DNA of 64,000 nt, from the NCBI GenBank assembly GCA_043228905.1, contig JBHGNT010000016.1:15810001-15874000 (forward strand). The letters run 5' to 3'. Numbering within the stretch: the stretch's first letter is position 1; the number at the start of each line of letters is the position of its first letter. Source of the stretch: Azolla caroliniana (lineage: Eukaryota > Plantae > Polypodiophyta). Below the pieces are notes generated by a model, which worked only from the letters and a program-made list of their open reading frames with translations, was not told the DNA's origin and made no database searches. Shown in pieces: positions 1 to 64,000 of the stretch. A program made the position numbers and the translations under genes.

Positions 1-2083
1 TCCATTATCGAACACTTTGGTCTCCATCCGAGATGATGTGATATACGGTTGCCCTAGGATGACAGGATGCGACGCCAATTCTTGTACGAAGAAGTGTTGA
101 TCCATCTCCACATCCCCGATCGTAACTTTGACATTGGGACAAGCTCCGTACAAGTCCTCCGTAGACTTTGTTGCCGCGCGAACCTTCCATCCGTGGTTTT
201 TATTGATTGGCCATCTTCCTTTTTTGTAGAAGTCGGTTGACATGAGGTTGATCTCCGAGCCGTGGTCGATCAAAGCTACCACGGTCTCTTTCTTCTCCCC
301 GATCTTCACCGGCGTCTCCGATGTCGCTCGTGCCAGATGAGGTCGAGTATAGTGGATGTCCATCATATCTTCATCGACTTCGTCTCTTGCCATCGTTATG
401 GCATTCGTTTTTGCTTTTTGCGGGTTCTTTCTCTTCTTCCTCGTTCGATTGTTGTCTTTTTCTCTTTACAAGGTCCACGATCGTGTCATGGAACTCCTTC
501 TTCGTAATGCTAAGCAATTCCCTCAAGGACAAAATCACATGGCTATCAAGAACTCGTTCTTTGAGAATCTTCTTTAGGTCCGTCGTCGGCTCTATGTCCG
601 ACCTTAGCTTATAGGTAGGCATAGTCCTTGTCCTCCAAGCGGGGTCTTTGACACCAACCTTCACGGGCCGAACCGTTTCTTCAACTTGTATGCTCGGCTC
701 CCCTTTTTAGCTTGATTCTCGTTCCTCCATTTGTAAAGGTCGACTCGTCTCCGCATTGTCCTTCTTTTTCGCATTCCTTGTTTCAAGTCTTTTTGATGGG
801 CCTTGCTCTTCTATTCTTTTTCTCTTTTCTTTGACGAACACCTCGTGGTTGTCGCACATCACCTCCGCGAGTATGGTGTTGTCGTCCATCGGATCCGACC
901 ACTTGGTTATGCTTTGCACGCTTCGGTCCGCAAGCTCTACCTCGTTCGATGTGACCATCCCCATCTTCTCATACTCGAGAACGGAAGACCAAAACTTGGC
1001 TCCCACTTTCATAGCTTCATTTCTGTCTTTCCCGACTCTTATTCCGGCCGACGTAGCATAGTGCATCGCATCCACATGAATCGCATTGGCATCCTCCATA
1101 GCTTTCTTCATTCCTCCTCTTCCGAAATTCACCCGTAGGGGTCTTCTAGTCTCGCTCGAGCAGATCATGTTGTCATCTATGTACACGATATTTTGTCGGA
1201 TTGCCTTTCGAAGGCTCGCGCAATCCCTTCTCATGTGGTCCATCCTATCACACCACATGCATCTAAAGGGTTCTTTTCCTTTGGGTCCCTGACGATTCAT
1301 GTTGGCTAGCGTGACCGCCTCAAACTTCTTCACTAGTTCTTCGATGATGTTGTCATCAATCTTCTTTTCTTCTGGGCTGCTTTGTTTGGGCGGATCAGCT
1401 ACTTTCGGTTGTCTTGTTTTCTCTACGACAGTCAATCCCGCGAAGTCGGTGTCATCAACCCACTAACGATGCTTGTCGAACCTATTGCATGCTCGCTTTA
1501 ACGCAACCCAGTCCGCCACAAGCCCATTTGCTTGGATACCGTCTTCGAGAAGAGTCCCCAACTCCCGTCCATCCTTCATGTTCACATCTTTGAAGAAGTA
1601 TAAAGTCTTGTCCTCTTCAAGAAGCACTTGATCCATGCTGGGGAGACGGCCAAACATATGGTCGAATTCGTCATACACCCTCGAGGCGCTCATCTTCTTA
1701 TTCTTCTTCTCTATCCACTTCATCAGGGCATGTCGAGTCATCCTTGTTGAGTCTTCAGTCGCGAACTCCGCTAATATTGTTTTCTCGAACTCAGACCATG
1801 TTGTCTTACCTTCTTGAAGTTCAATGACGCGTCTTTGAACGTTGTTGGCGACAACTCTCTTGAAGCTTGCGATTTGACGTGCTTCTATATGATTCATCTC
1901 CCTTCTATATGCATCAGGGAACTTTGTAACGTTCCTTCCATCGAATTGGCCCTCAAGCTCTATGACACGATCGACAACCTTCTCCACGCTCGTGTCGTTG
2001 TCCTGAGATCTCATCATTTGCTCGACGATTAGCATCATCCTTTCGAGCTCTCCCGTTTGGTTGCTTGAGGACGCCATCTCCAA
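1..2083 (-). pseudogene. gag: Disrupted gag-protease of Gypsy L
   Basis: ORF pieces 1463-2083, 707-1435 (CX2CX4HX4C knuckle) and 371-664, plus an aspartic protease motif (LIDHGSEIN); broken by stops and frameshifts. Confidence 0.8.
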
Positions 2084-2118
2084 GTATTAATCTCAGCTTG
2101 ATCCTTCCTACCGCCTCT

Positions 2119-2135
2119 TTCACGTCGGGTTCACC
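2119..2135 (-). promoter_or_regulatory. Primer-binding site complementary to the tRNA-Trp 3' end
   Basis: + strand TTCACGTCGGGTTCACC matches the plant tRNA-Trp 3' end (...TTCACGTCGGGTTCACCA, recalled from knowledge); it lies ~10 nt from the LTR. Confidence 0.8.
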
Positions 2136-2144
2136 GCTTAATTA

Positions 2145-3231
2145 TGTTGTGAAGATCCGTCACTAGGCGGTGATTGCGAGGCGGAACCACCGAGGTTTTG
2201 GACCGGAAGGATCAAAGTTCGCACCAAGCTTAGCGAGAAAGTATTTAGCATAGATTGAGAGAGAGAAAGAGATTAAGATTAAACGCTTGACTTAGCTTGA
2301 GAAAGATTGATAGCTTGAGAAAGATTGATATGGCCCAGAGAGAGATATTGAGATTAAGATTTTAACTCTTGATTTAAGAAACAAGATATATTATTAATGA
2401 ATTTTCTTCTCATTAATTTCTTAGTTCATACATGGATCCATAATACATTTTCATCCATCCTTGTATAGATGCCCCCATTCATATGATGCATGTTTGCCAT
2501 TTGGCGCTCGTGTATTACATGTGGTGCATGATAACCATGTCACTCATTTTAGCTCTCATGCATAAGAATTTACATGTAAAAGTATGATGATAGAAATATA
2601 ATTTCAACTAAATATCTTGGCTTAGTGGAAAGCCAAATGACTCCTAACTTGGAGGTGCAAGGTTCAAATCCTTACTTGTCCGCCTTGTATATGTATATAT
2701 ATTTATATATTTATTTATCTAGTCGCTGGATGCCAGTTTCCGACCGGTTCGATGCCGCCGGATGTCGGTACCACTGGCTCCGTCGGATCACCGGTTGCCG
2801 GTGTGCCACCGTCGCTTTGCCGGCTGCCGCCGGATCACCGGCTCCATCGCCCGTCCGGTTTTGGTTGGCAAAAACCTTTACAAGTAGTTAGGCCATCTCT
2901 ACTCTTAGTTCAAGTTACCTTGAAATCTCTATGCTTCACATATAGACACAAAGATAATAGTTTTTGCTCTACCTTATATATGATGTGAGCCGTATTTGTC
3001 ATGCCTATGTGGGATATCTCACAAACTTTATACCCTCATATCTTGACATCTAGTTGTCCGTTTCTCGTGTAATAAAGTGCATTCGAAAGCTCTTGAAGAC
3101 CTCCATCATTTTGTACTTTAATATTAAACTTATTTAAAATTTTGTATTCACTATTATTGTTTTATGTAATTCATACTTGATTTTGTACGTTTTATGTGAT
3201 TTTCACACCATTGCCGAAAATCTTCAAGACA
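2145..3231 (-). repeat. 5' LTR of Gypsy L (~1.09 kb)
   Basis: TG...CA ends with an imperfect 12-bp TIR; 2460-2540 is the reverse complement of similar sequence at 61497-61600 in solo LTR 60323-62128. Confidence 0.8.
2618..2671 (+). promoter_or_regulatory. tRNA-like Pol III A-box/B-box pair inside the L LTR (antisense to the element)
   Basis: TGGCTTAGTGG (2618-2628), 32 nt spacer, GGTTCAAATCC (2661-2671). Confidence 0.65.
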
Positions 3232-3615
3232 ACGCGCAACATGTTCATAAGCTTCCCTTTCTGCCCCATGTGGCTGAGGGGAACTTCACCGACATGTTCG
3301 ATGATATGTGGAGTGTCGTCTCCGGTTTCAATCACTCCTTGCTTTTCTAGCTTCTCCAAGTACAAGAACCATTCCTCGTGACTTGTCATATGGTTTGACG
3401 CTCCAGAATCAACATATCACACCTCGCTTGATTTCGAGGTGTTCATGACCATTGAATTGCCTTGTGCTTCATTATGAAGGCTGGGCCCGATTTATTTTCG
3501 GCTTGTTTAGAGCCTTCCGCTGTCGCGTTGCTACGCGCGTGCATGGAGAAGGGTGGGACCACGGGGGTCTTGGACTAAGGAGTAGAGGAGAAGGAATCGG
3601 ACCTGGAATGGAAGC

Positions 3616-4045
3616 TGTCAGGAATAGTACTAAAGCAGAGATGGAATTAGTACTAAGAAGAGCAGTACTATTAGTACTAAGAGGACGGGACTACGTAAGA
3701 TTCCCGAGAGAGGAAGTGAGAAGAGGAGAGAGATAGATAACGAGGATGAGAGAGAGAGAAAGCTAATATATTATGTGAAAAGATAAGTACAAGCAGCTAA
3801 GAGGCTTAAGACTAGCGTTGAACCAATTTGGTTCAAAACAATGCCTTGTGCCTCCTTTTATAGTGTTTTTAGGAATAATCATGAAGCTTCTAGAATGTTC
3901 CAGAGAGATCTGGAATATACATCAATTTTCTATGATAAAACATAAATGAAAATAATATCCTACAAATTACAATTCATAGTCTAATGGTAAGAGCTCGACC
4001 CATGTAACATAAGGTCATGGGTTCGAGTCTTGCCATATCATGACA
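3616..4045 (-). repeat. 3' LTR of chromovirus A
   Basis: TGTCAGG...CATGACA, direct repeat of 8913-9357, next to PPT AAGGGGGAGATAG. Confidence 0.95.
3977..4030 (+). promoter_or_regulatory. tRNA-like A-box/B-box pair at the U3 end of the A 3' LTR (second copy at 9289-9342)
   Basis: TAGTCTAATGG (3977-3987), 32 nt spacer, GGTTCGAGTC (4020-4029). Confidence 0.65.
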
Positions 4046-4056
4046 CTATCTCCCCC

Positions 4057-7000
4057 TTAAAGACGACGAGTGGAACGAGTCAGCGCTGATTGTGGACCGG
4101 GTTTGTTCGGATACTTTTGGTGGAAATCAGGAAGAAGATCTTGTGCATCCACTCGTCGACGCTGATTGCGGACCGGGTTTGTCCAGATACTTTCGGTGGA
4201 AATCAGGAAGAAGATCTTGTGCATTGGCAACATGCTCGACGGGTTGCCATGTACGTTCGCTCGGACTATAACCGAGCCAATCGACCAAGTAATAAAGTTT
4301 GTTGCGAACAAGTTTGGAATCGAGGATGGCAGCAACTTCATACTCCGGGCCGGCGTCCAATTCTAGCGGGGGCGGCGGTGGTGTCACACGATCGGGAATG
4401 GTGTTTGCTTTATAAGGTTCAAGAAGAGAACAATGAAAAACCGGATGTATCTGAAGCTGCGGAGGGAGATCAAGGCAGAATGTGACATCATTAATCTTAC
4501 CCGTAATACGGAAGGGACCGAGTCGTCGATAATCCAACTTGTCGCACGGTTGAGTAGTCTTGATGTGACGACGTAAGAGCCATACTCGATCTCCGATGGC
4601 AAAAGAGGAGGGAATCCGATGACGATCCGCATAAGTCTTCTGTGTGTGTTGAGCATGACGAAGGTGAGTAGAGAGATCCATCTGGATCTTCCGTAGCCTC
4701 TCCAAATGATCCTCGACACGAGGGTTGGTAGGTAGCTCCGGGGTGTTGATCACCGACCAACGAGGATGGAAACCGGTATAAGCGAAAAATGGGGAGACCC
4801 GAGTCGAGGAGTGAATAGCATTATTATACGCAAACTCCGCAAAGTGGAGAATCTCGGCCCAATCGTCCTGTTGATAACTCAGGAAACACCGGAGATATTG
4901 CTCCAACGTTTGGTTTGTTCGTTCCGCTTGCCCGTCGGTCTGAGGATGGTAGCCGAAGGAGAGGTTGCAGGAGACCTTGAGCATCTTGAAGAGATGCTGC
5001 CAAAATTTGGAGACAAATTGCATTCCTCGGTCATTGATGATACTGTCTGGGAGGCCATGATGCCGAAATACCTCACGCATAACAAGGGCGGTTGTTTCCT
5101 CGCTAGTGATGGCTTTAGTACACGGCACAAAATGTGCCATCTTCGTATATCGATCGATGACGGTTAGGATAGCCTCGAACCCCTTCAAGACCGGCAGATC
5201 TGTGATAAAATCAAGACAAATAGATTGCCACGGCTTACTTGGAATCGGTAAGGGTTCCAACAAGCCATATGGATGATGTCGTGGCATCTTTGCTCGACAG
5301 CAAGCATCACAGGTCTGAACGTAGTCGTCGACAAAATGGCGCATGTGGGGCCACCAAAAAGATCGTTGCACTAGCTCCAACGTCTTAGTACTACCGAAAT
5401 GTCCCGCCGTATGGGTGTCGTGACAATGCTGGACGATTTGAAGGCGACATGAGCAATCGGGGACATATACGCGCTTTTTAAAGAATAAGAAACCATCATG
5501 ATATTCGAATTGTCGGTAGTCAATACCTGGTTGTTGAGAGTGAGAACAGGATGCCCGAGAAGTATCAATGTGCGCCAAGATGTTCTGAGCAAAACTATCC
5601 GTCTTCAAGGTTGCACGTATGTCATTGGTAATCCGTGAATCCATCGGGGTGTGAAAAATCCGCGTCGTTTGCAATCGTGTTGGTCCCAAGATTACTTGCT
5701 TTTGATTACCAAATGTTGCATCACCAGCACGAGGTGCAAGATATGAACGCCGTGATAGTGCATCTGCTTTTCCTTGCTGCTTCCCCGGTCGATATGTGAT
5801 TTTGAAGTCGAAACGCGTGAGGAATTGCGCCCACCGAGCTTGACGTCGATTTAGTACGCGAGCGTTATGAAAATAAGCAAGATTTTTATGATCACTAAAG
5901 ACAATGACCTGATGTGGAGAGCCCTCTAAGAAATGTTGCCATTGCACAAATGAATCCACGATGGCTAATAACTCCTTGTCATGTATTTCGTAGTTGATTT
6001 CTACGACATCGAATTTGCGCGAATGGAAAGCCACCAGATGCAACTCTTCTTTATCTCCTTATTGAGAAAGGATGCTACCGAGGGCGAAATCTAATGCGTC
6101 AGCTTCCATGATGAATGGTTTGCTTGTATCCACATGAGCTAGAATCGGTGCTGATGTAACGACTTTCTTAAGATGCCGAAAAGCCATATCTGCTTCGATG
6201 GACCAAAGAAATGCTTGGCCCTTCTTCGTAAGTTGTGTGAGAGGTAAAATAATCTTCGAGTAATCCTGTATAAACTTACGGTAGAAGTTAGCAAAACCTA
6301 GAAAACATTGAACATCTCGTACCGACCGTGGAATTTGCCACTCTAGTACAATTTGGATTTTAGCTGGATCCATGGCGATGCCCTTTGAGGAGATGACGTA
6401 GCCTAGAAATTCCACTTGCTTGCAGTCAAAGCCACATTTTTCTAGCTTGGCATAAAGACCATTCTCGCGGAGACGCTTTAGTACTAATAGTACATGAGAA
6501 TCGTGCTCTTCTTGGGTCTTCGAATAAATCAATAGATCATCCAGATAGATGATCAAACAGATATCCAAGAGGTCTCCGAATATATCATTTGCCATGTGTT
6601 GGAAGACTGCGGGTGCATTGGTTAGGCCGAACGGCATAACAGTATACTCGAAATGCCCATACCGCGTGCGAAAGGCGGTCTTCCATTCATCTCCCGGTCG
6701 GATCCGCACGAGGTTATACGCTCCTCGTAGGTCGATTTTAGTAAAAAACTTGGCACCATTAACTCGCTCTAAAAGGCTTGATATAAGAGGAAGTGCATAC
6801 CTATTCCGGATGGTGACCTTATTCAATCCGCGGTAATCAACGATGAGACGAAGTGAGCCATCTTTCTTCTTGACAAAGAAGATGGGTGCACGGGCCGGAG
6901 ATTTCGAATGACGGATGAACCCGCTTGCCAAGTTCTCCTCTATGTAGGCTCGAAGGACTTCTAACTCGGTGGGTGACAAGTTGTAAATTGGTCCCCATGG

Positions 7001-7690
7001 TGGCTCGGTCCCTGGTTGTAAATCGATGGGACAGTCATAGGGATGGTGATGAGGAAGGGTACCGGCTTTTACCTTGTCAAATACATCGGGATAAGGAAGT
7101 TGTACTGAGGAGTCCTTCTTAATAGTGCTGGAAGGATGTACTGATATTGCAAATAGGAACATTGCCTCCTTGTGTCCTTCGCGTAATTGATGGAGTGAAA
7201 TGGTCGAAACTCGGTGACTAGATGCTTGGTGTGGTCGATATCGGACTTCTCTTGTTCTCTAATCTATGGCTAGATTATGTAATTCAAACCAAGGTAATCC
7301 TAGGACAATGGGATGCTCTGGACTACTAATTATATTAAATGATATTACACACACAAAACTACCTAGGACAACTTGAATGGGTTCTGATTCTTCTACAATA
7401 TTCCCGGAAGCAATGGGACAACCATCAATGACCACTACAGATGCAGGACAAGGAAGTTTCCTTAGGGATATCTGAGAAGCTTGGGCAAAATTTCGATCCA
7501 TAAAACAGGAATTAGCTCCGGAATCTAAGAGTGCTAGGACGGGTACTGGGGGAGTACTTTTAGTACTAACAATGACTTGGGCTAGGAACACATTGCTAAC
7601 TTGCTTGGAAGGAATGGAACCACTAATGGGCTGTACAGATCTAGGGTTGCTGTCCAACCAAACGGCTCCTATTTTGGCTGGACTCAATCA
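4057..7690 (-). pseudogene. pol: pol of chromovirus A (protease, RT, RNase H, integrase, chromodomain) with a few stops
   Basis: LLDSGANSCF protease; YLDD RT; RNase H (DKELLAIV); HHCC/DDE integrase with a GPF motif; chromodomain EYEVAAILDSK...YLVDWLGY; ORFs 7259-7687, 6059-7162 and 4127-6043. Confidence 0.93.
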
Positions 7691-8841
7691 TTTAACTCTT
7701 CATCTAATTGACTAAGGATTTCAAATTTGTTTGAGATACTTGGGTTATTAGTACTATGAATACTATCTGACACTCTATTAGTATTATTAATACTATCAGA
7801 CACTCCGAAGGGAAGAATTGACTCGGGTTTAGTACAGGCGATGATTTGATTTACCTGTCTTCTTGGCCTATGGGGACAATTGATGGCGATATGCCTTGGT
7901 CCACCACAATAAAGACATAATCGATTGGCACGTCGTTGTTGCTTTTCTTCTTCCGATAACGGGCCGCGTCGACGCATGGTGTTGATCTCCATCGGTGTCG
8001 GAATATTGGCTTGAGGTACATCGCGTGCAAACGGTTTAGCCGTGACTGAGGCGTATGTGGGTTCCGGCCGAGAGCGTGGTATTTGTAACTGACGTTCCGA
8101 ACGCCGTTCGAAAAGGCGGTTGTCGCATCGGACCGCTCGACTGATTGCCTCCGTAAGAGACTTTGGTTCTTCGGGGAAGGTTAAAAGCAAATCTTTGACA
8201 TCATTGCGCAAGCCGTAGCGAAACTGCTCCATGAGGGCTTGGTAATCCCAGGGGATATCTGAGGCGAGTAGATGGAAATCCGCCGCGTAGGCAGAGGCTG
8301 GACGATCGCCTTGACGCAATCTTCGGATCTTGTTGATCGCCGTCTTGATGCTATCGGTATCTCCAAAGCAGGCTTTAAACTCACCAATAAAATCTTCAAA
8401 GTTATTAAGCAAGGGCAATTGTTTTTCTAGAAGCGGAGCGAACCATGCCAAGGTTGAGCCGCTAAGTAACGTGCCTATTAGGCCGACTCGAGATGCATCA
8501 GTGGGATATCAGGAAGGATGCATCTGGATGACTAAGCGTACCTGATTAAGGAATCCCCGGAATTGCGATCGCGTTCCATCAAATTTCACAGGAAGTCCAA
8601 TCTTGGGCTCTTTATGAAATCCTTGGGGACTTGATCCTAGTTGTTGCAACGCTGCATCGAGTTGTTGTACTCGTAACGTTATCTCCCCATGTTGTTGTTG
8701 CGTTTGTTGTTTTTCGAGAGCGATTTGTTGCAGATCCCCTATCAACCATTGGTTTTCTTGTTCCAGGGCAACAAACTTTTCTTTTAGGCACTGTAACTCA
8801 GAGAAAATGGATTGATATTCTTGGGTGCTAACAGTAGCCAT
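7684..8841 (-). pseudogene. gag: gag of chromovirus A (one internal stop at 8509-8511)
   Basis: MATVSTQEYQ...KFDGTRSQFRGFL...CLYCGGPRHIAINC, a Tf1/sushi/PEG10-like gag with a knuckle. Confidence 0.9.
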
Positions 8842-8894
8842 AGTATAGGGAAAAGGGTAGGAGGATGAGGGAGAACGACAAGTAGGCTGGAGGA

Positions 8895-8910
8895 AACCAA
8901 ATTGGTTCAA
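8895..8910 (-). promoter_or_regulatory. Self-priming PBS of A (not tRNA-complementary)
   Basis: Element-sense TTGAACCAATTTGGTT lies 2 nt inside the 5' LTR boundary and is complementary over 16 nt to LTR positions 9130-9145, downstream of the TATA box. Confidence 0.7.
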
Positions 8911-8912
8911 AC

Positions 8913-9357
8913 TGTCAGGAATAGTACTAAAGCAGAGATGGAATTAGTACTAAGAAGAGTAGTACTATTAGTACTAAGAGGACGGGACTGCGTAAGATTC
9001 CGGAGAGAGGAAGTGAGAAGAGGAGAGAGAGAGATAGCGAGGAGGAGAGAGAGAGAGAAAGATGATGACAACAGCTAATATATTATGTGAAAAGATAAGT
9101 ACAATCGGCTAAGAGGCTTAAGACTGGCATTGAACCAATTTGGTTCAAAACAATTCCTTGTGCCTCCTTTTATAGTGTTTTTAGGAATAATCCTGAAGCT
9201 TCTAGAATGTTCCAGAGAGATCTAGAATATACATCGATTTTCTATGATAAAGCATAAATGAAAATAATATTCTACAAATTACAATTCATAGTCTAATGGT
9301 AAGAGCTCGACCCATGTAGCATAAGGTCATGGGTTCGAGTCTTGCCATATCATGACA
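8913..9357 (-). repeat. 5' LTR of chromovirus A
   Basis: Direct repeat of 3616-4045. Confidence 0.95.
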
Positions 9358-9993
9358 GAAGCTTTGCTCAAGAAGAAGAAGAATGAACAAGATATATTAT
9401 AGATCGAACAAGAGGAAGATGGAGACAAGATGATCAACAAGATATATTAAAACGAAATGAACGATTACAAAATGGTGGCCGCGTAGGCCACACCAAACGA
9501 CTACTCGAAACCCTAACCGACGAAGATGAAGATAAAGATAAAGAAACCCTAACCCTAACCCTAACGCTCAACCTATGTGGTATACCTCGCACACTCAAAA
9601 TAGGCAACCCCCACAATGGTGCCTTCCCTCTCCTTTTATAGCACAAGGAGGGAAGACCGTTTACAAAAGTGAGACTAAAATATCCCCTTTCATTCAAAGG
9701 GGATATTTGCCTTGATTTGGGGGAGGGTGAGATTGATGGCCCCCTTTACTCCCACCTCCTCACAAACAACTAGGTACCTATGTACCGCATAGTACCTCTC
9801 TCTCTCTCTCACGTGAATGTGCGCACAAGACCACATCACCTTTATACCTTAGGGACCTTATGGGGCATTTCTAGCACCATACCCTTTACCCTTATTATTA
9901 TTACAAATACATTATGTACGTGTGCAACGTTGCACATCGCTCTTTGCCTCTCGTTGCTCGGGTTTCCGCTTGTGGACGAAAATCTTCACGACA

Positions 9994-12093
9994 TCCGCCC
10001 CCACCTAACCGCACATCCTCCGGTATGTGCCAAAACATAGGGGAGAGAACATGAGATTTTCGGCCACGACGACCGACCGAGTCCTTAGCGTCCTCGTGGG
10101 CCTGCTCGGTTTTGTCTTCCACTTTGAGGAAGACCACCCCGTCCATACGAACCACCGGCGCCTTCCGGTCCACCATCCTCGCCGAATGGTCTTGAACCGT
10201 CGGCGCCATCCGATCTACCACACTCGACGATGTTCACCGAGTTGTTGCCTCCACCCGATCCGCCACGTCCACCGTGGGTCCATGAACCACCGACTACATA
10301 CGACCCGCCGTATCCGATGCCCGTGCGTTCCTCCCCGTTCGGTCCTCCCGAATGCCGTCGCCGACCCGGTTGCTCTTCCTTTGTCCGCCTCGTATATCCT
10401 CCAGATGCGCTCCCGGTCGCATGCTGGATTCCGCCCTTTGCGTGTCGCACACCTCGGCGTGCTGACTCTCTCCGCTCTGCGCTTGCCTTCCGTAGGCTTT
10501 CCCTGTTGTTCGCTATGCTCTCTCGCGGTAGAGCGTGCCATCACCCCGTCCTTCTTCGTGGCTCTCGTTACCGCTTTGCCTCGACCCGCGCCCTCTTGGC
10601 CCGATTGGCCTCGCATGTCCTTCGAGACAGCGCGTTTTCTCTTCCCGGTGCGTAGCCCTTCGTTCTCCACGCACCTCCTCCGTTTTCCTAGATACGACTC
10701 TCCGCTCATGCCGATCGCGCTCGGCCCATGTCGTCGATCTTGGTGTTTTGTCGCGCTGTCCTTCGTCCCGCGCTTGCCTCTCGAAGGCTTGACCCGACCG
10801 TCATCGTCGGTCAATCATTGTCGCCCATCCGCCGCATGCATGCTTGTATCTTGGCCCTCCACCGGCCATATTGCATGCGTCTCATGTCGTGCTTCCGCCG
10901 TAGACCCGACCTCCGCGTCAGTCTCCAACTCCTCGCCGCCACCCACTGTTTCTTCGTTATCCTATCGATCCGCGACCGCCGATGCCTCACGGGTAGCTGT
11001 GGAGGGTTCCTCCCACTCTCGGTCCACCACCGAGTCCTCGCCTCTCAAAGGCTCAATCGGTCCACCGTTACCGGTCACTCGTTGACGCTCCCCCGAGTGC
11101 ATGCTTGTTCCTTGACCCTCCACCGGCCGTAGTGCATGCTTCACTTCACGCTCATTCGCCGTAGACCCGACCTCCACGTTGGTCTCTTCATCCTTCCCAC
11201 ACCGGGCATCCGCTCCGGTACCCGATTCCGCATTATCTTCCAACTCCTCACCACCACCCGCCATCTCTTTGGTCTTCCGTTAATCCGCAACCGCCGAAGT
11301 CTCAAGCATAGGTGTGGAGAGATCCTCTTGCTCTCGGACTCTCACCGACCCGTACTCGTCGTTCCCGGCTACGAATCGATCAAGCAATCCCGGTCTTGCC
11401 GGCTTCCTTCGGTTCGGGCCCGGTTGACCGGACCCCGCTTCACTCTTCTTCTGCTCCGCCTCCCGGTCGGGTCGGATTACCGACCGGCTCATCTTTCAGT
11501 CGGGTCGGTTCCCGAATCGCTCCTCGATGCTGCTACGGACCTCTCCTTCGGTCTTTTCGCACGTGCCCACTCCGGGCCTCTCATCCTCACGGCCACTGCC
11601 AATCTCTCCGGTCTTATGTCCGCGCTCGGGCGCAACCACCGAAGTCTTCGGCCCTGGTGTTGAGGGATCTCGCCTCCGTCCGCTACAAACCTCCTCTTCG
11701 TCATTTCGGTTGCCCGCCTTGTCGCCGCCTCCGTCCGTATCTCTTGGTCTCACACCGGCTCTCGGGCCGGTTGCAGGAGTCTCTAGGACCGGTGTGTGGA
11801 AGGTCGCGGCACTGCTGCTCGTCTCCTCTTCGTCCTTGATTTTGCAATCCTCGAGTATGCTCGCGAAATCCTCGTACAACGTTTCGGGCAACCGCGTCCC
11901 GAAACTTTCGCCCACTCTCGAAGTGGCGTCCATTGGTCTGTAGATATCGGCCTCATCCATGGCCGTCCTCTTTCCACAAGTCGAGAGGGTCGCTCGCTCT
12001 GCACCCTCTCCCACATCGTCGTCGTGGTCGCCCGCCTTGCCGCTGCCACCGTTCGTTACCCTAGGTCTCACGCGGGCACTCGGGCCGGCCGCT
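9994..12093 (-). other. GC-rich 3' internal region of B, with degenerate internal repeats and ORF remnants of unknown product
   Basis: Lies between the PPT and the C insertion; internal duplications (~10835-10930 vs ~11098-11190; ~11700-11770 vs ~12020-12090); no retroelement motifs recognised. Confidence 0.5.
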
Positions 12094-12169
12094 TGTTGGG
12101 AGATAGGTCCCTCCGGATGGGAAGGGAGAAGATCAGTGACGATGAACAAACTCGGCCGAGGCCGAAACC

Positions 12170-12447
12170 GTATGAGGAGGACCCCGGCTACGGAGAGCCG
12201 GATCGTGCAGGCCCGGTATGAACCGGATGAGGAGTACCCGGCTACGGAGAGCCGGATGGTGCAGGCCCGGTATGAACCGGATGAGGAGTACCCGGCTACG
12301 GAGAGCCGGATGGTGCAGCCCCGGTATGAACCGAATGAGGAGTACCCGGCTACGGAGAGCCGGATGGTGCAGGCCCGGTATGAACCGGATGAGGAGTACC
12401 CGGCTACGGAGAGCCGGATGGTGCAGACCCGGTATGAACCGGAGGAA
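12170..12447 (+). repeat. 54-bp tandem repeat (~5 copies) in U3 of the C 5' LTR
   Basis: Unit CCGGCTACGGAGAGCCGGATGGTGCAGGCCCGGTATGAACCGGATGAGGAGTAC. Confidence 0.92.
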
Positions 12448-12941
12448 GAGACATATTCGTAAATATGTTTCTAAGAGCCCATTGTGGCTATATTTGTAAA
12501 TAGCCAAAAAGTCATATTAGTATAAATATGACTTAGGGCAAACTAATATTAGGTTCTTGTTATTTTTCTCCTTGTTGGTGCAAGAAGAAGAGAGAGCACG
12601 TAATGTTGTATAGAGAGAGAGAGAGAGAAAGAGGTCGTTGCCTCTGTTGTAACCGCCGCCTGTGGCGAAGATCGTGAGTCCGAGGTCGTTGCCTCCGTGA
12701 ACTCACTGTTTTGTACATTCATACATAGTGACAGTTTGCAGCCTGTGGGTTGCCGTGGTTTTTCCCCTAGCTTGGGGTTTTCCACGTAAACCTCTTGTGT
12801 ACCTCTTCTCTCCTTTTGTGTCGCGTGTTTTTCTTTTCCTGTTTTCTGTGTAAGTAAAGAAGCTCGGTTGTGGCCGAGCGTTGGACATAAGGAGCCTTTG
12901 AGTTCCCATCAAGTGGTGTCAGAGTGAAATCGACACAGAAA

Positions 12942-15900
12942 ATGGACGAATCGTTTGGCGGCATGTTCAAGCTCACCGGCTCCAACTATTCAGTGTGGAA
13001 GTCGAAGATGAGGGACATGCTCGTGGTTAAAGACCTCTAGCTGCCGGTTCAGTTCGGGGACAAGAGACCGGACAAAATCGACGCCGCGATATGGGAGGTG
13101 ATGCACATGAAGACAACGGCGTACGTACGGTGCTTCATCGACATGAGCCTATACAACAACTTCAGTGAAGAGAGCAAGGCTCATGAGCTCTGGGAGAAGA
13201 TCGGCATAATGTTCCCAAACAAAAATGTTGTTAACCAGGTTTCGGTATTCCGGAAGCTAGTAAGACTCTGGTACCAAGATGGCTCCAGCATGGCAGAGCA
13301 CATGAATGCTTTCCAGGGGCTGATACACTAGGCAACGTCATTGGAAGTACCTCTTGCCGATGAGGTACTAGCGCTACTCCTGCTCGGTTCCCTCCCGGAT
13401 AGCTGGGAGACGTTGGTTGTCACTTTGGGCAACGCCGGGCCGGAAGGAAAACAGTTATCCCTAGCAAGAGTAAAGTCAAGCTTGCTAGATGAGGAGGCGC
13501 GTCGGAAAGACAAAGATACGAGCTCCAACTCCAAAGCGCTTCTTACCGAATCGGAACGCGGAAGACAGAGAAACCGTAGTCCCCAGAACCGGGAGAAGTC
13601 GGGGACACGGTCAAAGTCAAGGGGGAGACCTACTTGCTTCTATTGCGGCAAGCCGGGACACTTCCAAAAGAACTGTCGGCATTTTCGTAAAGACAAGGAA
13701 ATCGACGGTACCGATTCGAAGCGGACCCCGGACCGGAACGGTAAAGACCGGAAGGGGACGGACCAGAAGGGAACGACGGCAATCGCGGCAAGTGAAGAAG
13801 AGTTGATGCTCATCACCGAGGAGTGTGAGATAAACCTTGCCGGCGACGAGATGACCTGGGTGGTAGACTCCGGAGCATCGTTCCACCTTACCCCGGACCG
13901 GAAATGCTTCTCATCCTACTCAACCGGTGATCACGGCTGTGTCCGGATGGGGAACGAAGGTACATGCCGAATTGTTGGCATAGGAGACGTGTGGCTGTCA
14001 ACACCAACTGGATGCAAGTTGCTGTTGAAGGATGTCCGACACGTTCCGGAAGTTTGTCTGAACCTGATATCAGCCGGTCGGCTAGATGATGAAGGCTACA
14101 CGGGTAGCATCCGGAATGGTGTCATGAAGTTCAGCAAAGGGAGCCTGATTGTGGCTCGGGCCCGGAAGGTAAACACACTGTACCTGATGAATGCCCGGTT
14201 ATGTCCGGAAGAAGTGAACGTGGCATCCGACATTGCCGGTGAGCTGTGGCACAAGAGGTTGTGTCATATGAGTGAGAAGGGGATGAAGAGGCTTGCAGAC
14301 GACAACCTCATTCCAGTGAAGAATGTACACTTAGAGAAGTGCATTGATTGTCTGGCCGGTAAGTAGAACCGGACCTCCTTCCGACCAAGGCCACCGATGA
14401 GACGTAATGCACCACTGGAGTTGGTGCATACGGATGTGTGTCAAGTAGACACGAAGTCACATGCCGGAGCGCAGTACTTCGTGACGTTCATAGATGACCA
14501 CAGCCGGAAGCTGTGGGCCACACCGCTGAAGACAAAGGATCAGGTGTTATCCGTCTTCAAAGAGCTCCATGCAAGAGTGGAAAGAGAAACCGGCCGGAAG
14601 CTGAAGGCGGTTCGAGCAGATAATGGAGGAGAATACCGGGGGCAATTCGAGGAGTACTGCCGCTCGAAGGGAATCTGGCTCGAATTTACCGTGCCGAAGA
14701 CGCCGGAACTAAACGGACTGGCCGAGAGGATGAACCGGACCATAATGGAGAGGGTCCGGAGTATGTTAGCGCATGCAAAACTACCCAAGAAGTTTTGGGC
14801 TGAGGCACTGTCGACGGCGACATACGTGATAAATAGATTGACGGGAACTCTCCTAAGCTCCTTATGCACAACGCTCGGCCACAACCGAGCTTCTCTTCAT
14901 ACACAGAAAACGGAAATACACGTACACAGCGTAGATACACTGCTCACGGGAGGTTTACGTGGAAAACCCCAAACTAGGAGGAAAAACCACGGCAGCCCAC
15001 GGGCTGCAAACTGTCACTATGTATGAATGTACAAAACAGTGAGTACACTGGGGCAACGACCTCGAACTCACGATCTTCGCCACAGGCGGCGGTTACAACA
15101 GAGGCAACGACCTCGTCTCTCTCTCTCTCTGTGTACAGTTACGCGCTCACTCTTCTTCTTGCACCAACAAGGAAGAATGACAACAACTACAACAACAGTT
15201 TAATAGTTTGCCCTAAGTCACATTTATACTAATATGACTTTTCGGCTATTTAAAAATGTAGCCTCGATAGGCTCTCAGAAACATATTTACGAATATGTCT
15301 CTTCCTCCGGTTCATACCGGGCCTGCACCATCCGGCTCTCTGTAGCCGGGTACTCCTCATCCGGTTCATACCGGGCGGGACCTGTCTCCCAACATAGATC
15401 ACCCTCAGTACCCTTGGACGGAGACACGCCACAGAGAGTGTGGACCGGTAAGGAAGTATCCTACCGGCATCTGAAGGTGTTCGGGTGTCTCGCTTACGTG
15501 CATGTAGCTAAGGACCGGAGAGGTAAGTTAGATCCAAAGACCCGGCCATGCATATTCCTCGGTTACGGTGACGATGAGTTCGGCTACCGAGTGTGGGACC
15601 CGGTCGACAAGAAGGTATTCCGGAGTCGAGATATTATCTTCATGGAGGACAAGACGCTCGCCGACTGGGAGTCGGAGAAGAAGAAAATGAACTCTGAGTC
15701 GACCGGTAAGGATAGACTCTACGATGAGCAGACCCAACCGGCAAGAGACCGGTTAGCACTCGAGGAACCAGCCGGTTACGGTGAGGATACCGAACCGGCA
15801 GACGAAGAAGTAGAGGAAGCTGAGACCAGAACCGGCCAAGACCCCGAATTGGATTCGGATGAAGAGCAAATGGAGGAGCCGGTTGCCGAAGCCCGAAGAC

Positions 15901-17549
15901 GTAGATATCCTCTCAGAGAGAGAAGGGCCCCCTGGAGATTTCCGGATGCAGAACATGTTCTGCTGACCGATGAGGGGGAGGCGGAAAGCTTCGAAGAAGT
16001 GAAGGAAGACACCCACAGCCGAAAATGGTTAATTGCCATGCAGGACGAGATGGATTCCCTGCATGAGAACCATACATACGAATTGCTGGAGTTGCCGAAA
16101 GGAAAGCGGGCACTCCGAAACAAGTGGGTGTACAAGTTGAAATCGAGAGATGCCGGCAACCCCCCGAGATACAAAGCCAGGATCGTGGTGAAGGGGTTCC
16201 AGCAGAAGAAGGGCGTGAACTTCGACGAGATATTTGCCCCGGTAGTAAAGATGACCTCCATCCGGACGGTGCTGAGTATAGCAGCAAGCATGGACCTCGA
16301 GGTAGAGCAGCTGGATGTGAAGACAACATTCCTTCATGGCGACCTCGAAGAGGAGATCTACATGCAGCAACCGGAAGGATTTGTGGAGAAAGGGAAGGAG
16401 CACCTGGTATGCCGGTTGAAGAAGAGCCTGTACGGACTGAAGCAGGCTCCCCGGCAATGGTACCGGAAGTTCGACTCCTTCATGACCGATCAAGGGTACC
16501 ACAAGACATAGGCCGATCACTGTGTGTTTGTGAAGAAGTTCGAAGGAGGCGACTTCTTAATACTCCTCCTATACGTGGAAGACATGTTGATCGTCAGACG
16601 TGACCAAGTCAAAATACGAATGCTGAAGAAGGCTCTCAACCGGACCTTCTCAATGAAAGACTTGGGTCCGGCAAGACAGATGTTGGGGATGCACATCATT
16701 CGGGACCGGTTAAAGAAGCAACTATGGCTGTCACAGGAGAAGTATGTGACAAAGGTGCTTCACCGGTTCAACATGTCAGAAGCAAAACCGGTCGGATCGA
16801 CACTTCCGGGAAACTGCAGGCTATCCGGCAAGCAAAGCCCGAAGACGAAAGCAGAGAAGGCGGATATGATGAAGATTCCATATGCCTCTGCCGTCGGGAG
16901 CTTGATGTACGCTATGGTGTGTACCCGACCAGATATAGGATACGTAGTCAGAGTGGTGAGCCGGTTCATGAGTAATCCCGGCAAGGAGCATTGGAACGCT
17001 GTCAAATGGATACTCCGGTATTTGAAGGGCACTTCAAATATGTGTCTCCGATTCGGCTCTGGAAAACCTCAATTGGACGGTTTCACCGATTCGGACATGT
17101 CGGCTGATGTGGATACCAGCCGGTCTACATCCGGGTATGTGATGACATATGCAGGGGGAGCTGTTTCGTGGCAGTCGAGGCTGCAGAAGACGGTTGCACT
17201 GTCAACCACAGAGGCGGAGTACATGGCGGCTGTGGAAGCCGGCAAGGAAATATTATGGATGAAGGACTTCATCGGAGAGCTCGGTATCCCGCAAGAGGAA
17301 TACCGACTCTACTGCGACAGTCAAAGTGCCATCCACCGTGCTAAGAATGCGGCCTACCGTTCCCGGACGAAGCATATCCAGCGGAGGTATCACTGGATCC
17401 GGGAAAGAGTAAATGACCAGGAGTTCGCACTGACGAAGATCCACACGGCCGAGAACGGGTCAGATATGCTAACCAAAGTGCTGACACCCGACAAGCTGGA
17501 CGCATGCCGGAAGAGGATTGGACTGGTAAGACACCCCATGCCGGAGTGA
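12942..17549 (+). pseudogene. gag-pol polyprotein of Copia C: single frame, 4 TAG stops, interrupted by a solo LTR
   Basis: CFYCGKPGHFQKNC; WVVDSGASFH; integrase VHTDVC...RADNGGEY; RT LLYVED (YVDD variant); RNase H FTDSDM...TTEAEY; all ORF pieces are in the same frame. Confidence 0.92.
14839..15394 (-). mobile_element. Solo LTR of the Copia C family, antisense inside the C integrase, TSD TAGAT
   Basis: Reverse complement of the 12094-12911-type LTR; TAGAT at 14834-14838 and 15395-15399. Confidence 0.93.
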
Positions 17550-19526
17550 AGGGGGAGTTTGTTGAGAGACAGGTCCCTCTGGATGGGAAGGGAGAAGATC
17601 AGTAACGATGAACAAACTCGGCCGAGGCCGAAACTGTATGAGGAGGACCTCGGCTACGGAGAGCCGGATGGTGCAGGCCCGGTATGAACCGGATGACGAG
17701 TACCCGGCTATGGAGAGCCGGATGGTGGCTATATTTGTAAATAGCCGAAAAGTCATATTAGTATAAATATGACTTAGGGCAAACTAATATTAGGCTCTTG
17801 TTATTTTTCTCCTTGTTGGTGCAAGAAGAAGAGAGAGCACGTAACGTTGTACAGAGAGAGAGAGAGAGAAAGAGGTCGTTGCCTTGATTTGGGGGAGGGT
17901 GAGATTGATGGCCCCCTTTACTCCCACCTCCTCACAAACAACTAGGTACCTATGTACCGCATAGTACCTCTCTCTCTCTCTGACGTGGATGTGCGCACAA
18001 GACCACATCACCTTTACCCTTATTATTATTACAAATACATTATGTACGTGTGCAACGTTGCACATCACTCTTTGCCTCTCGTTGCTCGGGTTTCCGCTTG
18101 TGGACGAAAATCTTCACGACACCGCGTAGTGCAATTTCTGACCCCTCCCTGCGTCTCTTTTGCTTGATCCGGCTTTGTCCAAATCCACTTCTTTTTTCCA
18201 TCACTCACTCTCTCTGTGGCTTTTCTTGCCACGGTACTAACATTCCATGACGGCCTTCCCTGGCCGGCTTCCAACGCCGCCATGACTCCCCCTGCTTTTG
18301 GAGGGTTCGGAATTGCTTCTGGCATTTCGATAATGCCGTGCATTTTGCTCCTATCGGTCGCCTCCATTGCACATCGATCCGCCTCGTCCACCACGACCAC
18401 GGGGCCTATCTTCCTCCATGTACAACATCTTGCTATCGGCGTGCGTACTTGTCGACACACCCATGTGATTATCCTCCACGAGCAACATTGATTGAAGCTC
18501 GAAGAATGAAGGCGTATTCTCTCTCATACAAACCTTTGTTCGGAATGCTCCAAACTTTGACGCTAACCCTCCAAGGCACACTTGCACCATCTCGTCCTCC
18601 TCGACATTCACGTTGATGGAGGCGAGAGTCGCAGATCTCCTTGATTCCGGCCGTGTAATCGGTCACATACATCTTTTTTCCGGACATTACTGAGCTCTTG
18701 TCTGAGCTGCAGCTTCCTGGCCATTGTACTAGCAGTGAAAATCTTCTTGAGATTCGCCCATGTGTCCTTTGGCATCTTAACATGCCAAATTTAGCTCAAG
18801 AGATGGTCACTCACACACGATGTGAAGTAGTAAAGAACTCTGCTTGACGCTTGTTCCAAGCCGAAAAATCTCTGTGTGTCGATTCGGATGTTCTATCATT
18901 AGCTCCTTTGACATAACTCCAGTAACCATGACCGAGCAAGTACTGGTGCATCTTGTAAGACCAAGATGCGTAGTTGCTCCTGTCGAGCTTCTCAGTTGGT
19001 AGTGAGCTTCCTGTTCCTCTGTCCATACTGCTGTCGTATCTTTTCCGAAGCGGAGAAACTTGACTCTATCTTTATTGCTCGCTTTTTTGTCGGTTGTAGA
19101 GGAATCTCAACCCTCTCACTCTGATACCATGTAAAGGAATACGTGTGCGGAAGCGTATGTGTAAAACATAGAGTACACAGTTCGGTAAAACGCAGAATAC
19201 ACAGAGAGGGAGAGAGAGAGACAACGAGAGAGCATAAAACACTATATTCAAAAAATGATTCTCTATGTACATACTTCGTGCTCAGTGAGCACATTTTATA
19301 CAAGCCCCGACTATTGGGCTGACACAAGTACTGACAGTACTTGACCGCTCATAAATAAGCATCCTACACTTACTCCCAAAATTATTCCTTATGAGGAATA
19401 ACATTCCAATGGCCTCTTGGTTTACGCACGGTTACGACAATGTTGTGCGTACTGTTTTACGTACCCAGTCTATGCACTACGTTACGCACTGAATTATGCA
19501 CCCAGTGTTGAGCTTGTCACTAAACA

Positions 19527-20568
19527 TATACTTAACAATCACTCGACCCAACATCAGCTATCCGGTCGGAGTGATCAGTCAATTTATGCAGAAGTCGACC
19601 GTCGAGCACCTTCACCGTGCGCATCGACTATTGAGATATGTGAGTGGCACTAAGGATCGGGGACTATTATACTGACATGGTATAACCGAAAAACTAGTCA
19701 CTTATATAGATGCTGACTGGGCTGGTAATGCGCCAGATCGTCAGTCCACCTCTAGTTTTATGTTCTCTCTTGGGAGTGCAGTTGTAACGTGGAGCAACAA
19801 AAAGCAACCGATGGTGGCTCTATCGAGCACTGAGGCTGAGTATCGGGGTGCTACCATCACTACTTTTGAAGCCATTTGGCTTCAATAACTGCTGCAAGTC
19901 TTTTGGATCGAAGTGCCGACTTCGATCCCGATCTAGTACGACAACATAAGCAATGTGTAGCTAGCCAAGAACCCCGTGTTCCATGTTCGCACAAAGCACA
20001 TAGAACTGCATTATCACTTTGTGCGTGAGTGGGTCCTAAGCGCTGAAGTTGAACTCCGATATGTTCGGATTGATCGACAGGATGCCGACATCTTCACCAA
20101 GCCCCTTGGATCGGACAAGTTGCAACACTTGAGGGGAGAACTGGAACAACAACCGGGAGATCAAGTAAAGACACCGGAGACACAACCAAAGAGAAGGAGA
20201 ACAAAACCGAAACAGGCGGAGGCAAGAAGAAAAAGGAAGCCGAGTCGACTGAAGAAGTCGGCACATTCAATAAAATCAGAATGAGTAGTGACGGCAATAG
20301 AGTCAATAAGGATAGAGTTGACAGGAAGAAGAAGAAGGCCAAGACCCTGACATGGTCCGATGTAGTGAAGGGCTTGAAGATCGAGGAAGAGTTGGAGATA
20401 GACAACTCGGACAAGGGCGGGAACGGATTGGAGGCAGCCAATTCGGTCAAAACTTCTGATTCAGAGGAGTTTAATCAACTAAAGGCCAAGCGGATGAGAA
20501 GGCAGCAGAAGTCGACACCGACTCGAAGGAGCCGATAGGTCGAGAAATGCCGAAGTTGTAGTAGTAGA
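19527..20568 (+). mobile_element. Copia fragment M (RT end, RNase H, 3' extension), D/E/I family
   Basis: LTITRPNISYPVGVISQF, DADWAG, FHVRTKHIELHYHFVRE; TWSDVVKGLK extension; many stops. Confidence 0.8.
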
Positions 20569-21013
20569 GCAACTCAGTGTTGCACGCATGTACATGTCCG
20601 TTCCAGAGGTACACCACATTGTTCTTGAGTGCTTCGGTGAAATCGGTGCACTCTCTCCGGACATGGCCAACTACATCGCACCACATGCATCGTTGGCCTG
20701 TCTCTCTGGACTTGCACGATTTAAAGATCGTGCACCATCTTGGTCAACTCCTCCAAAGCTCCACCTCCGGCCATGTTAGCTGGAACCGTCCCAAACTCCA
20801 ACAATTGTCTCATCTCTTCTATTCGTGCCGGAATCGGTTCACTAGCTTCTTCCCGACACCCAAGTCGGTCATCGACGACTCTGCGTCATTCCTCTCTCGC
20901 TGTTTGTCGAAATGGCTACAAACCCTTTTTACCATGGCCCAGTCGGTCGTGAGCCCATCATCCATTTCCAATAGGAGATCTACCTTCTCTTGGTCAAGCA
21001 GATCTACCGACTT
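20569..21013 (-). pseudogene. Gag fragment of an L-family Gypsy element
   Basis: CMWCDVVGHVRREC knuckle and GLTTDWAMVKRVC, matching L (GLVADWVALKRAC). Confidence 0.7.
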
Positions 21014-23012
21014 TGTAAAAGAATACGTTGTGCAGAAATGTGTGCGTACGACACAGAGTGCACAGTTCGGAGGAATAAGACAGTTTGGTAAACACAGAAA
21101 ATGCAGAGATGGAGATGGAGAGGGAGGGAGAGACAGAGAGAGAGCAGACAACACAGTTCTATTTCAAAATAATGACACTCAAATCTGTACATACTTCGTG
21201 CTCAGTGAGCACCTTATATACAAGCCCTGACAATTGGGTTGACACAAGTACTGATAGTACTTGACCGCTCATAAATGAGCCTCGACACTCACTCCCAAAA
21301 TTATTCCTTACGAGAAATATCATACTAATGGCCTTCCGGTTTATGCATCGATACGGCCACGTTATGCGTACTATTTTATGCACCTAGTTTATGCACTGGG
21401 TTATGCCCTGTATTACGCACTCAATGTTGAGCTTGTCACTCAACACTTCCCCTCAAGCTCAACTTGGGGTTCCGCTTGTTCGGCTGGATCTACGCTCTGG
21501 CTTCTCCTGGCTCCATACCTTGCTCGCGCTCCTCGACCCATTCGGTTCCGCGCGCCTCGACCCTTCTCAGCTTCCTTGCTGTTGTGGTGTTGGCGCCTCT
21601 TCTGCTGCCTTCTCTTCCGCTTGGCCCTTGGTTGATTCAGTGTATCCGAATCAAACATCCTAACCGACTCGCCTTCATCCGATCGGTTTACGCTCTCGTC
21701 TGAATTGGTTGTCTCCAACTCGTCTTCGGTCTTTAGGCCCCTGACAACATCCGACCACATCTTAGTGTTGGCCTTATCTCCCCTTGTTCCGGCTATCCTC
21801 GGCTCCTTCCTATGCTTACAGCCCTTGCTTCCGTCTTCGGCTTCTTCAGCCGGTTCGAAGTCAAATTCTCCATCTCACACCGCATCTCGGTCACTTTTGC
21901 CGTGATGCTTACCTCCGCTCCTTTCACGCTCTCGTCCCTGATCTTCCTCTCTCCCCCTCAAGTTTGGCGTGTTGAGGTGACGCAACCTAAGCGCACTCGA
22001 GAAATGCCATAACTTGTCGAGACCAAGAGGTTTTGTGAAGATGTTGGCAATCTGCCGATCAGTCGAAACATGCACCAATTCGACTTCTCCTAAAAGGACC
22101 CGCTTGCGGACAAAATGGTAATGCACCTCAATGTGCTTGGTCCGGGCATGGAACACAGGGTTTTTCGCAAGGTGGATACTGTTGAGGTTGTCGCAATAGA
22201 TCGTTGTCGGATCAGACACCTCTACATACAGATCCCGTAATAGCCGTTTTAGTCAAATGACTTTGCATGTAGCGATAGTTGTCCCTCGATATTCGGCCTC
22301 CACGCAATCGCCTCACTTCCTAACGAGAATGCGTATCCAGATGTGGATTTACGATCACTAGCGTTTCCAGCCCAATCGGCATCCGTGTAGCTGACTAACT
22401 GTTCGGCTACGCCTGCTCGATGAAGAATCTGACTTGGATGTGGCAAACCCCATCCGATGCAATTGCTGCGTGATCTGCTTTAGTACTTAAAGGGACTTCT
22501 TTAGTCGGCAAACAACCGACATGTTCATTCTGGATTGAAATCTGGGGGGTTGTACCATATATACTTGTTCCTCAAGCATACCATGTAGGAACACATTCTT
22601 CACATCCATTTGATGTAAATGCCACCCCTTTTCCATGGCCACCGCAAGCAAGACACGAACAGTTATCATCTTCGCAATTGGTGTGAAGGTCTCATCATAA
22701 TCGATTCTGTGTTGCTGCTGTAGTCCTTCGCCACTAACCGGGCCTTGTATCGATTGATAGAGCCGTTGGCATTGTATTTGACTTTATACACCTATCGACA
22801 ACCTATCAACTTCACTCCTTTCGGTGTGTCAACCAGGTCCCATGTCTCATTTTCCATGAGCGCGTGCATCTCTTCCTCCATGGCCTTCTACCAGTTCGGA
22901 TCCTTAGCCGCTTCTGCATAGCCTTCCGGCTCATGCACAACTGCCACCTTCACCATGTACGCATATTGATGTGATATATACTTGTTATATCTGTATCAAA
23001 CTATAGGGTGCT
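21014..23012 (-). mobile_element. Copia E, 3' part (3' LTR 21014-21445, PPT, extension, degraded RT/RNase H)
   Basis: LTR TGTAAAAG...CTCAACA similar to the D and I LTRs; PPT from 21446; ARTKHIEVHYHFVR, YTDADWAG, HQMDVKNVF. Confidence 0.85.
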
Positions 23013-26000
23013 TGTAACCGATTAGGAACACTGTCTATGGTCAGTCCTTCAACCTAGACTTCCAAGTGACTCTGTGACAACGAATGGTAGCATCTGTGCG
23101 TAATGCTTAGGGGGATACTTCCCGTAACCTAGCAGTGTATACGGGAGATGGCTACAACTGAGCTCCATAAACAGTGGGCGAGTGCACACACCGCCACTCA
23201 GTCCTACGCTCTTAAGAATTATAGTCAGACAGTATCTTAACCACAGATACACACAGATATCAGAGAAGATAGAACTGTATTACGATACACCTTTTCATTC
23301 AAAATTACACGCTACCTCTCTCAGAGGTTTTCTGCCCTTTATATATGCAGGGTCTTTTAGCCGTTCACACTTCTCGCGTGAACCGTTACATGCGTTACAA
23401 TATCATTTTATTTCCATATTACTGCGCTCTTGTCCGTCGGTTACTATTCCAGCGGACAACACCTGGCACGCCTGTGGGACAGTGCCATGGCACGTCGGAC
23501 CCATCCCTTTAATCTTCCTCCAAAATGGCCCTGATGTTTGGTTCTGCTACGGTGTCCTTGTCCGGGGACGGCGGAGGACCCATAGGCACGTCGTTGTGTG
23601 GTTCCCTTGTCTGGTCTGGAGAGCTTCTCCTAGTTTCGCGGTCGTCCTGTGTGGGTGGACTGGGTTCTGTGGGCTCTTCTTGGGCTAGGGGGTTCGGTTC
23701 AGCCGTCCGCAGGCTTGTGGTAGGTCGCGGTTCTGTTCCATCTGTCACTTCCCCCGTGATGTCGGCCGCCGTTGTACACTCTGGGGACCAGGTTTGCAGT
23801 TCCCCTTGGTCCGGGACGTTCTCTGTGTGGTCGGCCATAAGCGTATGCTCTGTTGGGTTGGGTTCCACTTGGGCGGTGGTGTCGTTGTCTGGTATTGCGG
23901 GGGATTCCGCTCGCCGTTCCACCCTGTTCACCGTAGTGGTAATTTCTGGTGACCTGGTCTGAGGTTCCTCTTGCTCGGCAGTATCCTACATTGGTGTCGT
24001 GATGGATTCCTCTTTTGTTCGCGTGTTGTCAGCTTGCGTGATCTGGTGAAACAGGTCCTCCTGACTTTCGCCAAAATCATCTAGTAGCTGCGCGAGTTCT
24101 TCGGAATGTTGGTCCGCTAGCGTGCGATAGTCCTGCGCTAGGTTCTCGCGTACTGCCGCAATGCTTTCCTCATTGAGTTTATAGAAGCCTCGGTCGTCTT
24201 TCCTCCGGTTCTCCCAATCCACTCGATATGCATGCAATTTCACCGCTTGTGTAGCCTACACCATCCATCCTTTGTCTAGTGTTGTTTTCAATTGCGCCGT
24301 AAACCTCTCCCGATTCGTTTGTAGAAGGATACACACGTTGTTTGTGATGGCTTGGCAACGGTTGCGTGCTTCTTCCACAGATTTCTTGAGGTTTGCAATT
24401 TCTTGCTGACTAACTACCGCCGCTTCTTCATACGTGCTCTTCATACCTACCCAAAGTTGGGATTCCTTCGCATGTAGTTCTTCCAGTCTTCCCATTTCAT
24501 TGTTCAGGCGGATTTCGAGTTGATGCCTTCTCTCTTGTTGGCCCACCAACTGCTCGTCGAACCATGCTTTCTTTTTCTCCAATAAGGCTCGGAGTCCCGC
24601 GATTGCCTCCTCCAATTTTTTCACTTCCTCCCATAATTGGGCGTTTTCTTCTTTTGTCTGGGTTTGCTGTGCTGTCTCCGTTGCGAGTTTCTCTTCAAGG
24701 GTCTTTACTGCCTTTAGGCCGTTGGTCCGGATGTCGTTTTCCCTGTCTGAGGACTAGCGAAGTTCAGTGCGGAGTCGGTCAATTTTTGAGTCCGCTAGTT
24801 GTACGGCCCGTTTTGTTTTTGAGGCAATGGCAGTCTGAGCCTCAATCTCTTCCCTCAGGGCTTCGACGGTGTTGTTTGGTGGTGGTGGTGGAGCTGCGTG
24901 TTGCGCCGTGGTCACGTTATTTTCCAACTCCGCGATGCGTTCATTGGTTTTTTGTACCTCAGCTTGGGTTAGTTTAACCTTTTTCCAGACATTCTTATTT
25001 TTAACGGCCATCTCCTTTGCGCCCATGCTGACCTTTGCTAGTTCCCTATGAACTTCGACTAGGGCCACGTTCTATGGGGGTAGTTCCATCCTCATTCGGC
25101 GTACACCGATGTTCCTTTGTCTGCTGACTCTGGCTCTTTTCGCCGTTTGTGTTAATGCGCGCAGGATCATTTGGCGCTCCACGTGCTCCTCGGGCATTCG
25201 TTGTGAGACTTTTATCTGTTGTGTTGCGCGCGCAGGCCTTCTCTTAACGCCGGCCCCGTAATGACCCCCCAATTGACCGTACGCCCTTCAAAGGTATCAA
25301 TAATGATACCTGCCTTTTGCTTGGGCATCCCATATGCATTTACATGTACGCATCCAACTTCTAATAGGAACTTGGCAACTTCGTGGAAAAAGGGATACGA
25401 GATCTCCTTCGTTCTATATGCCTTGGTGGAGGACGAATATGGACCGAAATATCTCTACAGTGACTCCGTAGGAGGGATTTCGAAATGCCTTTCACCAAGT
25501 GATGACATGTCCAACTTTTTCCGAATGGATGAGTTGGTGACCGTGTCGATGTTGAGCTTCTTGGCGATGTCCAGTGTATCTGGGTGTGGAGGTGCCTCTG
25601 CGACCCTGATGTACCCATCCAGGTGTTTCTCCACGAGCCATTGACGCAAGGCAGTAGAGATAAATATCGGCATCGTCAGAGTAGGCTCGTGGGGTGAGGA
25701 TTGTTGGTTGCGGTGGGCATGAGCTCTGTGATAGGATGGCGAAGAAGGTGAGGAAGGGGAGCGATGAGAGCGTTGAGAGTTAGGAGGTGGATTTCTGTAT
25801 TGTGCAGAAAACCTTCTATTTCCTTCTTTTTGTGGCCTAGGGTTCATTGGTCAGTGAGCCATCGTGGTGCCGCGTGTTCTTGGTCTAGAAATGTGTGCCG
25901 GCTTTAAGTCCTTTTAATAGCGTCGCTATCTTCTCTTTTTTCTTTTCTTTTTGTTACCGGCCGGCAAAGGAGTCCACAGTGTGAAACGGAGGAGTTATTT

Positions 26001-26033
26001 AATTGTTAAGAATGGTTGTAAGTAAGCTATTAG
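23013..26033 (-). mobile_element. Gypsy F, 3' part: 3' LTR 23013-23481 and a large extra ORF (relative of G)
   Basis: LTR ends match the reverse complement of 39664-40155; ORF pieces 25455-25847, 24754-25068, 24256-24624, 23986-24243 and 23509-23931 are homologous to 37316-39636. Confidence 0.8.
23509..25863 (-). pseudogene. Extra 3' ORF of F (unknown N-terminal domain, coiled coil, acidic Pro/Thr tail)
   Basis: GYIRVAEAPPHPDTLDIAKKLNIDTVTN; LLEKKKAWFDEQL; LNNEMGRLEELH; frameshifted. Confidence 0.7.
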
Positions 26034-26511
26034 TGTGGACGGATGGACCGGAATCGGTATGCCGTTCCGGATCCGGACCGATCCCGAATAGGTGCGGATG
26101 GCACCGTTTTGTACTACAGACCAGAAACCTATTTAAAGGCCCGGATACAATGTAATGAGCAGCAGATAATTAATGAAGCTTAGTGTTATTTTTATCTCTC
26201 TGTGTTAATTTCCGTTCTGCATTCATTATCATATCTTATGCGTGTGATTATTGAGGATGATCTTGCTAAGTAACCTAATTAAGTCGGATTAATCATTGAG
26301 CCTAATCCTCTTGCCGTAACACCCCTTTGGTGAAGTGTCTTCCGTAGACACCCTGTGTTAGGCCATTGTCCGGTCCTAAGAGTTAACACAATTTTTGGTG
26401 ACCACGATTCCTGTTATTGCAGCGAACGACGACATGAATGGATGACTAGATCAATGCACGACCTGGTTACAGATCGAACTCGACGCCTTGCCGAAAGGCA
26501 AAGGAGACGTG
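26034..26511 (+). mobile_element. 5' stub of another LTR element (LTR ~26034-26390, PBS-like TGGTGACCACG at 26396, short gag-like start), cut by A2
   Basis: TGTG...CACA ends; TATTTAAA box; TGG-starting PBS-like motif; MTRSMHDLVTDRTRRLAERQRRR; boundaries approximate. Confidence 0.5.
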
Positions 26512-26527
26512 TGTCATGATATGGCAA

Positions 26528-26581
26528 GACTCGAACCCATGACATTAGGTTATATGGGTTGAACTCTTGACCATTATATCA
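26528..26581 (-). promoter_or_regulatory. tRNA-like A/B-box pair in the A2 5' LTR (second copy at ~31777-31830)
   Basis: Minus strand TGATATAATGG, 33 nt spacer, GGTTCGAGTC. Confidence 0.55.
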
Positions 26582-27032
26582 TTTATTGTAATACGTAGGA
26601 TATTATTTTCATTTACATTTTGTTATAGGAAATCAATGTATAATCCAGATTTCTCTGGAACATTCTAGAAGCTTCAGGATTACTCCTAAGAATACTATAA
26701 AAGAGGGCACTAGGCATTATGTTGAACCAAATTGGTTCAACGCCAATCTTTAGCCTCATAGCCCTTTTGTACTTACTCTTCTTATAATATATAATCTGTT
26801 ATCATCATCTCTCTCTCTCTCTCTCTCTCCTCTGTTCTCTTCCTCTCTCGGGAGTCTTACGTAGTCCCGTCCCCTTAGTTCTAATAGTACTTCCCTTCTC
26901 TAGTACTAATTCTCTCTCTGTTTAGTACTAATCCTATCTCTGTTTAGTACTATTCCTGACAGTTTGAACCAATTTTTCCTTCTGTCTCTCTCCCTTCATA
27001 CTAATCACTTATTTCTCTTTTCTTTTCATCCC

Positions 27033-28184
27033 ATGGCCACAGTTAGTGCTCAGGAATATGAATCTGTTTTCTCAGAGTTTCAATGCCTAAAAAGAAGTTC
27101 CTTGCTTTGGAACAAGAAAATCAACGGTTGCTGGGGGATCTTCAACAAATCTCCTTAGAAAAGCAGCAAACACAACAACAACATGGGGAACTTGCATTAC
27201 GCGTGCAACAACTCGAAGCAACCATCGTAGCGATGCAACAACAAAGGCCCCGGAACATAAGGGATTCACAAGGAACCCAAGATTGGCCTTCCCACGAAGT
27301 TCGATGGAACACGATCGTAGTTTAGAGGGTTCCTTAATCAGGTACGATTAGTTATTCAAATGCATCCTTCCCGATATCCTACCGATGCATCACGAGTGGG
27401 TTTAGTAGGGACGCTGTTAAGTGGCTCAACGTTGGCATGGTTCGCTCCACTGTTGGAAAAAGAGTCTCCATTACTCAACAACTTTGAAGAATTTATAGGT
27501 GAGTTTAAAGCATGCTTTGGGGATACTGACAGCATAAGGACCGCAATCAACAAAATCCGGCGATTACGCCAAGGAGACCGTCCAGCCTCTGCATATGCTG
27601 CAGATTTCCATCTACTTGCCCCTGATATCCCTTGGGATGATCAAGCGCTGATGGAGCAATTTCATTATGGTTTACGCAACGATGTCAAGGATTTACTCTT
27701 GACTTTCCCTAAAGAGCCAAAGTCCTTAACAGAAGCAATCAGTCGCGCGGTAAGATGTGATAACCGCCTCTTTGAGCGACATTCAGAACGACAGCTACAG
27801 ATGCCGAGGGCAAGATTAGAGCCCACCTACGCCTCAATGGTAGCAAAACCTTTACCCAAGGAGTACTATAATGCGCCTCTAGTGAATACTCCGACTCCGA
27901 TGGAGATTGACACTACACGTCGTCGAGGACCATTATCCGAAGAAGAAAAGTAGCGATGCCGAACAAATCGACTATGTCTCTATTGTGGTGGTCCAGGACA
28001 CATTGCAATCAATTGTCCCCATAGGCCAAGAAGACAGGTAAACCAAATAGTTGCTAGTTCTAATTGTACTAAACCCGAGCCTATTACAGTAGGGATATCT
28101 AATAGTACTAATAGAACTAATACCCTAGATCTAGCGAACAAATTTGATGTCCTTAGTCAGTTAGAAGAAGAGTTAAACGACTAA
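27033..28184 (+). pseudogene. gag: gag of A2 (frameshifts and stops)
   Basis: MATVSAQEYESVF...; ORF 27360-27953; CLYCGGPGHIAINC knuckle; ends EELND*. Confidence 0.9.
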
Positions 28185-28223
28185 GTCCAGCCAAAATAGG
28201 AGCCGTTTGGTTGGATAGTCCTA
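28172..28223 (+). promoter_or_regulatory. Putative -1 ribosomal frameshift signal (G_TTA_AAC plus stem-loop/pseudoknot)
   Basis: Heptamer 28172-28178; 7-nt spacer; stem TCCAGCCAAA (28186-28195) / TTTGGTTGGA (28206-28215); loop TAGGA can pair with TCCTA (28219-28223); pol is in the -1 frame. Confidence 0.7.
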
Positions 28224-31200
28224 GATCTGTGCAGCCCATTAGTGGTTCCATTCCCTCTAAGCAAGTTAGCAATGTGTTCGTAGCCCAAGTAACAGTTAGT
28301 ACTAAAAGTACCCCTCCAGTACACGTCTTAGCACTTCTAGACTCCGGAGCTAATTCTTGCTTTATGGATAGGAATTTTGCCCAAGCTCATCAGATATCTC
28401 TTAGAAAACTTCCGTGTCCAGCCTCTGTAGTCGTCATTCATGGTCGTCCCATTGCTTCCGGAAATATCATAGAAGAGTCAGAACCCGTTAATATTGTCCT
28501 AGATAACTTAGCATGTGTAGTATCACTTAACATTATTAATATCCCAGAACATCCCATCGTTTTGGGATTACCATGGTTCGAGTTACATAACCCAGACATA
28601 GATTGGAGAACAAGAGAAATCCAGTGTCGACAAACCGGAGGATCTATTCAGAAGATTGCCACCATTTCACTACATCAGTTGCAGGAAGAAGGACGCAAGG
28701 AAGAAATGTTTCTCTTCGCAATATCACTAAAACCCTCCGACACCATTAAAGAGGAGTCCACCGTTCAGCTTCCAAAGAAGTATCATCATTATGCCGATGT
28801 ATTCGATAAAGTATGAGCCAATAGACTTCCTCACCATCGACCATGTGATTGCCCCATCGATTTACAATCGGGGAAAGAGCCACCATGGGGACCGATCTAC
28901 AATTTGTCACCAACCGAGCTAGAAGTCCTTCGAGCCTATATAGAGGAGAACTTGGAGAATGGATTCATTTGACATTCGAAATCTCCAGCCGGCGCACCCA
29001 TTTTCTTCGTCAAGAAAAAGGATGGCTCACTTCGTCTGGTGGTAGACTACCGTGGCTTGAATAAACTTACAATCCGCAATAGGTATGCACTTCCCCTTAT
29101 CTCAAGTCTTTTAGAACGGATCAATGGTGCCAGTTTCTTCACAAAGATCGACTTACGGGGGGCCTATAACCTCGTATGGATCCGACCAGGAGATGAATGG
29201 AAGACCGCATTCCGCACTAGATATGGGCACTTTGAGTATACGGTCATGCCGTTTGGCCTCACTAATGTGTCAGCCGTCTTCCAGCACATGGCAAATGATA
29301 TATTCCGAGATCTCTTGGATGTGTGTCTGATCATCTACTTGGATGATCTACTGGTTTATTCAAAGACCAAAGAAGAGCATGGTTCTCATGTACTGTTAGT
29401 ACTAAAACGACTTCGAGAACATGGTCTTTACGCAAAGCTAGAAAAATGTAGTTTTGGGTGCAACCAGGTGGAATTTCTCGGCTACATCATTTCCTCAGAA
29501 GGCATCTCCATGGACCCAGCTAAGGTCAAGACGGTAGTAGAATGACAGGCTCCGCGCTCGGTGCGGGATGTGCAATGCTTTTTAGGGTTTGCCAATTTTT
29601 ACTGGAAGTTTATACAAGATTACTCAAAGCTCGTTCTGCCTCTCACACAACTTACCAGGAAGGGACAATCGTTCGTTTGGTCTGAAGAAGCATATATGGC
29701 TTTCAAGAGTCTTAAAAAGGCTTTTACATCGGCTCCAATTCTAGCTCATGTCGATCTGGAACTACCATTCATTATCAAAGTTGACGCATCGGATTTCGCA
29801 TTGGGCAGCATTCTGTCACAACGGGGTCATGATGAGAAGCTACATCCTGTGGCTTTTCACTCACGCAAGTTTGACGCCGCCGAAATCAATTACGAAATTC
29901 ATGATAAGGAGCTATTGGCAATAGTGGACTCGTTTATGCAATGGAGGCAATTTTTAGAGGGGTCCTCTCATCAAGTCACCATATTCAGTGATCATAAAAA
30001 CCTTGCCTACTTTCAGGATGCTCGAGTGTTAAATCGACGTCAAGCTCGGTGGACCCACTTCCTCACGCGTTTCGACTTCAAAATTACATATCATCCGAGG
30101 AAGCACCAAGGGAAGGCAGATGCATTATCACGGCGTTCGTATCTAACACCGCATCCCGGTGAGCCGACTTTTGATAACCAAAAGCAAGTAATCTTGGGAC
30201 CGGCACGACTGCAAGCAACACAAGTTTTTGGCATGCCCATGGATTCCCACGTTATCAATATCATACGTGCGGACCTGAAGACAGATGCTTTCGCCCAAGC
30301 TATACTAGCACAGATTGATCCCTCTCAAGCGTCGTGCTCACAGTCACAACCACCAGGTACGGACTATCGACAATTCAAATACCATGATGGATTACTCTTC
30401 TTTAAAGAACTTTTGTATGTTCCTAATGGCTCTTGCCGCCTTCGAGTAGTACAAAACTGTCATGACACATATACAGCTGGGCATTTTGGTAGTACTAAAA
30501 CATTAGATTTAGTACAACGATCATTCTGGTGGCCCCGTATGCGACAATTTGTCGAAGAGTTTGTTCGGACTTGTGATACATGCTGTAGAGCGAAAATGCC
30601 GAGGCATCATCCCTATGGTTTATTAGAACCATTACCAATTCCAAGCAAGCCATGGCAATCCATTGCTCTCGACTTCATCACAGATCTTCCAGTCTCTAAG
30701 GGGTTGAATGCGATTCTAACAGTGGTAGATCGATATACGAAGATGGCTCATTTCTTGCCATGTACTAAGGAAATCTCAAGTGAAGACACCACCGAAATTG
30801 TCATGTGTGAAGTATGTCGGCATCATGGACTCCCCAATAGTATCGTCAGCGATCGTGGACCCCAGTTCATGTCAAAATTCTGGAAACACCTTTTTAAAAT
30901 GCTCAAGATCACTTGTAACCTCTCCTTTGGCTACCACCCACAAACCGGCGGCCAAGCCGAATGAACAAATCAAACGCTGGAGCAGTATTTGCAGTGCTTT
31001 CTCAGCTATCATCAGGATAACTGGGTAGATATTCTCCACTTCGCCGAATTTGCCTATAATAACTCTATCCACACATCGACTAAAGTTTCGCCATTTTATG
31101 CTTATACGGGATGTCACCCTCGGTGGAGTGTACTTGAAACCCCAGAGGTGTCCATAAATCCTTGCGCGGAGGATCGTTTGGAGCAGTTACGCAAGATACA

Positions 31201-31768
31201 AGCAGATTTATGTACTCATCTCCAGCAAGCTCAACAAACACACAAGGTCTACGCGGATCGTCATCGACTTCCATCTAGTTTTAACATTGGAGATCGGGTG
31301 TGGTTGCTACGACGACACATCAAGACTACTCGCCCATGTGAGAAGTTGGATTATCGGCGATTAGGTCCTTTCCGTATTATCGGGAAGATTAATGATGTCG
31401 CTTTTCGTCTCGATCTACCTCCTCAACTTCGGATACATCCGGTGTTTAATAGTTCACTCCTTGAACCCTATCACGAGAGCACCATCCCAGGGCGTATTAT
31501 ACAACCTCCACCCCCGATCGAGCTTGAATATGGACCGGAGTACGAGGTTGCCGCCATCCTTGATTCCAAGATTGTTCGCAACAAGCTCTACTATCTAGTC
31601 GATTGGCTAGGCTATAGTCCCAGCGAACGTACTTGGGAACCGATCGAGAATGTGACAAATGCTCGTGCGCTTCTTGAAGACTTCCATCGGCAATATCCAC
31701 ACAAACCGGGTCCTCCATCCAAAACGACTCGTGACACTCGTCGTTTTAAAGGGGAGATAGTGTCATGA
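28172..31768 (+). pseudogene. pol: pol of A2 (PR, RT, RNase H, IN, chromodomain) with stops
   Basis: LLDSGANSCF; YLDD; DASDFALG; SDRGPQF; GPF; EYEVAAILDSK...WLGYSPSERTWEP. Confidence 0.93.
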
Positions 31769-32083
31769 TATGGCAAGACTCGAACCCATGACATTAGGTT
31801 ATATGGGTTGAGCTCTTGACCATTATATCATTTATTGTAATACGTAGGATATTATTTTCATTTACATTTTGTTATAGGAAATCAATGTATAATCCAGATT
31901 TCTCTGGAACATTCTAGAAGCTTCAGGATTACTCCTAAGAACACTATAAAAGAGGGCACTAGGCATTATGTTGAACCAAATTGGTTCAACGCCAATCTTT
32001 AGCCTCATAGCACTTTTGTACTTACTCTTCTTATAATATATAATCTGTTATCATCATCTCTCTCTCTCTCTCTCTCTCTCCTC

Positions 32084-32120
<37 letters not shown>

Positions 32121-32247
32121 TTCTCTTCCTCTCTCGGGAGTCTTACGTAGTCCCGTCCCCTTAGTTCTAATAGTACTTCCCTTCTCTAGTACTAATTCTC
32201 TCTCTGTTTAGTACTAATCCTATCTTTGTTTAGTACTATTCCTGACA

Positions 32248-33017
32248 TAGGGAAAATTAGGGTTTGTGACTTCCGTAAGGAAATTTAGGGTTTATGGCTT
32301 CCACAGGGAAAATTAGGGTTTATGGCCTCCGTAAGGAAAATTTCGGGTTTATGAGAGTTATGGCTTCCCTAACATAAGGGAGCTGAGAAGGAAAAGAAAA
32401 TTTATGGAGAGAGAGTATGAGTGTAAAAAAACGATGGAATTTTATATGGAGTTCTCCCTTGATCATCTACATGTCCACTTTTTGTTGCATGGCCTCTACT
32501 TTTAGTTGCATAGCTTTTTCTTTTAGTTGCATACGACCGTCCACATGACCTTTACTTTAGTTTTCTTCATTTCACTTTAATTAGCCACATGATCCTTTTA
32601 TCTGTTCGGTTTGCGTCCAGCCTAGTCCGGTCGCCGATTGCTGCTGCAAGTTCTAGTTTGCTTACCGACCGGTTTCGGGTTCCGGTTTGCCTTACCGGCC
32701 AATTCCGGTTTTGCTTACCGACCGGTTTCAATTTTGCTTACCAACTGGTTTCTGATTTTGGTTTTGCTTACCTGTCGGTTTCTGGTTTTTGGGAACTTGG
32801 CCACCATCATCCATTAAGAGAAAGTGGCCAAAGTTCTTTTAGCATAAATGAAAATGAGGGGTATCAAGGTGCTTATATAGCCAGGGCCTTCAGTTTCCTA
32901 TCTATGTGGGATAAATAATAGTTCTTTTTTCCCTATCTTCTCAAACATCCATCTTCTATAACATGCCATTAAGCTAATATAAAGTACTTATTTTATTATT
33001 TATTTTTTTACATAGTG
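32248..33017. mobile_element. Probable right end of a CACTA-type DNA transposon, with subterminal repeats
   Basis: Ends ...TTTTTTACATAGTG (CACTA terminus) at 33017, where Gypsy coding sequence begins; ~29-bp TTAGGGTTT-containing repeats at 32248-32352; TTGCTTACC...GGTTT repeats at ~32655-32790. Confidence 0.45.
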
Positions 33018-36000
33018 TGAGAAGATTCACACGACAACGCCCATTCTAAAATCGTCATAAGAGTGACCCATATTCCGAGGAAGAAGATTGGGAGGATGAC
33101 GAACATAGGAATACTAATCGATATAATCGAGGGGGGTGTCGTTACGACAATCGCCGTTTGGCAAACAATCATGGAGGATTCAATGGGCCTCGCTCACACG
33201 GAAACAATTGACAGTATAGGGGCCAATGATGTTAGGACGAGAGTTCGAAGGATGACCGGAGTGAGGAGTCACACCGGGACCAACGTCAACCACCCCGGAA
33301 TAACAGGAGAACGTAGCAAAACCAGGAGGAGCAACCTACGCTTGTGGATACGAATACACCACCAGTAGTGGAAAGAGGAGAGTCCAGCATACATTGTTTT
33401 GTATGCCAACAACCCAGACATTATGCAACACAGTGTCCACATCCCAAGGGCAAGGAAGCCGTCGTAAATACGATTACTGCAGAAGTCCAACAAGTGACAA
33501 CACGACAACAAATGAAGAACGCGGAGTGGGCTATGCAAGACGAGATACGCAAAGCAACCGAAGCTTGGGTAGAAAAAGCTAACGCAGCAAATATGGAGCA
33601 TATGAGACAGGAATCGGCAAACAGCTTACGAAGGGAAGAAGATATAGCATCACTGGATCTCATATGGCATGCACTGGCAGACTGCGAGATAGCAATGACT
33701 ATGGAGAAGCTCTTCTGACTAGTTCCGCGATTCCGGCAAGCCTTAGAGAATCACATTAAGGGCACATCCAAATTAGATGTCTTGGCAAATTTTGCAGAAA
33801 CCAGTTCCGGCCTAACGGTAGTGGATCACCACAATCCAACCATTAAGTTGGTGCTACAAGGTCAGGAAGTCGCGGGATGTATAATCAATGGGGGTTTCGG
33901 TGTCAATGTCATTAGTATGAGTACATGCGAACAATTAGGAATTTCGAATTGGGAAGCTTGCCCTTTTTGGCTTCGCATGGAAGACACCCGATTTGTCTAG
34001 CCCTTAGGATTAATCCGGAAATTAGGCATTATCGTCGGTGGTCATCGTTTCGACATTTTTGCAGTGGTACTCGCACTTGACACTCCAGGCGCGTACCCAA
34101 TATTGCTCGGCAGACCATGGCTTCGAGCGGCTAACATCAAACAAGACTGGCAACATAATTGTATCAATTTCCGAAAGGGATGAAGCAATTTTCGCGTACC
34201 CACTCAGGAAATGGCAACACAACCCAAGGGCATAACACCATTATACGCAGAAGACATAAATATGCTAGAAGGGGTTAGATGATACAGACTAGAAGCATAC
34301 CTTGATGATCACCCGCGGATCATCCCATTATTCGAAATTGACATAATAGAGACCGTTTCGGATTACGTTCCCATTAATACGCTTCAGGAAGAGGCATACA
34401 AATCGGATCTAGAGTCGATACTGGAGCTAAGCAGAGCACGTGCAGCGTTCGAGAGGGAAATGGAAATCTCATGGCGAGTCACCGCCTCAACATTAGAAGA
34501 AGTCAACGTCAGAACAACAACGGATCCTCAATTACTCTCGATTGTGAAGGATTTACTCCCGAGTCAGAAGGAGACGATGTTAGCACTGCTCAAAGAATAT
34601 AAAGATGTTTTCGCATGGTCCCATGAGGACATGAAGGGGTTGGACCCAAAGTTTTATCAGCAATCAACTTAGCTACCGATGCGAAACCCGTACAACAGCG
34701 TCGGTATCAAATGAACCCAAATTATGCCGCTCGCTTAAAAGAAGAAATTGACAAAATTCTCAAGGTAGGGTTTATTCGGCCGGTTAAGCAAGCTACATGG
34801 CTAAGCTCGATAGTTGTAGTGCCGAAGAAAAACGGCAAAATCTGTGTTTGCGTAGATTATTTGAAGTTGAATGCCGTAACAATTACGGATGCATTCCCCT
34901 TACCTTTCACCGACAACGTACTCGACGTGGTCGTAGGCTATGACATGTACAGTTTTCTAGACGGCTTCACTGGATACAATCAAGTACGCATGCATCCTGA
35001 CGACCAAGGGAAGACCGTGTTCATCACGGACTGGGGGGTTTACGTCGCGGTGGTCATGATGTTTGGGCTAAAGATGGTGCCTGCTACGTTCTAGCGAAAG
35101 ATTACGGAGATTTTTGAGGAGTATATACCCACCTTTATGCAAGTCTTCCTTAACGATTTCGCGGTATACGGAACAAGAGCCGAACATTTGAGTTATCTTC
35201 GACTTTGTCTGTAGCGCTACCGTACTTCACGCTTAAGCCTGAATCCGGCTAAATGTGCATTCGGTGTCACTAGTGGAGCTCTCCTTGGCCACATTGTAAG
35301 CAAGAATGGGATAACGGTGGACCGTAATAAAATCATAGTGATCATTCAAGAAAAAACTCCGACTACTGCCAAAGTGCTTAGTCGTTTCCTAGGACAAATA
35401 CGCTGGCATAGTCGTATGTTACGGTATTTAGCGGATTTTGCTACCCCATTACACGCCGCCGTACATCGCATACCCTTCAAGTGGACGACTGTTGAAGCAA
35501 AAGCTTACGACGCGCTCAAGATTATGCTAACTCAAGCATCGGTCGTACAACCACTTGATTCGGCGAAACCTTTCCATGTCTTTGTGGATGCTTCGGATAT
35601 AGCAATTGGCAGCGCATTAATGCAGCTCACAGAGCCGAATTGGTACAGACCGGTCTATTACGTAAGTCGGAAGCTATCAACCGCCGAACATAACTACTCC
35701 ACAATGGAACCGAAGGTGTTGGGAATGACATACAACATCAATAAATTCAGGCATTATATGCTAGGGTGGAAATTTACGTTTCACGTGGACCATGCGGCGT
35801 GGCTATACCTGGTGGAGAAACTGGCTAGATGGATGCTATTGCTCCAGGAGTTCGACTTCATAATTCACCATCGACCAGGTACGCAGCACGCCGTAGCGGA
35901 TTTCTTAAGCAGGATGGATAACGGGGAAACAGTGCGGAAAGATGACGACGACTTCCCTGACGCAGACATCCTGCGGATCACAACCATAGCTTCACGAACA

Positions 36001-39000
36001 GAGAAAATTTTTCCGGATCGTTGGCTGATGGAGATGACATACTTTTTGACCACGGGATTACCACCACCGCAATTGTGGTATGGCAGGAGGACACTACGCA
36101 GGCGATGTTACAGCCCGAAAAGTATGGCAAGCAGGCTTATGGTAGACAACTACACAAAAGGATGTGTATGTATACTGTAGGCAATGCGATCTATGTCAAT
36201 AGTTGGGGCAACCCACGGGGGTCGCAAGGATGCCACATCAAACAGTTCTGCCGTTGGATCCATTCCAGAAGTGGGGGCTTGATTTTGTTGGCCCCTTTAC
36301 ACCAGCAGTAGCACAGACCAACAATAAATATATTCTAGTGGCCATAGATTATTGCACAAAGTGGGTGGAAGCAAAAGCACTACGAGATAATACGGCGGCA
36401 TCCACGGTGAAATTTCTTTACGAATGTATCTGGTGCCATTTTGGCTATCCTATCGAGCTCATTAGTGACCAAGGGAGCCACTTTCTGAATTCGGTGATCC
36501 AGGAGCTGACACATCATTACGCCGTTGTCCATAAGAAGAGCACGCCGTATTACCCACAAGCAAATGGGTTAGCAAAGTCCACGAACAAAACCTTACTCAC
36601 CATACTAAAAAAGATTGTAAATGAGAATAGAACAAACTGGGATACCAAACTACACAGCACTTTGTGGGCATACCGGACCAGCTACAAGACTAGCATACAA
36701 TCCATGCCTTTCCAGCTAGCATTTGGACTAGAGGCTGTAATGCCCATTGAATTTCAGGTACCCAGTCTGAGGATTCAAGTATGGGACAGGTTACCAGAAG
36801 ACAAGTCCGAACAAATACGGCTACAACAACTTCTCGAACTAGGCGAGGCGCGTGTACGCAGTATGGCCATACTTGAGCAAAAGCAGCGACATCGTAAAGC
36901 ATTCATGGACCAACTTTGCGGTGGGAAAAGCAGTATTAGTTTTTCAAACACGGATGGGACAAATGCCAGGAAAATTACGGTTCCGGTGGACGGGGCCGTA
37001 CTGATAGTTGGAGTAGAAAACGACACTTTTCAATTACGCAGCCTTGCAAGAGAGATACTTCGACAAAAAGTAAATGGGTTCTGATTGAAACCCTATCTGG
37101 GACCTACACCTCCAAACCCGTTCCACACCGTCACTGCCACAACAAAGGGGCCCTTACACTAATTAATAGTTGGGGCCACTAATAGTATATTGTAACAGTA
37201 ATATTGTACTCAACCGTTAAAAAAATAAATAAATAAATAAGAAGGAGAGGATAGTGACGACTATTATAAAGAGTTTATAAATGCACAAACTTCTAGAGCA
37301 AGAACAAGTGGCACCATGATGGCACAAAAGCCAATGAACCCTAGGCCACAGAAAGAGGAAAGTAGAAGGTTTTCTACACATTACAAAAAACAGACTTCAA
37401 CCTTCAACCCTTCTCGCTCTCTTCGCTCTTCTCACTCGCCTCACTCCCCACCATACCACAGAGTGCCCAATCACTACAGCTTGCGAACCTCATCCAATCG
37501 AACCTCCTCCCCTCCCCCCATGATGCCGATAACCATCTTTGCAGCCTTACGCATGTGGCTCATGGAAAAAGGATTTGAGGGATACATCAGGGTCCCAGAA
37601 GCACCATCACACCTTGATGCACTGGATATAGCCAAGAAACTCAATATGGACTCGGTGACAAATGCCACCATATGGAAGAAATTAGGACTGTCTGCGAATG
37701 GGGAAAAATACTCAGAAACTCTCGAGAAATATTTTGGGGAGTATTCGTTCTATGCAAAGGCGTACAGGACTAAGGACATTCCAAAACCTTTCTTTCGGGA
37801 AGTCTCCTAGTTCCTATTGGAGGTCAGGTGCGTACACGTTAATGCATACGGGAGGCCTAAACAGAAAGCAGGCGTCATAATCGATACCTTCGAAGGGCAC
37901 ACTGTCGATTGGGGTGTAATCATGGGGCCGGCATTACGGGAAGGACTATACACGTATCAGGCCAGTAAGAAACAACGACCAATCATTCACCAATATCTTA
38001 GTGTGCTATTTCCCCCTCATGGACTTCCCGCCCCCCCAACCAACAAACCGACACCTCCGCCACGATCCGCGAAACGGCGGCTAGCGGAGTTACCACCACT
38101 GAATGGGAAGAAGAGGCACAACCGCCCCGCACCACCGAGCCAATGACGCAACCGGAACCATCAGCCAGGTGCGCCGAGACACAACCCTCCACGGCAACAG
38201 AGGAACAAGAGCTTGCCCAAGGCAGTCCCAGGCCCAAACGACGAAAATTGGATCAAAAAGACGGACGGGGATTGGTAAAAGATACAGCGGCCCTGGCCAA
38301 AAACATCGCCACTATGAAGCTATGAAGCATACAACTACATTGGAATTAATCCGCGAGCCACAACCAATCATTATGGCTCAGTCACAACGAGGCGAGGGCG
38401 TGCTCATAGCTGAGAGTGAAGTCTTAAGGAATGCAGACATTTCGGATACGACCCATGAGTTCGGCGCACTATTACAATTTAGAACTACCTACGAACTCAT
38501 GGAATTTTTGGCGACACAACAGATCAAGGTGTCCCAGAGAATGGTCGAGGAGCACACGGAGCAGCAAATGATTGAGCGAGCACAGACAAATACGGCGGAA
38601 AGCGAAGATGAGGGTCTCCTCGCCAAGGTAGGCAGATAGCGGAACGCGGGGATTTGCCACATGGGCATTGAATTACCCCCATTGAATATGGCCCTCGTTG
38701 AGGTACATAGGGAGTTGGCCACAGTCACTGTGGGAGCCAAAGATATGGCGACCAAAAATAAAAATCTCTAGAAAATGGTCAAGCTAACTTAAGCCCAACT
38801 ACAGAAGGCCCGAGAGTGCATTACGGAATTAGAATGCACCACATCTACGGCGCAACAAAACCCCGCACTGACACCCAGTGATGATGCATCGACAACTTTA
38901 CAGGAGGAGATTGAAGCCCAGACCGCCATCGCCGGAAAAGCAAAAAGAGCTACACAACTAGCGGAATCCAAAATTGACAGCCTCCGTGCAGAACTCCGCC

Positions 39001-40155
39001 AATCATCAGACAGGGAAACGAATATCCGGGCCAAAGGTCCAAGGGCGGTGACAGCACTAGAGGATAAGTTCAAGGCGGAGGTAGCAACGCACAATAGCAC
39101 CAAAGAAAAAAACAGGAAGCTGCGTGAGGAAGCTCAAAAGACGGAAGCGGTGGTCACAAGGTTCTGGGAGTTATTGGAAAAGAAGAAAGCATGGTACGAC
39201 GAACAACTCGTACGGGAAAAGGAACTGACGCATCAGGTAGAAGTCCGCCTAAATAATGAAATGGGCCGGCTAGAGGAACTTCACCTGAAAGAATCTCAGA
39301 TATGGGCAAAGATGAAGAGCCTCAATGAGGAAGCAGTGCGACCAATAAGAGAAAAATCGAAAACCTCAAGAAAGCCCTGGACGAAGTGCAAACCCACTCC
39401 CAAACAATAACGGACAATGTACGCGTTCTTCTTCAAACAAATCGCGAGCGGTTTACGATGCAATTAAAAACGAAAACACGAGGACTTGCACACCTATTGA
39501 ACACGGCAAAGAAGGAAAGGCAGAGACACATAAAATGGTCGAACAAAATAGCGAAACATTTACGGATGTCACGCCGTCTCCAGACCGGAATATACGGACG
39601 GAGCCAAATATCCTGGACATTTTGAATGATGAGTAGAGGGATGGGTTCGACGAGCTAGGGCTCTGTCCCACAGGCATGCCAGGTGTTGTCCGCCGGAATT
39701 GTAACTGCAAGACATAGTGTGTAAAATATAAAATGCATTAGAAGCATTAGGAAATGAATGTAACGGTTCATGCGAGGAGCGTGTTTGACTAAAAGCCCTG
39801 TGTATATAAAGGGCAAAAATCCTCTGTAAGAGGTGTGTGTAAATTTTGGGGAGTGAGGTTTTTTGTAATAGAGTCTTATCTTCTCTGATATCTGTATCTG
39901 TTTGTGTAAGTGGTATGTTGTCTTGCCACTGCATTCTGATTTGTAACTGTGGGTTGTAAAGCATAGGGTAAGTGTGTATATGAGAAACGCACTACTGAGG
40001 TTCGGTTGTAGCCGCCTCCCCCTACGCGCCCAAACGATACGTTTGCTTGTATCCTGTTACGATTCACGCCCAACGCGGACATATTCCTTGTAACACAATC
40101 ACCTCGAAGTCTACCTCAAAGGACTGAGCGCAGACAGTGTTCCTAATCGGTAACA
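33018..40155 (+). mobile_element. Non-chromodomain Gypsy G, 5'-truncated, with an extra 3' ORF; 3' LTR 39664-40155
   Basis: CFVCQQPRHYATQC knuckle; protease IINGGFGVNV (degenerate DGGSG); RT SFLDGFTGY; RNase H FVDASDIAIG; integrase WGLDFVGP, SDQGSHF, YPQANG. Confidence 0.88.
37316..39636 (+). pseudogene. Extra 3' ORF of G (env position; unknown domain plus coiled coil)
   Basis: ORF pieces 37316-37810, 37817-38146 and 39048-39410, among others, collinear with the F ORF. Confidence 0.7.
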
Positions 40156-43100
40156 TGTAGATCGGTCCCCATGGCGGCTCTTTTCCCTGTTGTAAATTGA
40201 TGGGGCAATCATACGGTCGATGGTGAGGAAGCGTATTGGCTTGTACTTAATCAAACACGTCGGCATAATGATGATACTTCTCTGGGAGTTGAACGGTGGA
40301 CTCCTCTTTAGTGGAGTTGGAGGGTGTTACTGATATTGCAAAGAGAAACATTTCTTCCTTGCGTCCTTCCTCACACAACCGATGTAGCGAAATGGTTGCA
40401 ATCTTATGAGTAGATCCTCAGGTTTTTCGGCACCGAATTTCTCTTATTCTCCAATCTATGTCTGGGTTATGTAATTCGAACCATGGTAATCCCAAAATAA
40501 TGGGATGTTCTGGGATGCTAATTATATTAAATGATACTACACACACTAAGTTATCTAGGACAATATTAATGGGCTTTGACTCTTCTATGATATTTTCGGA
40601 AGCGATGGGACAACCATCAATGACTACTATAGAGGCTGGATACGGGAGGTTTTTTAGGGATCTCTGGTGAGCTTGGGCAAACTTCCTATCCATGAAGCAA
40701 GAATTAGATCCGAAGTCTAGGAGTGCTAAGACATGTACTGGAGAGGTACTTTTAGTACTAATTGTTACTTGAGCTAAGAACACATTGCTAACTTGCTTAG
40801 AGGGAATGGAACCACGAATGGGTTGCACAGATCTATGGTTGTCCAACCAAACAACTCCTATTTTGGCTAGACTTAGTCGTTTAACTCTTCTTCTAATTGA
40901 CTAAGGACATCAAATTTGTTCAATAGATTTGGGCTATTAGTACTATTAGGACTATCAGATATTCCTACTGAAATAGACTTGGGTTTAGTACAATTAGAAC
41001 TAGCAACTATTTTGTTTACCTATCTTCTTGGCCTATGGGGACAATTTGCTGCAATATGCCCTGGTCCACCGCAGTAAAGACATAGTCGATTTGCTCGGCG
41101 TCGCTGCTTTTCTTCTTCTAATACTGGTCCGCGATGACATGTAGTGTCAATTTCAATCGTAGTTGGAGTATTTATTGGAGACACATTATATGGCTCCCTC
41201 GGAAAGGGTTTTGCTACCACTGAGGCGTAGGAGGGCTCTGATCTTTCCCCTGGCATCTGGAACTGACGTTCTGAACGTCGTTTGAAAAGGCAGTTGTCGC
41301 ATCTCACTGCATGACCGATTGCTTCTGTTAATGACTTTGGTTCTTCGAGGAAGGTCAAGAGTAAATCCTTGATATCGTTGCGTAGATCATATCAAAATTG
41401 CTCCATTAATGCTTTGTCATCCCAGGGGATAATGTGTTGGGGATATGTCCCTCCAGTGGGAGGAACTGACTATTCGGGTTGAGAAGAACCAACGGTCAAA
41501 GACTAGAAGGCGCCGATTGTTCGGAAGGAGTCGACAGTCGAGCAGTTGACAACAGAGAGTCAATTGTTTCATCGATTGATTATTATGCTAGGAATAATAA
41601 TAGTAATGATATGTAGCAATGACTACATGTGTAAATAGCCCATATGATGTATTAGTATATATACACTTAGGGCAGTACTTTTTGTGTGACGTTGTGGTGG
41701 TGTAGAATAGGAAGTAGGTTGTGTGCGTAGTCGGCAGAGATTTGTATGTTCAAAGGAAGAGAGAGAGAGAGAGAGGCGCTACAGTTGTGCGTGTAACAAC
41801 AGACACCAAGAGCCCTACGCGGCTGATACACTCTGAAGGAGTGTTGTAATCCCATCTATTATACATCCACTGAATAGTGAAGTTCTGTTCACCCATGGTT
41901 TTCTCCCATTTCAGGGTTTCCACGTTAAATCTCTGTATATTGTGTCTCCGTGTTCCTGTGTTGTGTATTTTCAGCATCTTTTGTTGTTGTGGTGTTACGA
42001 ATCGATCCTCTAAAAATTGGTATCAGAGCGTGAGGTGCAAGCATGGAAGGAGGTGTGGGCGATTTCCTAGGCATGATAGTTCTAAACTCATAGAACTATG
42101 CCAACTGGAAGATAAAGATGGAGGCCCTTCTCATAGTAGAAGACCTGTACAAGCCTATCAACAGAGCGGATGTCCCTAAGGGGGTTTTGGAGTTGGATTG
42201 GAAACTTCTTAACAAAAAGGCGGTGGCCACCATCCTACAATGTGCAGACGTAAGTGTCCTTTAGCATGTGGCAAAGGAAATTAATGCCAACAAGATGTGG
42301 CAGAAGTTGTCGGGTCTGTATGAGAGGAAGAATGCCTTAAATAAAACTTCATTGATGAGAAAGATCGTACGACTAAAATTCAGAGACGATGAGAGCATCG
42401 TTGAACACATCAACACATTCATGGGGTATGTGAACCAACTTGCTGCAACCAACTTTCCCCTTGATGATGCGATGCAGGCCATATTGCTGATGTGCACACT
42501 ACCGGATAGCTGGGAGAACCTAGTGGTCACTCTTAGTACCTCCTGTCAAGAAGAGAACTTGTCTTTGCAAGCGGTGAAGACAAGCATCCTGAATGAAGAC
42601 AAGAAGAGGACAAGGGAGTCTTGTCCCAGTTGGAGTCGAATGTAACACAATATTCGGACAGAGGAAGGAACCGACGAAGAAGCCTACAATGAAGGGAAAG
42701 GTCGAAAGCCAAATCAAAGTCCAAAGGTAAGCTTCCAAAACCTAGACACTTCCAAAATAACTGCCGACACATGAGAAAAGACAAGGGTGTCGGAAACAAT
42801 GCCAAACCCAGGAAGATTCTTGGTGACAAGAACACTTCGGCCATTGCTACGAGCAATGAAGAACTCTTGTTCATCTATGAACAGACAAACGCAAATTTTT
42901 CAAGTGAAGAATGCACTTCGGTGATCAATTTCGGGGCATCCTTTCACATAACTCCATCGAGAGAGTATTTCTCAACTAACATAGCCGGGGATCAAGGCTA
43001 TGTGAAGATGGGTGACAATGGAGAGTGCAAGATAGCTGGAGTCGGAATTGTCTGCTTGAGGGCGTCGACAAGGTGTTGGCTGACTCTGAAGGATGTTCGA

Positions 43101-46100
43101 CATGTCTCCAATATCAGATTAAATCTGATATCAACTGGAAGGTTAGATGATGAAGGCTATATTGGTAGTTTTCGGAATGGCATGTGGAAGTTCTATCGAG
43201 GAAATCTTATAGTGGCCTGAGCATAGAAAGAAGGCACATTATATATGTTGCATGCCCAACTGTGCAAATCGGAAGTGAATGTGGTAGCCGATTTAGTAGG
43301 AGAGATATGGCATAAAAGGCTAGGCCACATGAGTGAGAAAGGAATGCACCTGTTAGCTAACCAGAAAGGGAGTGCACCTGGAGAAGTGTGTTGACTGCTT
43401 CGTCGGAAAGCAGAACAAGGCAGCATTCCACATAAGACCACGGAGAAGAAGAGAAGTTGCACTGGAACTAGTACACATGGATGTGTGCTATGTTGACGCT
43501 CCATTGCACCGAGGTGGATAGTACTTTGTGACATTCATTGAAGACTATAGTCGGAAGACATGGGCCTTTGTACAAAAGGCAAAGGATCAAGTACTGTAAG
43601 TTTTCAAGGAGTTCCCGGCAAGAGTCAAGCGAGAGTCGGGACAGAAGTTGAAGACTGTCTGAACTGATAATGGTGGCAAGTATAGAGGGCAGTTTGAGGA
43701 ATACTGCAAGTGTGAAGGTATTCAGATCGAATACATAGTGTCAAAGACCCCTTAGTTGAATGGGCTTGCATAGAGGATGAATCGAACGATCATGGAGAGA
43801 GTAAGGAGCATGCTCTCTCATGCTAAACTGTCAAAGTCCTATTGGGTTGAGGCGATGTACACAATTGTTTATCTTATCAACAGGTCCCCCTCAATACCAT
43901 TGAATGGTAATGTCCCACAAAGGGTGCGGATAGGAAAGGATGTCTTCTACCAACATCTGAGGGTGTTCGAATGTCTGGCATATATGCATGTACCAAATTA
44001 TTAGAGGTCGAAACTCGATAGTAAGTCGAAAGTATGCATATTCATGGGATACTCGGAAGATGAGTTCAGCTATAGACTATGGGACCTAGTCGACAAGAAC
44101 GTGGTAAGGAGTCGGGATGTAGTCTTTCTTGAAGACAAGACGATTGAAGACAGGAAGCAACACAAGTCAAAATCGACTCCCTAGTCAACCCCGACTATCG
44201 TCCACTTAAGGCCAAGTGAACCGACAAAGTCAACTGATCAAAGATAGCTAGTCAGCACAGCCGATTCAAAGTTGGTCGACTCAGAGAGTCCGACAAACTA
44301 TGAGTCTGAATCGACGGAGCTGTTAAGGTCGATCAAGGAATATGAGTTGGAGTCGTCCAACCTTGAGAAGCCGATCGACATATATGAACCCAAGCAAAGA
44401 GGAGAGTCGGGAGAGACATCCGAACGAGAGCCAACGATGAGTGGAAGGAGATGCCCCCTCAGAGAAAGGAAAGCACCGACGACATATGCTAGTCAATACA
44501 TCCTCTTGACTGATGAAGGTGAACGAAGTGCTATGAAGAAGCCATTATCGATGAGCACAAGGAGAAATAGCTGAATGCAATGCAAGATGAGATGGAATCC
44601 TTGCTCGAAAATTACACCTACGACCTAGTAGAGCTGTCGAAAGGTAAGAGAGCACTCAGAAATAAGTGGGTCTAGAAGGTGAAGACTGGAGAAGCCAATA
44701 GTGAGCTTAGGTATAAAGCCTGCATAGTTGTGAAGGGTTTCCAATAGAAAAAGGGTGTTGACTTCGACAAAATATTCGCACCAGTCCTAAAAATGACATC
44801 CATTCAAATTGTTCTAAGCATAGTTGCTAGCATGGATCTGGAGATCGAACAGATGGATGTAAAACCGCATTTCTACACGAGGAGCTGGATGAGGAAATTT
44901 ACATGCAACAACCCGAAGTCTTTGAGGAGAGAGGGAAAGAGAACTTGGTGTGTCAACTAAAGAAAAGCTTGTATGGTTTGAAACAAGCTCCACGCCAATG
45001 GTACAAGAAGTTTGAATCCTTCATGGTGGAACATGGGTTCCAGAAAACACAGGCCGATCACCATGTGTTCGTCAAATGGTACAATGAACGTGACTTCTTG
45101 ATTCTCTTGCTATATGTTGACGACATGTTGATAGTCAGCCATGACACAAGAAGAATCGGAAGCTTGACGAAAGCTCTAGGCAAATCCTTTGCCATGAAAG
45201 ATCTTGGACTAGCTAAATAGATCTTGGGGATGCACATAGTTCAAGATAGAACTCAAAAGGTGCTATGGTTGTCACAATAAAAGTATGTGACAAAGATCCT
45301 AGAGAGATTCAACATGTCGAACGCAAAGCTAGTCGGTTCAATGATGTTGACAAACTGCAGGTTAAATGCGAAGTAGTGCCCGAAAGGGGAGAAGGAAAAG
45401 GCTGAGATGAGGAGAGTACCATATGTCTTGGCCGTCGATAGTCTAATGTATGCTATGGTTTGTACGAAACCAGACATAGCATTTGCTATGGGAGCAGTAA
45501 GCTGATATATGAGTAATCCAGGAAGAGAAAACTGGGCAACGGTGAAGTGGATACTCAGGTACTTGTCTGGCACCTTGAGGGTGTGCCTTAGGTATGGTGT
45601 CGGAAATCCTAGGCTGGAAGGTTTTACCGATTCAGACATTTCGGGGGATGTAGACTCGAGTTGATCCACATCAGGGTACATGATGACTTATCTAGGGGGA
45701 GCAGTGTCGTGGCAATCATGACTGCAGAAGTCAGTGGGCTTGTCGACCACAAAGGCTGAATATATGGCAACAATAGAGGTTGGCAAAGAACTGATTTGGA
45801 TGAAAAAAATTCTCTGTGAGTTGGGGTTGAAGTAGAAGGAGTACTTGCTTCACTGTGACAACCAGAGTGTTGTACATCTAGCCAAGAATGTTGCATATCA
45901 CTCCCGGACCAAGCACATACAGAGGAGATATCACTAGTTGTGGGAGAAAGTTGAAGAAGGAGAGTTTACACTCATGAAGATCCACACGGACAATAACGGA
46001 TCTGACATGCTCACAAAGAATCTACCTATGGATAGACTTCGATTTTGTCGATAGAAGACAAGACTAACTAACTCCCTCCCATAGGAGTGAAGGAGGAGTT

Positions 46101-46415
46101 TGTTGGGGATATGTCCCTCTAATGGGAGGAACCGACTATTCAGGCTGAGAAGAACCAACGGTCGAGGACTAGAAGGCGCCGACTATTTGAAAGGAGCCGA
46201 CAGTCGAAGAGTCAACAACAGAGAGTCGACTGTTTAATCGACTGATTATTATTCTAGGAATAATAATAGTAACGATATGTAGAAGTGCCTACATGTGTAA
46301 ATAGCCCATATGATGTACTAGTAAATATACACTTAGGGCAATACTTTCTGTGTGACATTGTGGTGGTGTAGAACAGGAAGTAGGTTGTGTGCGTAGTCGG
46401 CAGAGATTTGTGTGA

Positions 46416-46454
<39 letters not shown>

Positions 46455-46887
46455 CGCTACAGCTGTGTGTGTAATAGCAGACAACAAGATCATTGCACAG
46501 CTGATACACTCTAAAGGAGTGTTGTAATCCCATCTATTGTACATCCACTATATAGTAAAGTTTTGTTGACCCATGGTTTTTTCCCGTTTTCGGGTTTCCA
46601 CGTTAAATCTATGTGTATTGTGTCTCTGTGTTCATGTGTTGTGTATTTTCAGCATCGTTTGTTCTTCTGGTGTTAGAATCGATCCTCTACATAACGGAGG
46701 TGAGTAGACGGAAATTTGTAGCATATGTGGAGGCTGGATGATCACCTTCACGTAATCGTCGGATTTTGTGGATTGTTGTCCTTATGTTGTCAGTATCTCC
46801 AAAATAGGCTTTAAACTCATTTATAAACTCTTCATAATTGTTTAATAATATAGATTCCTTTTCTAACAACAGAGCAAACCATGACAA
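40156..46887 (-). mobile_element. Degraded chromovirus fragment A3 (gag, PR, RT start; pieces 40156-41434 and 46692-46887); host of G and H
   Basis: PPWGPIY, ALLDFGSNSCF, CLYCGGPGHIAANC; reading LLTSVIPWDDKA restored across H. Confidence 0.85.
41435..46691 (+). mobile_element. Full-length degraded Copia H (C-related), TSD TAATG/TAACG
   Basis: LTRs 41435-42014 and 46101-46691; PBS TGGTATCAGAGC 42018-42029; PPT ~46087-46100; polyprotein remnant 42043-46090 with YVDD; many stops. Confidence 0.92.
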
Positions 46888-46889
46888 CA

Positions 46890-47552
46890 GGAATTGAAGT
46901 AATTAATGGGAAAATGGAATAGTTGTCCTTTATGGACAAGTTTTGTCTTCACTACGTTCTCTCTTATCTTATTCTGCTCAGAAGTCAATACACCAAAAGA
47001 TATTTGTCCTCCTGGAGCCACTACCTCGAGTTATTGCTCTTCTTCTTCCTCCTCCAGGAACTCTAAGAACCCTTGCTCTTCATCATCTGATCTTGCTCGT
47101 TTGTTGTACTTCTTGTGTATATATTTTGATTTCCGAGACTGTTTCAGTGGAGTCCCTGCTTCGGTGCTCAACATCTCCTCGGTTAGATATGGCCGAAGAG
47201 CAACTATTAGATTATTTTTCATTTGCATATGTTTGCATAATGACTTGGGGTGGCAACATTCAACAAGCAGGTTTCATTCATTGAATCACACTCGCTTGGT
47301 ACAACCTGAGCTCTCTACATCGATGAAGATATTAGGCAAATCACTATCTTCATATTCAATGTTAGACACCTTCCCGTAGGTAAAGGTTTTTCCGAGCTGG
47401 AGCTTATTTTTACCCTCTGACTTTGCGAATATTAGTAGAAGTACGCCATCTTCCTTCACATACACAAGAACCCATTCTAAATTTAAGTAATTTTGAAACT
47501 TATGCTCAGACGACTTGTCTTCTGGGAGCATAACTTTGTTAGTTTTTGTAGT
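46890..47552 (-). pseudogene. Unidentified degenerate coding sequence, probably continuing from 58443-58591 before the inversion
   Basis: ORF pieces 47286-47531 and 47031-47228 (acidic tail EEQGFLEFLEEEEEEQ); no recognised domain. Confidence 0.35.
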
Positions 47553-48545
47553 GTCTTTCTCGATTCACTAGTGTTTCGACCGAATCTTTCATCTTGTTCT
47601 CTCAATCAACTGGATCAGTGGAGTGATGGGCTTTTGCCGACTCGTCGATGGTGAGTCCCATCGATTTTCACCAAATATCCTCTCCGAGGATTTGATTGAT
47701 AGTTTCGTCCAGGTTCAGCCTAGGTTCAGCCTAGGGCTGCTATTGGCGAAAGTCCTGTAGAATTCCTCCCATCTCGTTGGCAAGCTCGATAGGAGAGCAA
47801 GGGGTTTCACTTCTTCTTCAAAGTTGACCCCTTGGTAGGAGAGTTTAGCCAACACCCAGTTGAAGGTGTTGATGTGAGAGGTGTTTGGATCGGTCTCTCT
47901 CATCTTCATGTTGAATAGTTGTCTGATCAGTATTAGTTTTGAAGATGAGGACTTCTTTTCATATACCGCCTATAAATTCTCCCACAACGAGAATGCTATC
48001 GTCTCCTTTTCCATATTGAAATAGACGTTTTCGGCCAAGTGAGTTTGAATGGTGGAGTGTGTGATTTCTTCAATTGATCTCCACTCTTCGGTTGACATTG
48101 AAGCAGGTTTTTCGCTATGTCGAATGGCTACAACGTGTTTTCTAATGATCAAACACATCTTGCATCATCTTCTTCCAAAGGGAAAAGTTTTTGCCGTCGA
48201 CCTTTCAAATTTCAACTCCTGTTTTAGATGTTGAAGCCATGTTCTTTTGAAGTGAGATTTACTGACCTGCTCTTTTCTTTCAGTTGTAGAATACTTCTTC
48301 TCTCTTTCTTTTTGTCGTTGTCGAACAACAAGTCGCTTTGATACCAGTTGTAAGATTAGGTGTTCAAATAGATACGCCGAAATATGAGGACCTGCAAGTA
48401 TATGTGTACAACAAATGACAGAGATATGCAACAAGAAAAGAAACAGTAGGTCAACAAGGATTTGAGCTTCAATGGAAGTTCTCTATTGATCTTTAACTGT
48501 CAATTACACTCTCTCTTTATCGTTACAACATTAGGTTAGAGATTA

Positions 48546-51500
48546 TGTAAAAAGTAGCGTGCGGAAGCAGGTATGAAGACCGAACAGAAGGAGGAAAACT
48601 CAGGTTTAATGGAGAGCTTAAGCTTACGCAGTATACGCGGGAGAGACAGAGAGAGTGAGAGAGAACACAAGAACTATATTCAACAACAATACTCAGTCTG
48701 TACATAAGACGTGCTCAGAGAACACTTTTATACAAGTCTTAGAAGGACTGACCGAAGTACTGACAGTACTTCAATGCTCATCAAGAGCTCCTACACTAAC
48801 TCCCAAATATATTCCTCACGGAATATCTTTCTTAACGACCTCCCGGTTTACGCACTCGGCCTAACCGATCGGTCCCGACCGATCCGGTCCTTGGCTTCTT
48901 CAGCCAATCCGGCCGATGTTGAGCTTGTCTCTCAACACTCCCCCTCAAGCTCAACTCGAGGCTCTCCGGGATCCTCGGGCTCACAGCTCTGGTTCCTCCT
49001 AGCTTCACGCCTCGCTCGCGCTCCTCGACCTGTTCGACTCCGCGCGCTTCGACCCTTCCGGTCGGCTTGTCTGCTCATGCGGCCCTTATCAGCTCTTCTG
49101 CTGTTGCGGTGTTGACGCTTCTCCTGCCACCTTTTCTTCCGCTTGGGCCTCGGTTGATTCAGCGTATCTGAATCAAACATCTGAACCGACTCGGCTACCT
49201 CCGATCGGTTTTCGCTCTCATCCGAGCTGGCTGTCTCCAACTTGTCTTCGGTCTTCTCACCCTCGATGCCGTCATCTTCCCCATGCGTGGTTGGCTTCGG
49301 CTCTCTCCTTCCGTTGCTCCCCTTCTGTCCGCTTCCGGACTTTTCCGCGGGTTCGCCCTCGGCTTCTTCAGCCTATCCGAAGTCGAACTCGACAACCGAG
49401 TTAACAACCAAGTCAACTGACTCGGTGTCGCGGCCTCCGCTCCTTTTCTGCTGCTTTGCTTGGTCGTTCGGGACTGTTCTCCCCCTCAAGTTTGGCACGT
49501 CGAGGTGACACAATCCGAGCGCACCAGAGAATTGCCGCAACTTGTCCAGACCAAGAGGCTTGGTGAAGATGTCGGCAATCTGCCGATCCGTCGGAATGTA
49601 CTGAAATTCGACTTCACCGGAAAGGACACGCTCACGGACGAAATGGTAGTGCACCTCAATGTGCTTGGTCCGTGCGTGGAAAACGGGGTTCTTCGCGAGC
49701 TGGATGCTGCTGAGGTTGTCGCAGTAGATCGGCGTCGAATCTGACACCTCCTCTTGCAAGTCCATAAGTAGCCCCTTCAACCATATGGCTTCGCATGTCG
49801 CGACAGCCGCTCCTCGGTACTCAGTTTCAGTGCTCGACAGTGCAACTGTCGGCTGCTTCTTACTGATCCACGCGATCGCGGCACTCCCGAGGGAGAACGC
49901 GTATCCAGACGTGGATCGACGATCGGCGGTGTTGCCAGCCCAATCAGCATCGGTGTAGCCGACTAGCTGCGCGGCTGCACTGGTCTGATATAGCAGCCTG
50001 CGGTCCTTAGTGCCACTTACGTACCATAGTACGCGTTGCGCACACTGAAGGTGCTCCTCGGTAGGTCGCGCCATGAACTGACTGATCACCCCGACCGGAT
50101 AACTGAGGTCGGGTCGGGTGATGGTCAAGTATATGAGGCTTCCGACAATTTGTCGGAACCTCGTCGGGTCGCATACCTTTCCCGTATCGGGACGAAGCTT
50201 GACGGTTCTGTCCAGAGGTGTCGAGATGGACTTACAGTCGGCCATCCCGAGTTTGAAGAGCATACCCAGCACGTAATGACGTTGGCTGATCAATATGCCT
50301 TCGGGGGTACGGATCACTTCGATCCCGAGGAAGTAATGAAGGTTCCCCAGATCCTTCATGTTGAACAATGCCGCAAGCTGGAGCTTCACGCGGTCGATTT
50401 CACCTAGGTCGACGCCAGTGATGACCAAGTCATCAACATATAGTAAAATACTAACCGGTCCGAGTCGGCCTCTCCGGATGAACATGGAAGAGTCTGATTT
50501 TGTCGTGACGAAGCCCATCTGACGCAGTTGTTGCGTGATCTTCGCGTTCCAGGCACGCGGGGCTTGCTTCAATCCGTAAAGGGACTTCTTCAGTCGGCAT
50601 ACTGCCGAGGAGTTCGTTCCGGAGTGAAATACGGGGGGTTGTACCATGTACACCTGTTCCTCAAGGTCACCTTGCAGGAACGCATTCTTTACATCCATCT
50701 GATGTAAGTGCCACCCCTTCGCCGCAACTACTGCGAGCAAAACACGGACGGTCGTCATTTTCGCGACCGGCGCAAACCTCTCATCGTAGTCGATGCCGTG
50801 TTTCTGCGCGTAGCCCTTTGCCACTAGTCGAGCCTTGTACCGGTTGACCAAGCCATCGGTGTTGTACTTGACCTTGTACACCCACCTACACCCGATCGGT
50901 TTTACCCCCTTCGGTGCGTCAACCAGATCCCAGGTCTCGTTCTCCGCCAATGCGTGCATCTCTTCCTCCATCACGGCACGCCAATTCGCGTCTTTAGCCG
51001 CTTCTGCGTAGCTCTCCGGCTCACACACTTCCGCTACACGGGTCATGTACGCATAATGATGCGCCATGTACTCGTTGTATCCGAACCGCAAAACAGGATT
51101 CTTCTGGCGGGTAGATCGGCGTAATCTCACATTAGCCGATGTCGAGGCCTTCTCGGTCGACGCGGTCTTTACCTTTAAAGACCCGTCACCGGTTCCCTCG
51201 GAGTCGGACTCGCGTTGGTCTAACTCATTCTTATCGGTGTCGGAATCCGACACCTTCTTCTTCCCTTTCTCATTGCGCGTAAGCCGTCTCCTCGGCTTCT
51301 TGCGCGGGGAATGCACGGCCGAGTCTCCACTACTCGCTGGCTCTTCATTGGAGTGGTCGTACTGACTCAGTTGTCCAATCGGTCCACTTAACCGGAGTGA
51401 AATCGGACTCTCTTCGCGGGTCTCAATTTCGGGCTCATTCGGAGGCATCTCGACCTCGCTGACCTCATCGTCAAAGCTCAGATTGGGGGCAGGGTTCGGA

Positions 51501-54218
51501 GTTGGGGGCAGATACCAGGACGCGGACTCGTCAAACACAACGTCGCAGCTGACACGCGCTTGTTTGGTGCGAGGGTTATAGCACTTATAACCCTTCAGCT
51601 CGTCCGAGTAACCGACCAAGATGCATTTCTCGGCCTTTGCGTCCAACTTCCTCCTTTTCTCCTTCGGTACATGCACATACGCAATGCTACCGAACACCCT
51701 CAAGTGTCGTAAGTTCGGCTTCGTTCCGAAATATAGCTCGTGCGCTGATACTTTGTCTCCGATCCGGTTCTGGATGTATACCGCGGTCCTTACCGCCTCG
51801 GCCCAGTAGAACTTGGGCAAGCTCTTCTCCTCCAGCATTGCCCGTGCCGCTTCCACAACTGACTGATTCTTCCTCTCGGCCACGCCGTTCTGCTCCGGCG
51901 TGTATCTACAACTGAATTCGCGTCGAATTCCCATTTGTTGTAGATAATCGTTGAATTGACCGGAAAAGTACTCTTTCCCGCCATCCGGCTGTAGGCACTT
52001 GATCTTTCGTCCCGTTTCCGTTTCCACGAACCCTTTGAGGTCCTGGAAACAATCGAAGACTTCGCTCTTCCTCTCAATGAGGTAGATCCACGTGTGCCGC
52101 GTGTGGTCGTCAATAAAGGAGACGAAGTATCAGCTCCCGCCAAGACTAACGTTTTGTGCCGACCCCCATACATCGGAGTGTATAAGGTCGAGCTTGTTCC
52201 GGCTCCAGTTTCGCTCGTTGGGAAAGGAAGTCGGTGTTGCTTCCTGAGCTGGCAGGCTTCACAAATTTGTGCCTTTCGGCCACTAAATTTGGGCAATCCG
52301 AACACTACCTGTTTCGATTGCAGATCTTGAAGCCGCTTGTAGTTGACGTGGCCTATCCGCTTATGCCACAAGTCGATGTCCGACTCGGTTTTTCTTCCCT
52401 TCGCGAACATTGCGGTGCCGCCGTCAGTGGAGTCGAGGATGAACATCCTCCCGTCTCTGCGCCCTTGTGCAATCACACGGCCTTTTTCCTCAATGAAGCA
52501 CCCGAGGTGATTAAACCGAACCTCCATCCCTTGGTCAATGATCTGTCCGACCGAGACCAAGTTCTTCGTGATTGTCGGAACGTGCAACACGTTCATGAGT
52601 TTCCCTTTCTGCCCGACATGGCTAATCAGATGCGGAGTGTCGTCTCTAGTTGCGACTACTCCAGGTTGTATCGGTTTTTCAAGGTACGAGAACCACTCCT
52701 TATGGCTCGTCATGTGGTTTGACGCGCCGGAGTCTACGTACCACACCTCGTCCGATCTCGGGGTGATCCGTTTCATTGACTTTGCTTCGTGTCTCGTCAC
52801 GAAAGCAGACCCTTCTGCGGCTCTCCCGGAGTCTTCAGCGTAGTGCGATCGCTGCCAATTTCCCTTGTTGGTATGTCCGGAGCCGTTTCCGGAACCAGTT
52901 CTCTCTGAATCGGCGCGCTTCTTCCAGCACTCACTTTCCCTGTGGCCTTTCTTGCCACAGTACCAGCACTCCGCGATGGCCGTCCCTTGCCGGTTCTCAT
53001 CGCTTTGACTCCCCCTGTTTCCGGAGGGTACGGAGCTGCTGTCGGCATCACTTCGGTGCCTTCTTCCTTGATCTCGTCGGCCGCCTCCATTGTGCCCCGA
53101 CTCGCCTCGTCCTCCACGTCCACGGGGCCTATCTCCCTCCATGTACAACATTCTGTTGTCGGCGTGCGTGCTTGTAGACGCACCCGCGTGGTTCTCCTCC
53201 ACCAGGAGCATTGACTGTAAGTCGAAAAAGGACGGCGTATTCTCCCGGGTACACACAGCCGTTCGGAACGCTCCGAACTTCGACGCCAAACCTCCGAGAC
53301 AGATCTGGACCATCTCGCTCTCCTCGATGTTCACCTCTATGTAGGCGAGGGAGTCGCAGATATCCTTGATCTTTGAGGTATAGTCCGCCACCGACAAGTC
53401 GCGTTGTCGTAGGTTGCTCAACTCCTGTTGGAGCTGAAGCTTCCTGGCTGTGGTGCTCGCGGCGAAAATCTTCTTCAGATTTTCCCACGCACCCTTCGGT
53501 GTCTTTGCATCCCGAACATAGCTCAATAACTGTTCGCCCACACACGACGCGAAGCAATACAATACCCTGCTCGCCGATTGCTCCCACGACGGGAAGTCTC
53601 TGTGTGTCGATTCGGGTGCCGCGTCATTAGCTCCTTCGACATAACTCCAGTAGCCGTGCCGGAGCAGGTACTGGTGCATCTTGTAGGACCAAGACGCATA
53701 GTTGGTTCTGTTGAGCTTCTCTGTTGGAAGCGAGCTCGCCATGCCTCTATCCATCGTTCTTCTCGTTCTTCTTCGTCAAGTTCTGTCGGCTGCAGAGAGG
53801 TTCTCAACCCTCGCGCTCTAATACCATGTAAAAAGTAGCATGCGGAAGCAGGTATGAAGACCGAACCGAAGGAGGAAAACTCAGGTTTAATGGAGAGCTT
53901 GAGCTTACGCAGTATACGCGGGAGAGACAGAGAGAGTGAGAGAGAACACAAGAACTATATTCAACAATAATACTCAGTCTGTACATAAGACGTGCTCAGA
54001 GAACACTTTTATACAAGTCCTAGAAGGACTGACCGAAGTACTGACAGTACTTCAATGCTCATCAAGAGCTCCTACACTAACTCCCAAATATATTCCTCAC
54101 GGAATATCTTTCTTAACGACCTCCCGGTTTACGCACTCGGCCTAACCGATCGGTCCCAACCGATCCGGTCCTCGGCTTCTTCAGCCGATCCGGCCGATGT
54201 TGAGCTTGTCTCTCAACA
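48546..54218 (-). mobile_element. Full-length Copia I, TSD GATTA; best-preserved element in the window
   Basis: 392-bp LTRs 48546-48937 and 53827-54218 (8 differences by eye); GATTA at 48541-48545 and 54219-54223; PBS TGGTATTAGAGC; PPT 48938-48949. Confidence 0.96.
49373..53754 (-). pseudogene. gag-pol polyprotein of Copia I, frameshifted near 52220
   Basis: ORFs 51790-53754 (gag, CWYCGKKGHRESEC, VDSGASNH) and 49373-52027 (integrase, LYVDD RT, YTDADWAG RNase H). Confidence 0.93.
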
Positions 54219-54302
54219 GATTATATACTCAAGCCCTAACTATTAGACGTGTTCACACTTATGTGGATACAAAGTGGAAGGATTCGGTCGTTTATGCCAA
54301 CA

Positions 54303-55523
54303 GATCGGCCACTGTCCAATTGAGATCCCGACGTCTTTAGTTGATCTGGGGCTAGCCGATCTCTCTTCATGATCTTGCTCTCGGCTTCCTAGTTGTCGCA
54401 ACATTGGCGCCCCTTGACCCATCGGCTCCTCCATATCGGCGTTGACTTCGGCTACCTCTTGTCCACCTAGCCTATCCATCTTGTCCGGATTGTTTATCTC
54501 TCCTAGATTGGCTGTCTCCGATCTAATACCACTCTCGATCTAATTGGTTATCTCCAATTTGTCCTCTTTCAGACCCTTGACCACAACTGACCATGTATTG
54601 GTCCTAGCCATCATCTTCAGGCCGGATTTGCACTTCTAGGCTATGCCACCTACCCTACCCACTTCGCCTCTGTCTCCCCCTTGTTCGGTTGGCTCCGGCT
54701 CCGGCTCTACCTCTAGCTATCTCTCACGACTGCTTTCCCTGCATTTGTCTAGTCTATACTCAAACGATATCCTTCCATCTGTTCTCTTATCCGACGAGTC
54801 CTCCGCTTCTCTAGCCGATTTCGGTTTTCAGACTTCGTCTCTCTTGCCTTTGCTAGTTCTACCCCTCAAGTTTGGCACATCGAAGTGTTGCAAACCAACC
54901 TCACTCAAAAACGGCCGCTACTTGTCTAGAGACCAAGAGATTTGGTGAAGATATCGACAGTTTGTTGATTCGTCAGATCATGCACGAGTTCCACCTCCCT
55001 AGAGAGAATTCCCTCATCAACAAAATGATGGTGCACCTCAATGTCCTTGGTCCGGGCTTGGAAAACGAGGTTCTTGGCTAGTTGGATGTTGCTGAGGTTG
55101 TCACAGTAAATCATCGTCGACTTGAACACCTCTATCTACAAAACCTTAAAGAGCCTCTTGACCCATATGGCTTCACATGTCGCAACATCCGCTCCTCTAT
55201 ATTTGGCCTAAACCCTAAACTATCGGCTATGACATAAACTAATTGATCAAGCCGACCGGATAACTAAGTTACGGCCATGTGATTTTCAAGTAGGTTTAAG
55301 GCTTCTGAAAATCTATCGGAACCACGTCGGATCACATGTTGTTCTCGTTTCAGGGTGGAGCTTGACATTTTTGTCGAGAGGAGTAGTGATGGATTTGCAA
55401 TCCATCATTCCCGAATTTGAAGAGCATACCCAACACGTAATGCCTTTGGCTAATTAGTATGCCTTCCGGGATGTGGATCACTTCAATCCTAAGGAAGTAA
55501 TGAAGGTCCCCTAGATCCTCCAT
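54303..55523 (-). mobile_element. Copia fragment (RT end, RNase H, 3' extension), D/E/I family
   Basis: DLHYFLRIEV, IYCDNLSNIQLAKN, ARTKDIEVH; TWSVVVKGLK extension. Confidence 0.75.
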
Positions 55524-55952
55524 AACACTGAGTCATTTGAAGTAGGTAATATATAGCATTTTAAGAATACTCCATCGAAAAAAGGCACAAAACTGGTCGT
55601 TTTACAAAAAGGGGTGACACAAGCGTAAAGGTTTTTCAAAAATGAACCAAAATATATTGATTTTCAACATTTCGAAAATTTAAGGCTTTCTAAAAATGTC
55701 AAAATAATAGACATGCGAAACTTACAAAAGAATGTACAAAATGACTACCACCTATATTGATACATATTATTGATTTGACATTTTGAAGTAAAATACAACA
55801 TTACAATTCATGTATTAAAACAATTGCTTCCCAATGCTACTCCATTTTTAGACCCATCCGATGAACTAGATGAGCTTTGTGAGGTCTCATCCTCATCATT
55901 ACTAGCAACCAATGCATTATCTTCGTCCAATTACAAGCCAACTTCATTGTGA

Positions 55953-58140
55953 TTAGGAGACATTCTTCTTGTTTGTCTTTGTCTGGTGTCTAGTACCATA
56001 TTTGGGATCTTCTCTTTTATTATCGTGACGGTGGCTTGTCTTAGAGGGCCTGTTTTTAGTCAAGGAGAAGTCATACGCTAGTGTGTCAACATTGTCCAGT
56101 GTAAGAGTAGATGTGCTTGGTACATTCTTTCTTCTTCTCTTTCTACTTGTGCCTTGGACATCTTTAACCATTTCTAAAGAATACTTTCCAGCAAATGCAT
56201 CTAGGGAAGACGTGTGATACCAATGAACCACAATTGACTTTGCTTGATTGCCTTGTTCATCCTTCATTAATACAAGAAATTTTTCAATCCAAAAAGGATG
56301 GCCCAAGTTATCATCCCCAGCTAATGTTGCAACCAACATTCCAACTTGTACCTCTTGCAAATTACCTTGCCATCTTGCCTCTATAGTACACGATATTCTT
56401 GGTCCCATGTAAATATCTCTTTGTCATGGGTGAACTAAAATATTGAGCTCAATATTATCTAATGATTGGTGATGAGTCGTGGACATCATTGATGACACCC
56501 CAATATGCCATGTGAATGGGGTATGGATTGGCCAGTATCCAGGAATGTAGCTATCTTGCAAATTACCTTGCCATATTGCCTCTATAGTACACGATATTCT
56601 TGGTCCCATGTAAGTATCTCTTTGTCATGGGTGAACTAAATTATTGAGCTCAATATTATCTAATGATTGGTGATGAGTCGTGGACATCATTGATGACACC
56701 CCAATATGCCATGTGAATGGGGTATGGATTGGCCAGTATCCAGGAATGTAGCTATCTTGCAAATTACCTTGCCATATTGCCTCTATAGTACACGATATTC
56801 TTGGTCCCATGTAAGTATCTCTTTGTCATGGGTGAACTAAATTATTGAGCTCAATATTATCTAATGATTGGTGATGAGTCGTGGACATCATTGATGACAC
56901 CCCAATATGCCATGTGAATGGGGTATGGATTGGGCAGTATCCGGGAATGTAGTTATCTAAAATTGTACGTTGATGGGTGAAGAAGATACCCCACCGTTCA
57001 ACATCTTGATCAACAGCATACTTCTTGCTGCACTCAATAATTTTTTGTTTCTCTTCTAAGCATCGCAACCAATATATCCTTTATCAAATGAACTACTGGG
57101 AGCCAATTTTTTATGATCATAATATGGTATTTGCTCTGCACCATGGATTTGAGCATCTGGAAAATGAAGTAAGAGCCTACAACCCTCTTGTGGCTCCCAT
57201 TGTGAACTTGATGAGTATTGTTTTGCATACAACACTGTCATGTTGTGCCTCGCAGAACTTTGTTTTATGAGAAAGACGTGATTAAAACTTATATTATTAA
57301 GAGGTGCAAGCACCTTACATTGAGACTCATCACCATCCATGTAGAAGCATTTAAAATCATACACTTCATCAAATGATGTACTCAGGCTTCGGGGTATATG
57401 CTTCACTTATCAACTTTGATAGGGTCGTAAGCATTAGATCATGCTAGTTTCTTTGAGAACCTACTAAATCTTTGATCTATATGATCATGGGTATGACCAA
57501 CTTGTAAGAAGTTGACCTTAATCTTTTTAAATATGCCCCTCTCTTTTAGCATGCTTAAACAACCAAACACAATCGAGTTTTTATTTTCTCTGGCTATGTT
57601 GTCGAATTGCACGTATAAAACTGGCACTATTATACCTGGCCAAGATTGTAACACTCTTTGCATGATCGTGACTATAAGATTAGGGTCATTGTGGATATCA
57701 TGATAAGTTAAGAATACTTGAGGTCTTATTGTCTGACAATACGTCAAACAACCTACTAGATGCATTTGCATGACACATTCATCTCCAATGTCCTTTGGCA
57801 GCCTTTGGAAGTGCGGCAAACAAGTCTTCTTCTAATCCATGCCATTTATAATCATGCACATATACTTTTCGGGTGAGTGAAGTGCTTTTTGTCGGAACGT
57901 GTCAATGCTTGACTTTCGTAATGTTCTTTTAAAAGATTCTTATAATTCTTTAATTCTTCATTTGATCTCCCACCCTTTGCCATACTCTTTAAACTTGCAC
58001 ATATTGAGCAAACTCCCATCCTCACCTTTTGCGGTATAACCACATTGTTAAATTGTAACTTCCATAATCAATTAAAATGTCTATGTTTTATGTAAGGTAC
58101 ACCTTCTAACAACATGTCATCCTTGTATGATTGGTAAACT
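55953..58140 (-). pseudogene. Degenerate DDE transposase, Sola-like
   Basis: LYVQFDNIARENKN...VNFLQVGHTHDHIDQRFSRFS (57439-57819); upstream CSIC motif (57852-58043); the motif pattern resembles Sola-type transposases from memory. Confidence 0.65.
56353..56955. repeat. 201-bp tandem triplication inside the transposase remnant
   Basis: Units start at 56353, 56554 and 56755; the copies are nearly identical. Confidence 0.92.
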
Positions 58141-58161
58141 TAATGACAAATGAAGCCTACA

Positions 58162-58307
58162 TGTCAACTAGAATCCGATGCACAACATCAGATTCAAGTG
58201 AAAATGTCCACTTTTCAACTAGAATTTGATGCACTGCATTGGATTCTAGTTGAAATATAGGATTTTCAATCAGAAATCCCATGCACTGCATTGTATTTTC
58301 GTTGAAA
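58162..58307. repeat. Three tandem ~51-bp imperfect palindromes
   Basis: Best unit TTTCAACTAGAAT-TTGATGCACTGCATTGG-ATTCTAGTTGAAA (58213-58255). Confidence 0.75.
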
Positions 58308-58591
58308 TGTGGGCAATTTTTATATAGATTTTGGTAAGATTATTCATGTTTCAAATGGTTTTTTGTTAGTTTTTTCATCTTTTTTTATTAGTATTTGTTA
58401 CTTTTTGCTCTTAATTTAGCTATAACATTATGTGTTATACATTTTAGTGAGCCTCGTCAAAAGGTCCCAGCTTTTAAGCTAAAGATTTGAACTCCAACAA
58501 AACAAGATTCCGAGTCATTTTTAAAAGATGTGTCTCGAAGAACACTATTCGATTCAGCAAGGGATGGGGCATCAAAATCCTTTGTTGAGAC

Positions 58592-60170
58592 CGACAACGG
58601 TTGAAGTCGAGAAATAGCCAAACAGGTGATTTCTGTACTCACTATAGGACAGTCGGTCACAACATTTCCGACTATTGGTCAGTCAAGATAAAAGAGAGCG
58701 GTCAGCAATCCGAGTGGAACATAGGACGATCCATCTTGAACCGCTCTCCAATTGCCAACCAAATCAATGTTGTCGACACCCAATCAAGAGAAATCCTCTC
58801 TCTAGAGGACTTGGTGATCGGAGAAATTCTCTACAGTGTGCAAGATGCACACACGTGGCTATTGGACTCTAGTGCCACATTTCACATGACCCCGAACATC
58901 GAATGGTTTTCAAACTATTCAGCCGAAGCCAACACACCGTCTGATTCAGCAACGGGCAAGAGTGCATAATTGCAAGGATCGGAGAGGTCCCCATTCGATT
59001 GCCGAATGGAAACATGATCACCCTACACCAAATTCGGCATGTACCCAATCTAAAAAGGAGTTTGGTCTTCATTGCCATGTTAGCCGAAGACGGGTATTGA
59101 ACGACTCTCAATGATTCAATATCGATGATCAACCGAGGAAACCTCAAAATAGGAAGTGAACACAATTACAACATCTTGTATCCAATAATTGCGATCAATC
59201 CAAAAGGTGTCGTGAACATAGCCGAATCGACAAACCCAAACTTATGGCATGGCCGACTCAGTCATAAGTCGCAAGTCAGACTGTACCGGCGAATGGCGGT
59301 CGGCTACATTCCGAAACTCCTAGGAAAGACGGATTTCTGTGAGCATTGTTGATACGGGAAACAAACCCAAAGTCCTCACTCTTTCCATTATGACACAATA
59401 CCACAACCCCTAGAATTGGTCCAATATATGTAGGTCGATGCCCGAAAGATCACTAGGTAGCCCTCAGTACTTCATCACTTTCGTCAATGATTGTACATGG
59501 AAGGTCTAGGCCTACTCTATTAAGTCCAAAGAAGAAGCGATCAAGATCTTCGCTCGATGGTTAGTCGAAATGGAGAACCAGTCGGGATACCAAGTAAAGA
59601 AGCTATGATCCGAAAATAGAGATGAATACACATCTCAAGCCTTCAAACAGTACCTATCCAAAAAAGGGATCAAACACCAGATGATTCTTCCATATACACC
59701 CATGCAAAATGGAGTGGTAAAGAGGATCAACCGATTGATCCAGGAAAAGGTGACGGCAATGCTCCAACAAGCCGGACTAAAGCTAGAGCTTTTGGCTGAA
59801 GCGTTGCAGATGGCAGTATACCTGATAAATCTATCACCGTCAAAAACAATTAGGCTCAAAGTGACAAAGGCACTATTGTCACGCAAACAGCTGACCTACA
59901 ACAGGCTCCGTATATTCAGATGCAAAGCTTATGCATTCATACGGAGGGAGAAAAGGACCAAGTTGGTACCCCATGCAACGAAATGCATATTTCTTGGTTC
60001 TTGAACTAATGGGACCCGGAGAATCGGAAATTGATCCGAAGTAGTGACGTAATCTTCAACAAAAACTCAATTCTCTCTGAGTGGAACCAGGAGAAAATAG
60101 TTGACAAAAGAGTCTCTTTCGACACCGACAAATTCGTCATAGAAGGACTGACTCACTAGGCCGAATCAGA
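58592..60170 (+). mobile_element. Copia fragment (knuckle, protease, integrase), probably the continuation of J
   Basis: DRQRLKSRN...FCTHYRTVGH; WLLDSSATFHMT; LWHGRLSH; PYTPMQNGV. Confidence 0.75.
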
Positions 60171-60597
60171 GGTTGCGGTCTGGATGAGGGAGAATACGCC
60201 TTTGGTTTTCGAGCTACAATCAATGTTGCTCGTTGAAGAGAACCACAAGGTGCATTGACAAGCATGCACGCCAATAGCAATATGTTGTACATGGAGGCAA
60301 ATAGGCCTCATGGTCGTGGCGGTGTCGTGAAGTACGAAACCTTCACATTAAAATTCTACAATAAGATAAATACGTAACTAAAATAACATTTGATAATGTT
60401 TTATATATAAATATAATATTAACAACACATGATAATATTAGATATATATGTAAAGAAAAATAAGATAGATAGATGGATAGATTATATTACACGAACAAGA
60501 GAGGACTTGAACCAATAACCCCACCCTATCACTCTCAAATCTTACCATTTACTCTATACTAGTAATATACATAAAATAAAGCATACTTTATATATAC

Positions 60598-61283
60598 TGA
60601 TGGGAACTCAAAGCTCCTTATACGCAACGCTCGGCCACAACCGAGCTTAGAATCACACACAGAAAACGGGAAATAATGAACGACACGAAGAAGAGAAGAG
60701 TACGTAGGATGTTTACGTGGAAAACCCTAAGGGAAAAACCACGGCAGCCCACAGGCTGCAAACTATCACTATGTTAGAATGTACAACAGTGAGTTCACGG
60801 AGGCAACGACCTCTGCTCACGATCCTCGCCACAAGCAGCGGTTACAACAGAGGCAACGACCTCTTTCTCTCTCTGTACACAGTTACGCGCTCTCTCTTTT
60901 CTTGCACCAACAAGAATGACAACAATAGTAACTAAAAAAGTTTGCCCTAAGTCATATTTATACTAATATGACTTTTCGGCTATTTACAAATATAGCCTCG
61001 ATGGACTCTCAGAAACATATTTATGAATATGTCTCTTCATCCGGTGAGCATTCCTCACTGGGTCTGCACCATCCGGCTCTCCGTAGCCGGGTACTCCTCA
61101 TCCGGTTCTCACCGGGTCTGCACCATCCGACTCTCCGTAGCCGGGTATTCCTCATCCGGTTTCCACCATCTGCACCATCCGGCTCTCCGTAGCCGGGTAC
61201 TCCTCATCCGGTTAGGCCTCAGCCGAGTTTGTTCATCGGCACGGTTCTTCTCTCTTCCATCCGGAGGGACCTGTCTCCCAACA
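60598..61283 (-). mobile_element. Solo LTR of the Copia C family, TSD TATAC
   Basis: TGATGGGAACTC...CTCCCAACA; TATAC at 60593-60597 and 61284-61288; contains ~3.5 degenerate 54-bp repeats. Confidence 0.93.
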
Positions 61284-61358
61284 TATACTTTATATTACAT
61301 AAAGGATTTGCTTCATGATATAAAATAAAGTTGTATGTTGTATTCAATAGTATTTTGA

Positions 61359-61411
61359 GACTCGAACCCACAACCTCATACACCAAAGTCAACACACCTA
61401 CCATTAGGTTA
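61359..61411 (-). promoter_or_regulatory. tRNA-like A/B-box pair in the solo LTR (further pairs at 60503-60556 - and 61722-61774 +)
   Basis: TAACCTAATGG-32nt-GGTTCGAGTC; TAGAGTAAATGG-31nt-GGTTCAAGTCC; TAGCTTGGCGG-32nt-GGTTCGAGCC. Confidence 0.6.
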
Positions 61412-64000
61412 GGTCCTTTCTCTTTAAGATTATAATTTTCATGTTATTGTTATTGCATATATTGTTTCATACATAAAAGCTCAAATGAGCAAGATGTTTA
61501 TCATGCATCACATGTAATGCATGAACGCCAAATGGCGATCATGCATCACATGCATGTCTTGTACCCTCCAATGCATCATATGCATGGGGGCACCTATTTA
61601 AAGGGTGAAAGAGAAGATCAAAATGGAAGATGTATGAGATATCAATCAAATTATGTATTACATAAGAGATATCATAAAAATAGATAAAGAAGGGAAAAAG
61701 TTTAACATAAAGGTGGAGTTCTAGCTTGGCGGTCGTGGTAGTCAACTCTCAACAAGTGGGAGGCGGTTCGAGCCTTATCTTCATCAAAATATTGAAGTGA
61801 AGATTCTAGTGGTCTACGATCAAGAAAGAGAAGAGAGATTACCTTGCAAGACAAAGTTTGGAGGTTTAACGACGTGCACAATCATTTTGTAACTCTTTCA
61901 TGAAAATGATTATAAATTTCATACACTTTCTCATATATTATTTTATATCTTATCTTGTCTTATCTTATATTCCTTAAAAATCCTATTTTGTCATATCTTA
62001 TTGATCTCTATTTACTCTATCTCTACTCTTTCGTCTCTTTCGTCCATAATCCTAGCGATTCCTTCCTCACTTTCACGATATCTTTTGTCTACGCAACGCT
62101 ACGCTTCTAGGCAAGCCACGCCACGACAACGGACTAGGCGGATCGACACACAATGGAGGCGGCCGACAGTAGAACCAGAGGCATAACCGAAATGCCGAAA
62201 ATAGTTCCGGACCCCCCATGAGTAGGGGGAGTCAAGGCTGTGCCAGAAGCTAGCAAGGAATGGCCACTATGGACTACTCGTACTATGGCCAAAAGGACCA
62301 CAAAGAGAGTGACTGCTACAAAAAGCAACCCGTTTTAGACAAAGTTGGATCGAGCCAGGGGATGTAGATAGGCATCAGTGATCACATTACGCCGAAGGGT
62401 CAAGGCAAGCTTAAATAGGGTTAGCCTTCGTCATGAACCACAAAGACAATTCGATGGTGGTGACACCTCAAGGTCGAACGAGCTATGGTATGTGGATTCA
62501 GGCACATCCAACCACATGATGAATCACAAGGAGTGGTTCTCCATATTGGTGAATCTGAAGCAAGTAGGGGTCATTGAGATTCGCGATGACACCCCTCAGC
62601 CCATCGAACACATCGGAGATGTCCCTCTGAGCCCTATCAGCCAAAGAGGAATCATGAGAAATGTCTTGCATGTGTCGATAGTCACCAAGAACTTGGTGTT
62701 GGTTGGACGAATTGTCGACCAGGCCATGCAAGTTCCATTTACTCACCTTAGGTGCTTTATCGAGGAAGAGGGCAAGAGCATTGCGCAAGGGTGCCGAGAG
62801 GGGAGGATGTTCATCCTCGAAGCAAATGATGTCAACACCGCTATGTTCACCAAAGGACAAAAGGTCGAATCGGATATCGATCTATGGCACAAGCGGTTCA
62901 GCCAAGTCAACTTCCACTAGCTTTGAGAAATGCAGCCAAAGAATATCGTTTTCGGCCTACTGAAATTCAGTGGCCAAAAGGGTCAAGTGTATGAAGCCTG
63001 CTGGTTAGGGAAGCATCCCCGACTTCCTTTCCCCAATGAGCACAATTGGAGTTTAAACAAGCTCGATTTGTTTCACTCAGATGAATGGGGACCGACACAG
63101 AACATGAGCATCGGAGGGAGCCGATATTTCGTGATCTTCATCGATGACTTCACTCGGCATACATGGGCATTCATGATTGAGAAGAAGAGTAAAGTCTTCT
63201 CCTATTTCTTGAAAGTGAAAAGCCTTGTTGAATGGGAAATAGGACGAAAGATCAAATGCCTTAGGACCGATGGCGAAAAGGAGTATTTTTTCGACCAGTT
63301 CTCTAGTTATCTACAAAAGGAAGGAATTTGACATGAATTCTCCTACAAATACACGCCTCAACAGAACGGCGTGGGCAAGTAGAAGAATCAGACAATAGAA
63401 AGGAGAAGCATATGCCGAAGTTCTATTGGGCCGAAGCATTTGGAAAAGCCGTTTCCTTGCAGAGTCAGACATCTACAAATGGAGGAGTGTCGCCACATGA
63501 GTTGTACTTCGGGAAGAAGCCGAACTTGGCACACTTGAGGGTGTTCAACAACATAGCATATGTTCATGTGCCGAAAGAGAAGTGGAGGAAGCTAGATGCC
63601 AAAGCTGAGAAGTATATCTTAGTCAGCCACTCGGACAAGCAAAAGAGTTATAAGTGTTATAACCCCCGAACGAAAGAGGTCTGAGTAAGCCGAGATGTCA
63701 TATTTGATGAGTCAGCTTTGTGGTACTTGCCCTCTTCTCCAAACCTTGTTAACCCTATTCCAAATTCTAAGGATGAGGCCGAGATGCCCCTGGAACAAGA
63801 GGAAATCAAAACTCTAGAAGAGAGTCCACTCTCATTTCGGCTAAGTGGGCCGAATGAGGAACTGAGTCAGAATGACCGGTCGATGTCGAGTCGACCAGTA
63901 GTGGAGACTTGGTCGTGCAGTCTCCGCGCAAGGAATCAAGGAGATAGCTTACGTGCAATGAGAAGGATCCCAATGAATCTAACACGGCCAAGAGTGAAGA

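What the first reader, a model, noticed from the sequence alone, without database searches (positions are those of the whole stretch)
3977..4030. An unrelated lineage (Tcn1-like chromoviruses) also carries an outward-facing A/B-box pair at the very start of U3
Seen: all four LTRs of A and A2 have A-box, 32/33 nt, GGTTCGAGTC within ~70 bp of the LTR 5' terminus (3977-4029, 9289-9341, 26528-26581, ~31777-31830). The pair is antisense to the element, with AT-rich CAA-containing sequence upstream, as in plant tRNA genes. The B-box is invariant while A and A2 differ around it. Inference: Pol III started in the A 3' LTR would read antisense over the PPT and chromodomain end to the first T4 run (~4115-4118), giving a ~150-nt RNA; from the 5' LTR it would read into the flank. 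With the L family, this suggests two Gypsy lineages convergently built tRNA-like boundary/promoter modules into their LTRs. This is my best candidate for an undescribed system here.
Basis: partly seen in the sequence, partly recalled or inferred. Interest (0 to 1): 0.82.

Follow-up and report, generated by a model that had tools for sequence, protein, structure and literature searches.

The report
Backward tRNA promoter in retrotransposon ends
A whole branch of protein-coding jumping genes, likely from mosses, keeps the two promoter boxes of a tRNA gene pointing outward at the start of each end-repeat, where they likely dock the cell's tRNA-gene factor and would help keep the element's own promoter open in silent chromatin.

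Summary
All four LTRs carry an antisense A-box/B-box pair (32/33 nt apart) in LTR nt 17-69. The elements are Tcn1-type chromoviruses with a predicted self-priming site. In a protein-based survey, all 7 tested LTRs of the integrase clade around A carry the pair, 0 of 13 outside LTRs do, and no LTR has it in sense. Its distance from the LTR end varies (16-49 nt), so att-site constraint does not explain it. The tRNA variable-loop motif AGGTC and an AT-rich leader are kept too. Cloverleaf stems, CAA and a terminator are not kept, so the proposed ~150-nt RNA is largely private to this copy. The A family alone adds a long hairpin. 'Convergence' with the L family is doubtful: two Tcn1 relatives share a 26-27-nt U3 block with an L-type LTR. 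Best reading (0.5): a tRNA-derived TFIIIC site acting as barrier or promoter opener; no binding or RNA evidence exists. Closest known: Helenus TRIMs (sense, non-autonomous). The scan noted antisense tRNA-like units in Gypsy elements of other genomes before. Verdict: new variant of a known kind.

The parts
3616..9357 (-). Element A: Tcn1-type chromovirus, TG...CA ends, 5-bp TSD GAAGC, gag-pol with stops (decayed copy)
3616..4045 (-). A 3' LTR (430 nt)
8913..9357 (-). A 5' LTR (445 nt; 412 of 430 columns identical to the 3' LTR)
3977..3987 (+). A-box of the module in the A 3' LTR
4012..4016 (+). AGGTC motif at the place of the tRNA variable loop; 29 of 30 cells kept in six Tcn1 families
4020..4029 (+). 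B-box of the module in the A 3' LTR; 16 nt inside the LTR terminus
3985..4035 (+). Long hairpin overlying the module, specific to the A family
3940..3976 (+). AT-rich leader (81% AT) upstream of the A-box, the predicted TFIIIB/TBP landing zone
   Evidence: function inferred
3855..3862 (-). Pol II TATA-like box of the LTR (LTR nt 184), 115 nt inside the A-box, facing the other way
4046..4058 (-). Polypurine tract next to the 3' LTR
4115..4118 (+). T4 run proposed as terminator; last T is mostly C in 3 of 4 runs, so not a family trait
8896..8912 (-). Primer-binding site complementary over 15 nt to the LTR's R-start region (predicted Tf1-type self-priming; no tRNA PBS)
4130..6058 (-). RNase H - integrase - SH3 - chromodomain ORF; chromodomain keeps the Y/W/Y cage
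9289..9341 (+). A/B module in the A 5' LTR, pointing into the flank
26512..32247 (+). Element A2, same family (367 of 426 LTR columns identical to A); flanks ACGTG/TAGGG do not form a TSD
26528..26581 (-). A/B module in the A2 5' LTR (A-box with G10>A, spacing 33)
31777..31830 (-). A/B module in the A2 3' LTR
2618..2670 (+). Comparison: A/B module in the LTR region of the unrelated-gag L element, antisense to it; weak Rfam tRNA match (13.3 bits, E 2.2)
60323..62128 (+). Comparison: L-type solo-LTR-like insertion with three A/B modules (60504-60556 minus, 61359-61411 minus, 61722-61774 plus) and a nested Copia solo LTR

Best explanation
The first 70 bases of these LTRs hold a likely tRNA-derived A-box/B-box promoter that a Tcn1 subclade has kept in antisense orientation, and it likely works on DNA as a docking site for TFIIIC that would hold an open, barrier-like zone just upstream of the element's own Pol II promoter. 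Shown: the boxes, their 32-35-nt spacing, the AGGTC motif and an AT-rich leader are kept across families whose integrases are 55-75% identical to A's and whose U3 regions otherwise share only short blocks; tRNA stems and a terminator are not kept. The module lies in U3, so reverse transcription copies it to both LTRs (established mechanism). Inferred: TFIIIC binds nt 17-69 and places TFIIIB on the AT-rich leader, head to head with the Pol II TATA box 115-184 nt further in. Inferred: because the group I chromodomain would steer new copies into H3K9-methylated chromatin, copies whose 5' LTR resists silencing from the flank leave more offspring; facing outward keeps Pol III from running through the Pol II promoter. 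Any antisense RNA would be a by-product of variable length. The A-family hairpin is a later, family-specific overlay.
For: Core integrase clade: 7 of 7 tested LTR starts carry the antisense pair; sister clade 1 of 7 (plus one with B-box only); outside 0 of 13; sense strand 0 of 27; shuffle rate at most 5 of 400 (pattern loosened after seeing the sequences). The stricter scan finds 8 of 28 antisense and 0 of 28 sense. Distance to the terminus 16, 22, 29, 36, 40 nt and 49 nt for L009. AGGTC was not in the anchor pattern and is kept in 29 of 30 cells. LTR nt 81-120 are 68-92% AT in 9 carriers and 32-68% in 18 non-carriers. Acceptor stem 1-4 of 7 pairs, fold z -0.2 to +0.4 in the six loci outside the A family, L001-L004, L007, L009 (L021 -0.1); first T4 at 22-1037 nt: selection is on sequence, not on an RNA shape or length. 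Within the family, listed variants (4% cut-off) fall at the Y/N places of the A-box, in the inter-box arm and loop, at C4016 and at the B-box CpG, none at the GG or GTT cores. Y/W/Y chromodomain cage present; the MAGGY group I chromodomain binds H3K9me2/3 (PMC3350952, passages). TFIIIC often sits at chromatin boundaries and tRNA-derived B2 SINEs act as mobile boundaries (PMC8136502, passages).
Against: No binding, chromatin or expression data were available. The B-box CpG is not spared: 4024 C>T is 11%, 8%, 9% and 1.5% of depth in the four runs, as high as or higher than other C positions, and L013 carries the same change, so most genomic copies do not look protected. G10 of the A-box is lost in A2, L001 and L003; L009 has an atypical A-box and L021 none. 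Close relatives without the module exist (L005, L010, L011, L036, L065; SM-Tcn1 by eye), so it is dispensable for Tcn1 elements. Strong retention of AGGTC is not required by the textbook A/B-box definition (recalled) and fits the tRNA-pairing rival equally. TFIIIC barrier activity in plants was not found in my search.
Confidence: 0.5

Rival explanations
1. The module is a true Pol III gene whose antisense RNA is the selected product: from the 3' LTR it would read over the PPT and chromodomain end, and in the A family it begins with a ~22-26-bp hairpin that could feed small-RNA self-regulation, as Pol III miRNA cassettes do in foamy-virus LTRs.
For: Complete type-2 promoter anatomy with AT-rich leader. 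A-family hairpin z -5.0 to -6.1; shuffling only the 24 nt after the A-box never matched its energy, 0 of 1000; the commonest family variants lie in the loop region 4004-4009. Precedent: simian foamy virus LTR miRNAs with A/B boxes and terminators (PMC3993851, passages).
Against: The hairpin is absent from the other carrier families (z about 0). No T-run follows the hairpin; first T4 at 22-1037 nt; T4118 is C in 89%, 79% and 89% of depth in X1, X2, X5, though it stays T in X20.
Confidence: 0.2
2. The selected function is in the element's genomic RNA: read in sense, the stretch is complementary to the conserved D-loop, variable loop and T-loop of host tRNAs and would anneal to a tRNA during packaging, dimer formation or strand transfer, like the tRNA-complementary U3 sequences of Ty3 and HIV-1 (recalled, not checked).
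For: Explains the strict antisense orientation (0 of 27 sense), the place next to the PPT, and the retention of AGGTC next to the B-box (29 of 30 cells).
Against: The elements are predicted to self-prime: PBS and R-start are complementary over 15, 12, 12 and 9 nt in A, A2, L004, L009, so no tRNA primer is needed. The bases between AGGTC and the T-loop differ among families, breaking a continuous duplex. G.U-tolerated changes are almost absent (one, G57>A in L001, among six families). A58 is kept 6 of 6 although it is usually 1-methylated and cannot pair (recalled; the position was also in my anchor pattern). The AT-rich leader is not explained.
Confidence: 0.13
3. TFIIIC binds the module on the linear cDNA ends or on integrated LTRs and affects nuclear position or integration (tethering to Pol III clusters, or offering landing pads to other elements), rather than protecting the promoter.
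For: The B-box always lies within 16-49 nt of the U3 end. One Copia solo LTR sits 37-41 bp upstream of the A-box of a related module at 60556.
Against: One insertion in AT-rich DNA is weak. Neither A nor A2 lies beside a tRNA gene. Only one cDNA end (U3) carries an inward copy near the terminus.
Confidence: 0.1
4. The module is a neutral relic of a tRNA or SINE captured into U3, or a by-product of the att site and the hairpin.
For: Within the window the first 32 LTR nt are identical in A and A2; the A2 A-box mirrors the terminal arm; the module was lost or never gained in several relatives.
Against: Only the boxes, spacing and AGGTC survive between families while neighbouring U3 has diverged; position relative to the att end varies; families without the hairpin keep the boxes.
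Confidence: 0.07

Closest known systems
Helenus TRIMs / TRIMp3 with Cassandra and Ajax (Kojima 2024, PMC10886601)
   Same: tRNA-derived A and B boxes inside both LTRs, conserved boxes without a functional tRNA; the Selaginella Helenus LTR also keeps AGGTC before the B-box.
   Different: Helenus is short and non-coding, tRNA-primed, and in the LTRs I saw the tRNA part is in sense and mid-LTR, proposed to drive the element's own RNA. Here the elements encode gag-pol, keep a Pol II TATA and a self-priming site, and the boxes are antisense at the U3 start, so they cannot make the genomic RNA.
Tcn1 chromoviruses of mosses and lycophytes (PMC2864245, PMC6317226, PMC3350952)
   Same: Gag-RT-RH-INT-chromodomain order, group I chromodomain, 5-bp TSD, ~5.7 kb, predicted self-priming, TGTCA...TGACA ends.
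   Different: The passages read mention no Pol III boxes in Tcn1 LTRs; the published SM-Tcn1 LTR lacks the module by eye. The module marks a subclade.
tDNA, TFIIIC-site and B2 SINE chromatin boundaries (PMC8136502, passages)
   Same: A tRNA-derived Pol III promoter carried by a mobile element, with a Pol II TATA facing the other way, proposed as a boundary.
   Different: There the boundary affects host genes and often involves CTCF in mouse; here it would be built into an autonomous LTR element for its own promoter, and no boundary activity is shown.
Foamy-virus LTR Pol III miRNA cassettes (PMC3993851, passages)
   Same: A/B boxes and a hairpin inside the LTR of an autonomous retroelement.
   Different: Those units have terminators at the hairpin base and shown small-RNA products; here no terminator is conserved and the hairpin is limited to one family.

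Membership tests
Tcn1 chromovirus | Gypsy domain order ending in a chromodomain | tested here: met
   Pfam gag, RVT_1, RNase H, rve, SH3, Chromo
Tcn1 chromovirus | Group I chromodomain with Y/W/Y aromatic cage | tested here: met
   definition in PMC3350952
Tcn1 chromovirus | No tRNA PBS; self-priming complement | tested here: met
   15- and 12-nt PBS/R-start complement in A and A2; predicted, not assayed
Tcn1 chromovirus | 5-bp TSD | tested here: met
   GAAGC on both sides of A; A2 flanks do not match
Tcn1 chromovirus | RT/INT tree placement with named Tcn1 references | not tested
   The tree holds no named reference; SM-Tcn1 was compared by eye only
Helenus / TRIMp3 | Non-autonomous, about 0.3-1.3 kb, no coding | tested here: not met
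   5.7-kb elements with gag-pol
Helenus / TRIMp3 | tRNA-derived A and B boxes in both LTRs | tested here: met
Helenus / TRIMp3 | Pol III promoter oriented to transcribe the element | tested here: not met
   Antisense in all carriers, 0 of 27 sense
Functional tRNA gene | Cloverleaf with acceptor and anticodon stems | tested here: not met
   ARAGORN 0 in window and 28 loci; no Rfam match; acceptor 2-3 of 7 pairs in A/A2
Type-2 Pol III promoter | A-box and B-box at tRNA-like spacing with AT-rich leader | tested here: met
Type-2 Pol III promoter | Conserved oligo-dT terminator | tested here: not met
   first T4 at 22-1037 nt; T4118 mostly C in 3 of 4 runs
Type-2 Pol III promoter / TFIIIC boundary | TFIIIC occupancy, Pol III transcript, barrier activity | not testable with these tools
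   No ChIP data; no run on record as RNA held the stretch
SINE insertion in an LTR | Head, body, tail and own TSD | tested here: inconclusive
   No tail or TSD seen by eye around the module; an old capture would have lost them

The most novel reading that the evidence does not exclude
Heterochromatin-seeking chromoviruses of non-seed plants carry their own outward-facing TFIIIC barrier in U3, and this module moves between unrelated LTR lineages by U3 exchange, so that very many retrotransposon ends act as mobile tRNA-gene-like insulators that punctuate the host's heterochromatin and keep the elements expressible there.
Probability: 0.3. Interest if true: 0.85.

Novelty: new variant of a known kind. 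Interest (0 to 1): 0.66.

Why it matters
Chromoviruses with a group I chromodomain are thought to aim at silent chromatin, and how their promoters then stay usable is open. A clade-wide, antisense tRNA-promoter module at the U3 edge gives a concrete 70-bp candidate with carriers and close non-carriers as natural controls. It extends small-RNA-derived Pol III boxes from non-autonomous TRIMs, where they are proposed to drive the element, to autonomous elements, where they cannot. If TFIIIC binds even a fraction of copies of such a high-copy family, LTR ends would be a major class of extra-tRNA TFIIIC sites in these genomes.

Tried and rejected
No whole genome is held for this window, so copy number, solo-LTR survey and insertion-site statistics could not be run. 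ARAGORN found no tRNA in the window or in 28 loci; Rfam found none over 3950-4060 or in the whole window. No RNA holder listed; X20 is flagged as probably DNA: no evidence on expression either way. Viral contigs gave 4 distant loci, left out of the tree and LTR tests. The strict and loose regexes missed A2; one search missed L003, L009 and L013 and did not call the LTR start of L007, L021 and L062; one search anchored on the wrong B-like match for A2_5 and L009, so those two rows were not used. An A/B-like hit in L002 at 6386 lies in coding sequence and was dropped as chance. The careful tree did not finish; the quick tree is reported. The Atlas search for the L gag gave only unnamed or weak DUF4100 leads. 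att-site constraint was rejected (variable distance). A conserved hairpin as the clade-wide function was rejected. A conserved 150-nt RNA was rejected. Methylation protection of the B-box CpG was looked for and not seen. Paper searches for a prior description returned only Helenus as a close case; one search did not retrieve the Ty3 or HIV-1 tRNA-complement papers, which stay recalled. The place look-up found no look-alike windows.

Full report
Observation. The B-box GGTTCGAGTC occurs exactly at 4020, 9332, 26528 and 31777, one in each LTR of A and A2, and once more at 61359. The A-box is TAGTCTAATGG in A, 32 nt upstream, and TGATATAATGG in A2, 33 nt upstream, the latter with one mismatch to TRGYNNARYGG. 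The pair occupies LTR nt 17-69 and is antisense to gag-pol. The leader is 81% AT. One claim needs care: A and A2 are identical over the first 32 LTR bases, att end included, not just at the B-box.

The elements. A spans 3616-9357 on the minus strand with TSD GAAGC; A2 spans 26512-32247 on the plus strand without a matching TSD. Both encode gag, RT, RNase H, integrase, SH3 and a chromodomain in pieces broken by stops. The chromodomain keeps the Y/W/Y cage of group I (PMC3350952 passages). There is no tRNA PBS; the PBS is complementary over 15 (A) and 12 (A2) nt to the region about 30 nt after the LTR TATA box, as expected for Tf1-type self-priming, which is predicted for 83% of plant Tcn1 elements (PMC6317226 supplement). 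This fits Tcn1; no named reference was in my tree. The host is not given; Tcn1 elements in plants are reported only from mosses and club-mosses, so a non-seed plant, likely a moss, is an inference.

Is it a tRNA? No. ARAGORN finds none in the window or in 28 loci, Rfam finds none over 3950-4060, and acceptor and anticodon stems are broken. In A and A2 the module folds as one long hairpin (z -4.6 to -6.3 on the module strand); shuffling only the 24 nt after the A-box never reached that energy, 0 of 1000. That raised the rival that the 'A-box' is only the mirror of the terminal arm.

Family variation. Laying contigs of six public runs (X1, X2, X5, X20; X1, X11, X13, X20) shows a very high-copy family. 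Depths are sums over contigs, not copy numbers, and fall steeply over the A-box end, so A-box variation is undercounted. Listed variants are A3978G, T3980C and changes at 3981, all within the consensus, and loose ends show TGG- and TAGC-type A-boxes. At a 4% cut-off the 16 listed rows lie at 3980-3981, 3991-3996, 4004-4012, 4016 and the B-box CpG; none touches the GG or GTT cores. The CpG is not spared: C4024T is 11%, 8%, 9% and 1.5% of depth. The T4 run proposed as terminator ends in C in 89%, 79% and 89% of depth in X1, X2 and X5 and stays T in X20; a tandem repeat beside it could add to that figure.

Clade survey. An integrase-chromodomain alignment fetched 79 loci from metagenome contigs, chosen by protein and blind to the LTR. 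A quick IQ-TREE tree of 80 rows (L014 dropped as too short; L080-L083 not included) puts A, A2, L013, L001, L002, L003, L004 and L009 in one clade (support 95) and L007 and L021 in its sister clade; the label needs two changes. A 3' LTR start could be called for 27 of the 79 loci; a distant 41-row group shows none near the integrase end and was not tested. A strict scan gave 8 of 28 LTR starts with an antisense pair (one weak, L008) and 0 of 28 in sense, against 0.0088 per 150 nt background. A looser pattern, set after seeing the sequences, gave 7 of 7 in the core clade, 1 of 7 in the sister clade plus one B-box only, 0 of 13 outside, 0 of 27 in sense, with shuffle rates of at most 5 of 400 (near-duplicates L002 and L041 and second LTRs left out). 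Integrase identity to A runs from 75% to 55% among full carriers, and their U3 regions share only short blocks.

What is kept and what is not. The B-box lies 16, 22, 29, 36 and 40 nt from the terminus and 49 nt in L009, so it is not the att site. Spacing is 32-33 nt (35 in L013). AGGTC, at the place of the tRNA variable loop and not part of the anchor, is kept in 29 of 30 cells over six families. LTR nt 81-120 are 68-92% AT in 9 carriers and 32-68% in 18 non-carriers. Not kept: the hairpin (z -0.2 to +0.4 outside the A family, -1.8 in L013), CAA, G10 of the A-box in A2, L001 and L003, and a terminator (first T4 22-1037 nt away). L005, a non-carrier sister of L007, has its TATA at nt 105 against 263, which suggests loss by deletion. 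SM-Tcn1 lacks the module by eye.

Convergence. The L gag has no similarity to A's; its RT lies outside the window, so its superfamily was not tested. An L-type solo-LTR-like insertion at 60323-62128 has 4-bp NCGN-like flanks, as reported for Phygy, and three modules. The Tcn1 relatives L003 and L004 share a 26-27-nt U3 block with it (E 2.5e-7 and 8.7e-7); A does not. Shared descent by U3 exchange is thus as plausible as convergence; U3 mosaics are described for Tf1/Tf2-type elements (10.1101/2022.12.06.519325, passages).

Mechanism. Selection acts on the bases that define a type-2 Pol III promoter, not on RNA shape or length. The most likely reader is TFIIIC on DNA. It would set TFIIIB on the AT-rich leader, head to head with the Pol II TATA 115-184 nt further in (five families). 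A group I chromodomain is proposed to steer insertion to H3K9-methylated chromatin, and TFIIIC sites and tRNA-derived SINEs are linked to boundaries (PMC8136502 passages), so a built-in barrier or promoter opener is my best reading (0.5). All of that is inference. Rivals: a selected antisense or hairpin RNA (0.2), a tRNA-annealing site in the genomic RNA (0.13; precedents recalled, not retrieved), a role in positioning or targeting (0.1), a neutral relic (0.07).

Known systems and novelty. Helenus TRIMs carry tRNA-derived boxes in LTRs but are non-coding and, in the sequences I saw, in sense (PMC10886601: parts 1-5 of 6 read; supplement passage). That paper notes that 'not a few LTRs' in Repbase resemble part of a tRNA but follows only TRIMs, so such LTRs may sit unremarked in databases. 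Foamy-virus LTRs hold Pol III miRNA units with terminators (PMC3993851 passages). Searches found no description of an antisense A/B module in Tcn1 LTRs; the library lacks most subscription papers. Of PMC2864245 I saw passages and supplement S3, not the .DOC files; of PMC6317226 passages and three rows of one table, not the element table or fasta, which could bear on distribution; of 10.64898/2026.03.01.708851 passages only. Earlier scan notes report antisense tRNA-like units inside Gypsy elements and LTR-borne Pol III boxes in other genomes; these are unchecked leads. Verdict: real, conserved across a clade, function unshown; new variant of a known kind; interest 0.66.

Noticed in passing
window 60323-62128: Solo-LTR-like insertion (TG...CA, 7-bp terminal inverted repeat, 4-bp flanks GCGG/ACGG) inside a Copia gag region, with three A/B modules: two antisense in tandem near the left end and one in the opposite direction near the right end, so modules face outward at both ends.
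   Followed up: partly
window 60598-61283: A Copia solo LTR with TSD TATAC is inserted 37-41 bp upstream of the A-box at 60556, in the AT-rich leader; one case only.
   Followed up: partly
window 61518-61544; L003 and L004 LTR nt ~190-237; window 2476-2563: A 26-27-nt U3 block with GCCAAATGGCG and CATGC repeats is shared between an L-type LTR and two Tcn1 relatives; it resembles E2F-type and RY-type sites (recalled labels).
   Followed up: partly
window 8896-8912, 26962-26978; L002, L004, L009; SM-Tcn1 in PMC2864245 supplement: PBS and R-start change together between families, as self-priming predicts; SM-Tcn1 shows the same complement by eye, although the paper reported no self-priming site.
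   Followed up: partly
window 26507-26511 and 32248-32252: A2 has LTRs with 446 of 450 identical columns but non-matching flanks, suggesting recombination between two copies or an assembly join.
   Followed up: no
window 58153-58319: A long imperfect inverted-repeat region that draws weak miRNA-family matches in Rfam, all below gathering score; could be a MITE or a hairpin RNA locus.
   Followed up: no
window 40156-41431 and 46691-46887: A third A-like internal fragment split by a Copia element (41435-46689); no LTR of its own was found.
   Followed up: partly
window 56353-56958 and 12166-12452: Tandem arrays: three 201-nt units, and 54-nt units inside a Copia LTR family.
   Followed up: no
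L008, L010, L011, L012, L036, L065 LTR starts: Tcn1 relatives without the module fill U3 with short tandem repeats instead.
   Followed up: no
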